64,000 nucleotides of DNA from a virus (taxonomy: Duplodnaviria; Caudoviricetes): the IMG/VR virus record IMGVR_UViG_3300027672_001796, one strand, 5' to 3'. The notes under the pieces are model-generated. The model was not told the origin of the DNA. It saw nothing but the letters and a program-made list of their open reading frames with translations, and ran no database searches. Of the stretch, positions 1 through 64,000 are shown in pieces. Numbering within the stretch: position 1 is the stretch's first letter; each line of letters starts with the position of its first letter. The translations under genes were made by a program, and so were the position numbers.

Positions 1-2
1 GG

Positions 3-3000
3 TACGCCAGCGTCTAAGTCACTTGGGAATATTTTGTATATGCCTCTATCAATAACTTGTATATCTGTTATGCCGCCATAGCCGTCAACGCCTGTAATAA
101 CAAACTTAGCAGGTCTCTCCATAACTGGCCCGGGTTTAAGTCTCGCGGACACTTCCGCATCTCTACCTTGTCCTCTAACAGTAATAGTTGGAGGATTATC
201 TATGCTATAGCCAGAGCCTCCTAGTTTCAAGCCTACTGAAACTATTCCGCCATTTGAATCGTAAGTGATTGCGTCATAGTCTACTAATGCTCCGCCACCT
301 GGTTCGCCACGTTGTCCAATCTTAAACGTTATAGGTGTAGCCATTCCATTTGTAAGGTAGCCACTGCCTGGGTTATTAACTGTGAATTCCTCAATTGGAC
401 TAACGCCTTGACTTACTACAGGTGTACCACCCATAAGTCTCATTATGGCTCCGACTTCGTAACCTGTACCTGCTGTAATACAAATACTGCTTTTAACAAG
501 AGCTTGTCTGTTTTGTTCTGCTGTTACAGTATTAGTAGTATATGATGTAACATGTGTAGCAACATCCAACGTACTTGACGTGCCGCTGACAGTATGTCTA
601 GTTGCGCCTGCGCCAGTTGTAGTTGGTGTTACTGTTGTTTCTTTATTAAAGCATACTTGATTATCTTGCTTAATAGAATAGTCTAACACTTCTTTATATA
701 TTCCGCCTGCACAACCATTTCTAATTATCATTGGATCTGATAACTTGTTTCTGATCATTAAGCACTTTTCTTTAGTTGCTGAATCTACAGTAATAAGAAC
801 GTTAACTGATGTTGTTTGACTTAGTATCTCTTTCTTAATTGCTGTTAATTTAGTTGAGCCACTTAGCAATATGCTATCACCGTTAATAAAGAACGAGTCA
901 CCGGCGCCAACCATTTTAGTTTGTCCACATATTTTAACTCTAGCTTTAGGCTTACAAATTGGTACATTAACTGTTCCACTTACTGGAGCAACTGTGCCTG
1001 ATGTTGAATTCTTCTGTAAAGCTGTTAATGAAAGATAGCTAGTACTTGCTGTATTGTTCTGTTTCTGATTAAGACCTACACCAGATACTAAACCAGTTCC
1101 GCCAAATATTGCTCCGCTGGTCATATTGCCGTTAACACCGAACTGAGGAACTCCTGATGGTGCTTGGTTAATAGGGTATGTTTTGTATATTGGGAGATTA
1201 ATAGATCCCATTCCACCATAGCCGCCTGAGCCTCCTAGGTGTACCATGTTCTGTCCTACGTTTAATCTGCTATTAGAATAGCCACCTATAAAGTTATGCG
1301 CCATGCCTGCTATGGGTGGGTATAAAGGAAAGCCGTGTATCTGTGTTTGGTTTGCCAATGTTACCAAATTAGTATTCTGATTTCCGTTTGGAGGAGGATT
1401 ACCAACTCCAACTGATCCCTTACTTGGGTAGCCGGCTCCGTTAACATCGTCTGCTGGATGTTCCATGTAATATTTAAATGCTGTACTTGTCTTCGAATCT
1501 TTGTCTAGAGTAATAGTAATATATCTGCCTTTACTAGCATCATATGTAAATGATATTTTGCCATTTTCTTTAACAAAGCCGTTACCATGTTCTGAATAAC
1601 CTTGATTTAATAACTGACCAGGGCCAACATTATTTTGTTGCCACGGTGTCATTCCAGCTGATATTTGCCATTTAACACCTGACCATGCATGTATATCTAC
1701 TTTGTCTATAGGACTTAATGTACTTGCAACGCCTGTGCCTGCAATCTTAGATCCAGTCGATCCTGCATGAGTACTTTGGTAAACTGTTAGTCTATCTTTA
1801 GCACTATACATATCAAACAATATTCTAACTGGATATGTTTGAGAAGTGTCTTCCGCAAACTTGTACTTAAATGTTTCTGTTTGTCCTCTGCCCTGCGTGT
1901 TCATCTCATTTACAAATACAGATGTAACTGGTGGTACCGGAGGTTTCGGTGGTACCGGAGGAGGTGGAGGACACGGATCATCGTGCTGTGTAAGAGATAT
2001 TAACGGTGTCCAGTCAACTACAGTTGTGCCTGTAGTTGCCACACTTGCACCTGGGCCTGTCTGTCCCTTGCTAATTGTTGATGGTGGAACAATTGTTTGA
2101 ATCGGTTGTGGCGGTAGTGGGTTGCCAGCTGGATCAGTAAAAGGCCACCCTTTGTTTGGTGGTGGTGTCGGTATCGGATTCGCTATCACCGGAATACTAA
2201 CGCCTGGAGCAGGTGGATTCGATGGCATCTGAGGATAACCAAGTCCTGTATGTACAAGCTGTTGCTGTAAAGTATTATATGCTACACCTCTGCCTACTGC
2301 AGAAGGTATAGGATTTTGTGTTGTTATGTTAGGAATAATATTATTTACTAGAGGTGTTCCACTCACAAATGGAAGCACTGGTAAAGAATGACCTATACTT
2401 GAATTTGGTTTACCGGCACCGCCCATGCCTGCGCCGCCTTGTTGGAAATACGGTGTGCCGCCCTTCGACGCTGAACCGCCCCTCATCAGTTTATTTACTT
2501 GGTTCATTATTCCAGTAATTCCTGTTAAGGACATATACATGGAATCACATTGTACTAATGCTCCCGACTTAATAGCCATCTGTCTATTAATCTCATCTGC
2601 ATATTCTTGTGAAGTATGCATTGGGAACGCTGTTGCAACTTTGGCTCCATTAACCATAATATCGCCATCATGTTTTGATATTAAGTATGCTTCTGAATCT
2701 GCGCCACCTGTTGTTGGCAATGTATCTGTGCCGTGTACTTTATATTCTTTTTCTGAAACATATCTAATTCCGCCTGTTGCGTACGGATGGTCAAACCCAA
2801 ATCCTTCTAAACGTATAACAGTAGAGCTAGGTACAGATTCAACTTTCCATGCCCAGTTATAATAGTTCGGTTCCATGTCAACAATGTTTATAACTTTGTT
2901 TACAATTGTGTCTGTTCCATCTGTGTCTAAAGTATGTGCTTCTTCTAAAGTAACTTCTACCTGGTCTGTCATCATAGTTGCATTGCCAAATGCATTATCC

Positions 3001-6000
3001 TGGAATGTAAGACTTGCTGTGCCTGTCGCTGTTGCATTTTGAGATAGTACCACTCCTGTTACTGTAACTTCTGCAACTGTTGTGCCTCCAGTAATGCCTG
3101 CGCCACTTACTAGCATACCGGATGTTACTACTGCATTCGGTGAAGCGATAGTTGCCGTTGTACTGCCACTAGTTGTACCTACTGAAACTACAACACTTGT
3201 AGGCTCTACAAAATCTCCGTACACACTAATTGTAGTTGCTGATTTCCCAACAACTCTGTATACACCTGAATAGTAACCTGCGTTGTTAATTTTAACAACT
3301 CCTAAGTTTGCAACTGTTGAAGTGTTCATGTCTGTTGTAAATACTAAACCGTTATTAACTGCTAAACTTAATGCACTTGAACTAACATTTGAACTAAAAG
3401 TACTTTCAGTAACTGTGAATGTTGTTATAATAGAATTTGCTGTACTGTAATTATTTGTTCTCTTAGAGAACTGTATAGTCGCACCGTTTGACATTGTAAC
3501 TGCTGTGTCTACTACCATTGTAACTGCATCAGTTATAGCAGTAACTTTAGTGTTAGCTGGTATCCCAGAGCCACTTACAACATGTCCAACTTGAATAGTG
3601 TTATCGCCTGCTGTAATGATTATAGTAGTTGCACTAGATAATGCACCATTAATTGTTGTGGAATAAATTCCTGTATCAGTTGTATCAACTAATGTTGTTG
3701 CCATTGTAGACGGACTTACTGTAACATTACTTGCTTTATAAGTATTACCGTTTAAGGCACCTGTACTTGAATCTGTGAACGTTATATACGAGCCTTCTTC
3801 AAAGTCGTTCATTGAAGTAGTGCCTGTATAAGTTAAGTTAACTGTGTTGCTAGTACCAACGTTGGCATCTAGAGCAAACGTTTCTGAAGTATTAATATAA
3901 TAGTTTACTGCTGAAACATTACCACTTACTGTTGGCTCAATTTTTTCTATTAACAATCTTAACGGCTCTTTATATCCAATGCCTGAAATTGTTACAGAAT
4001 TTTTAACAACTTGATCTTCATTTAAGAAGTATCCAACCGGAGTATTAACTTCCATAATAGTGTTATCAAACATCTTGTCACCATCAGCAAGTTCGATATT
4101 TGCATAATAACTATCTAGTGCAATGCCTTCACGTTTTAATGCTATAACATTATCGTAATAGTTTGTAATGTTTGCTTCGTCTGTTAAGTAGTTTGAGTTA
4201 GCATAAGCATCTAAACTTATGTCAGTGTACAACATTGTTGTACCTAAATTATCGTTGAATTTAATATAAGCAACATTACTAGTAGCATCAAATCCTGTGG
4301 GTTGAACTAACTTGTATGCATTAAAGTCTGAATGCTCACTAACAGCAAAATGTACTACATCATTTTCTTGAGGTATCTTATTAGCTGGACGAGAATCAAT
4401 ATCAAATAATCCTGTAAAATCATTTAAGTTCATTGCTTGGTATGCCACGTTGTACGAGGATATGTAACCTGCGTTTGGTAGTGGAGTATACTTGCTGTCA
4501 GTAATACCTGTGAAGTCAACATTTTTAGTAGTGGGCCACAAGTCTTTAGTTTTCATATCTGTTGGTCTATGAATAAATCTTGTGCTATCATCTACGTCAA
4601 TTAATATAGTCGAATCCGATAAGTCGTCTGGTGTTATTTCTAATGTTCGTTGTTGTTTTAGTCTTGCCGCTAATGCATCCTCGGCTTTAACTTTAATATT
4701 TAATGTGCTACCAGGTAAGTCACCTTGATATGCTTCTGCAAAATCTACTGTTGCTCTTTCAATAATTGTGATAGGAGTATTTTCGTTTAACTCTCCACCC
4801 GGTAGTTTAGTTACATCATAAAATGTAATAGTAGAATTATGAGTACCAGCATTATTATCTATTGCAAAACCGTTTGTTCCGTCTGTCTCTAAAGCATCAC
4901 TTATTAGTGTGCCGTTAATAAGCACTTCTATATGCGGATAGTTACCGTTTATAATTTGTAAGTTGTCTATTGCAATGTTACCTGCTTCCGGAGTTGCTTG
5001 ACTAGTTACGTTGCCTGACTCAGGAGCAAAAGTAAATGCTAATGATCCAGATGTTGTTCTTTCAGTAGGAACAATAGTTGATCTGCTACCAGAATCGAAT
5101 TCCCAATTAACAGTATTGTCTTCTTCTACGGCTACTACTGTTGTGCCATTGATATTAACAATAACGTTAGTGTTCGTTGTGGCGTTTGCAGTTTCAAAAC
5201 TGTATCGCTGTCTAGGTTGGAAACGCTTAGAGCCAGTATTAAGAATAATATCTGCTGAGTTATCTAATTTTAATTTGTTTACAAGGTCATCTTTTTGTGC
5301 ATCGTTGGCACTACTTACAGTAAAGTCGTTACCTGAAAGTTGTAACTTGTAGTTAGTGGACGCCGCTGTGCCCAGTGTAAGTACTGATGCTGTAACGTTA
5401 GCGTTGGTATTAGCGTTGGTGTTAATTGCTTCTGCAACAAGTGTAACATTACTAGACGAACTGAGGTCAATGAACGATGCCGCATTTGCGGAGAAGTTAT
5501 CTGTTATGCTTATACCAGTTAACACATTAGCACTAAAGGATCCTGAGCTATCTAAGAATGCATTACTAACAGCATACGGCTTACTGAAGTAAGTTGTAAT
5601 ATTTGCAGTAAGTAACTGTGCCGCTACAACTGTTACACTAGGATTAATAGTATAACCATATCCTGGTTCAGTAACTGTAACATCTTTAATAGTACCGTCT
5701 GTGTTCAAGTTAACAGTTGCTTCAGCAGTTGTTCCACCTGCGTACATAAATGATCCTGGGATCTCTGCTGGTGGTCCTTCAATTTCTAAAACAGGTACAC
5801 TATAGAATTTAGTAGTTGCACCTAGTAGTTCCACTTCACTAATTACACTAACAATATCTTCCGGATAAACAATTTGTATTAATTGATTTTCGCTTGTAAT
5901 TTCTGAATCTTGTATTTTAATATCTAGTCTCTGGTTGTTTTGAACGTCACCAAAATCTCCAGACTTAAGAGCCCACTCGTCGTATACTGCTATACTACCA

Positions 6001-9000
6001 GGAACTAATACTTTATCACTGTTAAGTAATTTTTCAATACTTGCCTTAGTACCCTTGTCTCTAATCATACCATTGTAGAAATCGAATTGGTTATCGTCTA
6101 CAAGTTCAAACTCTCTTAGATATTTTCTTTCGGTGTAACCATACTGTCGTCTACTTGCTTCGTATACTTGTCTTTCAACTGGTACATGACCGATCTCATT
6201 GTATCTACCCATGTCTTGTGCAAGTGTATCGTAGTTTGGCTTTAAGCCATCTTCAGTAATTAAGAAACCTTCACTCATTAACGAGCCTGTCCAGTTTGCT
6301 GTTCTCTTACCTTTAACTTTTAATCTTTTTTGTCTATGCCCAAACACTGTGTCGTAAATTGTATCTCCAAACACAGTCTTATTATTAATAAGCATAGCAT
6401 GTTCTATACTATTTGTATGGATAATAATTCCAAAAATCTGCGAGTTAGTTGGTGGAGTAACTTCAATAGTACTTCCTTCTCTAACAATTAAACAGTCTGT
6501 TGGTAAAATCTTTTTACCAGTTTCGTCTAATATACTAAACTGTCCTTTAAATGATTCTGCAATCTCGCTTATTCTACCTTCAATGGAAGTGAACTTAATT
6601 TTTCTTGCCATTGGACTTAGGCTTAATGTATTACCAGTTGCCCACTTACCTAAACTCCAGAATAAAAATTGCTTGCCTGAATATACCCAGTCACTAACAT
6701 CATTTATTTCGTTGTTGAAGTCGTTAAAGTCGTAGCCTTGTGTTTTCTGCTTTCTTCCTAACTCAGTTAAGAACTCAAATACTTCGCCTATAGTTTTATA
6801 AACTGTGCCGTATTCTACACGTTCTGTTACGCCAGTTCCTTCTAAGTAGTAAGTTGCTTCAGCGGCATTAACCATTGGCAATGAGCTGAGCCTTTGATAA
6901 AATTCTGTATTAGTTACTGCTGTTGCTTTTGCAACTGCACTTTTTGCCTGGTAGTAGTTGTATCCAGACTTAACAATATCGCCTGCGTTGTATGAGAGTG
7001 TAGCCCCGTAATTTGAAAAGTCTGCTGGTTCGCCTCCAACACTTACTTCTGTACGTTGCCCTTCTTTATTAGAAGGCTCAACTTCAAAGAATCTCTTAGT
7101 ACTGCTGTATCCTGAAAGTTTGTAATACCCGTCTGCTGTAAGCTCAACTATTACACCAGTGTATTGGTTTGTAGTTGTGTAAGGTCCAACGTGAACACTT
7201 ACTTGAATATCTTCGTGTGGAAGAATTAAACTTGAACTATTACCTGTTATGCTGTAGCTATCGCTGAATACTGTCATAGTATCTTTGTCAACAAAGCCAG
7301 CAAACTTATGTCCTAGTTTACCGTTAACTGATTTAAACGGAGTAGCAAATTCTGTTTTGGTGTTTATACCATGGAATCGTAAGTACGAATCAATAAATTG
7401 TGTATACCCTGTGTTAGTAAGTAATGTTTTATTGTCAGCGGCAGTATTACCGTGTACAATTGCATCTTTAACTTGGTAACGTTTAAATGTTGTTTTGTCA
7501 AGTAGTTGTAAAGGGTTTGCTGAACTTCTAATAATTTTTTCTGGCTCTGCAAACACACTAGCAAACTTACCTGGCTTTGTGAGGAATAATGCTTCTGCTA
7601 TTGCAAAAGGATATTGCTCTGACATCTTCCAAGCATTCTCTACTGGAGCTCCATCGCCAAATTTCCATTCATTAGCAACCTTTGTAACGTCACTAGTGTA
7701 TGTAGTTGTCTGTGTATTAACTAATGAGTAATTCTCTGTGCCTGCTGTAGCAAATGTGCCTGCACCTAATATGTTGTTTGCAAGGTCAGTTGTAGTAAAT
7801 CTAAACTTAGGACCTACGGTGTACGGATATGCTGGAGCGCCAGCAGTATCTATTGTGGCAACATACGCCCATACGCCACTTGGAAACTCTGGAGTTACCA
7901 TAAAGCGTCCATTAAATTCGTCTAAGTCACCTGTTGCAGTATCGAACACATAGTCCTCTATGAACTCGCCTGTAGGTATTCCGCCTACTCCTAGTGCATA
8001 AGTATCTCTTGCGTTTGTTTTTAAACTATAACTAGATACTAAACGTTTAATATCACTAGTATCGTTTAATCTGTCTGTATATCCATATGGCCCGTAAATT
8101 GGCAAACCATCAAATGCCCAACCAATTATTGGACTATGCGTTGATGTACTCCATGCACTAAGCCCAACTGTTTTTGGACTAGGCTGTACATAACCATAGC
8201 GGTTATTTGCATCTGGGTTTCCACCTGCTGTATCTCTGCCTACTTCGTTTCTGTACATAGCATTGTAATGCCAATTGCTAGTAGTATCAATAGTAACACC
8301 TGTGTTGCCGTTAAATACTAAACCTCCGTTAACTGCAATACCTGTATGCGTTTTAGCAGTAGTTGTGGCTGTAACAAATTGTGCCGCTGTAGATGTACTT
8401 GCATCTGAGTAATGATTGGCGTCGGTAGCATCTGCTATAACTTTTATTGTATATTTCGATGTCTTGTCTTCTACAAAAGCAGTACTATTACTAATAGGGA
8501 ATGTTCCAATAACATGATTTAATAAGTTACTTGTTGTTACATTAATGTGCGTAGTGGTGCCGTCTGTTCTTTCGTTTATATGTAAACCGTCTGTAGTTCC
8601 TACAAACGAAGTTGCACTAGCTGTTGCTGTGCCAAGCTCTGCTTGAGTCCATACTGTGGTTCTAGTTGTGGACGCTGTGCTTGAAATATTTGCTGGTGCT
8701 AATAACTTAGCATCTGCGTCTACTGGTAACATACTCTTTAATCCAATACGTCTGTAAGGATTATTAATTTTGTATGCTGAATTATCTACATTCTTTGTGG
8801 TGCCTTGCCTAATGATACCGTTTTCAATATCACTCCACATTGGTTTGTTGCCACTACCATAATTAGTATTTGTTGTTGTAATATATTGAGTGTCCCACCA
8901 GCTTGGCTTTTTAACAAGTCCCAACATTTCCCATGGATGCGTATGTGGTCTAGCAGTATCAAAACTATCTTCAAAAATGCCTCTCCAGTACCCAGCGTTT

Positions 9001-12000
9001 GCTGTGCCTGAGTTATAGTTCCATGTAAACGGTTTATCAACATCGTAATATTCGTTTTCAACAAAGTCCGCTTCGTTTCTTGCAATAAATTTGTTAAAGT
9101 TTTCTCTTAAAATGTTGTAGTATGCAGTTCTAGAAATACCAGTATTTCTAAATGTTCCTGGTCTAATATCGTGTACATTTAAATCTGGATAATTTAGTTT
9201 GTCTCTATAAACTTGTTGTACGCTGTTGTAAACTCTCTTTTCAAATTCTAATAAAATTTCATCTTGCTTATCGTTGTCTGCAACTGTTCTACTGCCGTCA
9301 TGTCCAACTATAACGTTAATTGCTTCTGCAAATGATGTATCAGACATAATTTTTGGTAACTGTACAGGTGTAATACCCATAGCAGATGTAGTTGGAGGAC
9401 ATTGAGCACTTTCTCTATTTTTGTTAAAGAATCTAACTTTAATAGTATTGCCTAATGTTAACGTATATTCTGTTGTAAATGATAGAGTACACACGCCGAG
9501 TTTGCCAGCCATTGTATAATCTTTATCTATTAATAATAATACATCATTGCCTTTAGCATCTTGATCATAAACATGAATAGCATTTTCTATTTTATCTAAA
9601 TTTAAGAAGTTAGATAGTGTGTATTCTTTTTGTACAATATTATTAATAAGAAGTAATTCTTCATCATACCTGTCGCCTAATGCTAACATGTAACTGTAGT
9701 CAAATACTAGTTTACCTGGATTGTATGCTATGACGTTTTGTAGAACGTCTTCCAATATTGCATGGTCTGTCATTACTGTTGTATCGTTAGCATCGATATA
9801 GCGTTTAATTTCTTTCTTTAATCTGTTTTTATATTTTAGATACTCATCGCCGTTAAACTTCATTGCATCTACAATGTTAAATTTATCGTTGCTTACAAGG
9901 AATCCTGCCATCTGCAAATCGTCGTCTGTTTGCACAATTTTGTTTGCAAGAGTTTTATCGTCATCTAGGCTAGCAAAATTGTTATCACCTAAAGCATTAC
10001 CAACTATGTTAGTTTGCTCTTGGATATAGTCCTTAACATGTTCTAAATACTGCGGTTCACTAATAGTTAATACATCAGATTTTTCAGTATTAGCATACCA
10101 GCCTAACGGTAATTCATATCGCCCGGTTCGTTTCTTGTCTTGTATTATTCCAGTAGTTGTTGGAGTAGTAATTCTAATAGTATCATTCTTTACTACATTG
10201 AATGTTGTAAACTCTATTGCTTTTAACGTAGTGTTGTATGTCCAGTCTGCTCTACGAATTCCATTTACTTTTACTCTAATTTTAGTAGCATCAGACGGTA
10301 CAGTAGTAAGGTTCCAGAGTGTGCGTTTATTGTCGATGTCAAGTTGCGATACTTCAAAATCGTCTTCCACTTTCTGTTTAAATGAGTCTTTATGTCCACG
10401 CCATGCTGTGTCGTAAGTAATTACTCCGTCAGTATCTGTCTTCTTATAATAACTATAACCTTTTACAAAGCTAGTAGTTGTGCCGCCGAAAGGTGTGTAA
10501 CTAATTACATCACTAGACATGTTATTATCAAACACAATTTCACTAAAGTTATTAAAGTTTTTATATTCTAATGGGAATCCTAATACACTGTCGTTAGTTG
10601 AACTAGTAAGTGCGTCCTTATAGGAAAATAACTTAGTTCCTTTGAATGATGAACTTGGATACGTTACTTCGTTGCCAACAGATTTTTTACTAGAGTCGTA
10701 TGCCGCAAATAATGGCGCTGAATTAACTTTTGTCTTTCTTTGACCAACAATCCATTTTGTTCCAGACCAGTAGTATTCTTTACCTTGATGTTGCACTCCA
10801 AACAGAACAGCTACAATGTCGCCTGTTACTGGAGTCCACGGAACAAAGTTTGAGTCGCCGTCAACTGCTCCAACTGGATTAGTTGTTGGATGTGGCATCC
10901 TTGTTAATTTTATTCTGTTATTAAAAGTTAATGCTACACCGTCTGCAATAGTTTCTGCTTGACTTAATGTAATAGTAAGTGTGCTAGTATTAATTGTTTT
11001 TACTGTTGTATCGACACCACTAATGCCTGTGCCTTTAACTAAAGCACCAACGTAAACATCTGCCATACTATCTAGTACAACAGTAGTGGAACTAGAAACA
11101 GCACCGTTAACAGTTTGTGTTTGCGTATCCTCTACAACATAAATGTATTTTGATATGGTTGCATCTTCGTCTGGTAATAGCAGTTTGTTAGCAAGTTTTA
11201 ATCCTTGATTATCTAGTAAAGCACTAACGGCTCTGCCTTGCACTTCATTTTTAGTATAGCCTGTGCCACTTAAATCAGCACTGAATGTTGTTCCTTTACT
11301 TCCAAAGTTATATAATTCTAAATTTCTATCAAATTCTAGGATCGGTCTTTTTGCTCTGTAAGCCTTATCAGGCAATGCAGTAGCCGATTCTGTAAATCTG
11401 TCCTTGTGATGCCAAAAGTTAATCCTACTCCAAGTATTGTTATCTTCAGCGGCCCTTTGCATAATCAAGTAGTCGGGTACTATCTGGGTGTTGCCGCCAT
11501 CCCATGGATCAGCATCAAAGCCTGCAGTACCTGTGTTCATGTATGAAAGAAACTTGCCAGTGCCTGTAACATATCCTTTCCAGTAAGTTTCACCAGTTAA
11601 TGTTATATCATCTAATCCAATAAAGAATTCGTTGTCAATTTTCTTTCCTAGTGCGTCATAGTATTGTCTAGCAGTGCCGTTGTCTTCTAATAATAATGCG
11701 GCGGCTGTAATTGCACCTGATGGTATGTTAGATGCTATAAGCGTTGATTCCGCCGTTATAACTTCATCGTCCCACGGCGTAAATGCTGGTGTTGAAAATA
11801 TAGCACTAAAGTTTTGATCCTTAGCATATAACACTATGCTATCGCCTACACCTTCTACGATGTATCTGATTCCTAAGTACGTTGCTGGAATAACATGTGT
11901 GCCTGCAAATTCTATAACAGCGCCGTTTTTAAGTTCTATGCCATTAGGTGAAGTATAAAACTTCTTGCCTATTATATCTTTTAAAACATTAATAGTTGTT

Positions 12001-12449
12001 GCACTAGTTCCGTTAACTGTAATCTTGTTTGGGCCGTCTGTGCTCCAGAAATATTCCTGGAAGTTAACTAGCTTGTCGTAATCAATTGGAGGTAAAAAAC
12101 TATAAAAATTTGTGTCAAACAATACATTTTCGTTTTTAGTATCTACGCCATAACTCGATAATTGGTTAACAAAGTCTTCGTAGAATAATACATTTGTTGC
12201 TTCGCCGGTAGATCCATCAATTGTGTTTACTACTGGCTCTAAACTGTATTTTTGTCTGCTTGGATTTGGTTCAACAATGTAGTGGTCTTGGCTGGAGTTA
12301 AATTGATCTGGCTCCTTACGTCCAATGTATGCGGAAATTGTTTCAATGTTACTTTTACTGAATAACTGTTCTACGGTACTTTCAAAAAAGTTCTTTAATA
12401 CCGTGGTCTGTAATGCACCGGGTAACTTACTTATTTGCTTATCAGCCAT
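3..12449 (-). CDS. Giant virion/baseplate-associated protein, at least 4149 aa, truncated by the left window edge
   Basis: ATG at 12449 (MADKQISKLPGALQTTVLKNFFESTVEQLF...), 9 nt after the gp6-like stop. The same frame is still open at the left edge (...YKIFPSDLDAGV). It is absent from the ORF track, which implies no stop inside the window. Contains a YHYH-like segment (WHYNA...HSPIIGWAFDGLPIYGPYG, about 8080-8280) and a Pro-rich linker (CPPPPPVPPKPPVPP, about 1930-1980). Confidence 0.85.
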   Translation of the reverse strand, partial: MADKQISKLPGALQTTVLKNFFESTVEQLFSKSNIETISAYIGRKEPDQFNSSQDHYIVEPNPSRQKYSLEPVVNTIDGSTGEATNVLFYEDFVNQLSSYGVDTKNENVLFDTNFYSFLPPIDYDKLVNFQEYFWSTDGPNKITVNGTSATTINVLKDIIGKKFYTSPNGIELKNGAVIEFAGTHVIPATYLGIRYIVEGVGDSIVLYAKDQNFSAIFSTPAFTPWDDEVITAESTLIASNIPSGAITAAALLLEDNGTARQYYDALGKKIDNEFFIGLDDITLTGETYWKGYVTGTGKFLSYMNTGTAGFDADPWDGGNTQIVPDYLIMQRAAEDNNTWSRINFWHHKDRFTESATALPDKAYRAKRPILEFDRNLELYNFGSKGTTFSADLSGTGYTKNEVQGRAVSALLDNQGLKLANKLLLPDEDATISKYIYVVEDTQTQTVNGAVSSSTTVVLDSMADVYVGALVKGTGISGVDTTVKTINTSTLTITLSQAETIADGVALTFNNRIKLTRMPHPTTNPVGAVDGDSNFVPWTPVTGDIVAVLFGVQHQGKEYYWSGTKWIVGQRKTKVNSAPLFAAYDSSKKSVGNEVTYPSSSFKGTKLFSYKDALTSSTNDSVLGFPLEYKNFNNFSEIVFDNNMSSDVISYTPFGGTTTSFVKGYSYYKKTDTDGVITYDTAWRGHKDSFKQKVEDDFEVSQLDIDNKRTLWNLTTVPSDATKIRVKVNGIRRADWTYNTTLKAIEFTTFNVVKNDTIRITTPTTTGIIQDKKRTGRYELPLGWYANTEKSDVLTISEPQYLEHVKDYIQEQTNIVGNALGDNNFASLDDDKTLANKIVQTDDDLQMAGFLVSNDKFNIVDAMKFNGDEYLKYKNRLKKEIKRYIDANDTTVMTDHAILEDVLQNVIAYNPGKLVFDYSYMLALGDRYDEELLLINNIVQKEYTLSNFLNLDKIENAIHVYDQDAKGNDVLLLIDKDYTMAGKLGVCTLSFTTEYTLTLGNTIKVRFFNKNRESAQCPPTTSAMGITPVQLPKIMSDTSFAEAINVIVGHDGSRTVADNDKQDEILLEFEKRVYNSVQQVYRDKLNYPDLNVHDIRPGTFRNTGISRTAYYNILRENFNKFIARNEADFVENEYYDVDKPFTWNYNSGTANAGYWRGIFEDSFDTARPHTHPWEMLGLVKKPSWWDTQYITTTNTNYGSGNKPMWSDIENGIIRQGTTKNVDNSAYKINNPYRRIGLKSMLPVDADAKLLAPANISSTASTTRTTVWTQAELGTATASATSFVGTTDGLHINERTDGTTTHINVTTSNLLNHVIGTFPISNSTAFVEDKTSKYTIKVIADATDANHYSDASTSTAAQFVTATTTAKTHTGIAVNGGLVFNGNTGVTIDTTSNWHYNAMYRNEVGRDTAGGNPDANNRYGYVQPSPKTVGLSAWSTSTHSPIIGWAFDGLPIYGPYGYTDRLNDTSDIKRLVSSYSLKTNARDTYALGVGGIPTGEFIEDYVFDTATGDLDEFNGRFMVTPEFPSGVWAYVATIDTAGAPAYPYTVGPKFRFTTTDLANNILGAGTFATAGTENYSLVNTQTTTYTSDVTKVANEWKFGDGAPVENAWKMSEQYPFAIAEALFLTKPGKFASVFAEPEKIIRSSANPLQLLDKTTFKRYQVKDAIVHGNTAADNKTLLTNTGYTQFIDSYLRFHGINTKTEFATPFKSVNGKLGHKFAGFVDKDTMTVFSDSYSITGNSSSLILPHEDIQVSVHVGPYTTTNQYTGVIVELTADGYYKLSGYSSTKRFFEVEPSNKEGQRTEVSVGGEPADFSNYGATLSYNAGDIVKSGYNYYQAKSAVAKATAVTNTEFYQRLSSLPMVNAAEATYYLEGTGVTERVEYGTVYKTIGEVFEFLTELGRKQKTQGYDFNDFNNEINDVSDWVYSGKQFLFWSLGKWATGNTLSLSPMARKIKFTSIEGRISEIAESFKGQFSILDETGKKILPTDCLIVREGSTIEVTPPTNSQIFGIIIHTNSIEHAMLINNKTVFGDTIYDTVFGHRQKRLKVKGKRTANWTGSLMSEGFLITEDGLKPNYDTLAQDMGRYNEIGHVPVERQVYEASRRQYGYTERKYLREFELVDDNQFDFYNGMIRDKGTKASIEKLLNSDKVLVPGSIAVYDEWALKSGDFGDVQNNQRLDIKIQDSEITSENQLIQIVYPEDIVSVISEVELLGATTKFYSVPVLEIEGPPAEIPGSFMYAGGTTAEATVNLNTDGTIKDVTVTEPGYGYTINPSVTVVAAQLLTANITTYFSKPYAVSNAFLDSSGSFSANVLTGISITDNFSANAASFIDLSSSSNVTLVAEAINTNANTNANVTASVLTLGTAASTNYKLQLSGNDFTVSSANDAQKDDLVNKLKLDNSADIILNTGSKRFQPRQRYSFETANATTNTNVIVNINGTTVVAVEEDNTVNWEFDSGSRSTIVPTERTTSGSLAFTFAPESGNVTSQATPEAGNIAIDNLQIINGNYPHIEVLINGTLISDALETDGTNGFAIDNNAGTHNSTITFYDVTKLPGGELNENTPITIIERATVDFAEAYQGDLPGSTLNIKVKAEDALAARLKQQRTLEITPDDLSDSTILIDVDDSTRFIHRPTDMKTKDLWPTTKNVDFTGITDSKYTPLPNAGYISSYNVAYQAMNLNDFTGLFDIDSRPANKIPQENDVVHFAVSEHSDFNAYKLVQPTGFDATSNVAYIKFNDNLGTTMLYTDISLDAYANSNYLTDEANITNYYDNVIALKREGIALDSYYANIELADGDKMFDNTIMEVNTPVGYFLNEDQVVKNSVTISGIGYKEPLRLLIEKIEPTVSGNVSAVNYYINTSETFALDANVGTSNTVNLTYTGTTSMNDFEEGSYITFTDSSTGALNGNTYKASNVTVSPSTMATTLVDTTDTGIYSTTINGALSSATTIIITAGDNTIQVGHVVSGSGIPANTKVTAITDAVTMVVDTAVTMSNGATIQFSKRTNNYSTANSIITTFTVTESTFSSNVSSSALSLAVNNGLVFTTDMNTSTVANLGVVKINNAGYYSGVYRVVGKSATTISVYGDFVEPTSVVVSVGTTSGSTTATIASPNAVVTSGMLVSGAGITGGTTVAEVTVTGVVLSQNATATGTASLTFQDNAFGNATMMTDQVEVTLEEAHTLDTDGTDTIVNKVINIVDMEPNYYNWAWKVESVPSSTVIRLEGFGFDHPYATGGIRYVSEKEYKVHGTDTLPTTGGADSEAYLISKHDGDIMVNGAKVATAFPMHTSQEYADEINRQMAIKSGALVQCDSMYMSLTGITGIMNQVNKLMRGGSASKGGTPYFQQGGAGMGGAGKPNSSIGHSLPVLPFVSGTPLVNNIIPNITTQNPIPSAVGRGVAYNTLQQQLVHTGLGYPQMPSNPPAPGVSIPVIANPIPTPPPNKGWPFTDPAGNPLPPQPIQTIVPPSTISKGQTGPGASVATTGTTVVDWTPLISLTQHDDPCPPPPPVPPKPPVPPVTSVFVNEMNTQGRGQTETFKYKFAEDTSQTYPVRILFDMYSAKDRLTVYQSTHAGSTGSKIAGTGVASTLSPIDKVDIHAWSGVKWQISAGMTPWQQNNVGPGQLLNQGYSEHGNGFVKENGKISFTYDASKGRYITITLDKDSKTSTAFKYYMEHPADDVNGAGYPSKGSVGVGNPPPNGNQNTNLVTLANQTQIHGFPLYPPIAGMAHNFIGGYSNSRLNVGQNMVHLGGSGGYGGMGSINLPIYKTYPINQAPSGVPQFGVNGNMTSGAIFGGTGLVSGVGLNQKQNNTASTSYLSLTALQKNSTSGTVAPVSGTVNVPICKPKARVKICGQTKMVGAGDSFFINGDSILLSGSTKLTAIKKEILSQTTSVNVLITVDSATKEKCLMIRNKLSDPMIIRNGCAGGIYKEVLDYSIKQDNQVCFNKETTVTPTTTGAGATRHTVSGTSSTLDVATHVTSYTTNTVTAEQNRQALVKSSICITAGTGYEVGAIMRLMGGTPVVSQGVSPIEEFTVNNPGSGYLTNGMATPITFKIGQRGEPGGGALVDYDAITYDSNGGIVSVGLKLGGSGYSIDNPPTITVRGQGRDAEVSARLKPGPVMERPAKFVITGVDGYGGITDIQVIDRGIYKIFPSDLDAGV

Positions 12450-12457
12450 GTTTTTTC

Positions 12458-15400
12458 CTAATATCCGCTGTTGTCTGTTGAGCTACTAGAGTTGCCCACA
12501 GAATTATTTAGGGTAATTGTATTACCCAATGTAGTGTTTGCTACACTTTGATCCAGTACATAAGTACCATGGTAGTATGTTACACTGTTAGGCATGTAAA
12601 ATACTTGCCCAAAGAATGTGTGCGTCATACTTGTTCCGTCACCTGCAAAGTTTGCCGCTTCAGCTGAAGCATATAACGGATAGTAACCATTAATAGCATA
12701 AGGACCCACAGAGCTGTCAACACCATTGTATGTTGTTAATAGTCCGCTACTAGTCTTGTTAGGCTTAATGTTACCATGTGTTAATTTGTCTACAACATCA
12801 ATTTCGTCAATGCCGGCTGTACTTAAAAATAGTTCGTCTGCATCTGCTTTAACTTGGAATAAGTCTCCAAAAACACCACTTGCTTTTGTAGGCACAATAA
12901 CAATACTGCCTATAGCATTTCCAACTTGCTGATGTATATAACTGCTTAGTTCTGTGAAGTAAAAAGTATCGCCGAAGTCCCAATTATCTACATTGAAATA
13001 TTGGTTAATTGCGCCAATAACTTTTGTTTTAATTTCGTTATCACTTAAACTTGTTCCAGGCAATCGAACAACTTTGAATTTTGCTTGTAGCTCATCAGTT
13101 GCATCATCGCCAAATATTAATTTAAATCTTCCACTCTTGAATACTAATTGGTCACTAGCAGATTTAAAGTCTTGTAAAATAGCAAATTCGTTTTCTAATT
13201 CTGAACTAGTAGGTGCTGTTGGGAAATCTGTTCCTGGCACTTTAATATAAGATTGCATGTCTTCCCAGTACGAAGAAGTAAGTACAAAGAATTCATGTAC
13301 GTTACTAACACTAGGATCGATTCGCATACTATTGTCTGCAACGTGAGTCCATTTAAATACTACACCGTTTTGTCTGAGTGACTTAGAATTCTGTGTAAAA
13401 CTTCTGCCTTTTTTAGCAAAGTGACTTGAACTTTCGTAGTTGCTAACACTTGCTAAGTTTGTGCTACTCTTAGTTAAAATAAATACCTTCCCAGTATCTT
13501 TAGAATAAATCTTTTTATTATGCATGCCACCAGTAGTTTCATTTTTACCTTGCTGGTTATTAAATAAATCAACAACAGTTTTGTTTCTAACTAAGTAGAA
13601 TTCGTAATCAGCAGTATTATACGGCACACCAGCGGCGCCTGTCACAGTTGATCTATCTCCAGCAAACGTTAGTGTTGTTTCTTTTCTTAAATCTAATATG
13701 CCTGTTTTAACTGGTCTAGTATAAGTGTAGCCATCAAAGTCTTCATAATTTTCAAATAATATAATGTCGTCTGCGCCAACAAAATGTTCAAACTGGATTG
13801 GATTATCTGGACTATCTGATGATGCTGTATTAACAGGAGTAACTTTAACCTTCTTAGGATCAGTATATCCGTCTGGGTAACTAAAGTTTCCTATAGCACT
13901 ATATACTATCGGAGCATCAAGTCTAGAGTTGTCGTTAACATACTTAACTGCAATAGTATCACTTCTGTTATTTCTAGCAGAGTTGTCTATAGCATAGTGA
14001 TGTCTTGCTTCAAAGTCAACTACAAGTGTTCCTGTCTGTGCCGCATAGTTACTAGTAGCTAATTGGAAAGAAGCGCCAGCTACTGTACATGAACCGCCTG
14101 CCGCCAGTGTTAAGTTCTGATTATTATATCTGTATGCAATGCCGCCTGTAGCATTTAAAATTGGTCCACCGAATGTGGTACCATCAAACGCTATAGTTAT
14201 TTTTGGCAACTTATAAATTACGCCAGTGTCTGCAACTACTACTACTTTGTCAGTAACAGTTGTTGATGCCGATGTGCCTAATTCAATTGATGTTGGTTGT
14301 ACAAAAGCCCCTATGGCTCCATTTTGATAAATTCCTAAGTTAGATATAACTGAAACTGCTATATCGTAATGCTTAACATTTCTGGAAATCAACGGTATAT
14401 TAGAAAAGTAAGATCCTGTAGTACCTAAATACCACTTGTCTCCAATTATTACACCGTCTTCGTCAACCCATGTAAATGATTCTGTGAAACTAGGCTTAAT
14501 GTTTAATGTTGGTAATTCAATTGAATCGTATTTTGCTAAACCTGTTGCGTTATCCTGTAACCTGTTTTCATTGACATTATAAAATCTAACATCGTCTAAA
14601 CTTTCGAACACAAATTGTGTTCCTCTAATTTCAATATCATATCTGTATGATAATGTATCTACATTAACATATTTAAATTTTAATATCCAACTTGCATCTA
14701 ATCCTGTTCCTGATGAATCTCCGGTATACGAAGCACTAAAGTCTTTAGCAGTACTTAAATTATTATTCTCTATAATATAGAATCTATTTTCGCTAGGCAT
14801 AAATCTTACGCCAAATGTTCTTCTAGAAGCCATTGCCGATTTTAATTGCTGTTCTTCTAATGCAAATAATGTTTTTCTTAAAATAACAATTACTTCATCA
14901 CATTTCCAACCATTTGTAATTTTCTTATTAAGTTTAACTGGGCCATTTGATGTACTACTAGCCGAGTTTCTAACACCGTTGTTATCCATACTAACAATCT
15001 TAGCCCATTCATATTTTGTTTTATCAGTGGGATCATAGAATTTTAACATATAGCCAGGCTGTATAATTTTAAACAGCGTATTAGCTACATTAACGTCAGT
15101 AGGTGTTCCACCAGCTGTATATGTCTCAGACATATACCCAAACACACCTGTAGCAATTCTTGGCAATGTATTCCATGTTATGCCGAATAATGAAATATCA
15201 AACATATCAGTATAAGCAGGAACTTCTTTAACTTTAGTTCTAAATGTGCTGTAAATAAAATCATTAAGTTTTAAGTTCTTAATAATAGTTGGAAACTTTG
15301 TGTTAATAAAATCTTGTGTAGTATTCGTAGTTGTTACTTTAAATGCATCACTAGAGTTACTAGGCTCTTCATACAATGCGCCATCTTCTGCGATACTAGT

Positions 15401-16831
15401 TGTGGTCTGGAAAGTACTAGTAGGATCTGTAATATCAATATATCTACTGTGTCCAGCATGTGTTTTGTTAGTAACTTTTAATTTTTTAATGTTTGTGCTT
15501 TTAGCTAAAGGAAGTACTTGGTAGTCTTGAGCTGTAACCATTCTGTCTTGAGCATAATATGCCTGTGGTGCTCTTTCCTTAATGCCAGCAAGTGTTTCTG
15601 CAGGTAAACTGTTTGATACCTTGCTTTCTAGTTTTGATGTAATTGTTAACTGATGCGATTTACCATCTCCTGTAAAGTATGGTATAGTTGTTACAACAGT
15701 TCTAACATCATCTGGCTGTAGTGCAAATCTTTCGTTGTCACTAACTCTGTACTGAGCTTTAAATGATCCCATAGGTACGTTTGCAAAGTTACCGTCTGCA
15801 AACTGTAGTCTAATACCACCTTGTCCTACATTTTGTACAGCATATAATAACGGAGTATTTTTAGCCTTAGTGTTATACATTAAAGTCTGTCCAACAGTGT
15901 TTGGAACTTTAACCCACTTAGTTAATACTTTATCATTACTATCTACTTCTGACAAATATACATCTGTTTCATTAATATTATCAACAGCAATTGCTTGTTG
16001 TCTGTTTTCAATTGGTGTAGTAAAATCGAAATTTGATGATCGCAATGTGCCTTGCTTAAACATCATAAAGAATCCAGTATTTTTACTTAATGATCCTAGT
16101 CCGTCATTTCTATGAAGTATTGAAAAGTTGTTTGTGCTGTCTGGATGCTTTTCTGCAAACACACCGGCATCTTCAAAATCAACATTCACAAATTCAAATG
16201 CTCTGTCAACTCCGTTAACATTTACATCAAAGCCGTATGTTTGCGATGCAGTGATTGGAGTGTTAATATCGTATCTGTCTGTTATGATTCCACCGACAGT
16301 TCCTGTTTTTACAGGCTTACTAAATCTGTTAACATTACCAAATGCACTATTCATTATAGTTAAAAATTGTTCGTAACTGTCTGGATTGTTTGCATCGTTC
16401 CAGCTAATAGTTTTATCGTTTATACTTGCACCCGAACTATCTGTTAACGCCTCTGAAGTTGACACGCTTACAATTTTCATTAATCCACTTGCAGGCATAT
16501 TTCGTTTTGGATTGTATCCAAGTTGTCTAGCAAGTTTAAATACCGAGTCTCTTCGCTCAGCAGTTTCTAAAAAGTTTTCTCTTGTATTAACATCCATTCT
16601 GAATGCAATACTTTGCCCGAGGTAGGCAAGCAATTCTATGATTGCTATGAATTCTGAACTTTCAATATAATCATTGAAGTTTTCTGGAAAATTAGATTTG
16701 ATATATTCGACCATTGCATTTCTAATAGTGTCAAAGTCGTATGCTTGAAAGTCTACTTGACTATATGCCTGATAGGCTACTGACCAATCTTCTGCCGCGA
16801 ATAAATTATTTTGTCTGCTATTAACTGCCAT
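12458..16831 (-). CDS. gp6: Baseplate wedge subunit, T4 gp6-like N-terminus, with long extensions
   Basis: N-terminal DFQAYDFDTIRNAMVEYIKSNFPENFNDYIESSEFIAIIELLAY...ENFLETAERRDSVFKLARQLGY and internal APQAYYAQDRMVTAQDY match gp6/baseplate-J motifs. Adjacent to gp25. Confidence 0.85.
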   Translation of the reverse strand: MAVNSRQNNLFAAEDWSVAYQAYSQVDFQAYDFDTIRNAMVEYIKSNFPENFNDYIESSEFIAIIELLAYLGQSIAFRMDVNTRENFLETAERRDSVFKLARQLGYNPKRNMPASGLMKIVSVSTSEALTDSSGASINDKTISWNDANNPDSYEQFLTIMNSAFGNVNRFSKPVKTGTVGGIITDRYDINTPITASQTYGFDVNVNGVDRAFEFVNVDFEDAGVFAEKHPDSTNNFSILHRNDGLGSLSKNTGFFMMFKQGTLRSSNFDFTTPIENRQQAIAVDNINETDVYLSEVDSNDKVLTKWVKVPNTVGQTLMYNTKAKNTPLLYAVQNVGQGGIRLQFADGNFANVPMGSFKAQYRVSDNERFALQPDDVRTVVTTIPYFTGDGKSHQLTITSKLESKVSNSLPAETLAGIKERAPQAYYAQDRMVTAQDYQVLPLAKSTNIKKLKVTNKTHAGHSRYIDITDPTSTFQTTTSIAEDGALYEEPSNSSDAFKVTTTNTTQDFINTKFPTIIKNLKLNDFIYSTFRTKVKEVPAYTDMFDISLFGITWNTLPRIATGVFGYMSETYTAGGTPTDVNVANTLFKIIQPGYMLKFYDPTDKTKYEWAKIVSMDNNGVRNSASSTSNGPVKLNKKITNGWKCDEVIVILRKTLFALEEQQLKSAMASRRTFGVRFMPSENRFYIIENNNLSTAKDFSASYTGDSSGTGLDASWILKFKYVNVDTLSYRYDIEIRGTQFVFESLDDVRFYNVNENRLQDNATGLAKYDSIELPTLNIKPSFTESFTWVDEDGVIIGDKWYLGTTGSYFSNIPLISRNVKHYDIAVSVISNLGIYQNGAIGAFVQPTSIELGTSASTTVTDKVVVVADTGVIYKLPKITIAFDGTTFGGPILNATGGIAYRYNNQNLTLAAGGSCTVAGASFQLATSNYAAQTGTLVVDFEARHHYAIDNSARNNRSDTIAVKYVNDNSRLDAPIVYSAIGNFSYPDGYTDPKKVKVTPVNTASSDSPDNPIQFEHFVGADDIILFENYEDFDGYTYTRPVKTGILDLRKETTLTFAGDRSTVTGAAGVPYNTADYEFYLVRNKTVVDLFNNQQGKNETTGGMHNKKIYSKDTGKVFILTKSSTNLASVSNYESSSHFAKKGRSFTQNSKSLRQNGVVFKWTHVADNSMRIDPSVSNVHEFFVLTSSYWEDMQSYIKVPGTDFPTAPTSSELENEFAILQDFKSASDQLVFKSGRFKLIFGDDATDELQAKFKVVRLPGTSLSDNEIKTKVIGAINQYFNVDNWDFGDTFYFTELSSYIHQQVGNAIGSIVIVPTKASGVFGDLFQVKADADELFLSTAGIDEIDVVDKLTHGNIKPNKTSSGLLTTYNGVDSSVGPYAINGYYPLYASAEAANFAGDGTSMTHTFFGQVFYMPNSVTYYHGTYVLDQSVANTTLGNTITLNNSVGNSSSSTDNSGY

Positions 16832-16832
16832 G

Positions 16833-17204
16833 TTATATCTCTACGTTTTCCCTAGCATACTCTACAAATAGTGTGTCTTCCGATAAAAACGGTTTAAACT
16901 TTAAGTGTAATGTTATGCGAATTGTGTGGTCTAATACATCAGTGAACATATCGGTCATTTCTACCCTGCTGTCCTTCGATACAATACGCTCTATATCTTC
17001 TTTGATTTCTGCAACAACGTATTGGTCTAGAGGGTTCATTATAATATCCCAAATTCTAGTACCATATGTAGGTCTCATTACTCGCTCACCTCTTTTGGTA
17101 TAAAGTTCGTTAAGTAAGTCAGCTTTTATAAGTTCACCATCAATTAGCGTATAAGGTGCCCTTACCTTGCCTGTTGTGCTGAATCCTCTGTATATATTTG
17201 CCAT
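16833..17204 (-). CDS. gp25: Baseplate wedge subunit gp25-like (GPW_gp25 family)
   Basis: 123 aa with IKADLLNELYTKRGERVMRPTYGTRIWDIIMNP...IERIVSKDSRV, the typical gp25 signature. Confidence 0.9.
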   Translation of the reverse strand: MANIYRGFSTTGKVRAPYTLIDGELIKADLLNELYTKRGERVMRPTYGTRIWDIIMNPLDQYVVAEIKEDIERIVSKDSRVEMTDMFTDVLDHTIRITLHLKFKPFLSEDTLFVEYARENVEI

Positions 17205-17209
17205 ACAAC

Positions 17210-17217
17210 TATTTATC
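17210..17217 (-). promoter_or_regulatory. Late promoter GATAAATA (gp55-type)
   Basis: GATAAATA lies 5 nt upstream of the gp25 ATG. The motif recurs before late genes throughout the window. Confidence 0.75.
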
Positions 17218-17269
17218 CTAAAGGATTAAAACTAGTTATAATAAACACCATAATAAGCCTAAAAAAATG

Positions 17270-17298
17270 TTGACTTTTCAATAGAATGGATACATAAT
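17270..17298 (+). promoter_or_regulatory. Sigma70-like early promoter
   Basis: TTGACT-N17-CATAAT upstream of the 17348 ORF. Confidence 0.6.
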
Positions 17299-17347
17299 AA
17301 CATAGTAGGAATTATCTTGCTAATTTTATAAATTTATAGGAATAACA

Positions 17348-17623
17348 ATGAGAAATATCATTGAACGATTCGACAGCATTTGCAAAAAAGCAGACGCAGT
17401 TAACAAGCAGTTAAAATTAACTGATCAGTCTTCTGGGTACGGACCTCGTTTCCAAAAGATGATGTCGAAAAAACAGAATCGTCTACATTCCGTAGGCATT
17501 TACGATTACCACACTAAGGGCTATGTATTGTTCGAAATGGTTAATCTTGTAGGTCAGAAGGGCAAAGTACCACAGGAATTCTATGACATGGAATCTATGC
17601 TCAAGAATGCCGTTACCGCCTAA
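17348..17623 (+). CDS. Hypothetical protein (91 aa)
   Basis: ORF with SD (AGGA) directly after the sigma70-like promoter. No recognisable motif. Confidence 0.7.
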   Translation: MRNIIERFDSICKKADAVNKQLKLTDQSSGYGPRFQKMMSKKQNRLHSVGIYDYHTKGYVLFEMVNLVGQKGKVPQEFYDMESMLKNAVTA

Positions 17624-18233
17624 CAAAAATATTGTTTTTATACATGGTAGTGGCGCCTCCACGTTAAGTTTTAACTTTTTACAAATATTCTTGCCAGAAC
17701 ATAACGTACTTTATATAGAGTACGACACGCAAGAGCTACCGGAAACATTAGTAACTCGTATCAAAATGGAAATACTCGATGAGTTTGGGCATGAACCATT
17801 CTCCGTAATAGCACATAGTTACGGGTGTTTGCTAGGATTAAAAGCGGTACAGGCATTTGCTAACTGTGAAGTATTTTTAGCCATGAGTGCTCCGTGGGGC
17901 GGTAGTAGAACAGCAAAATGGTTATCGTATGCATTCAGACACAGCAAACTTTTTACAGCACTAAATCCAAAGAGTACGTTTATCACTGCATTACAAACTG
18001 TAAACAATGATTTTAAGATAATTAACATAGTAACAACAGGAACTAGAGGAGCCGGAAATGCTCTTGCTGGTATGGGTGAATCTAACGATGGCACTCTAAC
18101 TGTTAAAACACAGAAATCTGTTCCTAGTAATTTTAATAATTTGAAACAGATTGAAATGGGTACTAGTCACAACGAAGTGCTAGTTAATTTTGAAACGGTT
18201 GAAATTATAAAAAGGGAGATGTTTGGTGAATAA
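17607..18233 (+). CDS. Alpha/beta-hydrolase (lipase/esterase-like)
   Basis: FIHGSGAS oxyanion region, AHSYG nucleophile elbow, NDG acid and SHNEVL His. The start is probably the ATG at 17607 (MPLPPNKNIVFIHG) rather than 17583. Confidence 0.75.
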   Translation: MPLPPNKNIVFIHGSGASTLSFNFLQIFLPEHNVLYIEYDTQELPETLVTRIKMEILDEFGHEPFSVIAHSYGCLLGLKAVQAFANCEVFLAMSAPWGGSRTAKWLSYAFRHSKLFTALNPKSTFITALQTVNNDFKIINIVTTGTRGAGNALAGMGESNDGTLTVKTQKSVPSNFNNLKQIEMGTSHNEVLVNFETVEIIKREMFGE

Positions 18234-18438
18234 TAACCATAGCTTAAACGATACCTTAGAAGAAGAACTTCGTCTTATGCTTGTTGACAAGAACAACGAA
18301 TGTAATCAACTAAGAGCCGAAATTAAAACTTTAAGAAGATCAGTTGCTGAAGAACAAGAAGGCAAATATAGAGCCTATATCAAGTTTGCTGATTTACAAC
18401 AACAAATACATACAAATAAGAATAACGAAACAGCTTAA
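18226..18438 (+). CDS. Small coiled-coil hypothetical protein
   Basis: GTG start after AAGGGAG SD. Heptad-like LEEELRLMLVDKNNECNQLRAEIKTLRR. Confidence 0.65.
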   Translation: MNNNHSLNDTLEEELRLMLVDKNNECNQLRAEIKTLRRSVAEEQEGKYRAYIKFADLQQQIHTNKNNETA

Positions 18439-28395: not shown

Positions 28396-29673
28396 ATGTA
28401 CAAGTATATACTCACGGCTTTTTTAGTCACTGTGTCTACATCATCATGGGCAACAGACTATGTGTCAGGCGTTGCTGATATTATTAATAACAATTGTGTA
28501 GTATGCCATAGAGCAGGTGGCATAGGACCAATGAGTTTTGAAACGTACGAACAAGTTAGACCATGGGCTCCTCTTATAAGTTATAAAGTAATGACAAGAG
28601 AGATGCCTCCATACGCATACGATCATGGAATTGGCATACAAGACTTGCAAGGAGATTGGCGTCTATCTCAAATGGATATAGACACAATTGTGGAATGGGT
28701 AGATAAAGGAAGCCTACGAGGTGATCCTGACATAACGGTGCAGACAGCACAACTACCAGATCCAGAAGCATGGAGTTTCACTGAGCAGTTTGGCTTACCC
28801 GATACAGTTATACCCAGTGTAGCAATAGACATTCCTGCAAGTGGTAACGACTTATGGCATAAGCATTTAGTTCCGACTGGACTAACAGAGGATCGTTGCA
28901 TAAAAGCAGTACAAGTTAAGCCACGTGGCGAAGCTAAAGCAGTAGTACATCACGCCAACAGTAGTATTATAACTGAGAGCGGTAACCAGGGCATGTTAAC
29001 AGAATATGCAATGGGTAAATGGGGTGAGATAGTACCAGAGGGTGTGTGCAGGACTATTCCAGCAAATGCAGAAGTAAGTTGGGACATTCATATGTACCCA
29101 GGTGGATTAGGCGCAATGGCTCCTGGGAGTGTAATCAAAGACAATGTAGTAGAGATAGGACTTTGGCTATACTCACAAGAAGAAAGTGAAACATTAAAGT
29201 ATAAGCAAGACTTATCGTTGTATCGCTTAGGTGACCAAGACGATATAGTTATTGCTCCGAACGGTTATCACATGACACAAGGCTTCCACAGTTTTGACCA
29301 TCCTGTGAGATTAGACAGTTTTCAACCACACGGGCATTTAAGAATGAATGCCGCAAGTTTGGAAATATTCTATCCTATCACAGGCAAAACAGAACAAATT
29401 AGCCAAGTATCAAATTGGAGTGCAACATGGCATCACAGTCATTTATATGCTCCAGATGTAGCACCGCTAATTCCAGCTGGTGCAGTTATTGTATTGAAAC
29501 AATGGTACGACAACACATCAGATAACCCAAACAACCCAGACTCTGATATGTGGGTAATGGGCGGTAGTAGAACAGGGGACGAAATGACCCACGCCTGGTT
29601 AGCTATAACACACTTAGACGAAGAAGGATACACATCACTATTAGACAAACGGAGAGAAAACGGTGCTGACTAA
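28396..29673 (+). CDS. Secreted c-type cytochrome / copper type II (PHM/DBH-like) monooxygenase
   Basis: Signal peptide (..SSWA|TD), CVVCH heme motif, VVHHA plus DIHM (CuH-like), PHGHLR plus GDEM (CuM-like). Confidence 0.75.
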   Translation: MYKYILTAFLVTVSTSSWATDYVSGVADIINNNCVVCHRAGGIGPMSFETYEQVRPWAPLISYKVMTREMPPYAYDHGIGIQDLQGDWRLSQMDIDTIVEWVDKGSLRGDPDITVQTAQLPDPEAWSFTEQFGLPDTVIPSVAIDIPASGNDLWHKHLVPTGLTEDRCIKAVQVKPRGEAKAVVHHANSSIITESGNQGMLTEYAMGKWGEIVPEGVCRTIPANAEVSWDIHMYPGGLGAMAPGSVIKDNVVEIGLWLYSQEESETLKYKQDLSLYRLGDQDDIVIAPNGYHMTQGFHSFDHPVRLDSFQPHGHLRMNAASLEIFYPITGKTEQISQVSNWSATWHHSHLYAPDVAPLIPAGAVIVLKQWYDNTSDNPNNPDSDMWVMGGSRTGDEMTHAWLAITHLDEEGYTSLLDKRRENGAD

Positions 29674-29857
29674 AATAGCAAAAACTTTAATACTAGTAGT
29701 AACTTTAACGGCATGTAGTAGTGTGCCGTTAAAGTTTTCAATAAATCAACAATCACAGTTTGATTACATGCCAGATCCAATAACATGGAATAGGAACATC
29801 TTCACTTGTAGAGCTCAGCCACAATGTAATGCGGCTGATTTGTTTAACAGGTTTTGA
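29663..29857 (+). CDS. Small lipoprotein
   Basis: Lipobox LTAC after a hydrophobic stretch. C-terminal Cys pair. Overlaps the monooxygenase stop. Confidence 0.65.
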   Translation: MLTKIAKTLILVVTLTACSSVPLKFSINQQSQFDYMPDPITWNRNIFTCRAQPQCNAADLFNRF

Positions 29858-29955
29858 TGACTTATGGAATTATGATGTCGCTATGTATTTTTATTAACAT
29901 TGCGGTATATGTAATGATAGGCATGTATTTTGAAGGACATGAAGCTTTTAATTAA
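29857..29955 (+). CDS. 32-aa single-pass membrane peptide
   Basis: TGATG stop-start overlap. Sequence MTYGIMMSLCIFINIAVYVMIGMYFEGHEAFN. Below the ORF-track size cut-off. Confidence 0.5.
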   Translation: MTYGIMMSLCIFINIAVYVMIGMYFEGHEAFN

Positions 29956-30502
29956 TTATGGTATTTAAATATGCTACGGTATCGAAATAGTTCATCCGTA
30001 AATTAATTGAAAACATTTTAGAACTTACATCGATATCTCTGTGGTCACATCCATGTGATAGTTGTACATTTAATGCCATGACTTGACCTGGCATAATATA
30101 CTTAGATTCATTTTCCTTCCCATGCGTTATATAGATAGGGTGATCCTCTAGATTGAATAACATATTGCACTTACGAGTAAATGGATTGCCCCAACCTAAC
30201 AGATAGTCATTATGATTTATAACATGTTCGTTTGCAGGAACAGTTTCAAATCCAATACTATGCTCCGCTAACACTTGTATAGGACTTAACAGTTCTTTAA
30301 CTTTTTCCAAACACGATAAATCTGAAAGCATTAGTATGTCTTGTACTATGTCTGTACGATCTGGATCCTTGTGCATGTAGTATTTGCTTTCGGGTATAGT
30401 GTTAACAACTTCCTGCTCTAGTTCTAGTATTGCAGGTATGTCTAATTTAAAATTATATACGGTGCTGAACTTACTCATTGATGTTGTCTCTCTAGTGTAC
30501 AT
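29948..30502 (-). CDS. Probable cupin / 2OG-Fe(II) oxygenase-like protein
   Basis: HxD (INHND) plus distal His (LSHGC). MPGQVMALN resembles the Asp/Asn beta-hydroxylase-like pattern. Confidence 0.5.
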   Translation of the reverse strand: MYTRETTSMSKFSTVYNFKLDIPAILELEQEVVNTIPESKYYMHKDPDRTDIVQDILMLSDLSCLEKVKELLSPIQVLAEHSIGFETVPANEHVINHNDYLLGWGNPFTRKCNMLFNLEDHPIYITHGKENESKYIMPGQVMALNVQLSHGCDHRDIDVSSKMFSINLRMNYFDTVAYLNTIIN

Positions 30503-30508
30503 TAACTG

Positions 30509-30516
30509 TATTTATA
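30509..30516 (-). promoter_or_regulatory. Late promoter TATAAATA
   Basis: T4 consensus 6 nt upstream of the 30502 ATG. Confidence 0.7.
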
Positions 30517-30578
30517 TGCACGGAGACTAGCTATTACCGATTTTTTAGTAAAAGTTACCAGAAAAACTGGTAAAAAAC

Positions 30579-30607
30579 TTGACATAGAAGCAGTTTCCTA
30601 GTATAAT
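30579..30607 (+). promoter_or_regulatory. Sigma70 consensus early promoter
   Basis: TTGACA-N17-TATAAT. Confidence 0.85.
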
Positions 30608-30638
30608 ATACACTTAGTTTAGCAAAAAGGATAACACT

Positions 30639-30956
30639 ATGATAGAGATACTACAAGAAGTAACTGACTGGGGCAAGTACTCTGTTAACAATGGGATTTA
30701 CCATGTTAATGGTGCTGGGCAACTAGTTGCATACAAGCCATCCGAAACTGCTGAACTTAAAACGTTTAAGAATCCGTTAAAGCAGTTTAGCAAAAGCAGA
30801 CGTAAGTTTGTTAAGTTAGGTGAGGCAGACGAGCAATTAGCAGATGATGTTGTTGTTGTTCAAGGCAGTAACGGTAAGACTTACACGATACAGGACGGTA
30901 AATGTAGTTGTCCTGGCTACACATATAGGGGAAATTGTAAACATGTTAACAAATAA
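30639..30956 (+). CDS. SWIM zinc-finger protein
   Basis: C-terminal CSCPGYTYRGNCKH (CxC-x(n)-CxH). Confidence 0.8.
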   Translation: MIEILQEVTDWGKYSVNNGIYHVNGAGQLVAYKPSETAELKTFKNPLKQFSKSRRKFVKLGEADEQLADDVVVVQGSNGKTYTIQDGKCSCPGYTYRGNCKHVNK

Positions 30957-30972
30957 AAAGGGGAATACGCAA

Positions 30973-33327
30973 ATGATTAATTTCTGTGCAATACTTTTAT
31001 CATTAGGCTTAGGTGCATGTGCAAGTGGCGGCGGCAGTACAACTGCACCCACCCCAACTGTAGTAACACCTCCAACAACGGTTACTACATCACCTGACAA
31101 GCGAATACAGTTTGAGACTTTTTCAGATAACTTTGAAAATACTAATAGTGCGTTAGGTTATAACAATGTGTCTTATGGTGTAGGCGATTATAATGATACA
31201 ACTTGGGTTAACGGCAAATACACTGTTGAAGACTTTGCATTTTTGCAAGTTACTATTAATGGTAGTCACGGCGGCAAAGACTTAAACAATCCAGACTCAG
31301 ACGAATATACAGGTCCAGGTGCTTGGATGACCAATGCAAGTTATGTTATAGAAAATGATATCAACCAAGATGGACATAACGACTTTGTTGTGTGGGTACA
31401 AACATTCGGTGACCGAAATACGATACCTGGCACACGAGCATTACAATTTATTAATGACGGCGAAGGACACTTTGCATTAGATTGTAGTGTGTTTGATAAC
31501 GGAGTATGTCCGTTAGTGTATGGACAAGATTCGACTATGACTAACATGGGTTGGTATAACGGAGAAGATGCGCCTGTACAAGAATACAACATGGGTATTG
31601 CACACCAATACGATTTAAACGGCGACGGTAATAAAGACTTGTTTAACACAGGTAACTTGTGGTTAACTGATAATGGCAAATTTATAAAGTCGCATGATAA
31701 CTTGCCAGACTTTATGCTTTCAAACAAAAATAAAGATGGGGTCGAAGTTGGATTGATGGTTCATGACCATGCTGTAGGTGATTTAAATGGAGACGGCTTT
31801 AATGACATCTTTATGCCTAACACAATACCCGTTGCTGATATGGGTACGAACGGTGGGAACGGATACAAGTTCTTTATGCTAAATGACGGATCAGGTAACT
31901 TTAAAGACACTAGGTTCAAAGTAGGTCATGATACTCACTTTGCGACATCTACAACAATAGCAGATTTTGATGGTGACGGTTTTGGAGATATTGCACTAGG
32001 CTGGAGTCAAGGCGCCTATGTTTCCTTAGGTGGAGATAGTGTAGGTGGCATTTATTGGGGCAACACTGAATCAGATTACACAACAGACTACACCGCATTA
32101 CCTCCTGGGTATTATGAATATAATATTGCATTCGATATGCAGGCAACGGATGTTAATGCAGACGGCTTACTAGACTTAGTTATAGCAAACACAGACGGCG
32201 AAAATTATTATCAAGGGCATGTGTTACAGTTCTTAACTAACAACGGCGACAGAACATTTGACCATGCGGCATTTAGGGCCGAAGAGTTAATAGAAGGAAT
32301 TAACAACGGCGTGAACCACATTTATATACTAGACTTCAATCATGATGGCATTGACGATATACTAGTTACTTCACAAGACCGAGCGTATGCTATGATTAAC
32401 AATGGCGATGGCACTTACACAGAAACTAGCCAGTTTGCTGTACCAGATAATAATCCTGTATTTAATATGTTATTCCCTGTTGAAGTAGATGGCAAATATG
32501 ATTACGACTTTATTGGTGCAAATATTATGCAACCATCAGACACACAAACAATTACTAGTTTCTTTATTAGTTTAGATCCACCGTCGCAGTTACAAGAAAT
32601 GAGATCAGAACTACTTAATAAGCCATTGCAGTACGCACAGACTATTGCTGATAATAAAACATTGTTCCATAATATTAAAAATGCAACACTTAGCGACAAT
32701 GTGTTTATGGCAAGAAATAGTGTTACAGGTATTCAAGGTTACTCGCACAATTTTGATAACATAGGTGTTACAGTAGGCAACACATCTAACGGTGCATTAG
32801 TATACTTGGACAAGCAAACAGGACAATTCCATTACGGTTTAGGTTATATGACAGACAAGATCGGTGCTAACAGTAACGGCAAATGGTATGGCAACGGTAC
32901 TGCTGAATTAGATGTTTCTACACTAAATGCATTTGCAGAATATACTACTCCTATACTACCTAACCTACATGTTACAACGGGCCTAGCAATGTATAAGACG
33001 TCAGTACAAGGCTTTACAGAAGAAAACAGTCAGTACAACATCACAGTAAAAGACTTTACTTTAAACGATGCAGAATTATATGTAGATGTAACAGGTATGC
33101 ACACATCAGTGTACGGAAATACATACTTAACATTAGGTACTAGTATGCACCAGAGCTTGAGTAATACAAGCATTGTGTGGGACGGTGGATTGGTATCTGA
33201 ATTTAGTAACAATGATGTTGCATTTAGGACTACACTAATGCACACATATAAAATGTTCTATGCTAAAGCAACTACTAGTTCAGTTGATGGCGACACATTA
33301 GAAATAGGATTTAACTTACAGTTTTAA
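30973..33327 (+). CDS. Lipoprotein with FG-GAP/VCBS repeats and a putative C-terminal outer-membrane beta-barrel
   Basis: Likely start MINFCAILLSLGLGAC (lipobox) after a GGGG SD; the ORF-track start at 30844 overlaps the SWIM gene. Six DxNxDGxxD-type repeats (DINQDGHND, DLNGDGNKD, DLNGDGFND, DFDGDGFGD, DVNADGLLD, DFNHDGIDD). Ends IGFNLQF. Confidence 0.7.
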   Translation: MINFCAILLSLGLGACASGGGSTTAPTPTVVTPPTTVTTSPDKRIQFETFSDNFENTNSALGYNNVSYGVGDYNDTTWVNGKYTVEDFAFLQVTINGSHGGKDLNNPDSDEYTGPGAWMTNASYVIENDINQDGHNDFVVWVQTFGDRNTIPGTRALQFINDGEGHFALDCSVFDNGVCPLVYGQDSTMTNMGWYNGEDAPVQEYNMGIAHQYDLNGDGNKDLFNTGNLWLTDNGKFIKSHDNLPDFMLSNKNKDGVEVGLMVHDHAVGDLNGDGFNDIFMPNTIPVADMGTNGGNGYKFFMLNDGSGNFKDTRFKVGHDTHFATSTTIADFDGDGFGDIALGWSQGAYVSLGGDSVGGIYWGNTESDYTTDYTALPPGYYEYNIAFDMQATDVNADGLLDLVIANTDGENYYQGHVLQFLTNNGDRTFDHAAFRAEELIEGINNGVNHIYILDFNHDGIDDILVTSQDRAYAMINNGDGTYTETSQFAVPDNNPVFNMLFPVEVDGKYDYDFIGANIMQPSDTQTITSFFISLDPPSQLQEMRSELLNKPLQYAQTIADNKTLFHNIKNATLSDNVFMARNSVTGIQGYSHNFDNIGVTVGNTSNGALVYLDKQTGQFHYGLGYMTDKIGANSNGKWYGNGTAELDVSTLNAFAEYTTPILPNLHVTTGLAMYKTSVQGFTEENSQYNITVKDFTLNDAELYVDVTGMHTSVYGNTYLTLGTSMHQSLSNTSIVWDGGLVSEFSNNDVAFRTTLMHTYKMFYAKATTSSVDGDTLEIGFNLQF

Positions 33328-33569
33328 TCCATCCAGTCTTGACTCTTGTCACCGCTCTTCATTTTGTTGTAGCGGTTTAAGGTCTTTATAAGTTCTTCAC
33401 GCTCAGATGGACTCAGGTGCCAACCCTCAGTATACGAAACGGCACCCTCACTAAAAATAGCCAGCTCGGCTACTTGTTTAGAAATTGCTTGACCTTCTTT
33501 CTCGAGTTTACCTAAGTAGGCTGAAATTTCTTCAGGCTCGGCTGACCCTAGGAACCCGTGAAAAAATTT
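33324..33569 (-). CDS. Start-less -1-frame extension of the gp26-like gene (gp51-like position), predicted programmed frameshift product
   Basis: 78 open codons (HGFLGSAEPEEISAYLGKLEKEGQAISKQVAELAIFSEGAVSYTEGWHLSPSEREELIKTLNRYNKMKSGDKSQDWMD) with no usable upstream start. Entered through the slippery A AAT TTT TTC at 33569-33560. Confidence 0.65.
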   Translation of the reverse strand, partial: KFFHGFLGSAEPEEISAYLGKLEKEGQAISKQVAELAIFSEGAVSYTEGWHLSPSEREELIKTLNRYNKMKSGDKSQDWMD

Positions 33570-34426
33570 ACAGGATCAAAGTTAATAGTAGAATTAAATG
33601 TGTTATCACATTCTTCATTGCTACATTCAACTTGCACCTCGTTATTAACACCCTTAGCATTAATGCTATTGATAAATGCTTCAATTTCTTTTCCAACGTT
33701 GTTATCAGTATTCTCTAAAAACTCTCTAATAACTTTTTTGTCTTTAATAACAGCATCTTCGCCCTTCTCATCTTGAAAACTAACACTATAAATAGCATCA
33801 ATCAATAACTCGAAGTTTAAGTCTGCTAGTTTAACAAAACTAGTATTAAATGCTTTTAGCCTTTCCATGTCGTCGTCTAATGCAGAAATACTTTGCATAC
33901 TTCTTGTACTTTGGAAACTGGCAACACCTGCCTTAATAGTGTTCTTATAACTAAATGGCATACCTGAAATAACAAGTCCGTTTGCAAGAGTAACTTCGTA
34001 GACATCGTCTAGTTCTTCCATTGTCTGCAAACTTTGTGCAACACTTACAGTTACGTCAGTAGTAGTTTCGCACTTTGGACACTTAGCGGCAACATCAACA
34101 TCATCACCACCACTTGCACCTCTAATTGCAATTAGTAATGCATCTACGTCAGCACTATATAAATCTCTTGCATTTTTAATTTCTGGTACACATGAATGGA
34201 TCAATGAAGCAACTGCCTCACCGTTTAATAAAGCATCTGGATTTTTTAATAACAACTCATCTTTAGTAGTCATTGGATAAATTGCTAATTCTTGGGTACT
34301 ATCATCATTGAATACGACAATACCTTCGTCATAAAATTTACCACCACTAGGGATTTTTGTGAATATCTTTGGTGCTCTGAAGTAGGCACTTAACGGATTC
34401 TGCGTTTTGTTCATATTTTTGCTCAT
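33548..34426 (-). CDS. gp26: Baseplate hub assembly chaperone, T4 gp26-like
   Basis: NPLSAYFRAPKIFTKIPSGG...PMTTKDELLLKNPDALLNG...DVDALLIAIR...CPKC...C-x4-C...FDPVNFF. Divergent from the tape measure gene. Confidence 0.75.
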   Translation of the reverse strand: MSKNMNKTQNPLSAYFRAPKIFTKIPSGGKFYDEGIVVFNDDSTQELAIYPMTTKDELLLKNPDALLNGEAVASLIHSCVPEIKNARDLYSADVDALLIAIRGASGGDDVDVAAKCPKCETTTDVTVSVAQSLQTMEELDDVYEVTLANGLVISGMPFSYKNTIKAGVASFQSTRSMQSISALDDDMERLKAFNTSFVKLADLNFELLIDAIYSVSFQDEKGEDAVIKDKKVIREFLENTDNNVGKEIEAFINSINAKGVNNEVQVECSNEECDNTFNSTINFDPVNFFTGS

Positions 34427-34449
34427 TAAAACTCCTGTTAATTCTTTAA

Positions 34450-34506
34450 GATAAATACGTTTGTAGTTAAATTTTTATCTAATGATTAACTTAGTACTTA
34501 TTTATC
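34450..34506. promoter_or_regulatory. Pair of opposed late promoters (GATAAATA + at 34450-34457; - at 34499-34506)
   Basis: One points to the tape measure gene and the other to the gp26-like gene. Confidence 0.65.
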
Positions 34507-34538
34507 TACATTAAAACTAGTTTTAAAGGAAATACTGA

Positions 34539-37500
34539 GTGGCAGTTGAATTTAACATAGAAGGACAGAATTTTCGTTTCCCAGATTGGGCAACAGAATC
34601 CACCATGGAAGAAGTATCCAAAGTACTTCAAGAGATTGCAAAAAATAACGGTGTGTCAGACAAAGACCTTAAAGCACTAGTAGAGAACAATAAGAAGATG
34701 CATTTAGCAATAACTAACAATGCAAAAGACGAAAAAAGTTCTGACAAAGCTAGACAGGAAGAGGCTAAAGAAGCCGGCGGGTTCTTACAAGAAATGATTA
34801 GGGGCATCAAAGGTAACGAAGATGCTATCAGAGACGGCAATAAAGTAGACAAAAAGGAATATAAATCCTTTGCTACTAAAGTTATAGACGACTTTGAAAA
34901 CACAGGCGAACAACTTGTCGGAGCAGTAGGCTTTGTTGGCGGAGGCGTATTTAAAGCAGGTATGCTACTTGGCGGCGCGGCAGTAACAGGCGCAGGCTTT
35001 ATTAGTAAAGCAATGATGGGCGCCGGCAGTGCAATTAACGACCTTACTTCAGTTGGTATTGGGTTTAACAGTACTTACACTGATATGGGTAAAACTACTA
35101 CCCAAGCAATTGGACAACTGGGTGCATTGGGCGACGGTTTTGCAGGTGCGGCACAGAGAATGGCAAATTCTTCTAGTGTAATAGCAACTCAGGGCTTTGG
35201 TAGATTTACTGACACAATGAAATTTGCGGCAGACACGTCAGAGGAACTTGGTTTAAGTTTCCAGGACAGCATGGATCGTTTTGGACAAGCATTAGATAGA
35301 CGACAAGCAATGTTAAACTTGGGTAATGTTGACCAGGGAAGATTAAACCAACAAGTAGCAAGAACAACAAGATTACAACAAGCATACTCAACAGCAATTG
35401 GTGTGAGTACAGCAGAATTACAAAACTTTGTAAGTCAGCTATTAGACGAAGGTCAATTAACAGCAACACTTCTGCAATTTAACGATGCAGTACGAAGTGA
35501 TGTTATTGGCGGCATAGAAGTATTTGCTTCTGGCATGGCGGCTATGGGCGGAAAAGCAGGAGCCGATCTTGCAACAGCATTCCAGGAAGCGGCGAATACA
35601 AGTGCTATTGGAATGAGCCAAGCGGCTATTGGTATGGTAACAGCATTACCTAATCTTCAAGGCCCGATGAACGAATATATAACAGCAGTACAAAACGGCA
35701 CATTAAGCCAAGACCAAGCACAAGGAATGGTAGAAGGTCTAACGTCGACACTAGGCAATCTTAGCCACAGTGAAAAACAACGTATCAGAGCAATGGCTAA
35801 CATTGGCGACGAATCAGCAAAAACTATGGCAAACGCTATAGCACAGTTTGAACAGTCCGAAAGCAAAATGAAAGATATTAATAAATCATTAGGCACAGGC
35901 TTTCAAATGGACTTAGTACAAAAGGGTACTAACCAATTTAATAAAGTAATGGCACAGATATCAGGCGGAGCCCAGAATGCATTCTACAGTTTATTCTCAG
36001 ATCCAGAAGTAACAGGAGCAATATCAGACGGCTTCAAAGAAATACTAGACATCTTTGGCTTTGGCGTAGACGATATGAGTGGAGCCGCAATGAGTATGGG
36101 CGACAGAGTAGGCAAAATGGCGACAACTTTAGCTAAATGGATTAAAGTAGCGGCAGATCAATTAGCAGACTTTGCCCAATATATCAAAACAGCTTTCGAT
36201 AAAGACGGCTTCGCTGGAGTGATTCAGACACTGTTAGGAGACATAGGCTCAGCAATAACTTCTGGCCTATTAAAGTTGCTAGCCGCGGCAGTTCCTGTGA
36301 TAATTGCATTGTCGACGGCGAAAGCCCTTGCAGTTCAGGCAGTTACCGGAAAAGTACAAGCCGGAGTTGGTGGAGCACTTGCAGACACGATAAAGAATAG
36401 AGTATCAAGTAGCGGTGCCACATCAGTTGGAAGCGGCTTGGAAGCGGCAGGCAGTAAAGCCACTGATATCACCGAATCAGCATTATCCGGAGGCGGCAAA
36501 ACAGGCGGCTTCCTACAAAGAATAGCAGATGGCGTTAAGAAATTTGGCGACACTAAAGTACTTAAAGGCGCGGCGGCAATTGCATTATTAGGTGCATCAG
36601 TTGGATTAGCGGCTGTAGGACTTAAACAGTTCAATGATGTAGAGTGGACTTCAATTGTAAAAGGCACAATTGCACTAGGCGGATTGGCGGCACTAGCCAC
36701 GGTGCTAGGTAAAGCATCAGGATCGATGCTCACAGGAGCGGCGGCGATAGCACTATTAGGATTATCAATTCTTCCATTAGGCAAAGGACTCCAATTAATG
36801 AAAGATGTTGGTCTTAAAACAATTGGCGTGTTGGCGGCAGGACTTGTAGTATTAGGTATAGCGGCGGCAGGACTTAGTTTTATATCACCATTTATTATAA
36901 CAGGCGCAATAGCCATTGGAGCATTGGGTCTTGCATTAATACCATTAGGTCTTGCTATGCAGTTAATTAATGAGCCTCTTAAAAACTTCGGCCCTAGCTT
37001 ATCAGCACTGGCAGACGTTGACGGTGGTGGACTAATGAATACAGCAGGCGGATTATTGGCAGTAGGAGCCGCTATGACGCTAATGGCCCCTATGTTACCA
37101 TTTATGCTTATTGGCTCTATGGCAGGACCTGTTATGGAGAGACTAGCAGATTCATTATATGCATTTAACCGTGTGGATATGAAAAACTTGAGTATGGCTG
37201 GCGGCGCAATGAAGTCACTTGGTGGCGGCATGAGTGCTATGAGCGGCGGTACATTAATGAGCGGTATCAAAGACGGCATCGGAGCATTGTTTGGAGCAGA
37301 CAGTCCTATAGAAAAAATGAAAAAGTTTATCGACGGACTTGCTGGCATTAGTGTAAAGCCGTTATTAATTATAGCTAAAGGGTTTGTATTATTACAACAG
37401 GCAATAATAAAACTACCTGTAACATTACTTAACACAATGGCACGAATGAATGAAATGAGCGACATGTTCCTACTGTTAGCAGAAGAATCTAGATTCATAA

Positions 37501-38576
37501 TGATATTTGGAAGTAACATAACTAAGTTCGCTGTTAATATGAAACATGTTGGAGACTCGTTTGAGAAAATGGGCGACGACCCATTTGTTATATTCGACAA
37601 TTTAGAAAGCCAATCTAAACACATGGGAATGTTTGCCACAAGTACAGCACAACTTAATGAAGCATTAGGTAATTTCGACGGAGCCGGTATTGGTCAAGGG
37701 TTCTACATAATGGGCGATGGCATAGCCTATCTAGCACAGCAAATAGCCGATATAAACTTCGCAGATTTATTAAAAATAGCGGCATTAGGATTAATAGGCG
37801 GTAGTAGTTCAGCAGGAGCCAAGCAAGTAAACACAGACATGTCAAACGTTCCTACTAGTAAAGCAGGACAGAAAGCACTACAAAAAACTAGTGCGCCATT
37901 AGTAGAAAAAGGTATAACTAAAACACCAACAGTTATCGAAGATCTCTTGAGCGAAGATGACTGGGGTATTGCTAGTACATCGTTAAAAGAGTTAACAGAA
38001 AGACTACAAACAGCCACAGCCGCCCTCGAAAAAGGCCCCGACATTGATTCGATGGATTATATGGATGACGAACAAAGGCTTAAGAACGATGTGATGTGGG
38101 CAAAGATGGACATTAGAAGTAAGAAAGATCAGATGGCTGGCGGAACTGGCAGTTTTGCAGAGACAACAACAACGGGCATAGGAAGACCAGAAGCTTTGCC
38201 AATTGGTGAGACTTCGGACTATGATGATGAAGACATCTTCGACTCTGTGCCGATACCTACGGCAATAGATAGGTCACCGGCTGGCAGAGCCAAACGAAGA
38301 AGAGAACAGTTAGAGAAGAGAAAGGGTGGCGACTTAACTGGATTTAATGGCAACACTGGAACAGATGTTGACACAGCCGCACAATTCCCAGAAACTAAAA
38401 AGCAAAAAGATACCAAGCCCAAAGTAGATACTACTATGGACGACTTCAATTCAAAACCAACCTCAACAACCCCAACTCCTAACGAAGATAGGATAGGCGA
38501 ACTAATATCATTACAGACCGAAAATAACAAGCTATTAAAGGCTCAAATCAAAGCTACTAAAGTTCTAAACGACTAA
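34539..38576 (+). CDS. Tail tape measure protein
   Basis: 1345 aa, Ala/Gly/Leu-rich amphipathic helical repeats with hydrophobic central segments. GTG start with AAGGA SD. Lies next to the hub chaperone and portal genes. Confidence 0.75.
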   Translation: MAVEFNIEGQNFRFPDWATESTMEEVSKVLQEIAKNNGVSDKDLKALVENNKKMHLAITNNAKDEKSSDKARQEEAKEAGGFLQEMIRGIKGNEDAIRDGNKVDKKEYKSFATKVIDDFENTGEQLVGAVGFVGGGVFKAGMLLGGAAVTGAGFISKAMMGAGSAINDLTSVGIGFNSTYTDMGKTTTQAIGQLGALGDGFAGAAQRMANSSSVIATQGFGRFTDTMKFAADTSEELGLSFQDSMDRFGQALDRRQAMLNLGNVDQGRLNQQVARTTRLQQAYSTAIGVSTAELQNFVSQLLDEGQLTATLLQFNDAVRSDVIGGIEVFASGMAAMGGKAGADLATAFQEAANTSAIGMSQAAIGMVTALPNLQGPMNEYITAVQNGTLSQDQAQGMVEGLTSTLGNLSHSEKQRIRAMANIGDESAKTMANAIAQFEQSESKMKDINKSLGTGFQMDLVQKGTNQFNKVMAQISGGAQNAFYSLFSDPEVTGAISDGFKEILDIFGFGVDDMSGAAMSMGDRVGKMATTLAKWIKVAADQLADFAQYIKTAFDKDGFAGVIQTLLGDIGSAITSGLLKLLAAAVPVIIALSTAKALAVQAVTGKVQAGVGGALADTIKNRVSSSGATSVGSGLEAAGSKATDITESALSGGGKTGGFLQRIADGVKKFGDTKVLKGAAAIALLGASVGLAAVGLKQFNDVEWTSIVKGTIALGGLAALATVLGKASGSMLTGAAAIALLGLSILPLGKGLQLMKDVGLKTIGVLAAGLVVLGIAAAGLSFISPFIITGAIAIGALGLALIPLGLAMQLINEPLKNFGPSLSALADVDGGGLMNTAGGLLAVGAAMTLMAPMLPFMLIGSMAGPVMERLADSLYAFNRVDMKNLSMAGGAMKSLGGGMSAMSGGTLMSGIKDGIGALFGADSPIEKMKKFIDGLAGISVKPLLIIAKGFVLLQQAIIKLPVTLLNTMARMNEMSDMFLLLAEESRFIMIFGSNITKFAVNMKHVGDSFEKMGDDPFVIFDNLESQSKHMGMFATSTAQLNEALGNFDGAGIGQGFYIMGDGIAYLAQQIADINFADLLKIAALGLIGGSSSAGAKQVNTDMSNVPTSKAGQKALQKTSAPLVEKGITKTPTVIEDLLSEDDWGIASTSLKELTERLQTATAALEKGPDIDSMDYMDDEQRLKNDVMWAKMDIRSKKDQMAGGTGSFAETTTTGIGRPEALPIGETSDYDDEDIFDSVPIPTAIDRSPAGRAKRRREQLEKRKGGDLTGFNGNTGTDVDTAAQFPETKKQKDTKPKVDTTMDDFNSKPTSTTPTPNEDRIGELISLQTENNKLLKAQIKATKVLND

Positions 38577-38609
38577 TTTCAAAAAGACTTGACATTATTT
38601 CATTAAAGT

Positions 38610-38617
38610 GATAAATA
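38610..38617 (+). promoter_or_regulatory. Late promoter GATAAATA
   Basis: Upstream of the portal gene. Confidence 0.7.
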
Positions 38618-38638
38618 TACGCATATAAAGGAACTTTT

Positions 38639-40333
38639 ATGGCAACTTGGCGAAAATATTTTAATGCAACATCATCAAACGGAGGAATGCCTTCGAACAT
38701 TGATGGGCAGTCAGCTGGACAATTTGGTGCGGCTCGGTTTAGCAGTTGGTTACCTGAAGTATATGCAGGCAGTCCTAACAGACTTATGCGTTATATTCAG
38801 TATGACCAAATGGACAACGACTTGGAGATCAATGCGGCACTAGATATTATTGCAGAATTTTGCTCACAAGATGACGAGTACACTAAACTACCATTCATAT
38901 TCGAGTTTACAGAAGATCCTAGCGAAACAGAAATGAAAATTCTTAGCAAAACACTTGATCAATGGTGTAACAACAACGAGCTAAGAAGACGAGCTTTTAA
39001 AATGGTAAGGAACACTCTTAAATACGGAGACCAGTTCTTTATTAGAGATCCAGAAACTTATAAACTATTTTGGGTTGACCCAGCAAACATTGAAAAGGTT
39101 GTTGTTAACGAAAGTGAAGGTAAGAAGATTGAAACTTACTTTATTAAAAACTTAGACGTTAACTTTGAACAAATGTCGGCAACAAGTGCCGCGGCATTAC
39201 ATGCCAGACCATATGGCGCAGGTGGCGGCATGATGGCAGGCGGCAATGTTGGAACTAGTGTTAGTAACTATTCGCCTATGGGCGGAGACCAAGGTGCTAC
39301 AACAGGTAGTCCAGTTGATGCACAGCATGTAGTACATATTAGTTTAACAGAAGGCATGGATCATTCATGGCCCTTTGGCATTAGCGTATTAGAGCCAGTA
39401 TTTAAAGTTTTTAAACAAAAAGAATTATTAGAAGATAGTATTATTATTTACAGAGTTCATAGAGCACCTGAAAGAAGAGTGTTTATGATTGACGTTGGTA
39501 ATATGCCTCCTCATAAAGCACAACAGTACTTAGAACGTGTTAAGTATGAAGTACAGCAAAAACGTGTACCTAACAAAAACAAAGACGGCAACAATGTTGC
39601 AGATGCGGCTTACAATCCAATGAGTATGTTAGAAGATTACTTCTTTGCTCAAACGGCAGACGGTCGTGGTAGTAAAGTTGATACATTGCCTGGCGGTGAG
39701 AACTTAGGTCAAATTGACGACTTAAAATACTTTAACAACAAACTGCTAAGAGGATTGAGAGTACCAAGTTCATATTTGCCTACTGGCCCAGATGATGGAA
39801 CAGCGGCAACAACTGACGGTAAAGTAGGCGTTGCATACATACAAGAATTTCAATTTGCTAAGTTTTGTCAAAGACTACAAAAGCAAATTATACGAACATT
39901 AGATAGAGAATTTAAAATGTTCTTAAACTATAAAGGCATTGAGCTTGATTCAAGTACATTTAAATTAGAATTAACAGTACCTCAAAACTTCAGTTCATAC
40001 AGAGACTTGGACATGAACCTTCAAAGAGCACAGCTATTCGGCAGTTTAGAAGCAGTACCGTATTTAAGTCAGCAATTTAAACTTAAGAAGTACTTAGGCT
40101 TAACGCAAGAAGAGATGAAGGATAACGAGCATTATTGGAAGATGGAGAATAAATACAATACAGACGGCGCAGAAGATGTAGGCTTACGAAATGTAGGCGT
40201 TAGACCTGGCCCAAGTGCTCCGTTAGACATAATGGCACCGGTAGAAGACATACCAGCACCAATGGATGATGTAATGAGTCCAGATGTTAGCGGAATGGAA
40301 CCTGGTTCAGAAATACCAGATGGAAACTTATAA
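38639..40333 (+). CDS. gp20: Portal protein, T4 gp20-like
   Basis: LEDSIIIYRVHRAPERRVFMIDVGNMPPHKAQQYLE, SMLEDYFF, GRGSKVDTLPGGENLGQIDDLKYF, LRVPSSYL. Confidence 0.95.
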   Translation: MATWRKYFNATSSNGGMPSNIDGQSAGQFGAARFSSWLPEVYAGSPNRLMRYIQYDQMDNDLEINAALDIIAEFCSQDDEYTKLPFIFEFTEDPSETEMKILSKTLDQWCNNNELRRRAFKMVRNTLKYGDQFFIRDPETYKLFWVDPANIEKVVVNESEGKKIETYFIKNLDVNFEQMSATSAAALHARPYGAGGGMMAGGNVGTSVSNYSPMGGDQGATTGSPVDAQHVVHISLTEGMDHSWPFGISVLEPVFKVFKQKELLEDSIIIYRVHRAPERRVFMIDVGNMPPHKAQQYLERVKYEVQQKRVPNKNKDGNNVADAAYNPMSMLEDYFFAQTADGRGSKVDTLPGGENLGQIDDLKYFNNKLLRGLRVPSSYLPTGPDDGTAATTDGKVGVAYIQEFQFAKFCQRLQKQIIRTLDREFKMFLNYKGIELDSSTFKLELTVPQNFSSYRDLDMNLQRAQLFGSLEAVPYLSQQFKLKKYLGLTQEEMKDNEHYWKMENKYNTDGAEDVGLRNVGVRPGPSAPLDIMAPVEDIPAPMDDVMSPDVSGMEPGSEIPDGNL

Positions 40334-40536
40334 TGAGATTAACAGAATTTTACAATCCAGAAAATGACAGGTCAGTTGGCAGATCTCTTGACGATACTAG
40401 AAAAACTAAACTTACTTTAAAAACACTGAACAAGTTAAGAAAATATAGAGAAATTAAAAAGTCAGAGAATTTAGAACAGCGTGAATTTGCATCACTTATG
40501 TATGCCAAAGCCGCTGAAGCAACTCCGGAATTTTAA
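40333..40536 (+). CDS. Small basic hypothetical head-cluster protein
   Basis: TAATG overlap with the portal stop. 67 aa. Confidence 0.7.
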   Translation: MRLTEFYNPENDRSVGRSLDDTRKTKLTLKTLNKLRKYREIKKSENLEQREFASLMYAKAAEATPEF

Positions 40537-41364
40537 ATGAAGCTAGCCGTTTGCGGTTGCTCATGGTCCTCAGTAGATCCACAGCATAAAGGAATCGAAT
40601 TCGGTTCTTTAATATCCTCACACATAAATGCAGAATATTACAACTTAGCTAAACCTGGTTGTAGTAACTTTGGCATTGCACTACAAGTAGACTATGCATT
40701 AAAACACTACGATCCAGACGTGTTTATTATAAATGCTACAACAGTTACTAGAGAAGAAATCAAACTTAAAGACTCGCCACGTTACGATCCTGAAAAAGGC
40801 TGGGATAACGTAGATTTTAACCATGTGCTGATAGAGAAGTATAGGGACGAACATGCTCCCGGCTATGGCAAAGGATATGCTCCTACGATAATGATAGACA
40901 GTTACGGCAGTATCTTTAATGAAGATATAGATAAGACTTTAGCAGACAATAACATAGTACAACGATACGAAAGAGCATTTACTAACAATAGTTTTGAAGC
41001 ACTAAAAAAGCATTTTTTGTACATATATGATGCTGATGTACAGAGACACAAACAGCAAATGATATTAACCTATGCCTTACAAAAATTGCAATTAAAAGGC
41101 AAAAAAGTTATATTCTCACCCAACACATTTGACTGGGCAGAAGGATATGATATGGTGTCTAGGGATCCTTATGCTAAGGTATGCACTAAATGGGATATAC
41201 CCAATACCATGCTACAGCAGAAAGGCATAGCAGATTATTTGTCAGTGTGCGATGACTTATGGGGCGGATGGGAAAATAGTCCAGGCACACAATATGACCA
41301 CCACTTGCCGTTAGAAGCACACCAAGCCTATGTTGAAACACTAAAACCGTATTTAACAACGTAG
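40537..41364 (+). CDS. Hypothetical protein, possible SGNH-hydrolase-like fold
   Basis: N-terminal VCGCSWS, NLAKPGCSNFGI and C-terminal DHHLPLEAH resemble SGNH blocks I, II and V. Confidence 0.45.
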   Translation: MKLAVCGCSWSSVDPQHKGIEFGSLISSHINAEYYNLAKPGCSNFGIALQVDYALKHYDPDVFIINATTVTREEIKLKDSPRYDPEKGWDNVDFNHVLIEKYRDEHAPGYGKGYAPTIMIDSYGSIFNEDIDKTLADNNIVQRYERAFTNNSFEALKKHFLYIYDADVQRHKQQMILTYALQKLQLKGKKVIFSPNTFDWAEGYDMVSRDPYAKVCTKWDIPNTMLQQKGIADYLSVCDDLWGGWENSPGTQYDHHLPLEAHQAYVETLKPYLTT

Positions 41365-41384
41365 TTTTCTTAAACGTAGCAAAG

Positions 41385-41392
41385 TATAAATA
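41385..41392 (+). promoter_or_regulatory. Late promoter TATAAATA
   Basis: T4 consensus upstream of the scaffold-protease-capsid unit. Confidence 0.65.
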
Positions 41393-41570
41393 TTCTTTAC
41401 ATATACACTATAATCACACATTTCATTCCAAATGGGCTTGTTTTAGCCTATAACTATTCAAAAACCCCACCACCGTATAAGTATTACACATATTAAGATG
41501 TAAATACAATTTTTGCTGTATAACAGCATAAAAAACATTCATTTTATACTATAATTATAGGAGCTCAATA

Positions 41571-42323
41571 ATGTCAGAACGCAATAAATTAGAACAAGTT
41601 CTCGAACTACTACTTGCAGAAGATAACGAGCGTGCCGAAGAGCTACTTCACGAATATGTCGTTGAAACTGCTCGAGCCGAGTACGAGCGTATCTTAGACG
41701 AAGATGAAGTAGTCGAAACTGAAGAAACTGAAGAAGAAGCAGTTGAAGAGTCTGAGGAATCAGAAGAAGAAGCAGTTGAAGAAGCTATTGATGATAGCGA
41801 TCCAGAAGCAGATTTTGTTAGCGATGTAGCAGATACAGACGCTGGAATTGATGACGATGAGATTGGCGGATTCGGAAGCGAAGAAGAAGCTGGTGAAGAA
41901 GAAGATTTAGAAGACAAAGTCGACAGTTTAGAAGACGAACTTGAAGATTTAAGAGCTGAATTTGAAAAATTACTTTCAGGCGAAGAAGAAGGCGAAGGCG
42001 AAGAATTGCCAGTAGACATGGACATGGAAATGGACATGGAACAGCCAGAAGAAGAGTCAATTGAATATGATTTAGACGAGGAAGTTGAAGAAGACGAAGA
42101 AGTAGTTGAAGAAGCTACTAAATTGTCTGACACTGTAGCGGCACCAAAAGGTGGCGAAGCAGACAGCAAAGAATCCCCTTTAACTAAAAAGCCAAAAGCA
42201 ACTGTAGTAACTGGAGCAGGAACACCTGTTAAAGCTAACGACGGCGGCGAAGGCAAAAAAGGCGAATCAGCTAAAGACCATACACCAACTGATAACATCA
42301 AGGTTTTGCCTAAAAAGGCATAA
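41571..42323 (+). CDS. Highly acidic prohead core/scaffold protein
   Basis: Very Glu/Asp-rich 250 aa directly upstream of the prohead protease, as for T4 gp67/gp68. Confidence 0.6.
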   Translation: MSERNKLEQVLELLLAEDNERAEELLHEYVVETARAEYERILDEDEVVETEETEEEAVEESEESEEEAVEEAIDDSDPEADFVSDVADTDAGIDDDEIGGFGSEEEAGEEEDLEDKVDSLEDELEDLRAEFEKLLSGEEEGEGEELPVDMDMEMDMEQPEEESIEYDLDEEVEEDEEVVEEATKLSDTVAAPKGGEADSKESPLTKKPKATVVTGAGTPVKANDGGEGKKGESAKDHTPTDNIKVLPKKA

Positions 42324-42346
42324 CTGAACTTTAAGGTATATTAATA

Positions 42347-42973
42347 GTGCGTAAGTTATACGAATATATGAGTCCAGAAGCCAGTAAGATTCAATTACTT
42401 GAATCTAATGACGGAAAGGATTTATTTATGGCTGGTTTATTCATCCAAGGCGATGTTAAAAATCAGAATGGCAGGGTTTATCCAAAAGATGAAATCCAAC
42501 GTGCTGTTGAGAACGTTACAGCAAGATTATCAACTGGTGAGACTGTGATGGGTGAGTTAGATCACCCAGAAGAGTTACAAATTAACCTAGACAGAGTTAG
42601 TCATATCATTACAGAAATGCAATGTGATGGCAGTGATGGAATGGGTAAATTGAAAATTATCGATACACCGATGGGAAACATTGCAAGAGCTTTATTAAAA
42701 GCTGGTGCAAAGTTAGGAGTAAGTAGTAGAGGAAGTGGTAATGTTAATGAGTCAGGTCGTGTGTCTGATTTTGATATCATTACTGTTGATATTGTTGCTC
42801 AACCTTCGGCGCCCGATGCTTATCCAAAGACAATTTATGAGTCTTTGTTTAATATGGAAGGCGGTAGCATGTTACATGAGATCGCTAAAGACTATACACA
42901 CGGAAACATTGGTGCTGAGAAGCATCTAACTAAACAAATCATTAATTTTATTAATGAATTAAAATTGAGGTAG
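42347..42973 (+). CDS. gp21: Prohead protease, T4 gp21-like
   Basis: GLFIQGDVKNQNGRVYP, GELDHP, LGVSSRGSG, DIVAQPSAPDAY. Confidence 0.95.
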   Translation: MRKLYEYMSPEASKIQLLESNDGKDLFMAGLFIQGDVKNQNGRVYPKDEIQRAVENVTARLSTGETVMGELDHPEELQINLDRVSHIITEMQCDGSDGMGKLKIIDTPMGNIARALLKAGAKLGVSSRGSGNVNESGRVSDFDIITVDIVAQPSAPDAYPKTIYESLFNMEGGSMLHEIAKDYTHGNIGAEKHLTKQIINFINELKLR

Positions 42974-42982
42974 GAGACTACT

Positions 42983-44092
42983 ATGGCAGTAAATTTTGAG
43001 GACCTGATCGAGTCTAGTGATATTAACGAAGAAGTTCGTACAAGTATCGTTGAGGCATGGGAAAGTCGTCTTGCCGAAGCCAAAGAACAACTTACAGCAG
43101 AATTAAGAGAAGAGTTTGCTCAGAGATATGAGCATGACAAAGGTCTTATTGTTGAAGCAGTTGACGGTTTTATTCATCAGCGTATCGAAGCAGAAGTTGC
43201 CGAGATTGCTGAAGATAAAAAAGCTGTTGCTGGTGAAAGAGTTGCTTATAAAAAGGCTATCAGTGAACATAGCACAAAGCTAAACAAGTTTGTGTCTGAA
43301 CAACTAGCAAAAGAGATTAAAGAGTTAAGAGCTGAACGTTCTAACGTTGCAGAACATGTAACTAAACTCGACGATTTTGTTGTTGAACAGCTGGCTGGAG
43401 AGCTTAAAGAATTCCATTCAGACAAGCAGGAACTAGTAGAGCAAAAAGTGAAAATGATGAGAGAAGGCAAAAAACAACTTGCTGAATCAAAATCAGACTT
43501 CATTAAACGTGCCGCTGATACAGTTGAAAAAACAGTAAACGCTATTGTAAAAGAGAACGTTTCCAGTTTTAAAGACGATATTACCGCCGCAAGAGAAAAC
43601 GATTTTGGTCGTAGAATATTTGAATCATTTGCAAATGAGTATCGTTCAAGTTACTTGAATGAAACCTCTGATGTAAAAGACTTACAGAAAGAAATCGCAG
43701 ACGTTAAGAAAACATTAGAAGAAACTAAAGCCCAAGCGGTAGCCACTGCTGAAGCAAAATCACTAGTTGAATCTAAGTTGAACGTAGCTAATGATTTAAT
43801 GAATCGTAAAGATGCATTAAGTGAGCTACTTAAACCTCTTAGCAAAAGCAAAAAAGAATTAATGGTAGATTTACTCGAAAGTGTAAAGACTGAGAACTTA
43901 GAGAAGCAATTCAATAAGTATCTCCCATCTGTTTTAGATGGAGAAGTTCCAGCAGTAGAGAGTAGGAAAGCAATTAATGAATCAGTTGTGTCAACACACA
44001 CTGGTAATAAAAACGTTCAGCCTTCATCGGAAGATGAACAGGACGTGGTTGAAATTAACCAAATCCGTAAATTAGCCGGACTTTCAAATTAG
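42983..44092 (+). CDS. gp22: Prohead core scaffolding protein, T4 gp22-like
   Basis: Long coiled-coil, E/K/A-rich protein between the protease and the major capsid protein. Confidence 0.8.
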   Translation: MAVNFEDLIESSDINEEVRTSIVEAWESRLAEAKEQLTAELREEFAQRYEHDKGLIVEAVDGFIHQRIEAEVAEIAEDKKAVAGERVAYKKAISEHSTKLNKFVSEQLAKEIKELRAERSNVAEHVTKLDDFVVEQLAGELKEFHSDKQELVEQKVKMMREGKKQLAESKSDFIKRAADTVEKTVNAIVKENVSSFKDDITAARENDFGRRIFESFANEYRSSYLNETSDVKDLQKEIADVKKTLEETKAQAVATAEAKSLVESKLNVANDLMNRKDALSELLKPLSKSKKELMVDLLESVKTENLEKQFNKYLPSVLDGEVPAVESRKAINESVVSTHTGNKNVQPSSEDEQDVVEINQIRKLAGLSN

Positions 44093-44102
44093 GAGATAAG
44101 AA

Positions 44103-45242
44103 ATGGCAGAATTATTTGAGAGCAATTGGTCAGCTACCAAAGACGCACTTTTAGAAGGACTTAACGGTTCTAGAAAGAGTACTTTGGACGTAGTCCTGGA
44201 AAACACTAAAAGATATATTCAGGAATCAGCATCAAGTGGTGCTACACAGGCTGGCAACGTTGCTACATTAAACAAAGTAATGTTACCTCTAATCAGAAGG
44301 GTTATGCCTTCAGTTATAGCTAACGAACTTGTGGGCGTACAGCCTATGAGTGGCCCAGTTGGGCAAATCCACACACTAAGAACACGTTATGCCGAAGCGG
44401 CAACTGGCGTGAACCCAGGTGATGAGGCTCTTAGCCCATTTAAGATTGCTAACGCTTACTCAGGAAATCCAGACGCTACTGCAAGTAGTGAAGGAACTGC
44501 TGGTAAGAAATTAAGCATCCAAATCTTAAAACAAACAGTTGAAGCAAAAACAAGACGTCTATCTGCAAGATGGACATTTGAAGCGGCACAAGATGCTGAA
44601 TCAATGCATGGTCTTGATGTTGAAGCTGAAATTATGCAGGCATTGGCACAAGAAATCGTAGTAGAAATTGACCAAGAAATTATTGGTTCACTAAGATCTC
44701 TAGCTGGCGCAGGTACTACCCTAGACTTTAACGCAGTAACTGGCACACAGACTTACGTCGGTGACAGACATGCGGTATTGGCTATTGAGATCAATAGAGC
44801 GGCGAATAGAATCGCGGCTAGAACTAGACGTGGCGCTGGTAACTATATTGTTGTTTCACCTGAAGCACTTACAATATTACAATCAGCATCTACTTCAACG
44901 TTCGCAAGAACTACTGAAGGTTCATTCGAAGCACCTACTAACACTAAACTAGCTGGAGTCCTTAATGGCTCTATCAAAGTTTTTGTTGATAGTTATGCGG
45001 CTGATGGAACTAAAGTACTTGTTGGATACAAAGGTTCATCAGAAACTGATGCTCCTGCGTTCTATTGTCCTTACATCCCATTAATGTCAACAGGTCCAGT
45101 AATGGATCCAAGCACATTTGAACCAGTAGTTTCGTTCATGACCAGATATGGTTACATTGAACTTACTAACACTGCTTCATCTTTGGGTAACGCGGCAGAC
45201 TACGTTGACGCAATAACATTGTCAAACGTTGCATTCCAATAA
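44103..45242 (+). CDS. gp23: Major capsid protein, T4 gp23-like (compact, 379 aa)
   Basis: LVGVQPMSGPVGQI, VEAKTRRLSARWTFEAAQD, EIVVEIDQEII, YCPYIPL, FMTRYG. Confidence 0.97.
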   Translation: MAELFESNWSATKDALLEGLNGSRKSTLDVVLENTKRYIQESASSGATQAGNVATLNKVMLPLIRRVMPSVIANELVGVQPMSGPVGQIHTLRTRYAEAATGVNPGDEALSPFKIANAYSGNPDATASSEGTAGKKLSIQILKQTVEAKTRRLSARWTFEAAQDAESMHGLDVEAEIMQALAQEIVVEIDQEIIGSLRSLAGAGTTLDFNAVTGTQTYVGDRHAVLAIEINRAANRIAARTRRGAGNYIVVSPEALTILQSASTSTFARTTEGSFEAPTNTKLAGVLNGSIKVFVDSYAADGTKVLVGYKGSSETDAPAFYCPYIPLMSTGPVMDPSTFEPVVSFMTRYGYIELTNTASSLGNAADYVDAITLSNVAFQ

Positions 45243-45273
45243 GATTTATCTTAAAGGTCTAAAGAAACAAATT

Positions 45274-45302
45274 AAAAGCACACTTAGGTGTGCTTTTTTT
45301 TG
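45274..45302 (+). terminator. Rho-independent terminator after the major capsid gene
   Basis: AAAAGCACAC-TTAG-GTGTGCTTTT followed by a T run. Confidence 0.9.
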
Positions 45303-45326
45303 ACTTGAAAAAAATCCCGCAAGAAA

Positions 45327-45334
45327 GATAAATA
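45327..45334 (+). promoter_or_regulatory. Late promoter GATAAATA
   Basis: Directly after the terminator and upstream of the 1754-aa fibre. Confidence 0.75.
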
Positions 45335-45375
45335 CAACTAAAGCAATTATTTAAATTTGTAGGATTTAGAATATA

Positions 45376-48300
45376 ATGACAAAACAATCGAATTTTAACC
45401 CAGAATCGGATCTGAAAGTAAAAGGTAGTTTATCCGTAGACACCCATTTGGCGGTCACAGGTAATACTGTAATAACAGGAACGTTACAAGTTACAGGCGA
45501 TACAACTTATCTTTCAGACACAGTAACACTTAACAATGCAAATGGTTATGTAATTAACGCTGACGCTGATTCAGGCACAGCATTCTTAGACATGCGTACT
45601 AACGTAGCAGACGCTAATGTGAGACTTGAATACGCTGGCGCAACTAACACCTTGCTAGTTAAAAATGATGATGGCACAGTTACTACACTGGGCGTAACAG
45701 GTGATGTCACAGCAAGTGCTACAATTACTGGTGCTACATTTACAGACGGCACAGCGACTATTACGGGCGGCGTAGGCACCGGTTTTACAAGTTTTACTTC
45801 AACAGAATTTGTTGGACACTTAACAGGACCAGTAACTGGTACAGCCACAATTGCAGACAAATTTACAAATGACAGAACATTAGCACTCACAGGTGATGTT
45901 GCAGGTAGTATTGCACTAGGACTTAATGCTACAAGTTCAGCACCAAGCATGAGTGTAACAATACAAGCAAATTCAGTTGCATTAGGAACAGATACAACGG
46001 GTAACTATGTTGCAACAATTACAGGCGGCACAGGTTTAACGTCTACTGTAGTTACAGGTGAAAGCGTAACTCCAACTATTAACTTAGATAACACGGCAGT
46101 TACTCCAGCAACTTACGGAACAGCAGGATCAACAGGAACATTTACAGTTGACCAACAAGGCAGAATAACAAGCGGTGTAACAACACCTATAGTAATTACA
46201 GCATCACAAGTTTCTGACTTTACAACAGCCGCAGAACTACTTTTAAGTATCAGTGATGCAGGCGGAGACGGAAGTTTAGCATACAACAATACAACAGGTG
46301 TATTTACATACACTGGCCCAAGTGCTTCAGAAGTAAGAGCACACTTAACAGCTGGAACAGGCTTAACAGTCACTAACGGTGAATTTGTACTAGATAATAC
46401 AGCAGTAACAGGTGCAAGTTATGGTAGTGCAACAGCAATACCTACATTCACTGTAGATGCACAAGGCAGACTAACAGCGGCGGCAGATTTAAACATTGCA
46501 GTACCAAGCTCACAGATTACAGATTTTGCAGAATCAGTTGACGACCAAGTTAATACACTATTAGTTGCGGGCACAAACTTAACCAAAGTTTACGATGATG
46601 CGGCAAATACATTAACGTTGGATACTGGATCAACAGTTATATTAACTACTGGTAACCAAAGTTTAGCAGGCACTAAGACATTTACAGGCTCTGTGGACTT
46701 AACAGGAGCAACTACAACGGTAGCAACACCTTCAGCTGATGCACATGTGTCAACGAAAAAATATGTAGATGACGAAATTGCAACTATTGTTGGTACAGCC
46801 GGAGCAACATTAGATACGCTAGGCGAAATTGCAACAGCATTAGGCAACGATGCCGCTCTTAATACAACATTAGTAAACTCTATAGCAACAAAACTTCCAT
46901 TAGCAGGCGGAACAATGTCCGGTGCTATTGCTATGAGTACAAATAAAATTACTGGATTAGGCACTCCTAGTGCAACAACAGATGCTACAACTAAGGCATA
47001 CGTTGATACTGCAAATACACAGATGGAAGCGTATGTATTGCTAAAACAATCAATAGAACGAGGCCATACTAATACTACTACGGCATTGAAAGTTAATAGA
47101 GCAATTAGAGTAGATTCTCCTTCCATGAATTGGAAAAACTTATCTGACGCATCATATACAGCAAATAACAATATTAATTTAGAAACAGAAGTTGACGGGT
47201 TAGATGGCGGCACACCAGGAGTAAGTTTTACACCAGTATTAAGTGGAACTGAACACGGTCTAATAACTATAGGCAAACAAGGCGGAATAACTCAGCAAAT
47301 ACAAGGTAACAAGGTCATATCAGGATCACTAAGGATTGCACCAGGTATAGATGTTAATAATGCCGCAAATGTCGATAACCAGGGTAGCGGTGTTTTAACA
47401 ATTAACGGCAATGTGGTTAACAGCAGTACAACACTTGTAACCGCAGGTAGCTTTGTAGTAGGCAACAAGTACACAATTGCAGTTGTAGGAACAACTAATT
47501 ATACATTAGTTGGTGCCGCAAATAACACTGTAGGCACAGTCTTTATTGCAACAGGTGTTGGTGCAGGCACAGGTAGAGCAACACATCATAACAATCAATG
47601 GCTAACAAACGTAAACCATTCATTCTTTAAGCACACAATCGCCGTCGGCGAAAGTGCGTTATCCATCTTAGGTGGTAACATTTATTACAGTACTAAATCA
47701 TCTGAAATTACACCTTACTTAGTAAGCGATACTAGTGGTGCAGGATCAATATCAACAGCTAGTGGCATCGACACTACTAAGAAACTTGGCGTTGACCAAG
47801 CACATTTCCAAACATTCGGTAACAGCACAATGTATATTGGTGATATTGGAAATGTAGCAACATATACAACAGTTCAATATGGTGGAAGTTCTTATACAAC
47901 TGGCAATAGACCATTAGAAAGATTAACAATTGACGGCGGTATAGTACTTGGAGCCAGACAAGCAGACGACTCTATTTTAGTTAACGGTACTGTTTTCTTT
48001 GACAATGACAGACTTAAAACTGTAGAAGGCGGTATTATTAAAAACGTAACAACAGCAACAGTTGATACGGTTAATTATACAACAGGCACAGGCAGAATAG
48101 CAATAAATGATTATCAAGGTGGTGAAAACTATCTTGCCGCTCTTGCACAAGGTACAGACATATCAATAACTAAAGTAAGTAATGTTGCGGCAAACGTTAT
48201 TACTATTAGTTCAAATACATCAAGCATTGTTAATACAGCAAAAAGTTCTTTGAGTGCCACAGGTGCTAACATTAGTTACGATGGAGCAGGAGCATTTACA

Positions 48301-50640
48301 AGTACTGTAGGCGCATTGACAACAACTAATGTTGCAGAAGGTTCAAATTTATACTTTACAGATGAAAGAGTAGATGACAGAGTTAGTTCTTTACTAGTTG
48401 GCGGAGCAAACGTAACTTTAACTTACAATGATGCCGCAGGCACATTAACAGTTGATGCAGATTTACTTGGCGATATTACAAGTGTAGTAGCTGGAGCAGG
48501 TATGACCGGCGGAGCAACTACAGGTGATGCAACACTAAACGTTATAGGCGGAAATGGTATTACTGTTTCAGCTGATGCAGTAATAACAGACGATACTTAC
48601 ATAAAAAACTTATTCAATGCATCTGGTTCTCAATTAAGTTACACTAACGGTATATTTACAAGTACCGCAGATAATTATAATGCTTGGAGTTTTACAACAG
48701 ATACAGCAGGCAACCAAGCAGTTAGTAGCGCCGGCGTAGTTAGTATACTAGGCGGAACAAACATGGATGTTACCCATAGTGGTAGCACAATTACAATTTC
48801 AACACTTGCAGATATAACAGGTATAATTGCTGGCTCAGGTATGACCGGAGGCGGAACAACTGGTTCTCCTACACTAAACGTTATAGGTGGAAAAGGCATT
48901 ACTGCTAGTGCAAATGAAATTGCATTAGACTTTACAGATTTTAATACAAGCAATATTACAGAAACTACAAACTTATATTACACAGATGCGAGAGCAGATG
49001 CAAGAATTACAGCATCAAGTACAAGTGCTTTAAGTGAAGGAACAAATTTATATTACACAAATGCTAGAGCAGATGCAAGAATTACAAATGCACTTATAGA
49101 TGAAGATACTATGGTAACTAATAGTGCTACTAAATTACCTTCACAGCAATCTGTTAAATCATACGTTGACACGAAAGTGGCGTCTATCATTGGCGGATCG
49201 TTAGATTTAAGTAGCAAAGATACAGATGATTTAAGCGAAGGTAGTTCAAATTTATATTATACAAATGCTAGAGCAGACGCTAGAGTAGACGCAGGTTTTA
49301 CTGCTAAGTCCACAACAAATTTAAGCGAAGGCACAAACTTATATTACACAGATGCGAGAGCAGATGCTAGAATTACAGCATCAAGTACAAGTGCTTTAAG
49401 TGAAGGCACTAACTTGTATTACACAAATGCAAGAGCAGATGCTAGAATTACAAATGCATTAGTTGACGAAGATAATATGGCATCAAATAGTGCTACTAAA
49501 CTTCCAAGTCAGCAAAGTGTTAAAGCATACGTTGATTCACAGGTAGCAAGTAAAGATAATACAGACGAAATAACAGAAGGTTCGACTAATTTATACTTTA
49601 CAAATGCAAGAGCAGACGCTAGAATAACAGCGGCTAGTACAAGTGATTTATCAGAAGGCACGAACCTTTACTTTACAAATGCTAGAGCAGACACAAGAGC
49701 AAATAGTGCTTTTGATACTAAATTTGCGGCACAAACCACAACTGGTTTATCAGAAGGAACAAATTTATATTACACGAATGCAAGAGCAGATGCAAGAATT
49801 ACTAACGCATTAGTTGACGAAGATAATATGGCATCAAATAGTGCTACTAAACTTCCAAGTCAGCAATCAGTAAAAGCATACGTTGATTCACAAGTAGCAA
49901 GTAAAGATAATACAGACGAAATAACAGAAGGTTCAACTAACTTATACTTTACAAATGCTAGAGCTGATGCAAGAATTACAGCGGCTAGTACAAGTGATTT
50001 ATCAGAAGGAACAAATTTATATTACACGAATGCAAGAGCAGATGCAAGAATTACCAAAGCGGCAATTGATGCTCTTAATGTAGATGCAGATACATTAGAT
50101 AGTATTAGTAGTGCAAGTTTCTTAAGAAGCGATGCGGCAGATACGCATAGTGCCGACATTACCCCTAGCACAAACAATACAATTAACTTAGGTTCTGCTT
50201 CTAATAAGTATGCAAATGTTTATGCAACGACATTTAATGGTGTTGCAACCACAGCCCAGTATGCGGATTTGGCAGAAAACTATCTAGCAGATGCAGACTA
50301 TCCACCAGGCACAGTATTAGTACTAGGCGGAGAACAAGAAGTAACAGTGACAACTGAATTCAATAATTCTAAAGTAGCAGGTGTTGTAAGTACAGACCCA
50401 GCACACTTAATGAATTCCGCACTTTCCGGGCAATTTGTTAAAGCAGTTGCACTTAGAGGACGAGTTCCTATAAGAGTAGTTGGTATAGTTAGCAAAGGTG
50501 ATGTGCTAATAACTAGTTCTACCCCAGGCGTGGCAATGGTCAGTTCCGATCCACACTTTGTAGGTGCGGCATGCATTATTGGTAAAGCAATATCCAATAA
50601 AGAACATGCTGGCGAAGGCATTGTAGAAGTACTAGTTTAA
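45376..50640 (+). CDS. Long fibre-like virion protein with C-terminal chaperone-like (peptidase S74-related) region
   Basis: T/G/A-rich beta repeats and many SEGTNLYYTNARADARI repeats. C-terminal YADLAENY...GTVLVLGG...AGVVSTDPAHLMN...VALRGRVP. Confidence 0.75.
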   Translation: MTKQSNFNPESDLKVKGSLSVDTHLAVTGNTVITGTLQVTGDTTYLSDTVTLNNANGYVINADADSGTAFLDMRTNVADANVRLEYAGATNTLLVKNDDGTVTTLGVTGDVTASATITGATFTDGTATITGGVGTGFTSFTSTEFVGHLTGPVTGTATIADKFTNDRTLALTGDVAGSIALGLNATSSAPSMSVTIQANSVALGTDTTGNYVATITGGTGLTSTVVTGESVTPTINLDNTAVTPATYGTAGSTGTFTVDQQGRITSGVTTPIVITASQVSDFTTAAELLLSISDAGGDGSLAYNNTTGVFTYTGPSASEVRAHLTAGTGLTVTNGEFVLDNTAVTGASYGSATAIPTFTVDAQGRLTAAADLNIAVPSSQITDFAESVDDQVNTLLVAGTNLTKVYDDAANTLTLDTGSTVILTTGNQSLAGTKTFTGSVDLTGATTTVATPSADAHVSTKKYVDDEIATIVGTAGATLDTLGEIATALGNDAALNTTLVNSIATKLPLAGGTMSGAIAMSTNKITGLGTPSATTDATTKAYVDTANTQMEAYVLLKQSIERGHTNTTTALKVNRAIRVDSPSMNWKNLSDASYTANNNINLETEVDGLDGGTPGVSFTPVLSGTEHGLITIGKQGGITQQIQGNKVISGSLRIAPGIDVNNAANVDNQGSGVLTINGNVVNSSTTLVTAGSFVVGNKYTIAVVGTTNYTLVGAANNTVGTVFIATGVGAGTGRATHHNNQWLTNVNHSFFKHTIAVGESALSILGGNIYYSTKSSEITPYLVSDTSGAGSISTASGIDTTKKLGVDQAHFQTFGNSTMYIGDIGNVATYTTVQYGGSSYTTGNRPLERLTIDGGIVLGARQADDSILVNGTVFFDNDRLKTVEGGIIKNVTTATVDTVNYTTGTGRIAINDYQGGENYLAALAQGTDISITKVSNVAANVITISSNTSSIVNTAKSSLSATGANISYDGAGAFTSTVGALTTTNVAEGSNLYFTDERVDDRVSSLLVGGANVTLTYNDAAGTLTVDADLLGDITSVVAGAGMTGGATTGDATLNVIGGNGITVSADAVITDDTYIKNLFNASGSQLSYTNGIFTSTADNYNAWSFTTDTAGNQAVSSAGVVSILGGTNMDVTHSGSTITISTLADITGIIAGSGMTGGGTTGSPTLNVIGGKGITASANEIALDFTDFNTSNITETTNLYYTDARADARITASSTSALSEGTNLYYTNARADARITNALIDEDTMVTNSATKLPSQQSVKSYVDTKVASIIGGSLDLSSKDTDDLSEGSSNLYYTNARADARVDAGFTAKSTTNLSEGTNLYYTDARADARITASSTSALSEGTNLYYTNARADARITNALVDEDNMASNSATKLPSQQSVKAYVDSQVASKDNTDEITEGSTNLYFTNARADARITAASTSDLSEGTNLYFTNARADTRANSAFDTKFAAQTTTGLSEGTNLYYTNARADARITNALVDEDNMASNSATKLPSQQSVKAYVDSQVASKDNTDEITEGSTNLYFTNARADARITAASTSDLSEGTNLYYTNARADARITKAAIDALNVDADTLDSISSASFLRSDAADTHSADITPSTNNTINLGSASNKYANVYATTFNGVATTAQYADLAENYLADADYPPGTVLVLGGEQEVTVTTEFNNSKVAGVVSTDPAHLMNSALSGQFVKAVALRGRVPIRVVGIVSKGDVLITSSTPGVAMVSSDPHFVGAACIIGKAISNKEHAGEGIVEVLV
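48955..50060 (+). repeat. Intragenic tandem coding repeats (EGTNLY[YF]TNARADARI units, plus a 351-nt block duplication)
   Basis: GTTGACGAAGATAAT occurs at 49462 and 49813. The encoded blocks are nearly identical while third positions differ. Confidence 0.85.
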
Positions 50641-50673
50641 TAACTCGTAAACCAGTCCAAACTCCAACAAAAC

Positions 50674-50681
50674 GATAAATA
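50674..50681 (+). promoter_or_regulatory. Late promoter GATAAATA
   Basis: Upstream of the second fibre gene. Confidence 0.7.
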
Positions 50682-50758
50682 TGTGCAATAGGGAAAACCT
50701 TATTGACTGACTACGCGAGTCAGACTATATAACATATAGACAACATAGGAATAATAAA

Positions 50759-53700
50759 ATGGCCACAGCAATTCAATGGAGACGAGGCACCACTACCCAA
50801 CACAGTAGCTTTACTGGTTTGGCAGGTGAGATCACAGTCGATACAGATTTAAACACCGTTATAGTCCACGACGGAAGTACAGCAGGCGGACACAGAATAG
50901 CAAAATATACAGAAGTAACATCAGCGGCGGCAGGCGACATTAGTTCGGTTGTAGCTGGAGCAGGTTTAACTGGTGGAGCAACTACTGGTGATGCAACAAT
51001 TAATGTTATTGCTGGAGGCGGTATTACTGTTTCAGCTGATGCAGTATCACTTAATGCTTCTTCAGGAACATTTACAACAGGTGTGCAAACATTCTTAGCA
51101 GGTGGAACACTTGCAGGACACATTATACCATCAGCAGACGTTACTTACGATTTAGGTTCAAGCAGTAAGCAATGGCGTGATGTATATGTTGGTCCAGGAT
51201 CACTTTACATTAACGGACAACAAGTACTTCAAGACAATTCAGGTACAATCCAAATTAGTGCTGATGCAAACCAAAACGTTGGAATAGTAACATCAGGATC
51301 AGGTGACGTAGAACTTAACGCATCTGGAACAGGTGTAATTAATATCCAATCAGCAATTACAGTTGATGCAGGACAAACACTTACTGGTACTGGCGGCTTA
51401 ACAATGGCTTCCAACATTAACTTAAACAGTAATTCAGTTAACAACTTACCAGCTCCTGGACATGCAGGTGACGCCACTAACAAAACATACGTTGATGGTG
51501 CAACTTACTTAACAGGTGGAACTGGTATTACAAATAGTTCAGGAACCTTTGCAATTGATGCCACAGTAATTACAACTACTGGCACTCAAACAATCTCAGG
51601 CAACAAGACGTTCTCAGGAACAACTACCGTAAGCGGTACTTTGAACTCCTCAGGCGCTCAATTAAATATTGCTGATAACCTTATAACATTAAATTCAGAC
51701 GCAACTGGCACTCCAAGTGAAGATGTTGGTCTTATTGTTGAAAGGGGCGATTCAACTAACGTTCAGTTCAAATGGATTGAAGCGGCAGATGAGTGGTCAT
51801 TCACAAATGACGGTTCAGCTTACCAAGGTCTTGTTGGACATGCAGACTTTAGTGCTGTTACTAGCGGAGACGGAAGTCTTTCATATAACAGTTCAACAGG
51901 TGCGTATACATATACTGGCCCAACTGCGGCAAACGTTAGAGCACATTTAAGTGCTGGAACAGGCATGTCATTTAGTGGTGGAGCATTCGCTACAACAATT
52001 ACACAGTATACTGATGCACTAGCTAAAGCATCTATTACTGTTAATGATGCAGGCGGAGACGGAAGTTTAGCAATTAGCAACGGTGTAATTACTTATACTG
52101 GACCTAGTGCGGCTGAAGCCGAAGCACAAATTAATGCACATTTAAGTGGTGGAACAGGTATTACTTATACAGACGGTGCTATTAGTGTAGATGCTACAGT
52201 AGTATCAACAAGTGGTACTCAAACTGTTGCAGGTGCTAAGACATTCAGTGATAACATGATTATCAGTGGTAACTTAACAGTTAACGGTACACAGACTATT
52301 GTTAATACTGAAACATTAACTATTGATGATAACATGATTGTTCTTAACAATAATGAAGCTGGCACTCCAAGTGAAGATTCAGGTATTGAAATAGAACGTG
52401 GAACATCAACTAACGTTAAACTACAGTGGAAAGAAGCTAGTGACAGATGGGAAATGTTTGATGGTTCAAGCACTTATCCACTTGCTAGAACTACAGCAGA
52501 TTTAACAGAATCAGGTAACTTATACTACACAGATGCTAGAGCAAATGCTCGAGTGGCGGCGGCAACCGGTGCTAACTTAGATTTAAGTAGCAAAGATACT
52601 GGTGACTTATCAGAATCAGGTAACTTATACTATACAGATGCTAGAGCAGATGCCAGAATAGCGGCGGCTGACACTGGTGATTTATCAGAAGGTAGCAACG
52701 AATACTTTACTACTGCTAGAGCAAGAGCAAGTATTAGTGAAGGATCAACTGAATTAGCATATAACAGTACAACTGGTGTGTTAACATTTACACAGGGTAG
52801 TACTTCAGGTGTATCAGAAGGTTCCAACCTTTACTACACAGATGCTAGAGCAGATGCAAGAATTGCCAACGCAAGTACAAGTAATTTAAGTGAAGGCACA
52901 AACCTTTACCACACAACTGAAAGAGTACAAGATATTGCAGGCGCAATGTTTACTGCAAATACAGAAAGTGGAATTACAGTAACATATGATGATGCTGACG
53001 GTACAATTGACTTAACAACAAGTATTGCAGGATTTAGTACAAGTAATTTAAGCGAAGGTTCAAACCTTTACCACACAACTGCAAGAGCTAGAGCAAGTAT
53101 TAACGGTGGAACAGGTATTACTTATAATGCTTCTACTGGTGCTATTAGTTTAACAGACACTGGTTATGTAACAGGTGTTACAGCAGGAACTGGTTTAAGT
53201 GGAGGCGGTACTTCAGGCACTGTTACACTAAACGTTTCAGGCATCACAGTTGCAGAACTAGACGGCGGAGCAGTTCAGATAAGTTCAGAATCATTTGCTG
53301 ATAATAATACTACGTTGATGACATCAGCGGCAATTCAAGATAAAATTGAAGCATATGGATATTCAACAACAACAGGTGACATTACAGGTGTTACAGCAGG
53401 TGCAGGTTTAACTGGTGGCGCAACAAGCGGATCAGCTGACTTGGCTATTGGCGCAGGTACTGGTATTACTGTAAATGCAAATGATATTGCAGTTACATTA
53501 ACACCATTTAGTACAAGTAATTTAAGTGAAGGCACAAACCTTTACTATACAAGTGCTAGAGCAGATGCTAGAGTTAGTGCAGTAGTAACCAATGCGTTTG
53601 TTGATGCATTGAATGTTGATGCTGATACACTAGATGACTTAACTAGTTCTCAGTTCTTAAGAAGCGATGCTAATGATTCACACAGTGGAACAATTACTCC

Positions 53701-54160
53701 TTCTTCAAACAATGCATTAAACTTAGGATCAAGTGGACTTAAATATGCAAATGTTTACGCAACTACATTCCAAGGTAATGCAACTTCGGCGCAGTATGCG
53801 GATTTGGCTGAGAAATACGAAAGTGATGCAGAACTAGAAGCAGGCACAGTTGTTATGTTTGGTGGTGATAAAGAAGTTACAGCATGTGATAGTGAAAACT
53901 GTCATGCAGTAGCAGGTGTTATCAGTACTGATCCAGCTTATATGATGAACGCAGGAGCAGAAGGTCAATTTGTAGCATTAACAGGAAGAGTACCTACTAA
54001 GGTTACTGGTCCAGTTGCTAAAGGTGACTTAATGGTTTCCGCAGGTAACGGTATGGCTAAGGCTAATAACGATGCACAGGCAGGAAGAATGATTGGTAAA
54101 GCAGTTGGTTCTTCAGAAGGCGGAGAAGCTGTTATAGAAGTACTTGTTAACTTGATGTAA
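50759..54160 (+). CDS. Fibre-like virion protein with Mtd/hyaluronidase-type N-terminal anchor and the same C-terminal chaperone-like region
   Basis: N-terminal IQWRRGTTTQHSSFTGLAGEITVDTD...HDGSTAGG. Shares repeats and the YADLAEKY...ALTGRVP C-terminus with the upstream paralog. Confidence 0.75.
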   Translation: MATAIQWRRGTTTQHSSFTGLAGEITVDTDLNTVIVHDGSTAGGHRIAKYTEVTSAAAGDISSVVAGAGLTGGATTGDATINVIAGGGITVSADAVSLNASSGTFTTGVQTFLAGGTLAGHIIPSADVTYDLGSSSKQWRDVYVGPGSLYINGQQVLQDNSGTIQISADANQNVGIVTSGSGDVELNASGTGVINIQSAITVDAGQTLTGTGGLTMASNINLNSNSVNNLPAPGHAGDATNKTYVDGATYLTGGTGITNSSGTFAIDATVITTTGTQTISGNKTFSGTTTVSGTLNSSGAQLNIADNLITLNSDATGTPSEDVGLIVERGDSTNVQFKWIEAADEWSFTNDGSAYQGLVGHADFSAVTSGDGSLSYNSSTGAYTYTGPTAANVRAHLSAGTGMSFSGGAFATTITQYTDALAKASITVNDAGGDGSLAISNGVITYTGPSAAEAEAQINAHLSGGTGITYTDGAISVDATVVSTSGTQTVAGAKTFSDNMIISGNLTVNGTQTIVNTETLTIDDNMIVLNNNEAGTPSEDSGIEIERGTSTNVKLQWKEASDRWEMFDGSSTYPLARTTADLTESGNLYYTDARANARVAAATGANLDLSSKDTGDLSESGNLYYTDARADARIAAADTGDLSEGSNEYFTTARARASISEGSTELAYNSTTGVLTFTQGSTSGVSEGSNLYYTDARADARIANASTSNLSEGTNLYHTTERVQDIAGAMFTANTESGITVTYDDADGTIDLTTSIAGFSTSNLSEGSNLYHTTARARASINGGTGITYNASTGAISLTDTGYVTGVTAGTGLSGGGTSGTVTLNVSGITVAELDGGAVQISSESFADNNTTLMTSAAIQDKIEAYGYSTTTGDITGVTAGAGLTGGATSGSADLAIGAGTGITVNANDIAVTLTPFSTSNLSEGTNLYYTSARADARVSAVVTNAFVDALNVDADTLDDLTSSQFLRSDANDSHSGTITPSSNNALNLGSSGLKYANVYATTFQGNATSAQYADLAEKYESDAELEAGTVVMFGGDKEVTACDSENCHAVAGVISTDPAYMMNAGAEGQFVALTGRVPTKVTGPVAKGDLMVSAGNGMAKANNDAQAGRMIGKAVGSSEGGEAVIEVLVNLM

Positions 54161-54175
54161 GAGTTTACAAACAAT

Positions 54176-54206
54176 AAAAAAGGGAGTTTTTTAACTCCCT
54201 TTTTTT
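54176..54206. terminator. Bidirectional Rho-independent terminator
   Basis: AAAAAAGGGAGTT-TTTT-AACTCCCTTTTTT between convergent genes. Confidence 0.9.
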
Positions 54207-54210
54207 GTGA

Positions 54211-54345
54211 TTAAAGCTTCTGACTTTGATTCATGACATGCCAGATATTTCCTGACTTCATGTATTTGTCAAATTCTTTAGAAAGATTGGTAACCGATGT
54301 TCCGAACTTGGATAACATGGCTACTATTCCTGTTGGATTCGCCAT
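54211..54345 (-). CDS. 44-aa small protein
   Basis: MANPTGIVAMLSKFGTSVTNLSKEFDKYMKSGNIWHVMNQSQKL, with a strong SD (TAGGAG), its own late-promoter motif and a downstream terminator. Not in the ORF track. Confidence 0.7.
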   Translation of the reverse strand: MANPTGIVAMLSKFGTSVTNLSKEFDKYMKSGNIWHVMNQSQKL

Positions 54346-54412
54346 ACTTTTCTCCTAAAATGTGATAACAAACTTTAACTTACTTGTCGTAACTTCATCC
54401 TATAGTAGGAAC

Positions 54413-54452
54413 TGTTACAATCAATCTACAAGTATGTTACAATTGTGTTACA
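54413..54452. promoter_or_regulatory. Four phased 11-bp-period direct repeats of TGTTACA
   Basis: TGTTACA at 54413, ATCTACA at 54424, TGTTACA at 54435 and 54446. A further TGTTACA is at 54511. Confidence 0.6.
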
Positions 54453-54457
54453 GAATG

Positions 54458-54465
54458 TATTTATA
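54458..54465 (-). promoter_or_regulatory. Late promoter TATAAATA for the 44-aa gene
   Basis: TATTTATA on the + strand. Confidence 0.6.
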
Positions 54466-54535
54466 CAAACGAGTATTTTTACCAGGAAATATGTGATATT
54501 GCATAACAGTTGTTACATAGAAACTAAACCCAAAC

Positions 54536-54543
54536 GATAAATA
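54536..54543 (+). promoter_or_regulatory. Late promoter GATAAATA for the curli-like operon
   Basis: Same motif as before the structural genes, about 60 nt upstream of 54606. Confidence 0.65.
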
Positions 54544-54605
54544 GTAACGAGTAGACAGTAACACACACACTTAAAGTAGCAACCCTTAAAAGGTGTGTAT
54601 ATAAT

Positions 54606-54902
54606 ATGGAAGAAATATTTGGATTGATCGCTGAAGTAGGAGCCCCCATCGCCGGAAGTCTAGTAATGGGATTCTTTATCTTTATGGTAATAAAACAAAT
54701 TCTCGAGGGTGTTGTAGACCAGGTCAAAACTTTGACTATGTTTTGCACATCACTAGAAGCGAGAGCAAGTACTATGAGTAACGAAATGTTAAAAATAGAC
54801 TTGCTAGTTAGCAGTGCCTTAGACCTCAGACCTGACATAGATCGAGTTTCGAGAGCAGATAATTTTGTCGAAGATGGCAAAGTGGATGCTAGGAGAGACT
54901 AA
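54606..54902 (+). CDS. Small single-TM plus coiled-coil membrane protein
   Basis: VGAPIAGSLVMGFFIFMVI TM segment. First gene of the csg-like operon. Confidence 0.7.
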   Translation: MEEIFGLIAEVGAPIAGSLVMGFFIFMVIKQILEGVVDQVKTLTMFCTSLEARASTMSNEMLKIDLLVSSALDLRPDIDRVSRADNFVEDGKVDARRD

Positions 54903-55201
54903 TGGATATTGCACAGGCGATTAATGACTTTGGATTTCCAATCGTGTTATGCGTTGGACTCGGTTACTTTATATATTATATATGGTGGTTTATTGGAGAA
55001 AAGATAGATCCCGCTCTTGGCGACATGCATATAGCACTAATCAGAGTAATAGATAAAATGCGTAGATTAGACCAAGATTTAATTAGGCTACAACAGAAAG
55101 TTGATGTTGTGTTAGAATACAGAGCTAGACAACAAGTGCTAGACAATGCAGAACAAGAAACTGCATTAAAAACATTAAAACAAAAGCAAACAGGAAAGTA
55201 A
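54902..55201 (+). CDS. Small single-TM plus coiled-coil membrane protein (YvrJ/BhlA-like motif)
   Basis: FGFPIVLCVGLGYFIYYIWWFI followed by a coiled coil. TAATG overlap with the previous gene. Confidence 0.65.
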   Translation: MDIAQAINDFGFPIVLCVGLGYFIYYIWWFIGEKIDPALGDMHIALIRVIDKMRRLDQDLIRLQQKVDVVLEYRARQQVLDNAEQETALKTLKQKQTGK

Positions 55202-55202
55202 A

Positions 55203-55718
55203 ATGAAAATTACAGGTACACACTTAGGTATGTTGGTTATGGTCGGATATTTTATAATGTCTTTGGCTAATAGTGACCTTTATGCCGATGAACTAAAGTT
55301 TAAGTTCAAGTCTCCGTCATTTTCTGGTAACGGGACAGGAGCACATTATTTAACAATTGAGAACCAGGAGAAGTCACGAAAAGATAAGATTAAAGAAGAC
55401 ATAGAATCTGCGTTAAAACGAGCAGAACGTGACAATGATAATTCGACAATTAATAAATTTATTAGAAATTTGGAGAGTAGAATTTATTCACAAATTTCTA
55501 AAGGATTAGTCGACAGCATGTTTTGTGATCCAGCAGTAGTTATTGCATGTACAAATTCAGATTCAGGTAGTTTTGAAATTGAAGGAAATACTGTTACATA
55601 CATTAAAACAGTTAATGAAGATGGGCTATCTATTATTAGAATGACTATTGTTGACCCTGACGGAACAATAACAACTATTGAGATTCCAATTGGAATCGGC
55701 AACATTGGCGGCGGTTAA
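55203..55718 (+). CDS. csgF: Curli assembly component CsgF-like
   Basis: Signal peptide, then ELKFKFKSPSFSGNGTGAHYLTIENQE (compare CsgF TFQFRNPNFGG), SQISKGLVDSMF, GSFEIEGNTV, TTIEIP. Directly upstream of csgG. Confidence 0.8.
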   Translation: MKITGTHLGMLVMVGYFIMSLANSDLYADELKFKFKSPSFSGNGTGAHYLTIENQEKSRKDKIKEDIESALKRAERDNDNSTINKFIRNLESRIYSQISKGLVDSMFCDPAVVIACTNSDSGSFEIEGNTVTYIKTVNEDGLSIIRMTIVDPDGTITTIEIPIGIGNIGGG

Positions 55719-56728
55719 TGAAACTGTCTAATTACATACTGTTCTTTGTCGGCGCAATGTACTTAACTGGGTGTGCTAGTATATCTATACCCGGTGATAC
55801 AGCATGTAATACGGACTTTCTCGAATGCGTAGAAGAGCCGAAGCAAGTAGAATTACCCACATATCGAAAATTACGATATTTACCACCTAGCGAAACAATG
55901 CCAGTGGTAGCTGTTTATCAGTTTACTGACCAAACAGGACAAAGAAAAAGTCAAGATGGTGTCGCTAGTTTTAGTACAGCGGTCACACAGGATCCGAAGA
56001 GCATATTGATTGACGCCTTGAAGGCGGCAGGTGCTCACGAAAACCCAAAAGGAACATGGTTCCGGGTAGTTGAACGGGGTCTTGGCTTAGATAACTTAGT
56101 GAGGGAAAGGCAGATAGTTCGTAGTACACGCGAACAATATCAGACTGAAGAAAAACCTCAACAAGCAGTACAGCCATTGTTATTTGCTGGTATGATACTC
56201 GAAGGAGGTGTTGTAGGTTATGACACTAATGTAGAGACTGGCGGTAATGGTGCAAGGTACTTAGGTATTGGTACTACAAACCAATATAGAAGAGATAGTG
56301 TTACTATATCACTTAGAGCAGTAAGTACGCTCACCGGTGAAGTAATACTGAATGTACAGACATACAAAACTATCCTTAGTACAGGAATGGCAGGAGACGT
56401 ATTCAAATTTTTAGACATGGATACACGATTGCTTGAATTGGAAAGTGGCATGACACAGAACGAGAGCGTAACTTATGCAGTCCGGTCGGCGATTGAAGCC
56501 GCAGTATTGGCATTGATACAACAAGGTGATGAAAGAGGATATTGGAAAATTGTGTATCCGGAGAATTGGCAAGAAGAAGTAGATCAGCAAGAACGAGCTT
56601 ACTGGATGAAAGTCAATAATCAAGAAATTTTGGATACAAATGTAGACGAGAAGCCTACGTCATCACAGAATACTTTTTGGAAAAAAATATTACTAAAAAG
56701 TGAACCCATTAATGGAGAAGAAAAATGA
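55718..56728 (+). CDS. csgG: Curli secretion channel lipoprotein CsgG
   Basis: Lipobox LTGC, VAVYQFTDQTGQRK, STAVTQ, WFRVVER-GLDNLVRERQIVRSTR, EGGVVGYDTNVETGGNGARYLGIG, VTISLRAVSTLTGEV. Confidence 0.92.
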   Translation: MKLSNYILFFVGAMYLTGCASISIPGDTACNTDFLECVEEPKQVELPTYRKLRYLPPSETMPVVAVYQFTDQTGQRKSQDGVASFSTAVTQDPKSILIDALKAAGAHENPKGTWFRVVERGLGLDNLVRERQIVRSTREQYQTEEKPQQAVQPLLFAGMILEGGVVGYDTNVETGGNGARYLGIGTTNQYRRDSVTISLRAVSTLTGEVILNVQTYKTILSTGMAGDVFKFLDMDTRLLELESGMTQNESVTYAVRSAIEAAVLALIQQGDERGYWKIVYPENWQEEVDQQERAYWMKVNNQEILDTNVDEKPTSSQNTFWKKILLKSEPINGEEK

Positions 56729-57555
56729 AGACAAACGTAATAAAGAAATTTACACTACAAGTCTTCGCTATAGTAAGTGTAATAATAGGAAGTCAGGCTC
56801 TAGGTGCAACGGATAACGAAGTACTACTAGACCAAGAAGGTGACAACTTAATATTAACAATATTACAAGCTGGTAACAGTAACAGAGTTTCTGGAGTGGC
56901 CTCAGGGTCAGGAGATTTAGTTGTAACTGGTAACAGTTTGATAATTGATATCATACAAGACGGTAACACAAATAAGTTTTTTGGAGACTTAATATTTGAT
57001 GGATCCGGAAGTTCAGTAATGGACTTTTATCAATTAGGTGATAGTAACGTCTGGGATTTACAGATCGGTGCTAACTCTAATAGTGCAGATAATACAGACA
57101 TGCTAGTAGACATTCAGGGCGACGGCAACACATTTGATGTTGGCATAGCTCACAGTGCCGCGGCGGAAAGCACTAACTTTGATTTAGATATACTTGGTTC
57201 TAGGAACAATTTTACTGCAAGTTTCAACAATACTACAGCTTGGGCATCAGCATCAGGCAATAACGCTGTTGGCGGAATTAAAAGTACTGGAACTGGCACA
57301 TCTGCTTTAGCAGGTATTACAATTGATACTAGTAACGTTGTATGGAATATGGAAATTATAGGAGACGACAACAAATTTGCTACTAAACAAAGTGGTAACG
57401 GTGGTCATTCCTTAACAGTAGTCTTAGACGGCAGTGATGGTGATTTTCAATTCATACAGGACATGACAGCAACATGTAGTCCAACGTGTGAAGGTATAAT
57501 TAACATAAATCTAAATAGCGAAAATGCATCAGTTCTTATTAAACAGACTGATTAA
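56725..57555 (+). CDS. Curlin-repeat (CsgA/CsgB-like) secreted protein 1
   Basis: Signal peptide and repeated Q-x-G-x-x-N units (QEGDN, QAGNSN, QDGNTN, QLGDSN, QGDGN) with alternating hydrophobic strands. ATGA overlap with csgG. Confidence 0.7.
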   Translation: MKTNVIKKFTLQVFAIVSVIIGSQALGATDNEVLLDQEGDNLILTILQAGNSNRVSGVASGSGDLVVTGNSLIIDIIQDGNTNKFFGDLIFDGSGSSVMDFYQLGDSNVWDLQIGANSNSADNTDMLVDIQGDGNTFDVGIAHSAAAESTNFDLDILGSRNNFTASFNNTTAWASASGNNAVGGIKSTGTGTSALAGITIDTSNVVWNMEIIGDDNKFATKQSGNGGHSLTVVLDGSDGDFQFIQDMTATCSPTCEGIININLNSENASVLIKQTD

Positions 57556-58696
57556 CATAACAGCAGTATTAGTACTGTTGCTTACACCAAATCTGAGTGC
57601 CGCTGAGAGCATCGGCGGCATTATTGAACAAAGTGGAGCAACTGGAAGTATTGTAAGGTTGTCAGGCGAAGAACTGGCGGCTAATATTTTAGCCAATATT
57701 GTAAGTTATGATGAAGTAGAAACAACAAATGGGAGACTAAAAATTGAGTTTCTCGACAAAACCCAGGTTAGTCTAACAGAACACACTTACATGGAAATAG
57801 ACGAATATGTATTCGACCCAGATCCAAGTAAAAGCAAGATGGCATTAAATTTTGTACAAGGAACAGCTAGGTTTGCCACGGGCAGTTTAGGTCTCGTAGC
57901 AAAAGAAAATATAACAATCCTGACCCCTACCGCAAGTATAGGGATTAGAGGAACCGATTTTACTACCACAGTCGATGAACTGGGTAGGAGTCTAGTGATA
58001 TTATTACCGGACGAAGACTGTACTAATACAGTAGCATTAGAAGAAGGGTGTGCTCCAAGTGGTAGCATAACGGTAACAAATCAAGGCGGCACAGTAATAT
58101 TAGATGAAGCCTACCAGGCAGTAATGGTAAGCACATTTGAAACAAGCCCTACACAGCCTGTTGTGTTGGTTGATTTAGATTTAAATATGATAGATAATAT
58201 GTTTATTGTAGCAGAACCAAAACAGATTACAGAAGCAAAAGAAGAACAAGTACAAGAATTAAAAGGCGACAACGGATTATTAGACTTTGATGGCTTAGAT
58301 GCAAATGCAATTGAGCAAGATGTTTTAGCAGATACAACAGAAGATTTAGACTACACGGAATTGGATATAGATTTATTAAATGTAGACTTCCTAGTAGACT
58401 TATTAGACATTGTAGAAAAAACTACTAGTGGATTAGATGAAAAAGGCGGAGACTCAGGCAGTGGCGATAATAAATTAATAGGTGCTGTATACGGAACCAA
58501 TCCTGGAAATCAATTTAATATTATTCCAGACTTAGATGGCAAAGTATTTTTTCTCAGGCAAGTAAGCAATAAAATTAGTATTAAATTACGAAAAGGTTCT
58601 GTCGCACAGCTAGATATAAAAGACGGAGATTTAGGAGACACTATTATATGTTTAAGTAGTTGTGAAAACATATTAATAAGTATAACACAAGAATGA
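57524..58696 (+). CDS. Secreted/periplasmic FecR-domain protein
   Basis: Signal peptide, then DEVETTNGRLKIEFLDKTQVSL...FVQGTARFATG...TPTASIGIRGTDF. Acidic C-terminal half. Confidence 0.8.
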   Translation: MHQFLLNRLINITAVLVLLLTPNLSAAESIGGIIEQSGATGSIVRLSGEELAANILANIVSYDEVETTNGRLKIEFLDKTQVSLTEHTYMEIDEYVFDPDPSKSKMALNFVQGTARFATGSLGLVAKENITILTPTASIGIRGTDFTTTVDELGRSLVILLPDEDCTNTVALEEGCAPSGSITVTNQGGTVILDEAYQAVMVSTFETSPTQPVVLVDLDLNMIDNMFIVAEPKQITEAKEEQVQELKGDNGLLDFDGLDANAIEQDVLADTTEDLDYTELDIDLLNVDFLVDLLDIVEKTTSGLDEKGGDSGSGDNKLIGAVYGTNPGNQFNIIPDLDGKVFFLRQVSNKISIKLRKGSVAQLDIKDGDLGDTIICLSSCENILISITQE

Positions 58697-59634
58697 ATAT
58701 AGAAAAAAAATTAAATGACATGAAGCCAAAAGATACTCCTCTGTTAGTATTAGGATATATCTTATTGGGTATGATGCTATTATTACCAGCAACAGCAAAA
58801 GCAGACAATGAAGTGGTGCTAGATCAGGAAGGTGATAATGTGGTTGTAGATATAATGCAAGCCGGCGCTATTAATAAAATAGATATAGTACTAGGATTGA
58901 ATAATAATACTAACAATACACTTAAAATAGGCCAAGGACACTCCGAGGGCGCCGAAAGTAACAACGTGTTTTTTAGTGTTGATGGCACCCACAACACTAT
59001 GCAAATAGAACAGCATGGCAGTAATAACGAAGTTGGCTGGACTAATGCCTGGGGCACTGGTATTGGGTTTGGCGGCGACTTAGACGGAAATAGTAATCAG
59101 ATATACTTCCATCAAAATTGTACTCGTGGCGCAAGTTGTGGCAAATCAGATATAGGATTTCATATCAAAGGAAATTCTAATACAGTTCGATATGGTCAAG
59201 GAGTTTGGTTTGGTTCTGGCGGCAGTATATCGAGTACCACATTTTACGATGATGGCGACGAGGGCGGAAACCATACAGCAACGTTAGACATTCACGGTAA
59301 CAATAATACTCTTGTTGGAATGCAAAGAAACGGTAGTCTTGATACTTATGATGGTCATACTGCAAATTTATACTTGTATGCAGATGACAACACACTTTAT
59401 GTCAATCAACAAACAGATGGAGCAAAGACATTAAATTATTCCTCTTACGTTGATGGTACCGTTGGTAGTATAACTCAACACAGTAATGGTGCTCACACAG
59501 CCACAATAGTGTTGAACGGAACACAACCTAGTAATCTGACGCTATTACAAAGCTCGAATTCAGCAAAGTCATACTCACTTACTCAGACGTGCCACACAGT
59601 TGGCGGCTGTTCTATAAGTGTAACCCAAGACTAA
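58693..59634 (+). CDS. Curlin-repeat (CsgA/CsgB-like) secreted protein 2
   Basis: Signal peptide, mature N-terminus DNEVVLDQEGDN almost identical to that of protein 1, QAGAIN and QHGSNN units, N/G/S/Q-rich, C-terminal Cys pair. Confidence 0.7.
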   Translation: MNIEKKLNDMKPKDTPLLVLGYILLGMMLLLPATAKADNEVVLDQEGDNVVVDIMQAGAINKIDIVLGLNNNTNNTLKIGQGHSEGAESNNVFFSVDGTHNTMQIEQHGSNNEVGWTNAWGTGIGFGGDLDGNSNQIYFHQNCTRGASCGKSDIGFHIKGNSNTVRYGQGVWFGSGGSISSTTFYDDGDEGGNHTATLDIHGNNNTLVGMQRNGSLDTYDGHTANLYLYADDNTLYVNQQTDGAKTLNYSSYVDGTVGSITQHSNGAHTATIVLNGTQPSNLTLLQSSNSAKSYSLTQTCHTVGGCSISVTQD

Positions 59635-59640
59635 TAAAGG

Positions 59641-59669
59641 TTGACAAGTCGTTAAATAATTGCTATAAT
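59641..59669 (+). promoter_or_regulatory. Sigma70 consensus early promoter
   Basis: TTGACA-N17-TATAAT. Confidence 0.85.
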
Positions 59670-59676
59670 TAACGCT

Positions 59677-59877
59677 ATGAGACACATGATCAAGTGGTTG
59701 AAGATATCAGCTGGTATAAACATATACCTTAGCTTCATACTAACATTAGTATTAGTAGCACTTATGGTGGATATCGGTTTAGATAGTTATTGGCATGGCG
59801 CAGACTTCAAAAACAGTATTATAGAAGAACTGCACAAAGCACAGAATAATCAACTAGATGAAAACCACACAGGCTAA
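59677..59877 (+). CDS. Small membrane protein
   Basis: Hydrophobic segment IYLSFILTLVLVALMVDI. Follows the early promoter. Confidence 0.65.
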   Translation: MRHMIKWLKISAGINIYLSFILTLVLVALMVDIGLDSYWHGADFKNSIIEELHKAQNNQLDENHTG

Positions 59878-60196
59878 ACTCGCCACTGCGATTTCTAAAT
59901 ATAAGAAATCTACACAGTTATTACTCACGATTGTAGCAATTCCACATTTAGTTATAATCTCTTTGATGTTCCCTATGCTAACAGTAACCATTATGGCAAC
60001 ATTTATGCTGACTGGATTAATGTATGCTTGGTGTGAACTGATATACCAAATAGAAAATTCCCAAAGAAGTCAATTAATGTTCCTCATACAAACAACCACA
60101 AACGAACACACTAGACAAATACTGCGTATGGAACTTTGGGAAATTGAAAAACACAACGGACTTTCAGGCACGTTTGACCCATACCACATCATTTAA
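59858..60196 (+). CDS. Membrane protein (1-2 TM)
   Basis: Long hydrophobic stretch LLLTIVAIPHLVIISLMFPMLTVTIMATFMLTGLMYAW. Confidence 0.6.
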   Translation: MKTTQAKLATAISKYKKSTQLLLTIVAIPHLVIISLMFPMLTVTIMATFMLTGLMYAWCELIYQIENSQRSQLMFLIQTTTNEHTRQILRMELWEIEKHNGLSGTFDPYHII

Positions 60197-60199
60197 TTA

Positions 60200-60207
60200 G
60201 ATAAATA
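60200..60207 (+). promoter_or_regulatory. Late promoter GATAAATA
   Basis: Upstream of the 60259 lipoprotein (SD AAGGAG). Confidence 0.65.
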
Positions 60208-60258
60208 CTATATGTAATAATAGCAGATGGCTTTATTACCTTATATAAGGAGACGGAT

Positions 60259-60537
60259 ATGAATAATTTAGTATCTTTTTTCGGTTTAATTCTTTTATCA
60301 AGCATCGTAGGATGTGCCTCAGTTAGTGGCGCCTGGAATGCTGGTACAGAGATTGTCACAGGAACAGTTGACTCTGTTGTGGGCGGAGCCGCCACAATGG
60401 CAGTAGCGATTACTGATGATGTTCGAAACATTGCAGACGTAACTATTGACACAGCACAAGGTGTTGTTAAAACAGTTGCAGAAAATGTTGATAAACAAAC
60501 TGATGAATTACAAAAAGACAAAGAGCCGGGAAAGTAG
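60259..60537 (+). CDS. Lipoprotein (92 aa), amphipathic helical
   Basis: Lipobox IVGC and strong SD. The gene ends on G GGA AAG TAG. Confidence 0.8.
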   Translation: MNNLVSFFGLILLSSIVGCASVSGAWNAGTEIVTGTVDSVVGGAATMAVAITDDVRNIADVTIDTAQGVVKTVAENVDKQTDELQKDKEPGK

Positions 60538-60662
60538 GTAACTTTTCTCTTTTCAGAAAAGAAAAGGAAAAGCAACTCACAGCACAGGAATTAGTCTTAC
60601 TTTTCAAACAGAACCAAGAGAAGTTAGAAAAATACTGTACAACTAACCCAAAGGAATGTTAG
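60528..60662 (+). CDS. Start-less -1-frame extension of the lipoprotein (predicted frameshift, about 134-aa product)
   Basis: Slippery GGGAAAG at 60528-60534, 7-nt spacer, stem CTTTTCT/AGAAAAG. The -1 frame is open for 44 codons (GKVGNFSLFRKEKEKQLTAQELVLLFKQNQEKLEKYCTTNPKEC) with no ATG/GTG/TTG. Confidence 0.55.
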   Translation, partial: GKVGNFSLFRKEKEKQLTAQELVLLFKQNQEKLEKYCTTNPKEC

Positions 60663-60707
60663 CAATAATCGATAGATAGACGATTAGATGCGATAAATGT
60701 TAGCACT

Positions 60708-60732
60708 AAAGCACTCGCAAGAGTGCTTTTTT
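60708..60732 (+). terminator. Rho-independent terminator
   Basis: AAAGCACTC-GCAA-GAGTGCTTT followed by a T run. Confidence 0.9.
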
Positions 60733-60743
60733 GTTTTTTAAAC

Positions 60744-60751
60744 GATAAATA
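60744..60751 (+). promoter_or_regulatory. Late promoter GATAAATA
   Basis: Directly after the terminator and upstream of the Asn/Thr-rich gene. Confidence 0.7.
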
Positions 60752-60840
60752 CTTGTACATAATAACACAGGGTTTACTTATTACACAACACACCCACACA
60801 TAACTGTCCCACTAAAACACAGTACCCTAAAGGAGAAAAA

Positions 60841-62292
60841 ATGAAGATAAGAATCTTATCAGCATTAGCCTTGATTGGGTTAATGACGACAACTGGTACA
60901 GTACAGGCCCAGGCCACCGGCACATGTACAGCAGGTACCCAGTATTGTGAAGCAAGTACATCGGATACTACAAGTACAACCACAACTACTGCGAATAATA
61001 CGAATACTTCGACGAACACGAATACTTCGACGAACACGAATACCAACGCGAATACGAACACGAATACCAACGCGAACACAAACACGAATACTTCGACGAA
61101 TACGAATAATTCGACGAATACGAATAATTCGACAAATACAAACACCAACGCGAATACGAACACGAACACCAACGCGAATACGAACACCAACACGAACACC
61201 AACGCGAATACGAACACGAACACGAATACCAATACCAACAATAATACCAACAATAATACCAACGCGAATACGAACACGAATAATTCGACCAATACTAACA
61301 ATTCGACCAACAGCAACACCAATAATAATACGTCGACAAATAATAACACCAACGCGAACACGAACACGAATAATAATACATCGACTAGTACCAACAACAA
61401 TGTGTCGAGTGGTGGAACAAATAACACCAATGCTAATACGAATAATAATACCAACACCAACAATAGCACTTCGAACAATACCAACACCAATAATAACACT
61501 AGTGATAGCACGGTAAACAGTACTTCGAATAACACTAATACGAACAATAGTAATATTGATCAGAACGTGAATTCAAATAGTACTAGTAACAATACCAACA
61601 CCAATAATAACAATAACAACTCGACCAGTGATAATACTAATAACAATAATAATACATCGACTAGTGACAGTAATGTAACAACTGACAACACGTCAGAAAG
61701 TAACAATACCAACACCAATAATAATACTAATAAAAACGAAAACATCAACAAGACTGACCAGACTATTAAGCAAGAGATAACAACTAAGGCTCCACCTGCT
61801 AGTGCTATTGCACCAAGCATTGGTTCTAGTTACTCACAAGACTTATGTACAACTGGTATATCAGGTGCTTTCCAAGGACAAGTATTTGGACTAAGTGGCG
61901 GTAAATCAGTTAGAGATATGAACTGTGAACGTATAAAGTTAAGTAAAACTATATACGATATGGGCATGAAGGTTGCGGCAGTTAGTTTAATGTGTCAAGA
62001 CGAACGTGTATTTACAGCGATGGAAATGGCTGGAACACCTTGTCCTTACATGGGAGCAATTGGCGATGCGGCTACTAAGCAATGGGCAGAGAATAGCGAT
62101 GAACGAGCAGATGCTAAACGTGGATGGTTCGGCAGAAAGAAAAACACAAGGTCATCGGCTAAAGTAGACTCGAATGTACTTAACACAGGCGAAGACTTTG
62201 ATAAGTTCATGAAAAAATGTCGTAAGAAAACAGGCAAAGGCAAGAAGAAAAGTTCGGGCCAATGTGAGGCAGAATGGGAATCAAACGCTTAA
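60841..62292 (+). CDS. Secreted protein with a long Asn/Thr low-complexity repeat and a Cys-containing C-terminal domain
   Basis: SD AAGGAG, signal peptide MKIRILSALALIGLMTTTGTVQA, about 250 aa of TNTNANTNTN/NSTNTN repeats, then APPASAIAPS...DLCTTG...NCERIKLSK...LMCQD...TPCP. Confidence 0.85.
   Translation: MKIRILSALALIGLMTTTGTVQAQATGTCTAGTQYCEASTSDTTSTTTTTANNTNTSTNTNTSTNTNTNANTNTNTNANTNTNTSTNTNNSTNTNNSTNTNTNANTNTNTNANTNTNTNTNANTNTNTNTNTNNNTNNNTNANTNTNNSTNTNNSTNSNTNNNTSTNNNTNANTNTNNNTSTSTNNNVSSGGTNNTNANTNNNTNTNNSTSNNTNTNNNTSDSTVNSTSNNTNTNNSNIDQNVNSNSTSNNTNTNNNNNNSTSDNTNNNNNTSTSDSNVTTDNTSESNNTNTNNNTNKNENINKTDQTIKQEITTKAPPASAIAPSIGSSYSQDLCTTGISGAFQGQVFGLSGGKSVRDMNCERIKLSKTIYDMGMKVAAVSLMCQDERVFTAMEMAGTPCPYMGAIGDAATKQWAENSDERADAKRGWFGRKKNTRSSAKVDSNVLNTGEDFDKFMKKCRKKTGKGKKKSSGQCEAEWESNA
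60985..61745 (+). repeat. Coding low-complexity repeat (AAC/AAT/ACG/ACC codons)
   Basis: Recurring ACCAACGCGAATACGAACACG and AATAATTCGAC units. Boundaries are approximate. Confidence 0.85.
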
Positions 62293-64000
62293 TAACAGCA
62301 CTTGCTGTAGGCGTACTAACTTTATTTCCTACAGTATCTGAAGCCGACGGAGGATACACGACTGATAATACTGGCTATCCTTTAGTAAATCTTGTTGGCG
62401 ACTATTATCAGGGTGGCAACAGCAACGGTTCAATACTATGTCAAGGCGCCGCAGATGAAACAGGTTGTAATATAGCATTTGCTATTGGCTTTGATTTTGA
62501 CTGGCATGGCGAAACATTCACTCACGGCTTAATGAGTACTAATGGTTGTTTAAAACTGTTGAAGTCAAGTGCGTTTAGCAGTAGTGATTACTGTAGTTAT
62601 GATGTAAAGCATCTAAGTGCCTCTTCAGGAATGAACGATACACTATTCCCTTTCTGGAGTGACTTAGACTTAGGCACAATATACGATACCCAAGCACCGG
62701 TTAATAGCACAATGCTCTTTAATAACTCGGGCAACTTTGCTACATTTGGCTGGTACTATATGCGTGAGTATGGCGTAACAGCAGATACGGATAAATTTGA
62801 TCCAATGTATCCAAACGCACATAATACGTTTGAGGTGGTGCTTTTAAATCAAAACTGTACAGATTGCCCAGGCAACACAGATGACGAAAACGATGACTAT
62901 GCTTACATATACGGTAACTTAGAAATTAGTCACAGTAATGTTTTAATTGGAGAAAAGAAAAACTCGAACTCCTTTACTGAAGCATACTTTTTTAGTGATA
63001 ATAGTTGGTGTGCAGATTGTATAAACCCAAATGACGGCACTCAAGGACGACACCTTTTTATATGGGACGACTATGACCAAGGAAACGTAGAAGGCGGAGC
63101 AATATACAAAGACGGTAATGGCGTACAGCCTGCAGAGTGTGAGAATAATCCTCTTTTTAGCACATCATGTAGTTTATATAGTATAAGTTTCTTAGCACAA
63201 CAATGCCTCTCCGATAGTTCATATAGTCCAGACTGTGACGGATACTTTGGTGACTTAGAAGACACATATTTAGAAGAAAATGCATGTTACGAAGATCCGA
63301 GCTTACCACAATGTGCCGGATTAGGTATTTTTGAAACTTTCAGTGATTATGATTATGCTACAGGAGAAGCGTATGACTTTAATTATAACCCACAAGAATT
63401 TGGCAACATGGACGGCTATGATCCTAACACAGGATTAGTTACGCAAAGTGATGGTTCGACAATTAGTATAGATGGCTCTTATTATTCCGATGGATATGAT
63501 CCTAATGTGGATTATGATAGCATGAATAATACGTCCGGCGATAACTTTTATTTGAATGAAGATGGCATATATGTTCCTGACCAATACGACCCAATGCAAG
63601 ATGACGATATAAAGTTTGAATATTTAAGTGAAGAACAACAGATGTTAGTTGGTCAAGGTTTAAGTATGCAGGAAGCCACACTAATTACAATGGGCCAAGG
63701 TGACCTACTAGCATTAGGACATGATCCTAACATACAATTTCAAGGTAACAACCCAGGCGACTTAGTTTATGAAATTATAGGACAAGACGATTACAACTAT
63801 GAAATGCATGACGAGTTTATGTTGAATGAAGCAGAAGAAAACGGCTGGGTAGATGGATATACAAGCAGTGATATATGGAGTACAGAAGAATACCAGCAAC
63901 AAGAAGATATGTGGGAAGCAGAGTTTGAAGCAGAGTTTGGACCAGACGCATACAGCTGGACATCAAAAGATTGGTATGAATACGATCTAAAAGAATTTGG
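62274..64000 (+). CDS. Secreted protein with a nidogen(NIDO)-like N-terminal domain and an acidic tail, truncated by the right edge (at least 575 aa)
   Basis: ATG at 62274 after GAGG SD, signal peptide MGIKRLITALAVGVLTLFPTVSEA, then IGFDFDWHGETF...MSTNGCL...LFPFWSDL. The frame is still open at the right edge (...DWYEYDLKEF). Confidence 0.7.
   Translation, partial: MGIKRLITALAVGVLTLFPTVSEADGGYTTDNTGYPLVNLVGDYYQGGNSNGSILCQGAADETGCNIAFAIGFDFDWHGETFTHGLMSTNGCLKLLKSSAFSSSDYCSYDVKHLSASSGMNDTLFPFWSDLDLGTIYDTQAPVNSTMLFNNSGNFATFGWYYMREYGVTADTDKFDPMYPNAHNTFEVVLLNQNCTDCPGNTDDENDDYAYIYGNLEISHSNVLIGEKKNSNSFTEAYFFSDNSWCADCINPNDGTQGRHLFIWDDYDQGNVEGGAIYKDGNGVQPAECENNPLFSTSCSLYSISFLAQQCLSDSSYSPDCDGYFGDLEDTYLEENACYEDPSLPQCAGLGIFETFSDYDYATGEAYDFNYNPQEFGNMDGYDPNTGLVTQSDGSTISIDGSYYSDGYDPNVDYDSMNNTSGDNFYLNEDGIYVPDQYDPMQDDDIKFEYLSEEQQMLVGQGLSMQEATLITMGQGDLLALGHDPNIQFQGNNPGDLVYEIIGQDDYNYEMHDEFMLNEAEENGWVDGYTSSDIWSTEEYQQQEDMWEAEFEAEFGPDAYSWTSKDWYEYDLKEF

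What the first reader, a model, noticed from the sequence alone, without database searches (positions are those of the whole stretch)
33324..34426. Predicted -1 frameshift fusing the gp26-like chaperone to a start-less gp51-like ORF, next to the tape measure gene
Seen in sequence: the gp26-like gene ends GTA AAT TTT TTC ACG GGT TCC TAG, which contains two overlapping X XXY YYZ heptamers (A AAT TTT and T TTT TTC, 33569-33560). The -1 frame has a TGA two codons before the site, has no start codon until its last residues, and runs 78 protein-like codons to a TAA at 33324. A CTGAA-GAAAT-TTCAG hairpin lies downstream. Established knowledge: siphophage and many myophage tail assembly chaperones (lambda G/GT) use such a shift beside the tape measure gene, and T4 gp26 and gp51 are separate hub-assembly proteins. 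Inference: in this lineage gp26/gp51 behave as a G/GT pair (292 aa and about 367 aa), which would link T4-type hub chaperones to the G/GT paradigm.
Basis: partly seen in the sequence, partly recalled or inferred. Interest (0 to 1): 0.7.

Follow-up and report, generated by a model that had tools for sequence, protein, structure and literature searches.

The report
Frameshifted gp26/gp51 tail chaperone gene
A T4-related marine jumbo phage very probably makes a short (gp26-like) and a long (gp51-like) tail/hub assembly chaperone from one gene by slipping back one base on a run of T's; the signal is real and widely conserved, but the idea that gp26/gp51 are the T4-type G/GT-like chaperone pair was already published in 2022.

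Summary
The 292-aa PF12322 (T4 gp26/gp51 family) gene at 33548-34426 (-) ends in A AAT TTT TTC. The -1 frame then runs 78 start-less codons to a TAA at 33324.

The same layout holds in 91 of 91 related loci, covering marine metagenomic phages, RaK2, PA5oct, 121Q, GAP32, BF, XacN1, RsoM2USA, Atu_ph07, Phosso and SCTP-2. It also holds in cyanophages S-PM2, P-SSM2 and Syn9, and in KVP40 and Aeh1. The extension is under purifying selection and has no conserved start.

In another clade the extension is fused in frame to a PF12322 domain, always beside a short paralog. T4 gp51 is itself PF12322 plus a C-terminal tail. That tail is clearly homologous to the cyanophage -1 ORF and weakly to this one. 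So short form = gp26 and long form = gp51.

The open point is the mechanism: ribosomal -1 frameshift or transcriptional slippage. Five diverged lineages with only T5, which keep A AAT TTT and an intact extension, favour the ribosomal route. The downstream hairpin is weak, too distant and not conserved.

The parts
33548..34426 (-). 0-frame gene: gp26-like hub/tail assembly chaperone, short form (TAC-N equivalent), 292 aa. AGGAG Shine-Dalgarno at 34436-34432, 5 nt before the ATG.
   Evidence: PF12322 E 1.3e-19 over residues 22-289; phrog_150 'baseplate hub' E 6e-24. 649 homologs, with the C-terminal FDPVNFFTxS invariant in the aligned set.
33560..33569 (-). Tandem slippery heptamers A AAT TTT (33569-33563) and T TTT TTC (33566-33560), in 0-frame phase over codons Asn287-Phe288-Phe289.
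   Evidence: Read directly. At least one in-phase heptamer in 91/91 related loci and in S-PM2, P-SSM2, Syn9, KVP40 and Aeh1. By gene-wide codon use xxT TTT TTC is expected at 0.12 but is seen in 68/76 unique genes.
33324..33560 (-). -1 frame extension: 78 codons plus TAA, with no start codon before codon 66. It is the C-terminal tail of the long form (gp51-tail equivalent).
   Evidence: tblastn finds it in the same place in Atu_ph07 (E 2e-8) and SCTP-2 (E 1e-6). 71 unique homologous extensions. dN/dS 0.43 in this frame against 0.86 and 1.28 in the other two; codon-position entropy 1.28/0.98/1.65. Profile search gives 636 hits, including at least 17 natural in-frame fusions.
33324..34426 (-). 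Predicted trans-frame long product (289 + 78 = 367 aa), the gp51 / TAC-NC equivalent.
   Evidence: It aligns end to end with natural in-frame PF12322+tail proteins. AlphaFold2 model of the joined product (one X at the break, 368 residues): pLDDT 91.2, pTM 0.88; tail helices at 299-326, 333-337 and 341-358.
33521..33535 (-).
   Evidence: The spacer to the heptamer is 24 nt. No consensus structure in 39 or in 25 sequences. 52.6% of cells are paired, against 54.9% when slid by +1. Window fold z-score +0.7.
34539..38576 (+). Divergently transcribed 1345-aa ORF, a putative tape measure protein, followed by the gp20-like portal gene (38639-40333).
   Evidence: phrog_4372 'tail length tape measure' E 4.6e-5 over part of the protein. 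The portal is PF07230 E 1e-107. The same synteny holds in RaK2, GAP32, 121Q, BF, PA5oct and contig L117.

Best explanation
The gene encodes the T4-superfamily hub/tail assembly chaperone in two forms.

- Most ribosomes terminate at TAG (33550-33548) and make the 292-aa gp26-like short form.
- A minority slip back one base on A AAT TTT TTC (33569-33560). The tRNA-Asn/tRNA-Phe pair or the tRNA-Phe/tRNA-Phe pair re-pairs in the -1 frame.
- Those ribosomes continue for 78 codons and give a 367-aa long form with the junction ..VNFF|HGFL..

The long form is the counterpart of T4 gp51 (PF12322 domain plus C-terminal tail). The short form is the counterpart of T4 gp26. By analogy with lambda G/GT, the shared N-domain would act on the tape measure/hub and the tail would add a second contact.

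What is shown: the signal, the conserved start-less ORF, its selection as protein, natural fusions, and gp51 being PF12322 plus a tail.

What is inferred: that the shift happens on the ribosome, its efficiency, and the binding partners.
For: 1. Signal and ORF. An in-phase X XXY YYZ heptamer within 6-36 nt of the stop and an open -1 frame occur in 91/91 loci. These span identities to P0001 down to 26%. The same holds in 5/5 cyanophage, KVP40 and Aeh1 genomes.
2. No independent start. The first start codon in the -1 ORF wanders from codon 1 to codon 97. PA5oct has none, and Aeh1 has no gene 51 annotated.
3. Protein-level selection on the extension.
4. Natural fusions. At least 17 representative proteins of 319-351 aa carry PF12322 plus the extension in frame. 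Their junction ..F-R-x-K-L-I.. matches the predicted product.
5. Both forms seem to be needed. In 4/4 such contigs a short PF12322 paralog sits directly upstream. T4 has two PF12322 genes, 26 and 51, while nine complete genomes with the slippery site have only one PF12322 match.
6. Homology of the tail to gp51.
7. Ribosomal rather than transcriptional. Seven contigs (5 unique, 39-79% identical in the extension) have TTT TCC, a run of only T5. They keep A AAT TTT, the change is synonymous in the -1 frame and Phe to Ser in the 0 frame, and the extension stays intact with mostly third-position changes. In the listed marine-clade tails the Val codon before Asn is always GTA, which is what completes A AAT TTT.
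8. The long form folds as one confident model.
Against: - There is no direct evidence of the product: no mass spectrometry and no ribosome profiling.
- There is no conserved downstream stimulatory structure or upstream Shine-Dalgarno-like element.
[quoted passage not shown] I could not read it.
- The Phe-Phe motif is conserved as protein even in T4 gp26 (TTC TTT). Part of the heptamer's conservation is therefore a protein constraint.
- RNA-library contigs show T6 without an indel, but contigs cannot show minority slipped transcripts.
Confidence: 0.62

Rival explanations
1. The same two products arise by transcriptional slippage. RNA polymerase adds one extra U in the U6 run, so a minority of mRNAs encode the long form in frame. 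The protein products would be identical to those of a ribosomal shift.
For: The conserved element is a homopolymer: T6 in most loci, T7 in XacN1 and T9 in RsoM2USA. No stimulatory RNA structure is conserved. The title of Vladimirov et al. 2022 proposes a non-translational-frameshift mechanism for T4-like tail assembly chaperone genes. The citing Adele paper speaks of poly-T signals.
Against: Five diverged lineages keep a functional-looking extension with only T5 after A3, where the in-phase heptamer A AAT TTT survives. The base after the run is C in nearly all loci, although TTT would lengthen the run and is the preferred Phe codon (72%). The T run is always in heptamer phase. T6 is short for slippage by multisubunit RNA polymerases (my own knowledge). 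RNA-library contigs from two studies carry T6 (weak, because contigs show the majority form only).
Confidence: 0.22
2. The downstream ORF is an independent small gene (the small 'gp51' of cyanophage and KVP40 annotations), translated by its own initiation or by termination-reinitiation and acting in trans. No fusion protein is made.
For: Several genomes annotate it as a separate gene: S-PM2p208, KVP40.0327, 121Q_595, GAP32_242, BF gp247, XacN1 ORF316 and Phosso 319. Some of these have an ATG within the first 1-4 codons.
Against: In the window there is no start before codon 66 of 78. PA5oct has none at all, and Aeh1 and Syn9 have none near the 5' end. The position of the first start is not conserved. 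The -1 frame is open back through the heptamer in every locus. Residues right at the junction are conserved as part of the product (FF followed by H/R-x-x-L-L) and match the natural in-frame fusions and gp51.
Confidence: 0.05
3. Artefact: a homopolymer miscall. The true gene would be a single in-frame ORF, or the extension would be decaying non-coding sequence.
For: Homopolymer runs are error-prone. In-frame fusions do exist in another clade.
Against: An identical T6 stands in 80 independent metagenome contigs, in 15 cultured phage genomes and in RNA-library contigs. The in-frame fusions have no T run at the junction. The extension is under purifying selection.
Confidence: 0.01

Closest known systems
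T4 gp26 / gp51 hub assembly chaperones, identified as the tail assembly chaperone pair of T4-like phages (Vladimirov, Gautam & Davidson, Virology 2022; 566:9-15; not readable here)
   Same: The N-terminal family is the same (PF12322), and both need a short form plus a long form with a C-terminal tail. The tail shares the motifs F-[RK]-x-L-L-x-x-P-[ED]-E-[IV] and S-x-x-E-x-x-x-M-x-P-x-E-R. The genes lie near the tape measure and hub genes.
   Different: T4 uses two separate, divergently transcribed genes. Its gp26 Phe-Phe motif is coded TTC TTT, which is not slippery. Here one gene with a recoding site makes both forms. The tail here is about 78 aa against about 48 aa in gp51, with an extra helix.
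gp26 plus the small 'gp51' ORF of T4-like cyanophages and KVP40 (Sullivan et al. 2010, PMC3037559; KVP40.0327 note)
   Same: The layout is the same: xxT TTT TTC near the stop of gp26 and a -1 ORF homologous to the gp51 C-terminus.
   Different: Those ORFs are annotated as independent genes and are 56-63 codons long. The window's extension is longer, more diverged (hhalign E 1e-3 to them) and start-less. The window's clade also carries a second, overlapping heptamer, A AAT TTT.
Lambda G/GT and P2 E/E+E' tail assembly chaperones (Levin 1993; Xu, Hendrix & Duda 2004; Christie 2002; cited from my own knowledge and from reference lists)
   Same: Two proteins share an N-terminus through a -1 shift at a heptamer near the end of the first ORF. 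The downstream ORF is start-less. The gene lies next to the tape measure gene. P2 uses a T-run heptamer.
   Different: No sequence or fold similarity to solved chaperones was found here. The gene is transcribed divergently from the putative tape measure gene rather than sitting between the tube and tape measure genes.
Tandem short + long PF12322 paralogs in uncultured T4-like phages (contigs L092, L115, L117, L118)
   Same: The domains, the junction sequence and the synteny with the portal and the large divergent ORF are the same.
   Different: The long form is an ordinary in-frame gene. The short form is a separate upstream gene. No recoding is needed.

Membership tests
Pfam PF12322 T4_baseplate (gp26/gp51 family) | Match to the family HMM above the gathering score over most of its length | tested here: met
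   71.2 bits against a cut-off of 24.5; residues 22-289 on profile positions 5-218 of 219. T4 gp26 and gp51 both match the full length.
Pfam PF12322 T4_baseplate (gp26/gp51 family) | Conserved C-terminal aromatic Phe-Phe motif that ends the domain, and paired Cys motifs | tested here: met
   FDPVNFF is invariant in A1. C116, C119 and C268 are invariant. T4 gp26 ends EFFELL.
gp51-type long form (PF12322 + C-terminal tail, PF28602 in precomputed Pfam) | C-terminal tail homologous to that of T4 gp51, directly after the PF12322 domain | tested here: inconclusive
   Direct hhalign of extension profile A2 against the gp51 tail: E 3e-4, probability 36-38%. Natural fusions against full-length gp51: E 4.7e-5, probability 68%, aligned end to end. 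Cyanophage -1 ORFs against the gp51 tail: probability 95.5%, but A2 against the cyanophage ORFs only 22%. Position, phase and motifs agree. The PF28602 model is not in the local Pfam copy.
G/GT-type frameshifted tail assembly chaperone (Xu, Hendrix & Duda 2004) | Conserved in-phase slippery heptamer near the 3' end, and a start-less -1 ORF that extends the protein | tested here: met
   91/91 loci, plus 5/5 cyanophage, KVP40 and Aeh1 genomes.
G/GT-type frameshifted tail assembly chaperone (Xu, Hendrix & Duda 2004) | Position immediately upstream of, and co-oriented with, the tape measure gene | tested here: not met
   The gene is adjacent to a putative tape measure ORF (weak hit) but transcribed divergently. 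The same holds in RaK2-like phages.
G/GT-type frameshifted tail assembly chaperone (Xu, Hendrix & Duda 2004) | Sequence or fold similarity to known tail assembly chaperone families | tested here: inconclusive
   No Pfam or PHROG chaperone hit. No meaningful PDB match by Foldseek or VIA-align. The published assignment could not be read.
G/GT-type frameshifted tail assembly chaperone (Xu, Hendrix & Duda 2004) | Experimentally shown trans-frame protein, and binding to the tape measure and tube proteins | not testable with these tools
   Needs mass spectrometry, reporter assays and pull-downs.

The most novel reading that the evidence does not exclude
The shift is a true ribosomal -1 frameshift that needs no stimulatory RNA structure, and it is the ancestral state of the whole T4 superfamily: cyanophages, KVP40, Aeh1, RaK2/PA5oct/XacN1/Atu_ph07-type jumbo phages and this marine clade.

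On this reading the separate gene 51 of T-even phages and the tandem short/long paralogs are derived replacements by duplication and fusion. Lineages that keep only A AAT TTT with a T5 run would then contradict the published suggestion of a non-translational mechanism. The 'missing gp51' of Aeh1 would also be explained.
Probability: 0.45. Interest if true: 0.55.

Novelty: new member of a known kind. Interest (0 to 1): 0.4.

Why it matters
The finding affects annotation. In dozens of cultured jumbo phages and cyanophages, and in hundreds of metagenomic phages, the 'hypothetical' or small 'gp51' ORF after the gp26-like gene should be joined to that gene as a recoded long form. Phages said to lack gp51, such as Aeh1, do have it.

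It also shows three interchangeable evolutionary solutions to one requirement, a short and a long chaperone form:
- recoding;
- tandem paralogs;
- dispersed paralogs, as with genes 26 and 51 in T4.

This is a clean natural experiment on why tail assembly chaperones need two forms. The T5 variants give a handle on the unsettled question of ribosomal versus transcriptional slippage. The general concept itself is already in the literature.

Tried and rejected
- Near and distant DNA search of the phage collection with the locus found no match.
- Pfam and PHROGs on the extension alone found nothing.
- RNAalifold on 39 and on 25 sequences downstream of the site predicted no pairs.
- A 12-bp outer helix taken from the window's own fold is 71% paired, but its covariation is no better than shuffles.
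- Fold searches of the long-form model gave no informative match:
  - AlphaFold DB Swiss-Prot gave nothing.
  - PDB by Foldseek gave nothing.
  - VIA-align wide gave only generic helical hairpins with Z below 8.
- The first MAFFT alignment for folding misplaced most short extension peptides. It was rebuilt without them.
- Homology of the extension to T4 gp25, whose ATG overlaps the gene 26 stop in the -1 frame, was considered. The extension has no GPW_gp25 hit while gp25 has one, so this was rejected.
- The search of earlier findings returned nothing.
- Vladimirov et al. 2022 is not held in the library.
- RNA runs were available only as contigs. They cannot show minority U7 transcripts, transcript ends or expression level.
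- No complex prediction was run. No tube protein is in the window, and binding is not claimed from data here.
Full report
**What is in the window**

On the minus strand, 33548..34426 encodes a 292-aa protein (P0001). An AGGAG sits 5 nt before its ATG. The protein matches Pfam PF12322 'T4_baseplate' (E 1.3e-19, residues 22-289) and PHROG 150 'baseplate hub'.

The gene ends GTA AAT TTT TTC ACG GGT TCC TAG. This puts two overlapping X XXY YYZ heptamers in the 0-frame phase: A AAT TTT at 33569-33563 and T TTT TTC at 33566-33560. In the -1 frame a TGA lies at 33578-33576. The frame then stays open through the heptamers for 78 codons after the site, to TAA at 33326-33324. The first ATG, GTG or TTG in that frame is codon 66 of 78.

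The surrounding genes mark a fragment of a T4-superfamily jumbo phage. They include:
- a gp55-like late sigma factor and gp46/47-like nuclease subunits;
- a gp20 portal, a gp21 protease and a gp23 major capsid protein;
- gp5-like and gp25-like baseplate proteins.

The record is an 81.5-kb IMG/VR contig, estimated 23% complete. The gene is flanked on one side by a divergent 1345-aa ORF with a weak tape-measure hit. On the other side lies a convergent 827-aa FG-GAP protein whose stop overlaps the extension's stop.

**Is it more than chance?**

A tblastn search with the extension alone found it in Agrobacterium phage Atu_ph07 (E 2e-8) and Salicola phage SCTP-2 (E 1e-6). In both it overlaps the 3' end of the gp26-like gene in the -1 frame behind T TTT TTC.

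I then fetched two further sets of loci:
- 80 loci from IMG/VR;
- the loci of PA5oct, GAP32, RaK2, 121Q, XacN1, RsoM2USA, Phosso and BF.

In 91 of 91 loci an in-phase heptamer lies 6-36 nt before the stop:
- T TTT TTC in 82;
- only A AAT TTT in 7;
- T TTT TTT in 2.

In all of them the -1 frame runs on for 179-293 nt, whereas the +1 frame usually closes within 16 nt.

The 71 distinct extension peptides align well (A2). Several measures show that they evolve as protein:
- dN/dS is 0.43 in this frame, against 0.86 and 1.28 in the other two frames.
- The third codon position is the most variable and the second the least.

The first potential start codon falls anywhere from codon 1 to codon 97 or is absent, so there is no conserved independent initiation.

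Given the amino acids and the genes' own codon usage, xxT TTT TTC would be expected about 12% of the time. It is seen in 68 of 76 unique genes, across lineages whose synonymous sites are otherwise saturated.

The T run is not an assembly error. It recurs in independent assemblies, and RNA-library contigs of two studies bridge it without an indel.

**What the extension is**

A profile search of 1.8 billion representative proteins gave 636 hits. Most are short ORFs. At least 17 representatives are 319-351-aa proteins in which a PF12322 domain is fused in frame to the extension. Their junction..F-R-x-K-L-I.., aligns residue for residue with the predicted trans-frame junction ..F-F-H-G-F-L...

In all four contigs examined, this long gene is directly preceded by a short PF12322 paralog of 276-329 aa. 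The portal and a large divergent ORF lie in the same positions as in the window. Those phages therefore encode a short and a long form as two genes.

T4 does the same. Both gp26 (208 aa) and gp51 (249 aa) match PF12322 over its full length, and gp51 carries about 48 extra C-terminal residues. Precomputed Pfam lists this tail as PF28602.

Profile-profile comparison links the extension to that tail:
- E 3e-4, probability 36-38%, for the extension profile against the gp51 tail;
- full-length fusions against full-length gp51 align end to end, E 4.7e-5.

Shared motifs are F-[RK]-x-L-L-x-x-P-[ED]-E-[IV] and S-x-x-E-x-x-x-M-x-P-x-E-R. This is moderate evidence on its own. It is reinforced by the T4-like phages that have a single PF12322 gene.

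**Distribution**

A six-frame search for PF12322 gave the following:
- two matches in T4;
- exactly one match in each of PA5oct, RaK2, Atu_ph07, XacN1, S-PM2, P-SSM2, Syn9, KVP40 and Aeh1.

In the last five, the gp26 gene ends xxT TTT TTC xxx STOP. A -1 ORF of 56-63 codons follows, and it is clearly homologous to the gp51 tail (hhalign probability 95.5%, E 1.4e-8).

The literature already noted part of this. Cyanophage and KVP40 'gp51' are only about 20% of the length of T4 gp51 and match its C-terminus, and Aeh1 'lacks' gp51 (Sullivan et al. 2010, PMC3037559; KVP40.0327 note). Read through the shift, all of these phages, Aeh1 included, encode a full gp51 equivalent.

**Prior art**

The PRFect paper (PMC10274946) and the phage Adele paper (PMC12846349) both cite Vladimirov, Gautam & Davidson, Virology 2022;566:9-15. 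[quoted passage not shown]

According to the citing texts:
- some T4-like phages carry one short gene and one longer fusion gene instead of frameshifting;
- poly-T sequences at the end of the TAC-N genes of T4-like phages are regarded as -1 signals.

I could not read the paper itself. No other paper found in five searches mentions a shift in gp26/gp51.

The window adds a new clade. Possibly the RaK2-type jumbo phages, the tandem heptamer and the T5 variants are also new.

**Mechanism**

Both a ribosomal -1 shift and insertion of one U by RNA polymerase would give the same protein.

No stimulatory element is conserved:
- RNAalifold predicts nothing.
- The window's downstream 70 nt fold no better than shuffles.
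- The two helices I tested do not covary beyond controls.

Three observations favour the ribosome.
1. Seven contigs (five distinct sequences, 39-79% identical in the extension) carry AAT TTT TCC. That leaves a run of only T5 but keeps the heptamer A AAT TTT. The change is synonymous in the -1 frame and Phe to Ser in the 0 frame. The extensions remain intact, with mostly third-position substitutions.
2. In the listed marine-clade tails the Val codon before Asn is always GTA, the codon that completes A AAT TTT.
3. The base after the run is almost always C, although TTT is the preferred Phe codon and would lengthen the run.

I put ribosomal frameshifting at about 0.6, transcriptional slippage at about 0.2, and together about 0.85-0.9 that the long form is made by recoding.

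**Structure and function**

The joined long form was modelled with one X at the break, so it numbers 368 residues. It gives a confident single model (pLDDT 91.2, pTM 0.88). The extension forms helices at 299-326, 333-337 and 341-358.

BFVD returns many 'baseplate hub assembly protein, T4-like' models. No solved structure or canonical chaperone fold was matched, so membership in the structural families of lambda-type chaperones is untested.

The functional reading is inference from T4 genetics and from the G/GT analogy. T4 genetics lists gp26 and gp51 as hub assembly chaperones (PMC3004832). On the analogy, the N-domain acts on the tape measure/hub and the tail adds a second contact. None of this was shown here.

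**Verdict**

This is a real, strongly conserved recoding signal. Because the concept was published in 2022, this is a new member of a known kind, and interest is moderate. The mechanism question and the annotation consequences remain worth pursuing.

Noticed in passing
L110 / L114 (Aeromonas phage Aeh1, NC_005260 about 118830-119010): Aeh1 is reported to lack gp51 and has no gene annotated after gp26. Yet a start-less -1 ORF of about 57 codons, homologous to the gp51 tail, follows GAT TTT TTC GAC TGA.
   Followed up: partly
L003 3803 (T4 genes 26/25 junction): In T4 the ATG of gene 25 overlaps the TAA of gene 26 (TAATG), so gene 25 lies in the -1 frame of gene 26. The Phe-Phe motif of gp26 is coded TTC TTT, which is not slippery. 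gp25 is unrelated to the extension.
   Followed up: yes
L115 1005-1040 and L118 2754-2789: In two of the four tandem-paralog contigs the short paralog still ends with an in-phase AAT TTT TTA heptamer, although a separate in-frame long gene follows. This may be a relic of the recoding site.
   Followed up: no
window 33324-33327: The stop of the convergent 827-aa FG-GAP repeat gene (30844-33327, +) and the stop of the -1 extension (33326-33324, -) overlap in the palindrome TTAA. No intergenic space or terminator lies between the two convergent genes.
   Followed up: no
window 30639-30956: A 105-aa ORF with a weak SWIM zinc-finger hit overlaps the 5' end of the FG-GAP gene by about 110 nt. One of the two start assignments is probably wrong.
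   Followed up: no
window 3-12449 (-) and 12458-16831 (-): There are two giant ORFs, one of more than 4149 aa (open at the window edge) and one of 1457 aa. They lie next to the gp25-like (16833-17204) and gp5-like (18435-19979) baseplate genes and are presumably fibre or baseplate giants. They were not analysed.
   Followed up: no
NCBI contig of GCA_015689235.1 listed with L117: The T4-type portal gene next to the tandem PF12322 paralogs carries an intein (PF14890 between two PF07230 segments).
   Followed up: no
L001 3027-3052 (Atu_ph07): A perfect 9-bp hairpin (TAGAACCGG / CCGGTTCTA) spans the E-P-E-E-I codons 18 nt after the heptamer. It is much stronger than in the window, but it is not conserved across the family.
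   Followed up: partly

Follow-up and report, generated by a model that had tools for sequence, protein, structure and literature searches.

A probable phage-type curli module with predicted curlin-repeat subunits in an uncultured marine jumbo myovirus

The viral DNA analysed here (the window, 64,000 nucleotides) carries seven tightly coupled ORFs at 54606–59634, which we consider probably to be a phage-type curli (type VIII secretion) module of the kind found in SAR11 and OM43 phages, here in a jumbo myovirus, with late amyloid secretion as part of that reading. The original prediction of a phage-borne curli operon with its own curlin-repeat subunits is supported by Pfam matches of CsgG and CsgF and by the match of both curlin-like proteins to the solved curli subunit 8c50. 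Several elements of a curli system are present, namely a CsgG-family lipoprotein pore, CsgF encoded beside CsgG, and a Sec-exported subunit whose predicted fold contains curlin repeats. The gene order is that of the pelagiphage-type viral T8SS with the cyclase displaced downstream, and the window CsgG groups with viral, not bacterial, copies.

Organization of the cassette and its carrier phage

All seven ORFs are located on the plus strand at the predicted coordinates and in the predicted order (TM, TM, csgF, csgG, curlin-like 1, FecR, curlin-like 2), and neighbouring genes overlap or are spaced by 1–32 nt. The features of the locus are as follows.

54176–54205, no strand assigned: terminator-like GC-rich hairpin with A and T runs on either side, just past the tail-fibre gene, which stops at 54160
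54536–54543, plus: GATAAATA, T4-type late-promoter-like motif, 62 nt ahead of the TM1 start
54606–54902, plus: TM1, small membrane protein, 98 aa (phrog_18771, E 3e-23)
54902–55201, plus: TM2, small membrane protein, 99 aa (phrog_18771, E 8e-21; hydropathy)
55203–55718, plus: CsgF homologue with signal peptide, 171 aa (PF10614; phrog_35372)
55718–56728, plus: CsgG outer-membrane pore lipoprotein, 336 aa (PF03783; E. coli CsgG structures)
56725–57555, plus: curlin-like subunit 1, 276 aa (repeats, AlphaFold2 model, profile against 8c50)
57524–58696, plus: periplasmic FecR-domain protein, 390 aa (PF04773; phrog_37870)
58693–59634, plus: curlin-like subunit 2, 313 aa (AlphaFold2 model, profile against 8c50, Curlin_rpt matches of orthologues)
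59677–60537, plus: three small envelope proteins of 66 aa (one TM helix), 112 aa (two TM helices) and 92 aa (lipoprotein)
60841–64000, plus: insertion particular to this lineage that separates the cassette from its cyclase and continues past the window
L007:13097–15661, minus strand of the contig, outside the window: 150-aa membrane protein, then 698-aa CHASE2 cyclase

The hairpin forms a terminator-like boundary ahead of the cassette. TM1 is composed of an N-terminal transmembrane helix and a helical tail and is a paralogue of TM2 (hydropathy); no domain was found in it by Pfam search, and its nearest Atlas clusters are viral only. In this phage lineage, the trio of envelope proteins lies between the cassette and the cyclase, while the insertion encodes a secreted Asn/Thr-rich protein of 483 aa and, cut short by the end of the window, the first part of a 1074-aa secreted protein. 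The CHASE2 adenylate/guanylate cyclase is encoded ~6.3 kb downstream of the cassette end, beyond the window. The unit had been proposed to end at 59634, which is not the case, as this cyclase is a module member in nearly all relatives.

The carrier is an uncultured marine jumbo myovirus of ~340 kb. A related contig of 339,794 bp (91% complete) has the cassette together with a major capsid protein 90% identical to that of the window. The capsid protein has its closest counterparts in jumbo phages that infect Pseudomonas, Vibrio, and Sinorhizobium, with the PA5oct group from Pseudomonas nearest at 70%, and the window contains no tRNA genes. The cassette of this lineage directly follows two tail-fibre genes. 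Its predicted gene order is conserved across the 80 viral loci surveyed, 61 of which hold TM1, TM2, CsgF, CsgG, and FecR, and a gene of 224–292 aa is situated between CsgG and FecR in all loci having both, except one.

The locus is genuinely part of the phage, as originally assumed, and a chimeric assembly or contaminating bacterial DNA in the viral contig deserves almost no weight. On the same contig, the cassette has phage genes to its left and right, the junction between fibre gene and cassette is shared by 27 independent viral contigs, the near-complete 340-kb relative has the cassette, and the near-identical region occurs in at least 10 independent marine studies (at least 95% of its sampled words in 14 marine DNA runs from 10 studies). 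Nothing speaks for a chimera apart from close homologues in metagenome-assembled bacterial genomes with many taxonomic labels, yet these contigs show the phage-type gene order, which, with labels spread across unrelated phyla, points to mis-binned phage DNA.

Secretion proteins, curlin-like subunits and the FecR-domain protein

CsgG matches PF03783 (E 3.3e-48, 164 bits against a curated cut-off of 20.8), and its residues 45–282 match the E. coli CsgG structures (E 5e-45). It contains the lipobox LTGC at residues 16–19, whose Cys is invariant in 27 homologues, and carries a C-terminal extension of ~55 aa. CsgF is full-length, covering profile positions 3–132 of 132 in PF10614 (E 3.3e-11, 43.9 bits against a cut-off of 25.8), and the csgF stop codon and the csgG start codon have 1 nt in common. 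Along with FecR, both thus exceed the Pfam curated cut-offs, in line with the prediction. CsgE, which was predicted to be absent from the window, gave no match (PF10627, E up to 10) in the whole 81.5-kb contig; CsgC, CsgD, and CsgE are absent from alphaproteobacterial and published phage modules (PMC9599517). In a quick maximum-likelihood tree of 141 CsgG sequences, whose root is not established, all 59 bacterial rows are on one side of a branch (SH-aLRT 98), and the window copy falls in a 26-row clade (support 99) among cassette-type sequences. From these sequences, all phage copies appear to share a common origin, apart from the sampled bacterial CsgG genes.

The two proteins predicted to be curlin-like indeed bear Sec-type signal peptides, visible in sequence, and Q-x-G-x-x-N repeats. 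In curlin-like 1, the signal peptide is followed by strand-turn-strand repeats with this motif, and the alignment (A1) has invariant Q/G/N columns. The expected match to the Pfam model Curlin_rpt was found in part. The window copies fall below the cut-off of 20.7 bits (curlin-like 1, 17.7 bits, E 0.0034; curlin-like 2, E 0.58), with 21.7 bits for curlin-like 1 in a six-frame search; at the family level the match is clear, in 14 of 56 orthologues of curlin-like 1 (best E 7e-8) and 18 of 28 of curlin-like 2 (best E 9e-14). The family profiles match 8c50 with E 5e-5 (curlin-like 1) and 1.7e-5 (curlin-like 2), the sole significant sequence-profile match of both proteins among solved structures.

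As anticipated, the AlphaFold2 models of curlin-like 1 (pLDDT 77, pTM 0.75) and curlin-like 2 (pLDDT 76, pTM 0.75) are both beta-solenoids, with loops of pLDDT <50 at residues 170–191 of the former. Among 48,161 solved chains, the top structural match of both is 8c50_A, the CsgA of Pontibacter, with Z 17.6 for curlin-like 1 and Z 20.3 for curlin-like 2 (runner-up 15.3), although many beta-helix proteins also reach Z 12–16 against both models and the rmsd to 8c50_A is large (~9 Å). Foldseek returned no significant match for either model. By sequence profile and predicted fold, both Sec-signal-bearing proteins are curlin-repeat beta-solenoids. The mature N-terminus that they share, DNEVxLDQEGDN, had been put forward as a possible CsgG-targeting sequence. 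It aligns to the repeat unit of the solved curlin and is therefore the first curlin repeat, not a separate targeting peptide. N22 in E. coli CsgA is the N-terminal segment directing the subunit to CsgG; nothing resembling it lies ahead of the first repeat here, and the mature curlins open directly with a curlin repeat, which may double as the signal.

The FecR-domain protein (phrog_37870, E 1e-61) is composed of a signal peptide, a FecR domain at residues 64–156 (PF04773, E 1.3e-9, above cut-off), an acidic linker, and a C-terminal strand with the final residues ISITQE, a motif conserved in 60 orthologues. Its single hydrophobic segment, residues 3–27, reads as the signal peptide. Neither Pfam nor hydropathy revealed an anti-sigma domain on the cytoplasmic side, and the block around FecR contains no gene for an ECF sigma factor or a TonB receptor. 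A FecR-type iron-citrate anti-sigma factor was rejected, the periplasmic FecR domain alone being detected. The cyclase is present in 46 of the 56 viral loci whose sequence extends 3.5 kb or more beyond FecR, and the two genes overlap by 4 nt in 13 loci. From gene linkage alone, we infer a FecR–CHASE2 partnership. A comparable arrangement occurs in a biofilm-regulating operon of Burkholderia, in which a periplasmic LysM/FecR protein (COG4254) with a signal peptide is encoded immediately before a membrane sensor kinase with periplasmic CHASE2 (PMC5192318). The phage output domain is a class III nucleotide cyclase, whereas that of Burkholderia is a histidine kinase; moreover, the phage FecR-domain protein lacks LysM, and a curlin gene and others separate the FecR and CHASE2 genes in this phage.

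Late-promoter motif and relation to known curli systems

The late-promoter motif GATAAATA was predicted to precede the operon at 54536, and it is found there. The window contains 12 copies against 4.2 expected, a number reached in 0 of 100 shuffles. According to the ORF list, each copy lies at most ~100 nt upstream of an ORF start and points in its direction; one of them (23525, minus strand) falls within the opening codons of an ORF that begins with GTG. Tail-fibre genes and cassette use the same motif in this lineage, also as predicted. A NATAAATA motif is located at most 160 nt upstream of the first cassette gene in 57 of 67 related loci, and the window carries a gene for a gp55-like late sigma factor at 23634–24506, so that both features of a T4-type late unit, the upstream NATAAATA motif and a gp55-type sigma factor in the genome, are present. 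Conservation of the late-promoter motif extends over several phage lineages, which is an addition of this analysis. RNA-library contigs from three studies align to TM2/CsgF, CsgG, both curlins, and FecR with 0–1 mismatches; being assembled environmental contigs alone, they could stem from contaminating DNA.

Since the same cassette has been published for SAR11 and OM43 phages, the present one adds a case from a new lineage of phages. GenBank annotations of Pelagibacter phage HTVC008M (KC465899) and Methylophilales phage Melnitz (MZ577097) show the same order, with two membrane proteins, CsgF, CsgG, curlin, FecR, a second curlin, and a later cyclase. The fibre genes, FecR, and the cyclase of the cassette have been named explicitly in phages, and aggregation, superinfection exclusion, and a lysis pore have been proposed as functions (PMC7029224, PMC9004378, PMC9599517). 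Pore genes are known from SAR11 myophages, as the original prediction stated, and the subunits, FecR, and these functional ideas are not new either. Our additions are the jumbo myovirus as carrier, the position after tail-fibre genes, the conservation of the motif, and the FecR-cyclase form in Henriciella. The window CsgG is 44–49% identical to the pelagiphage/Melnitz CsgG and on the same side of the tree, and those lineages have a late-type motif upstream of the cassette too. Their carriers are Kyanoviridae of 140–150 kb, whereas the present one is a jumbo myovirus of ~340 kb. The cassette is located between the replication and structural modules in HTVC008M and Melnitz but after the tail-fibre genes here, where ~6.3 kb of extra envelope-protein genes precede the cyclase. 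The motif is GATAAATA at −45 to −128 here and TATAAATA at −14 to −17 in the pelagiphage/Melnitz module.

Alphaproteobacterial curli operons of the form csgF-csgG-curlin(s) were surveyed by Dueholm et al. 2012, as cited in PMC7029224. They share with the phage cassette the core order CsgF, CsgG, curlin and the absence of CsgE. In alphaproteobacterial curli loci such as those of Sphingomonas, Hyphomonas, and Pseudovibrio, genes that come immediately after csgG are picked up by the phage curlin profiles. In contrast to the phage cassette, these loci have neither of the two small membrane proteins and, one Henriciella contig aside, neither the FecR protein nor the cyclase; in the Henriciella genome, the FecR-cyclase form of the module sits among bacterial genes.

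As E. coli references we take csgBAC plus csgDEFG, the CsgG–CsgF structures 6L7A and 6SI7, and the CsgA fibril 8ENQ. The phage system resembles E. coli curli in its CsgG domain, aligned over the whole length (E 5e-45), in CsgF, aligned over the whole Pfam model, and in subunits that are Q/N/G-repeat strand-turn-strand proteins. It differs from enterobacterial-type curli in that the periplasmic gate CsgE was not found in the phage contig. The phage curlins have about ten repeats of ~25–27 residues, whereas E. coli has five, and the curlin-like 1 profile does not match E. coli CsgA significantly (E 0.59). In the constriction-loop region of CsgG, the F-S-T-A-V stretch is kept while the preceding residues differ. 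Closer to the phage curlins is the long, many-repeat CsgA of Pontibacter korlensis (PDB 8C50), in which the motif DN-x-V-Y-I-D-Q-x-G recurs as the repeat unit. The phage proteins are 18–19% identical to it, shorter, and irregular in their loops, and the rmsd of ~9 Å over 211–222 residues indicates a different solenoid twist or curvature.

Proposed function and alternative explanations

In the proposed mechanism, the gp55-type sigma factor would transcribe the operon late in infection, and CsgG would form a lipoprotein pore in the host outer membrane, capped by CsgF. Both curlins would be exported by Sec, pass unfolded through CsgG, and assemble into polymers at the infected cell's surface, while the FecR-domain protein and the downstream CHASE2 cyclase would constitute an envelope-sensing cyclic-nucleotide branch and not an iron regulator. 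The infected cell may in this way build an amyloid coat. Candidate benefits for the phage, already in print, are that nearby host cells clump together and that competing phages are kept out; the Melnitz authors observed no clumping in culture (PMC9004378).

It is unlikely that the module serves as a pore only, with CsgG, with or without CsgF, setting the time of lysis or release as a gated outer-membrane or permeability pore and the curlins being accessory or vestigial. This role was proposed for Melnitz on the premise that csgA and csgB are missing (PMC9004378), a premise that fails here given the curlin profile and Curlin_rpt matches. The missing CsgE gate, the pair of holin-sized small membrane proteins at the operon start, and late expression, suggested by the motif and suited to lysis timing, are in keeping with it. 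However, a curlin-like gene follows csgG in all loci but one across deeply diverged phage lineages, and such retention, together with invariant Q/G/N repeat columns, is unexpected for vestigial genes in streamlined phages. CsgF is retained too, although it is needed for surface nucleation and not for the pore.

Amyloid secretion also accounts better for the locus than two other readings. An import channel, in which ungated CsgG admits large nutrients or cofactors to the periplasm and FecR senses iron or siderophores (PMC7029224, PMC9599517), fits the missing CsgE and the FecR name and domain, but seems improbable: the FecR-domain protein has a signal peptide only and no cytoplasmic anti-sigma domain, its neighbouring genes code for neither an ECF sigma factor nor a TonB receptor, the partner with which it is conserved is a CHASE2 cyclase, and CsgF and the curlins are left unexplained. 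More doubtful still is that the beta-solenoid proteins are virion or adhesin parts, such as tail-fibre decorations, instead of secreted amyloid subunits. The cassette adjoins two tail-fibre genes under the same late motif in this lineage, and many tailspikes are beta-helices (Z 10–15 against the curlin models). Virion proteins assembled in the cytoplasm have no Sec-type signal peptides, whereas both curlin-like proteins bear them. Moreover, the cassette lies away from fibre genes in HTVC008M and Melnitz, and the top structural and sequence match is a curli subunit.

Gene content of the cassette and its carrier

As originally predicted, the window contains seven tightly coupled genes, which are all present as ORFs with borders that overlap or abut by 1-32 nt. 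The cassette and the genes that follow it are:

54606-59634, plus strand: the cassette, in the order two small membrane proteins (TM1 and TM2), CsgF, CsgG, curlin-like 1, FecR-domain protein, curlin-like 2
56725-57555, plus strand: curlin-like 1, 276 aa
57524-58696, plus strand: FecR-domain protein, 390 aa
58693-59634, plus strand: curlin-like 2, 313 aa
60841-62292, plus strand: Asn/Thr-rich secreted protein, 483 aa, about half Asn/Thr repeats, with a C-terminal domain matching phrog_20531
15672-18896 of L007 (the window's own contig), minus strand: secreted protein, 1,074 aa, no family match
Same contig, outside the window: CHASE2 nucleotide cyclase, 698 aa (CHASE2 domain, E 5e-33; cyclase domain, E 3e-15)

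CsgF, CsgG and the FecR-domain protein match their Pfam families above the curated cut-offs, and CsgE, predicted to be missing, was not found in the whole 81.5-kb contig. PHROGs families exist for TM1, TM2, CsgF, CsgG and the FecR protein, indicating that isolated phages already carry these genes. The same five genes stand in this order in 61 of the 80 viral loci fetched with CsgG, and a gene of 224-292 aa sits between CsgG and FecR, with one exception, in all loci that have both. The small membrane proteins have been labelled histidine kinases (PMC9599517), a label that we do not adopt because both are shorter than 100 aa and contain no Pfam domain at E values up to 1. A terminator-like hairpin separates the cassette from the preceding fibre gene. 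The junction between the two is common to 27 independent viral contigs, and at least 95% of the sampled words of the region are present in 14 marine DNA runs from 10 studies, which rejects an assembly chimera or contamination. The cassette is thus real and correctly identified; it is ordinary in kind, as a viral type VIII secretion module was already known.

The window represents 64 kb of an 81.5-kb IMG/VR viral contig with a completeness rating of 23%. It contains a T4-like gene set, comprising genes for a gp55-type late sigma factor, a gp46/47-like nuclease, the portal, prohead protease, major capsid protein, baseplate wedge and hub, and two long fibre proteins. The capsid protein shares 70% identity with its counterpart in the PA5oct group (285-kb Pseudomonas phages); with the counterparts in Vibrio, Erwinia, Xanthomonas and Sinorhizobium phages of 350-470 kb, the identity is 62-63%. 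Moreover, an IMG/VR relative of 339,794 bp, rated 91% complete, harbors the same cassette and a 90% identical capsid protein. The capsid likeness and this relative identify the carrier as an uncultured marine jumbo myovirus of about 340 kb. A nucleotide search against isolated phages returned a single match, 96 nt of the SAR11 phage HTVC008M, and no host clue from tRNA genes was found in the window. Two further large genes were noticed: an ORF of at least 4,149 aa (3-12449, minus strand), which extends past the window edge and adjoins the gene of a 1,457-aa baseplate wedge, and, amid the structural genes, an 827-aa protein with FG-GAP repeats of the integrin-alpha-like beta-propeller type (30844-33327, plus strand).

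The two curlin-like proteins

As far as computation can tell, both Q/N/G-rich proteins are curlins, in line with the original prediction. Positional orthologues were gathered from viral contigs (56 for curlin-like 1 and 28 for curlin-like 2), and in the alignment of the curlin-like 1 family, invariant columns of Q, G and N return with a period of 25-30 residues. The Pfam Curlin_rpt profile is sub-threshold on the window's own two proteins; individually it matches 14 of the 56 and 18 of the 28 family members. Searched against solved structures, each family profile has one significant match, the Pontibacter korlensis curli subunit 8C50 (E 5e-5 for curlin-like 1 and 1.7e-5 for curlin-like 2). The AlphaFold2 models (pLDDT 77 and 76, respectively; pTM 0.75) are all-beta, with about 10 strand-turn-strand rungs. 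Foldseek gave no significant match in the PDB for either model. An exhaustive alignment against 48,161 chains with a Foldseek-independent aligner ranks 8C50 first for both, with Z scores of 17.6 for curlin-like 1 (runner-up 16.2) and 20.3 for curlin-like 2 (runner-up 15.3), at 18-19% identity but with a large rmsd.

The phage profiles also match genes located 3' of csgG in curli loci of Sphingomonas, Hyphomonas, Erythrobacter, Pseudovibrio and Roseovarius, and the curlin-like 1 profile matches 1,770 representative clusters in a library of 1.8 billion proteins. The mature N-termini of the two proteins are alike as predicted (40% identity over 42 residues), but they align to a repeat unit of 8C50. 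From this alignment, the shared segment appears to be the first and best-conserved curlin repeat and not the separate targeting peptide originally suggested.

Probable late transcription and the genes out to the cyclase

The predicted late motif, GATAAATA, is present at 54536 before the cassette. Twelve copies occur in the window where 4.2 would be expected, and every one stands a short way upstream of an ORF in the same orientation, among them the ORFs of the portal and of both fibre proteins. Among 67 related loci, 57 have a NATAAATA motif no more than 160 nt upstream of the first cassette gene. The jumbo lineage has GATAAATA or CATAAATA between -45 and -128, and the remaining, pelagimyophage-like loci have mostly TATAAATA between -14 and -18. 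The conserved motif together with the gp55 homologue supports transcription late in infection, as we infer from the sequence. In addition, contigs from marine RNA libraries of three studies align with 0-1 mismatches to TM2/CsgF, CsgG, both curlins, FecR and the neighbouring fibre gene; they are consistent with transcription, are compatible with any timing, and may derive from contaminating DNA. In one marine RNA library, a contig (54566-54766) starts 23 nt past GATAAATA and enters the first gene, although contigs cannot show a transcript start.

The unit extends past the seven genes of the cassette, to the cyclase. A CHASE2 nucleotide cyclase is encoded in 46 of the 56 loci whose sequence continues for at least 3.5 kb past FecR, and in 13 loci its gene overlaps that of FecR by 4 nt. 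In the jumbo phage, the cassette is followed in order by three small envelope proteins, the Asn/Thr-rich secreted protein, the 1,074-aa secreted protein, a 150-aa membrane protein and the cyclase. The 150-aa protein was considered as a relative of TM2 and shows no similarity to it. The genes of the two secreted proteins form an insertion, present in a subset of the lineage between cassette and cyclase, and a separate GATAAATA copy precedes them at 60744. A perfect sigma-70 consensus promoter (59641-59669, plus strand; TTGACA, 17 nt, TATAAT and an upstream TG, 12 of 12 matches) is located between the stop of the second curlin and the gene of a 66-aa membrane protein. The small genes behind it may therefore be transcribed by host RNA polymerase, perhaps on another schedule than the late cassette.

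The FecR-domain protein carries a signal peptide; it lacks an anti-sigma domain, and neither a sigma factor nor a TonB receptor is encoded beside it. It is therefore not a FecR-type iron regulator. A Burkholderia biofilm operon likewise encodes a periplasmic FecR-domain protein beside a CHASE2 sensor (PMC5192318). Going by gene linkage, we read the FecR-domain protein and the cyclase as an envelope sensor pair; a complex prediction with the mature FecR-domain protein and the periplasmic CHASE2 domain scored 0.01, which is evidence neither way.

A more elaborate and rather improbable reading would make the FecR-domain protein a fibre-associated adaptor instead of an iron-uptake regulator. Its conserved C-terminal strand, I-x-I-x-Q, would attach it either to the curli fibre or to the CsgG/CsgF pore, with the FecR domain signalling the state of assembly or of the envelope to the cyclase. 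The phage would thereby run a secretion-coupled cyclic-nucleotide circuit inside the infected cell; in the jumbo phage, this circuit would have expanded to an island of about 13 kb that remodels the envelope and is expressed late. Profile-profile comparison gives the strand an end-to-end alignment with the final repeat of each curlin (E 0.0035 and 0.0034; CsgG control, 0.35), at a probability of only 9%, and Pfam Curlin_rpt matched none of 60 FecR C-terminal tails. A curlin repeat in the FecR C-terminus is thus a weak lead only. A similar final strand (hydrophobic-x-hydrophobic-x-Q, then D/E) ends the FecR-domain protein (58600-58696) and the curlins (57480-57555 and 59570-59634). In this lineage a Cys pair, 3-5 residues apart, just precedes it in all three; FecR orthologues of all phage lineages keep the strand but not the Cys pair.

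Published modules and bacterial relatives

The same gene order, including curlin-repeat proteins, FecR protein and cyclase, is annotated in HTVC008M (2013) and the OM43 phage Melnitz (2021); csgF and csgG have been reported in SAR11 myophages. Zaragoza-Solas et al. 2020 (PMC7029224) described the operon and proposed 'sibling capture', and Buchholz et al. 2022 (PMC9004378) argued for an absence of fibre genes and suggested that the pore serves lysis. A third paper (mSystems 2022, PMC9599517) identified CsgA/B, FecR and the cyclase in myo- and podo-pelagiphages, reported metatranscriptome matches, and proposed superinfection exclusion, aggregation and import. The functional ideas originally offered (aggregation, superinfection exclusion, a lysis pore) were thus already in print (PMC9004378, PMC9599517). 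A mechanism by which fibres would be secreted onto the surface of infected cells at a late stage is plausible.

New here are the jumbo-phage carrier, the location of the cassette behind the fibre genes, the enlargement of the module to an envelope-protein block of about 13 kb, the conserved late motif, a Henriciella locus, and model-based support for both curlins, the fibre subunits declared missing in one of the three papers. Our literature search, incomplete in coverage, found no report of the cassette in jumbo phages, which may nevertheless exist. The module is not limited to small-genome SAR11 and OM43 phages; it has settled and expanded in a widespread jumbo-phage lineage. Phage curli modules are common in ocean viromes, reaching about 0.1% of assembled viral proteins in one study (PMC9599517). 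With such a module, an infected cell would gain a surface structure that SAR11 and OM43, reported as hosts for the cultured and pelagiphage examples, cannot make themselves; aggregation, particle export and competition between phages might be affected.

In a CsgG tree of 141 sequences, a supported branch parts the 59 from ordinary bacterial loci from all cassette-type sequences, and the window's CsgG belongs to a 26-row clade (support 99) corresponding to the fibre-adjacent jumbo lineage. Close matches in bacterial MAGs labelled Saprospirales, Sphingobacteriales, Synechococcus and Rhodobacterales have the phage gene order and are probably mis-binned phage contigs. As most such contigs look like phage DNA, these MAG labels are unfit as host evidence. 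Phage-type cassette contigs among those fetched (L088-L095, L097-L100, L103 and L104) are filed in MAGs also labelled Flavobacteriales, Pelagibacter and Maricaulis.

The exception is a 396-kb contig of a Henriciella MAG (L096:6453-12476), which encodes CsgF, CsgG, a 504-aa curlin, FecR and a CHASE2 cyclase in a row, without the two small membrane proteins. The locus qualifies the statement that FecR and the cyclase do not occur within bacterial T8SS operons (PMC9599517). It may be of the type that donated the phage module, or it may have passed from a phage to the cell; with its CsgG on a very long branch, transfer could run either way. The neighbours of the locus are ordinary bacterial genes, encoding a TonB-dependent receptor, a racemase-like protein, an FAD oxidase, an FAA hydrolase and a 2OG oxygenase.

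What the first reader, a model, noticed from the sequence alone, without database searches (positions are those of the whole stretch)
60259..60732. Lambda-type G GGA AAG -1 frameshift at the end of a lipoprotein gene, giving two isoforms
Seen in sequence: the 92-aa lipoprotein ends CCG GGA AAG TAG, so the heptamer G GGA AAG (60528-60534) sits in the correct frame immediately before the stop. After a 7-nt spacer comes a CTTTTCT/AGAAAAG stem, within a CTTTTC x2 / GAAAAG x3 tract that could fold further. The -1 frame is closed just upstream (TGA at 60504), has no start codon, and stays open for 44 codons ending ...YCTTNPKEC. The terminator lies after this extension (60708), not after the 0-frame stop. 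Established knowledge: GGGAAAG is the lambda gpG/gpGT slippery site. Inference: a fixed ratio of short and long (about 134 aa, disulfide-tailed) envelope lipoproteins is made. I do not know of programmed frameshifting in a phage lipoprotein outside tail chaperones.
Basis: partly seen in the sequence, partly recalled or inferred. Interest (0 to 1): 0.72.

Follow-up and report, generated by a model that had tools for sequence, protein, structure and literature searches.

The report
Frameshift-extended lipoprotein of marine jumbo phages
A small outer-membrane-type lipoprotein gene of a widespread marine giant phage ends in a conserved "slippery" site and RNA hairpin, so some ribosomes most likely slip back one base and add a 42-residue disulfide-stapled helical tail; this appears to be a new, well-supported case of programmed frameshifting in an unusual kind of gene.

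Summary
The interpretation, a programmed -1 ribosomal frameshift (PRF) giving 92-aa and 134-aa isoforms, is strongly supported by comparison of homologues.

- **Slip site:** All 22 distinct homologues (51-98% identity, independent marine assemblies) keep an in-register X XXY YYZ heptamer 0 or 1 codon before the stop. It is GGGAAAG, AAAAAAG or CCCAAAA, with at least 5 switches on the tree.
- **Entry point:** In nine of the 22 variants a -1-frame TGA abuts the heptamer, so the tail frame can only be entered there. No start codon is conserved in it.
- **Tail frame:** It is the only one of six frames open in all 18 variants tested. It is under purifying selection and ends in an invariant Cys pair (YCxxNPxEC).
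- **Stimulator:** A hairpin 5-8 nt downstream persists through compensatory changes.
- **Transcript:** The terminator follows the tail. Metatranscriptome contigs cross the site without indels.
- **Other versions:** No in-frame fused homologue exists. More distant homologues (41% identity) lack both heptamer and tail.

The protein has no known family. It is a lipobox lipoprotein with five 11-residue amphipathic repeats, encoded in a conserved TM66-TM112-lipoprotein unit beside the phage's curli-like island.

Frameshift efficiency and function are untested. The scan noted this same stretch once more in an overlapping window, not on other DNA.

The parts
59641..59669 (+). Sigma-70-type promoter (TTGACA-17-TATAAT with TG, 12 of 12 matches) in front of the TM66-TM112-lipoprotein unit
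   Evidence: A similar TTGAC[AT]-N16-18-TAnAAT sequence lies upstream in 13 of the 18 variants examined, the window included. It is a consensus match only.
59677..59877 (+). TM66: 66-aa single-pass membrane protein, the most constant upstream partner of the lipoprotein gene
   Evidence: ORF. Synteny in 15 of 21 loci examined, including L033 where the curli genes are absent. No family found.
59858..60196 (+). TM112: 112-aa two-pass membrane protein, overlapping TM66 and preceding the lipoprotein gene
   Evidence: ORF. Conserved position, 27-42% identity in relatives. No family found.
60200..60207 (+). GATAAATA, a phage promoter-like motif (resembling the T4 late promoter TATAAATA) about 50 nt upstream of the lipoprotein start
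   Evidence: 12 copies in the window against 4.2 expected, with 0 of 100 shuffles reaching 12; most lie just upstream of a gene start on the same strand. Present upstream of the lipoprotein gene in nearly all homologues. RNA-library contigs of three runs begin at 60210-60235 (a weak hint).
60214..60239 (+). 5'-UTR hairpin (GUAAUAA...UUAUUAC) between the promoter motif and the ribosome-binding site
   Evidence: Fold. Homologues keep a hairpin here with different stem sequences (GTTATAA/TTATAAC, GTACGTTGCC/GGCAAGTAC) and a CAG(A/T)TGG-like loop (by eye). Not followed further.
60247..60252 (+). Shine-Dalgarno sequence AAGGAG, 6 nt before the ATG
   Evidence: Sequence. TAAGGAGA is conserved in homologues.
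60259..60537 (+). 0-frame lipoprotein ORF (92 aa). It has a signal peptide, lipobox IVGC (Cys19 at 60313-60315), five 11-residue amphipathic repeats (residues 30-84) and a variable K/E/P-rich linker
   Evidence: Cys19 is invariant in 28 homologues. Hydrophobic periodicity is 3.65 residues, reached by 2 of 2000 shuffles, and natural variants differ by one 11-residue insert. 89 homologous clusters, all viral or metagenomic and unnamed.
60528..60534 (+). Slippery heptamer G_GGA_AAG in the 0-frame register, directly followed by TAG
   Evidence: An in-register heptamer is kept in 22 of 22 distinct variants, with at least 5 changes of heptamer type on the tree.
60537..60577 (+). Predicted frameshift-stimulating hairpin. 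The core helix is 60542-60572 (12 bp, 7-nt spacer), with an optional 3-bp extension
   Evidence: Across 18 variants mean z is -2.4 (dinucleotide shuffles) and -2.9 (codon shuffles). Positions +8 to +12 are paired in 17 of 18 variants, with 2-4 pair types per position across +8 to +16.
60534..60662 (+). -1-frame tail ORF (42 codons plus TAG) with no start codon. It encodes a linker, an amphipathic helix and a C-terminal Cys35-x6-Cys42 loop (YCTTNPKEC)
   Evidence: It is the only frame of six open in all 18 variants. Pooled pN/pS is 0.49 (0.12-0.31 in unsaturated pairs) against 0.88 and 1.44 in the other frames. Both Cys are invariant. The AF2 model has a helix at 17-37 with pLDDT about 94.
60708..60739 (+). 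Intrinsic terminator after the tail ORF
   Evidence: GC hairpin plus T-run at the equivalent place in most homologues.

Best explanation
The lipoprotein mRNA carries a classical bacterial-type programmed -1 ribosomal frameshift cassette at its very end.

Most ribosomes decode ...Pro-Gly-Lys and terminate at TAG, which gives a 92-aa prolipoprotein (73 aa mature).

A fraction of ribosomes are paused by the hairpin 7 nt downstream. Their tRNAs slip back one base on G_GGA_AAG, so that GGA/AAG are re-read as GGG/AAA. They then read GTA GGT AAC... and add 42 residues before stopping at 60660.

Both products share the signal peptide, the lipid-modified Cys and an 11-mer-repeat amphipathic helical domain. 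Only the long one (134 aa) carries a flexible linker, a second amphipathic helix and a Cys-x6-Cys loop that would be oxidised in the periplasm.

Shown by sequence and comparison: the heptamer, its register, the hairpin, the coding constraint on the -1 frame, the lack of any other way into that frame, and the transcript extent.

Inferred: that slippage actually occurs, its efficiency, the disulfide, outer-membrane sorting (Ala at +2), and the biological reason. The most likely reason is a fixed minority of tail-bearing subunits among tail-less ones on or under the host outer membrane during infection.
For: 1. In-register X_XXY_YYZ heptamers occur in 22 of 22 distinct variants from IMG/VR, JGI and ENA assemblies: GGGAAAG in 10, AAAAAAG in 11 and CCCAAAA in 1. 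They lie 0 or 1 codon before the stop. The type changed at least 5 times on a tree built without those columns.
2. In nine variants a -1-frame TGA directly precedes the heptamer. No ATG, GTG or TTG is conserved in the tail, and six variants have none.
3. The tail frame is open in 18 of 18 variants, against 0-8 of 18 for the other five frames. The substitution pattern is that of coding sequence in this frame only. The two Cys are invariant, and Pro39 and Glu41 nearly so.
4. The window uses rare codons that create the heptamer: CCG is 14% of Pro codons, GGA 28% of Gly and AAG 29% of Lys.
5. A hairpin starts 5-8 nt downstream in 16-17 of 18 variants. It is more stable than shuffles and has UA/CG/GC alternatives at the same stem positions.
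6. The terminator lies after the tail. In L011, L020 and L039 the next gene's ATG overlaps the tail's stop as TAATG.
7. Contigs from RNA libraries of two studies span 60230-60640 and 60493-60692 with 0 differences and 0 gaps, so the bulk RNA is collinear with the DNA.
8. One natural variant (P0096 on L035) has the tail module in frame behind its own start codon and signal peptide. This suggests the module is a translated, exported unit.
Against: There is no direct evidence: no proteomic, reporter or ribosome-profiling data, and no cultured host.

Two closely related variants (L002, L005) have only a weak hairpin (z about -0.1 to -0.3), and L026 uses CCCAAAA, which as I recall is a poorer slip site in E. 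coli.

No upstream Shine-Dalgarno-like stimulator is conserved (by eye).

The RNA-library contigs cannot exclude DNA carry-over or rare slipped transcripts.

The hairpin's 5' arm also encodes a conserved FSLF-like peptide, so RNA and peptide constraints are partly confounded.
Confidence: 0.88

Rival explanations
1. The tail is a separate small gene. It would be translated on its own by non-canonical initiation or by termination-reinitiation at the lipoprotein stop, not by frameshifting.
For: The tail module can exist behind its own start and signal peptide in one 1-kb contig (L035). Gene callers called short internal-start fragments of it in some relatives (P0092, P0094).
Against: No start codon is conserved, and six variants have none at all. 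A tail without a signal peptide would stay in the cytoplasm, which makes the invariant Cys pair hard to explain. This rival also does not explain why an in-register slippery heptamer is kept through at least 5 sequence switches, nor why the tail alignment begins directly at the heptamer in all lineages (V-S/T-x-F...).
Confidence: 0.04
2. The long isoform is made by transcriptional slippage: RNA polymerase drops or adds a base in the A or G run, rather than the ribosome slipping.
For: Eleven variants have runs of 6-7 A at the site, which could support low-level polymerase slippage.
Against: Ten variants have only GGGAAAG (three G plus three A), which as far as I know is too short for polymerase slippage, yet they keep the same architecture. 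What is conserved is the codon register of the heptamer and a hairpin at ribosomal-pausing distance, neither of which transcriptional slippage needs. RNA-library contigs show no indel at the site, although contigs hide rare variants.
Confidence: 0.04
3. The region after the stop is a conserved 3'-UTR or RNA element, or a decaying remnant of a once longer gene, and no tail is made.
For: The region contains a conserved hairpin, and the 0-frame gene is complete without it. More distant homologues (41% identity) lack the tail altogether.
Against: Third-codon-position variation, low dN/dS and invariant Cys codons are specific to one frame. That frame is open for 36-59 codons in every variant despite AT-rich sequence, where stops are frequent. 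A remnant would not be maintained across lineages down to 51% identity.
Confidence: 0.03

Closest known systems
E. coli dnaX tau/gamma and IS911/IS3-type -1 frameshift cassettes (A_AAA_AAG plus a downstream stem-loop)
   Same: A tandem-slippage heptamer ending in the Lys codon AAG, with a simple hairpin about 5-8 nt downstream. Two products share an N-terminal part. AAAAAAG itself is used by half of the homologues.
   Different: No conserved upstream Shine-Dalgarno-like stimulator was seen. In dnaX the shifted product is the shorter one, and in IS elements the shift fuses two long ORFs. Here the slip site abuts the 0-frame stop and the shift adds a short C-terminal module to an exported lipoprotein.
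Phage lambda G/GT and other tail assembly chaperone frameshifts (G_GGA_AAG)
   Same: The window has the identical heptamer. The logic is also shared: a minor C-terminally extended isoform with the same N-terminal domain, conserved across phages by position rather than by sequence.
   Different: This is not a tail chaperone. It has a lipoprotein signal peptide, no Pfam or PHROG chaperone match, and is not located between the tail tube and tape measure genes. The extension is 42 aa, not a whole domain of about 140 aa, and here a hairpin is conserved.
T7 gene 10A/10B and Lactobacillus phage A2 major head protein (-1 frameshift near the stop adding a short C-terminal extension)
   Same: The frameshift lies at the very end of the ORF and produces a minor, extended version of an abundant protein. 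The A2 case is cited in PMC10885494.
   Different: Those are cytoplasmic virion proteins that co-assemble into capsids. This is an exported, lipid-anchored envelope protein of unknown partner.
Curli-like (type VIII secretion) gene cluster of marine myophages (Zaragoza-Solas et al. 2020, PMC7029224)
   Same: The window carries csgF, csgG, curlin-repeat and FecR-like genes immediately upstream. The lipoprotein unit follows them in most relatives.
   Different: That paper mentions neither a lipoprotein nor recoding. The lipoprotein unit also occurs without the curli genes (L033), so it may be functionally independent.
CP12 C-terminal disulfide loop (Pfam PF02672)
   Same: There is a local motif likeness, LE-YC-x2-NP-...-EC after a helix.
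   Different: The match is far below threshold (E 0.08, 14 bits against 22.7). The loop is Cys-x6-Cys. CP12 is not an exported protein, whereas this tail follows a lipoprotein signal peptide. I treat this as a chance or convergent resemblance.

Membership tests
Programmed -1 ribosomal frameshift cassette (bacterial/phage type) | X_XXY_YYZ slippery heptamer in the 0-frame register | tested here: met
   G_GGA_AAG at 60528-60534. In-register heptamers in 22 of 22 distinct homologues.
Programmed -1 ribosomal frameshift cassette (bacterial/phage type) | -1 ORF that has no initiation signal of its own and is conserved as coding sequence | tested here: met
   No conserved start codon. A TGA abuts the heptamer in 9 variants. 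Only this frame is open in all variants. Frame-specific purifying selection.
Programmed -1 ribosomal frameshift cassette (bacterial/phage type) | Stimulatory RNA structure 5-9 nt downstream of the heptamer | tested here: met
   Predicted hairpins with 5-8 nt spacers, mean z -2.4 and -2.9, and compensatory pair changes. They are weak in L002 and L005. A MAFFT/RNAalifold consensus failed because loop lengths differ.
Programmed -1 ribosomal frameshift cassette (bacterial/phage type) | Trans-frame protein actually produced at a defined efficiency | not testable with these tools
   This needs a reporter assay, proteomics or ribosome profiling.
Phage tail assembly chaperone G/GT | Gene pair between the major tail/tube gene and the tape measure gene, with homology to chaperone families | tested here: not met
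   Neighbours are small membrane proteins, curlin-like genes and secreted repeat proteins. No Pfam or PHROG hit.
Bacterial lipoprotein (Lgt/LspA substrate) | N-terminal signal peptide ending in a lipobox [LVI][ASTVI][GAS]C | tested here: met
   MNNLVSFFGLILLSSIVG|C. Cys19 is invariant and the lipobox variants ITSC, IVGC, VTSC and AQGC occur in 28 homologues. This was judged by rule, not by a dedicated predictor.
Braun lipoprotein (Lpp)-like coiled-coil lipoprotein | Sequence homology to Lpp, or heptad (3.5-residue) coiled-coil periodicity | tested here: not met
   No family or PDB match. The periodicity peak is 3.65 (11-mer repeats), not 3.5.
Spanin (o-spanin of a two-component spanin) | Outer-membrane lipoprotein gene next to, or embedded in, an i-spanin gene that has a long periplasmic coiled coil | tested here: inconclusive
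   The adjacent TM66 has only about 35 residues beyond its membrane segment, and TM112 is mostly membrane. No PHROG spanin hit. No lysis genes were identified nearby.
CP12 (PF02672) | Score above the Pfam gathering threshold | tested here: not met
   14.1 bits against 22.7, over 16 residues only.

The most novel reading that the evidence does not exclude
The frameshift sets the stoichiometry of a mixed, lipid-anchored assembly in the infected cell's envelope. Most subunits would be bare 11-mer-repeat amphipathic helices lying on or under the outer membrane. A fixed minority would carry a disulfide-stapled helix that docks a periplasmic or inner-membrane partner: TM66/TM112, the neighbouring secreted proteins that bear the same YCxxNPxxC motif in some relatives, or the phage curli-like channel. 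That would move the G/GT 'adaptor in fixed ratio' logic from virion assembly to remodelling of the host envelope, and it would make the recoding site a junction where lipoprotein heads and tails are exchanged between phages.
Probability: 0.2. Interest if true: 0.75.

Novelty: new member of a known kind. Interest (0 to 1): 0.6.

Why it matters
Outside tail chaperones, capsid proteins, transposases and dnaX, very few bacterial or phage -1 frameshifts are supported by deep comparative evidence. I found no report of one in an exported lipoprotein in the literature I could search.

This case has three interchangeable heptamers, a covarying hairpin, a -1-frame stop that pins the entry point, and a tail-less outgroup. 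That makes it a clean natural experiment for what a bacterial frameshift cassette needs.

It also shows that gene callers miss part of the proteome of abundant marine jumbo phages. All 89 database clusters hold only the short form.

Finally, it flags a conserved three-gene envelope module beside the still unexplained phage curli cluster as a target for experiments.

Tried and rejected
- **Genome and phage searches:** blastn against the phage collection found nothing.
- **Family searches:** Pfam, PHROGs, NCBIfam and a PDB sequence-profile search found no family for the lipoprotein, the tail, TM66 or TM112. The Atlas gave only unnamed viral clusters at scores of 0.96-0.97 and sub-threshold leads (DUF6726, Gly-zipper). 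The Atlas search on P0095 was uninformative.
- **RNA consensus:** RNAalifold on the MAFFT alignment of the hairpin region gave no consensus because loop lengths differ. I used per-sequence folds anchored on the heptamer instead.
- **Structure of the long isoform:** A mixed alignment of the fused window protein with head-only and tail-only rows misaligned the tails and was not used. I therefore folded head and tail separately.
- **Head model:** It is low confidence (pLDDT 53, one long helix), so no fold search was made.
- **Complex prediction:** A job on three copies of the mature head returned no verdict (score 0.01). I count it neither for nor against self-association.
- **Rejected readings:**
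  - A heptad, Lpp-like coiled coil: no signal at period 3.5.
  - ATAAATACT as a general promoter word: only 2 copies. The shorter GATAAATA is enriched.
  - Stop-codon readthrough: the conserved peptide is in the -1 frame, not the 0 frame.
  - An antisense gene (ORF 60189-60575 on the minus strand): reverse frames carry stops in most variants.

Full report
**What is in the sequence**

The 92-codon ORF 60259-60537 begins with a typical lipoprotein signal peptide (MNNLVSFFGLILLSSIVG|C) and ends CCG GGA AAG TAG. G_GGA_AAG (60528-60534) is therefore in the X_XXY_YYZ register and directly abuts the stop.

The -1 frame is closed by TGA at 60504. From 60534 it reads VGNFSLFRKEKEKQLTAQELVLLFKQNQEKLEKYCTTNPKEC and stops at 60660-60662. 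A 12-bp hairpin (CUUUUC.CUUUUC / GAAAAGGAAAAG) starts 7 nt after the heptamer, at -12.6 kcal/mol and z = -2.1. The only terminator-like element lies at 60708-60739, after the tail.

**Where the window comes from**

The record is viral. The window encodes the following:
- baseplate, tail-fibre and SbcCD-like proteins;
- a fibre protein with Mtd_N and BppL_N domains;
- CsgF, CsgG, a curlin-repeat protein and a FecR-domain protein immediately upstream of the finding.

Such curli-like clusters are known from marine myophages (PMC7029224). Homologues of the lipoprotein sit on contigs of up to 337,867 bp. The exact DNA is held by at least 13 marine metagenome runs from many studies.

**Comparative test of the frameshift**

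A scan of IMG/VR gave 29 related loci at 51-98% protein identity. Look-ups of database proteins added five more relevant loci from JGI and ENA assemblies. They reduce to 22 distinct variants.

All 22 have an in-register X_XXY_YYZ heptamer at the end of the gene:
- G_GGA_AAG in 10 variants;
- A_AAA_AAG in 11 variants, six of them with the heptamer one codon before the stop (cca aaa aag gaY TAA);
- C_CCA_AAA in 1 variant.

A tree was built from the head-coding DNA with the heptamer and 21 nt before it left out. On it the heptamer type changes at least five times. The sequence is therefore free to change but the slippery property is not.

In nine variants the -1 frame has TGA immediately 5' of the heptamer (ccTGAGGGAAAG, ccTGAAAAAAAG). 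A ribosome can then enter the tail frame only at those two codons. No ATG, GTG or TTG is conserved in the tail frame, and six variants have none at all.

In the window the heptamer is built from minority codons. CCG is 14% of Pro codons, GGA 28% of Gly and AAG 29% of Lys, so the joint expectation is about 1%. In 17,706 codon positions of 24 other genes of the window, in-register G_GGA_AAG occurs 0 times and A_AAA_AAG twice.

**The tail is coding**

Across 18 variants the tail frame has no stop in any of them. The other five frames are open in 0, 0, 1, 8 and 0 variants.

Third codon positions vary most. Pooled pN/pS is 0.49 in the tail frame against 0.88 and 1.44 when the same alignment is read in the other two frames. 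Unsaturated pairs give dN/dS of 0.12-0.31.

The peptide alignment starts right at the heptamer (V-S/T-x-F-S-L-F). It ends in an invariant Cys pair within (Y/F)CxxNPxEC.

In L011, L020 and L039 the ATG of the next gene overlaps the tail's stop codon as TAATG. This is the arrangement typical of translationally coupled ORFs.

**The stimulator**

Folding the 52-60 nt after the heptamer gives a hairpin starting 5-8 nt downstream in 16-17 of 18 variants, at -8 to -20 kcal/mol.

Mean z-scores are -2.4 against dinucleotide shuffles and -2.9 against shuffles of the tail's own codons. L002 and L005 are the exceptions.

Anchored on the heptamer, positions +8 to +12 are paired in 17 of 18 variants, with 2-4 pair types per position across +8 to +16. 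Examples are CCUUUUCUC/GAGAAAAGG against CCUGUUCUC/GAGAAACAGG, and GUUUUUCG/CGAAGAAC. The peptide encoded by the 3' arm is poorly conserved while pairing is kept, which argues for selection on the RNA.

A MAFFT/RNAalifold consensus could not be obtained because loop lengths differ. A structure-aware covariation test is still to be done.

**Absence of alternatives**

Among 89 homologous protein clusters in a 5.8-billion-protein collection, none covers more than the 92-aa part of the joined query. No in-frame fused gene exists.

More distant homologues (41% identity; P0088 and P0089 on L030-L032) have no heptamer and no tail, and are followed after 11 nt by the next gene. They form a natural outgroup.

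Contigs from RNA libraries of two studies cross the site (60230-60640, 60493-60692 and a related-strain contig 60210-60651) with no indel. They stop before the terminator. This fits a short lipoprotein-plus-tail mRNA collinear with the DNA and argues against slippage by RNA polymerase as the main route. Contigs cannot exclude rare variants or DNA carry-over.

Half of the variants have only three G plus three A at the site, which also argues against polymerase slippage.

**What the protein is**

No family was found in Pfam, PHROGs, NCBIfam or PDB sequences. Atlas neighbours are unnamed viral clusters.

The mature head (residues 30-84) shows a hydrophobic periodicity of 3.65 residues, close to 11/3, and only 2 of 2000 shuffles reach the observed power. 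It can be written as five 11-residue units, and natural variants differ by an insert of exactly 11 residues. AF2 models it as one long helix at low confidence.

Such 11-mer amphipathic repeats are typical of lipid-surface-binding helices and of hendecad bundles. That statement rests on established knowledge, and which of the two applies here is unknown.

The linker before the slip site is variable and rich in K, E and P. The tail is modelled with a disordered first 16 residues, a confident helix at 17-37 (pLDDT about 94) and a short turn that brings Cys42 back towards Cys35.

A profile of the tail searched against 1.84 billion representatives gave three kinds of hit:
- fragments of the same ORF;
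- a 52-aa protein (P0096, L035) in which the tail module follows its own start codon and signal peptide;
- a 144-aa secreted bacterial protein (P0095) with three tandem copies of the helix-plus-YCxxNPxEC unit.

In some relatives the downstream secreted protein also carries YYCDNNPEIC near its mature N-terminus. A weak CP12 likeness (E 0.08) is below threshold and biologically implausible for an exported protein.

**Operon context**

Several features define the unit:
- A perfect sigma-70-type promoter (59641-59669) precedes TM66, TM112 and the lipoprotein gene, and the terminator follows the tail.
- The order TM66-(TM112)-lipoprotein is kept in the relatives whose flanks are available. L033 keeps it even though the curli genes are missing.
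- The lipoprotein gene also has its own GATAAATA motif about 50 nt upstream. This word is enriched (12 found, 4.2 expected) and mostly lies just upstream of gene starts in the window, like a T4-type late promoter.
- A 5'-UTR hairpin follows the motif and varies in sequence but not in shape among relatives.

**Mechanism and rivals**

The best-supported mechanism is classical tandem -1 slippage on the heptamer, stimulated by the hairpin. The adjacent stop codon may add to this, since a slow A-site event favours P-site slippage; that is established knowledge and untested here. The result would be a major 92-aa and a minor 134-aa lipoprotein.

Independent initiation, transcriptional slippage and a non-coding remnant are each contradicted by several observations above. 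Together I give them about 0.1.

What remains unknown is the efficiency, the isoform ratio and the function. My favoured functional reading is a minority of tail-bearing subunits among tail-less ones in the host envelope, with the tail acting as a docking module. It is inference by analogy with G/GT, T7 10A/10B and dnaX. A complex-prediction job on head self-association gave no verdict.

**Comparison with known systems and novelty**

The cassette meets all sequence-level criteria of a bacterial or phage -1 PRF site. It is not a tail chaperone.

The literature I could search lists phage frameshifts in tail chaperones, capsid proteins, lysins, methyltransferases, polymerases and transposases, but none in a lipoprotein. 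I therefore class it as a new member of a known kind.

It is a well-supported new recoding case in an unusual gene class and in an abundant, uncultured phage group. It is interesting for recoding biology and phage annotation but not a new mechanism.

Noticed in passing
window 60214-60239 (and the equivalent place in L001-L033): A conserved 5'-UTR hairpin lies between the GATAAATA motif and the ribosome-binding site of the lipoprotein gene. Stem sequences differ among relatives (GTAATAA/TTATTAC, GTTATAA/TTATAAC, GTACGTTGCC/GGCAAGTAC) around a CAG(A/T)TGG-like loop. It may be a regulatory or stabilising RNA element.
   Followed up: partly
window 17210, 23535, 28310, 34450, 34499, 38610, 45327, 50674, 54536, 60200, 60744: GATAAATA occurs 12 times against 4.2 expected. 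Most copies sit just upstream of a gene start on the matching strand, which makes it a likely phage (T4-late-like) promoter core.
   Followed up: partly
window 59641-59669: A perfect sigma-70 consensus promoter (TTGACA-17-TATAAT with an extended TG) sits in front of TM66. A similar sequence is present in 13 of the 18 variants examined, the window included. The small membrane-protein unit may therefore also be read by unmodified host RNA polymerase early in infection.
   Followed up: partly
L021 vs L033, tree: Lipoprotein heads that are sister sequences (98% SH-aLRT) carry different tail types and different heptamers. L021 has the short 'DIKALVKSIMIYC' type with GGGAAAG, and L033 has the long 'ELVKLF..LEKYC' type with AAAAAAG. 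This suggests recombination at or near the recoding site.
   Followed up: no
L011 3393-3860, L020 3390-3908, L035 200-670: In some relatives the gene after the tail encodes a secreted protein of about 155-172 aa with the same YYCD(N/S)NP(E/P)(I/E)C motif near its mature N-terminus. In L011 and L020 its ATG overlaps the tail's stop as TAATG (L035 has a 3-nt gap instead).
   Followed up: partly
P0095 (metagenomic bacterial protein, 144 aa): This secreted protein is built of three tandem helix-plus-(Y/F)CxxNPxxCE units. It appears to be an unnamed repeat family that shares the tail's motif.
   Followed up: partly
window 60841-62292: A 483-aa secreted protein has about 250 residues of near-pure Asn/Thr/Ser repeats (NTNTNANTNT...) and a conserved Cys-rich C-terminal domain (phrog_20531). 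A homologue also lies near the tail-less lipoprotein relatives (L030).
   Followed up: no
L038 1978-3288: In one relative the gene directly after the lipoprotein-plus-tail unit encodes a CHASE2 and guanylate/adenylate cyclase protein.
   Followed up: no
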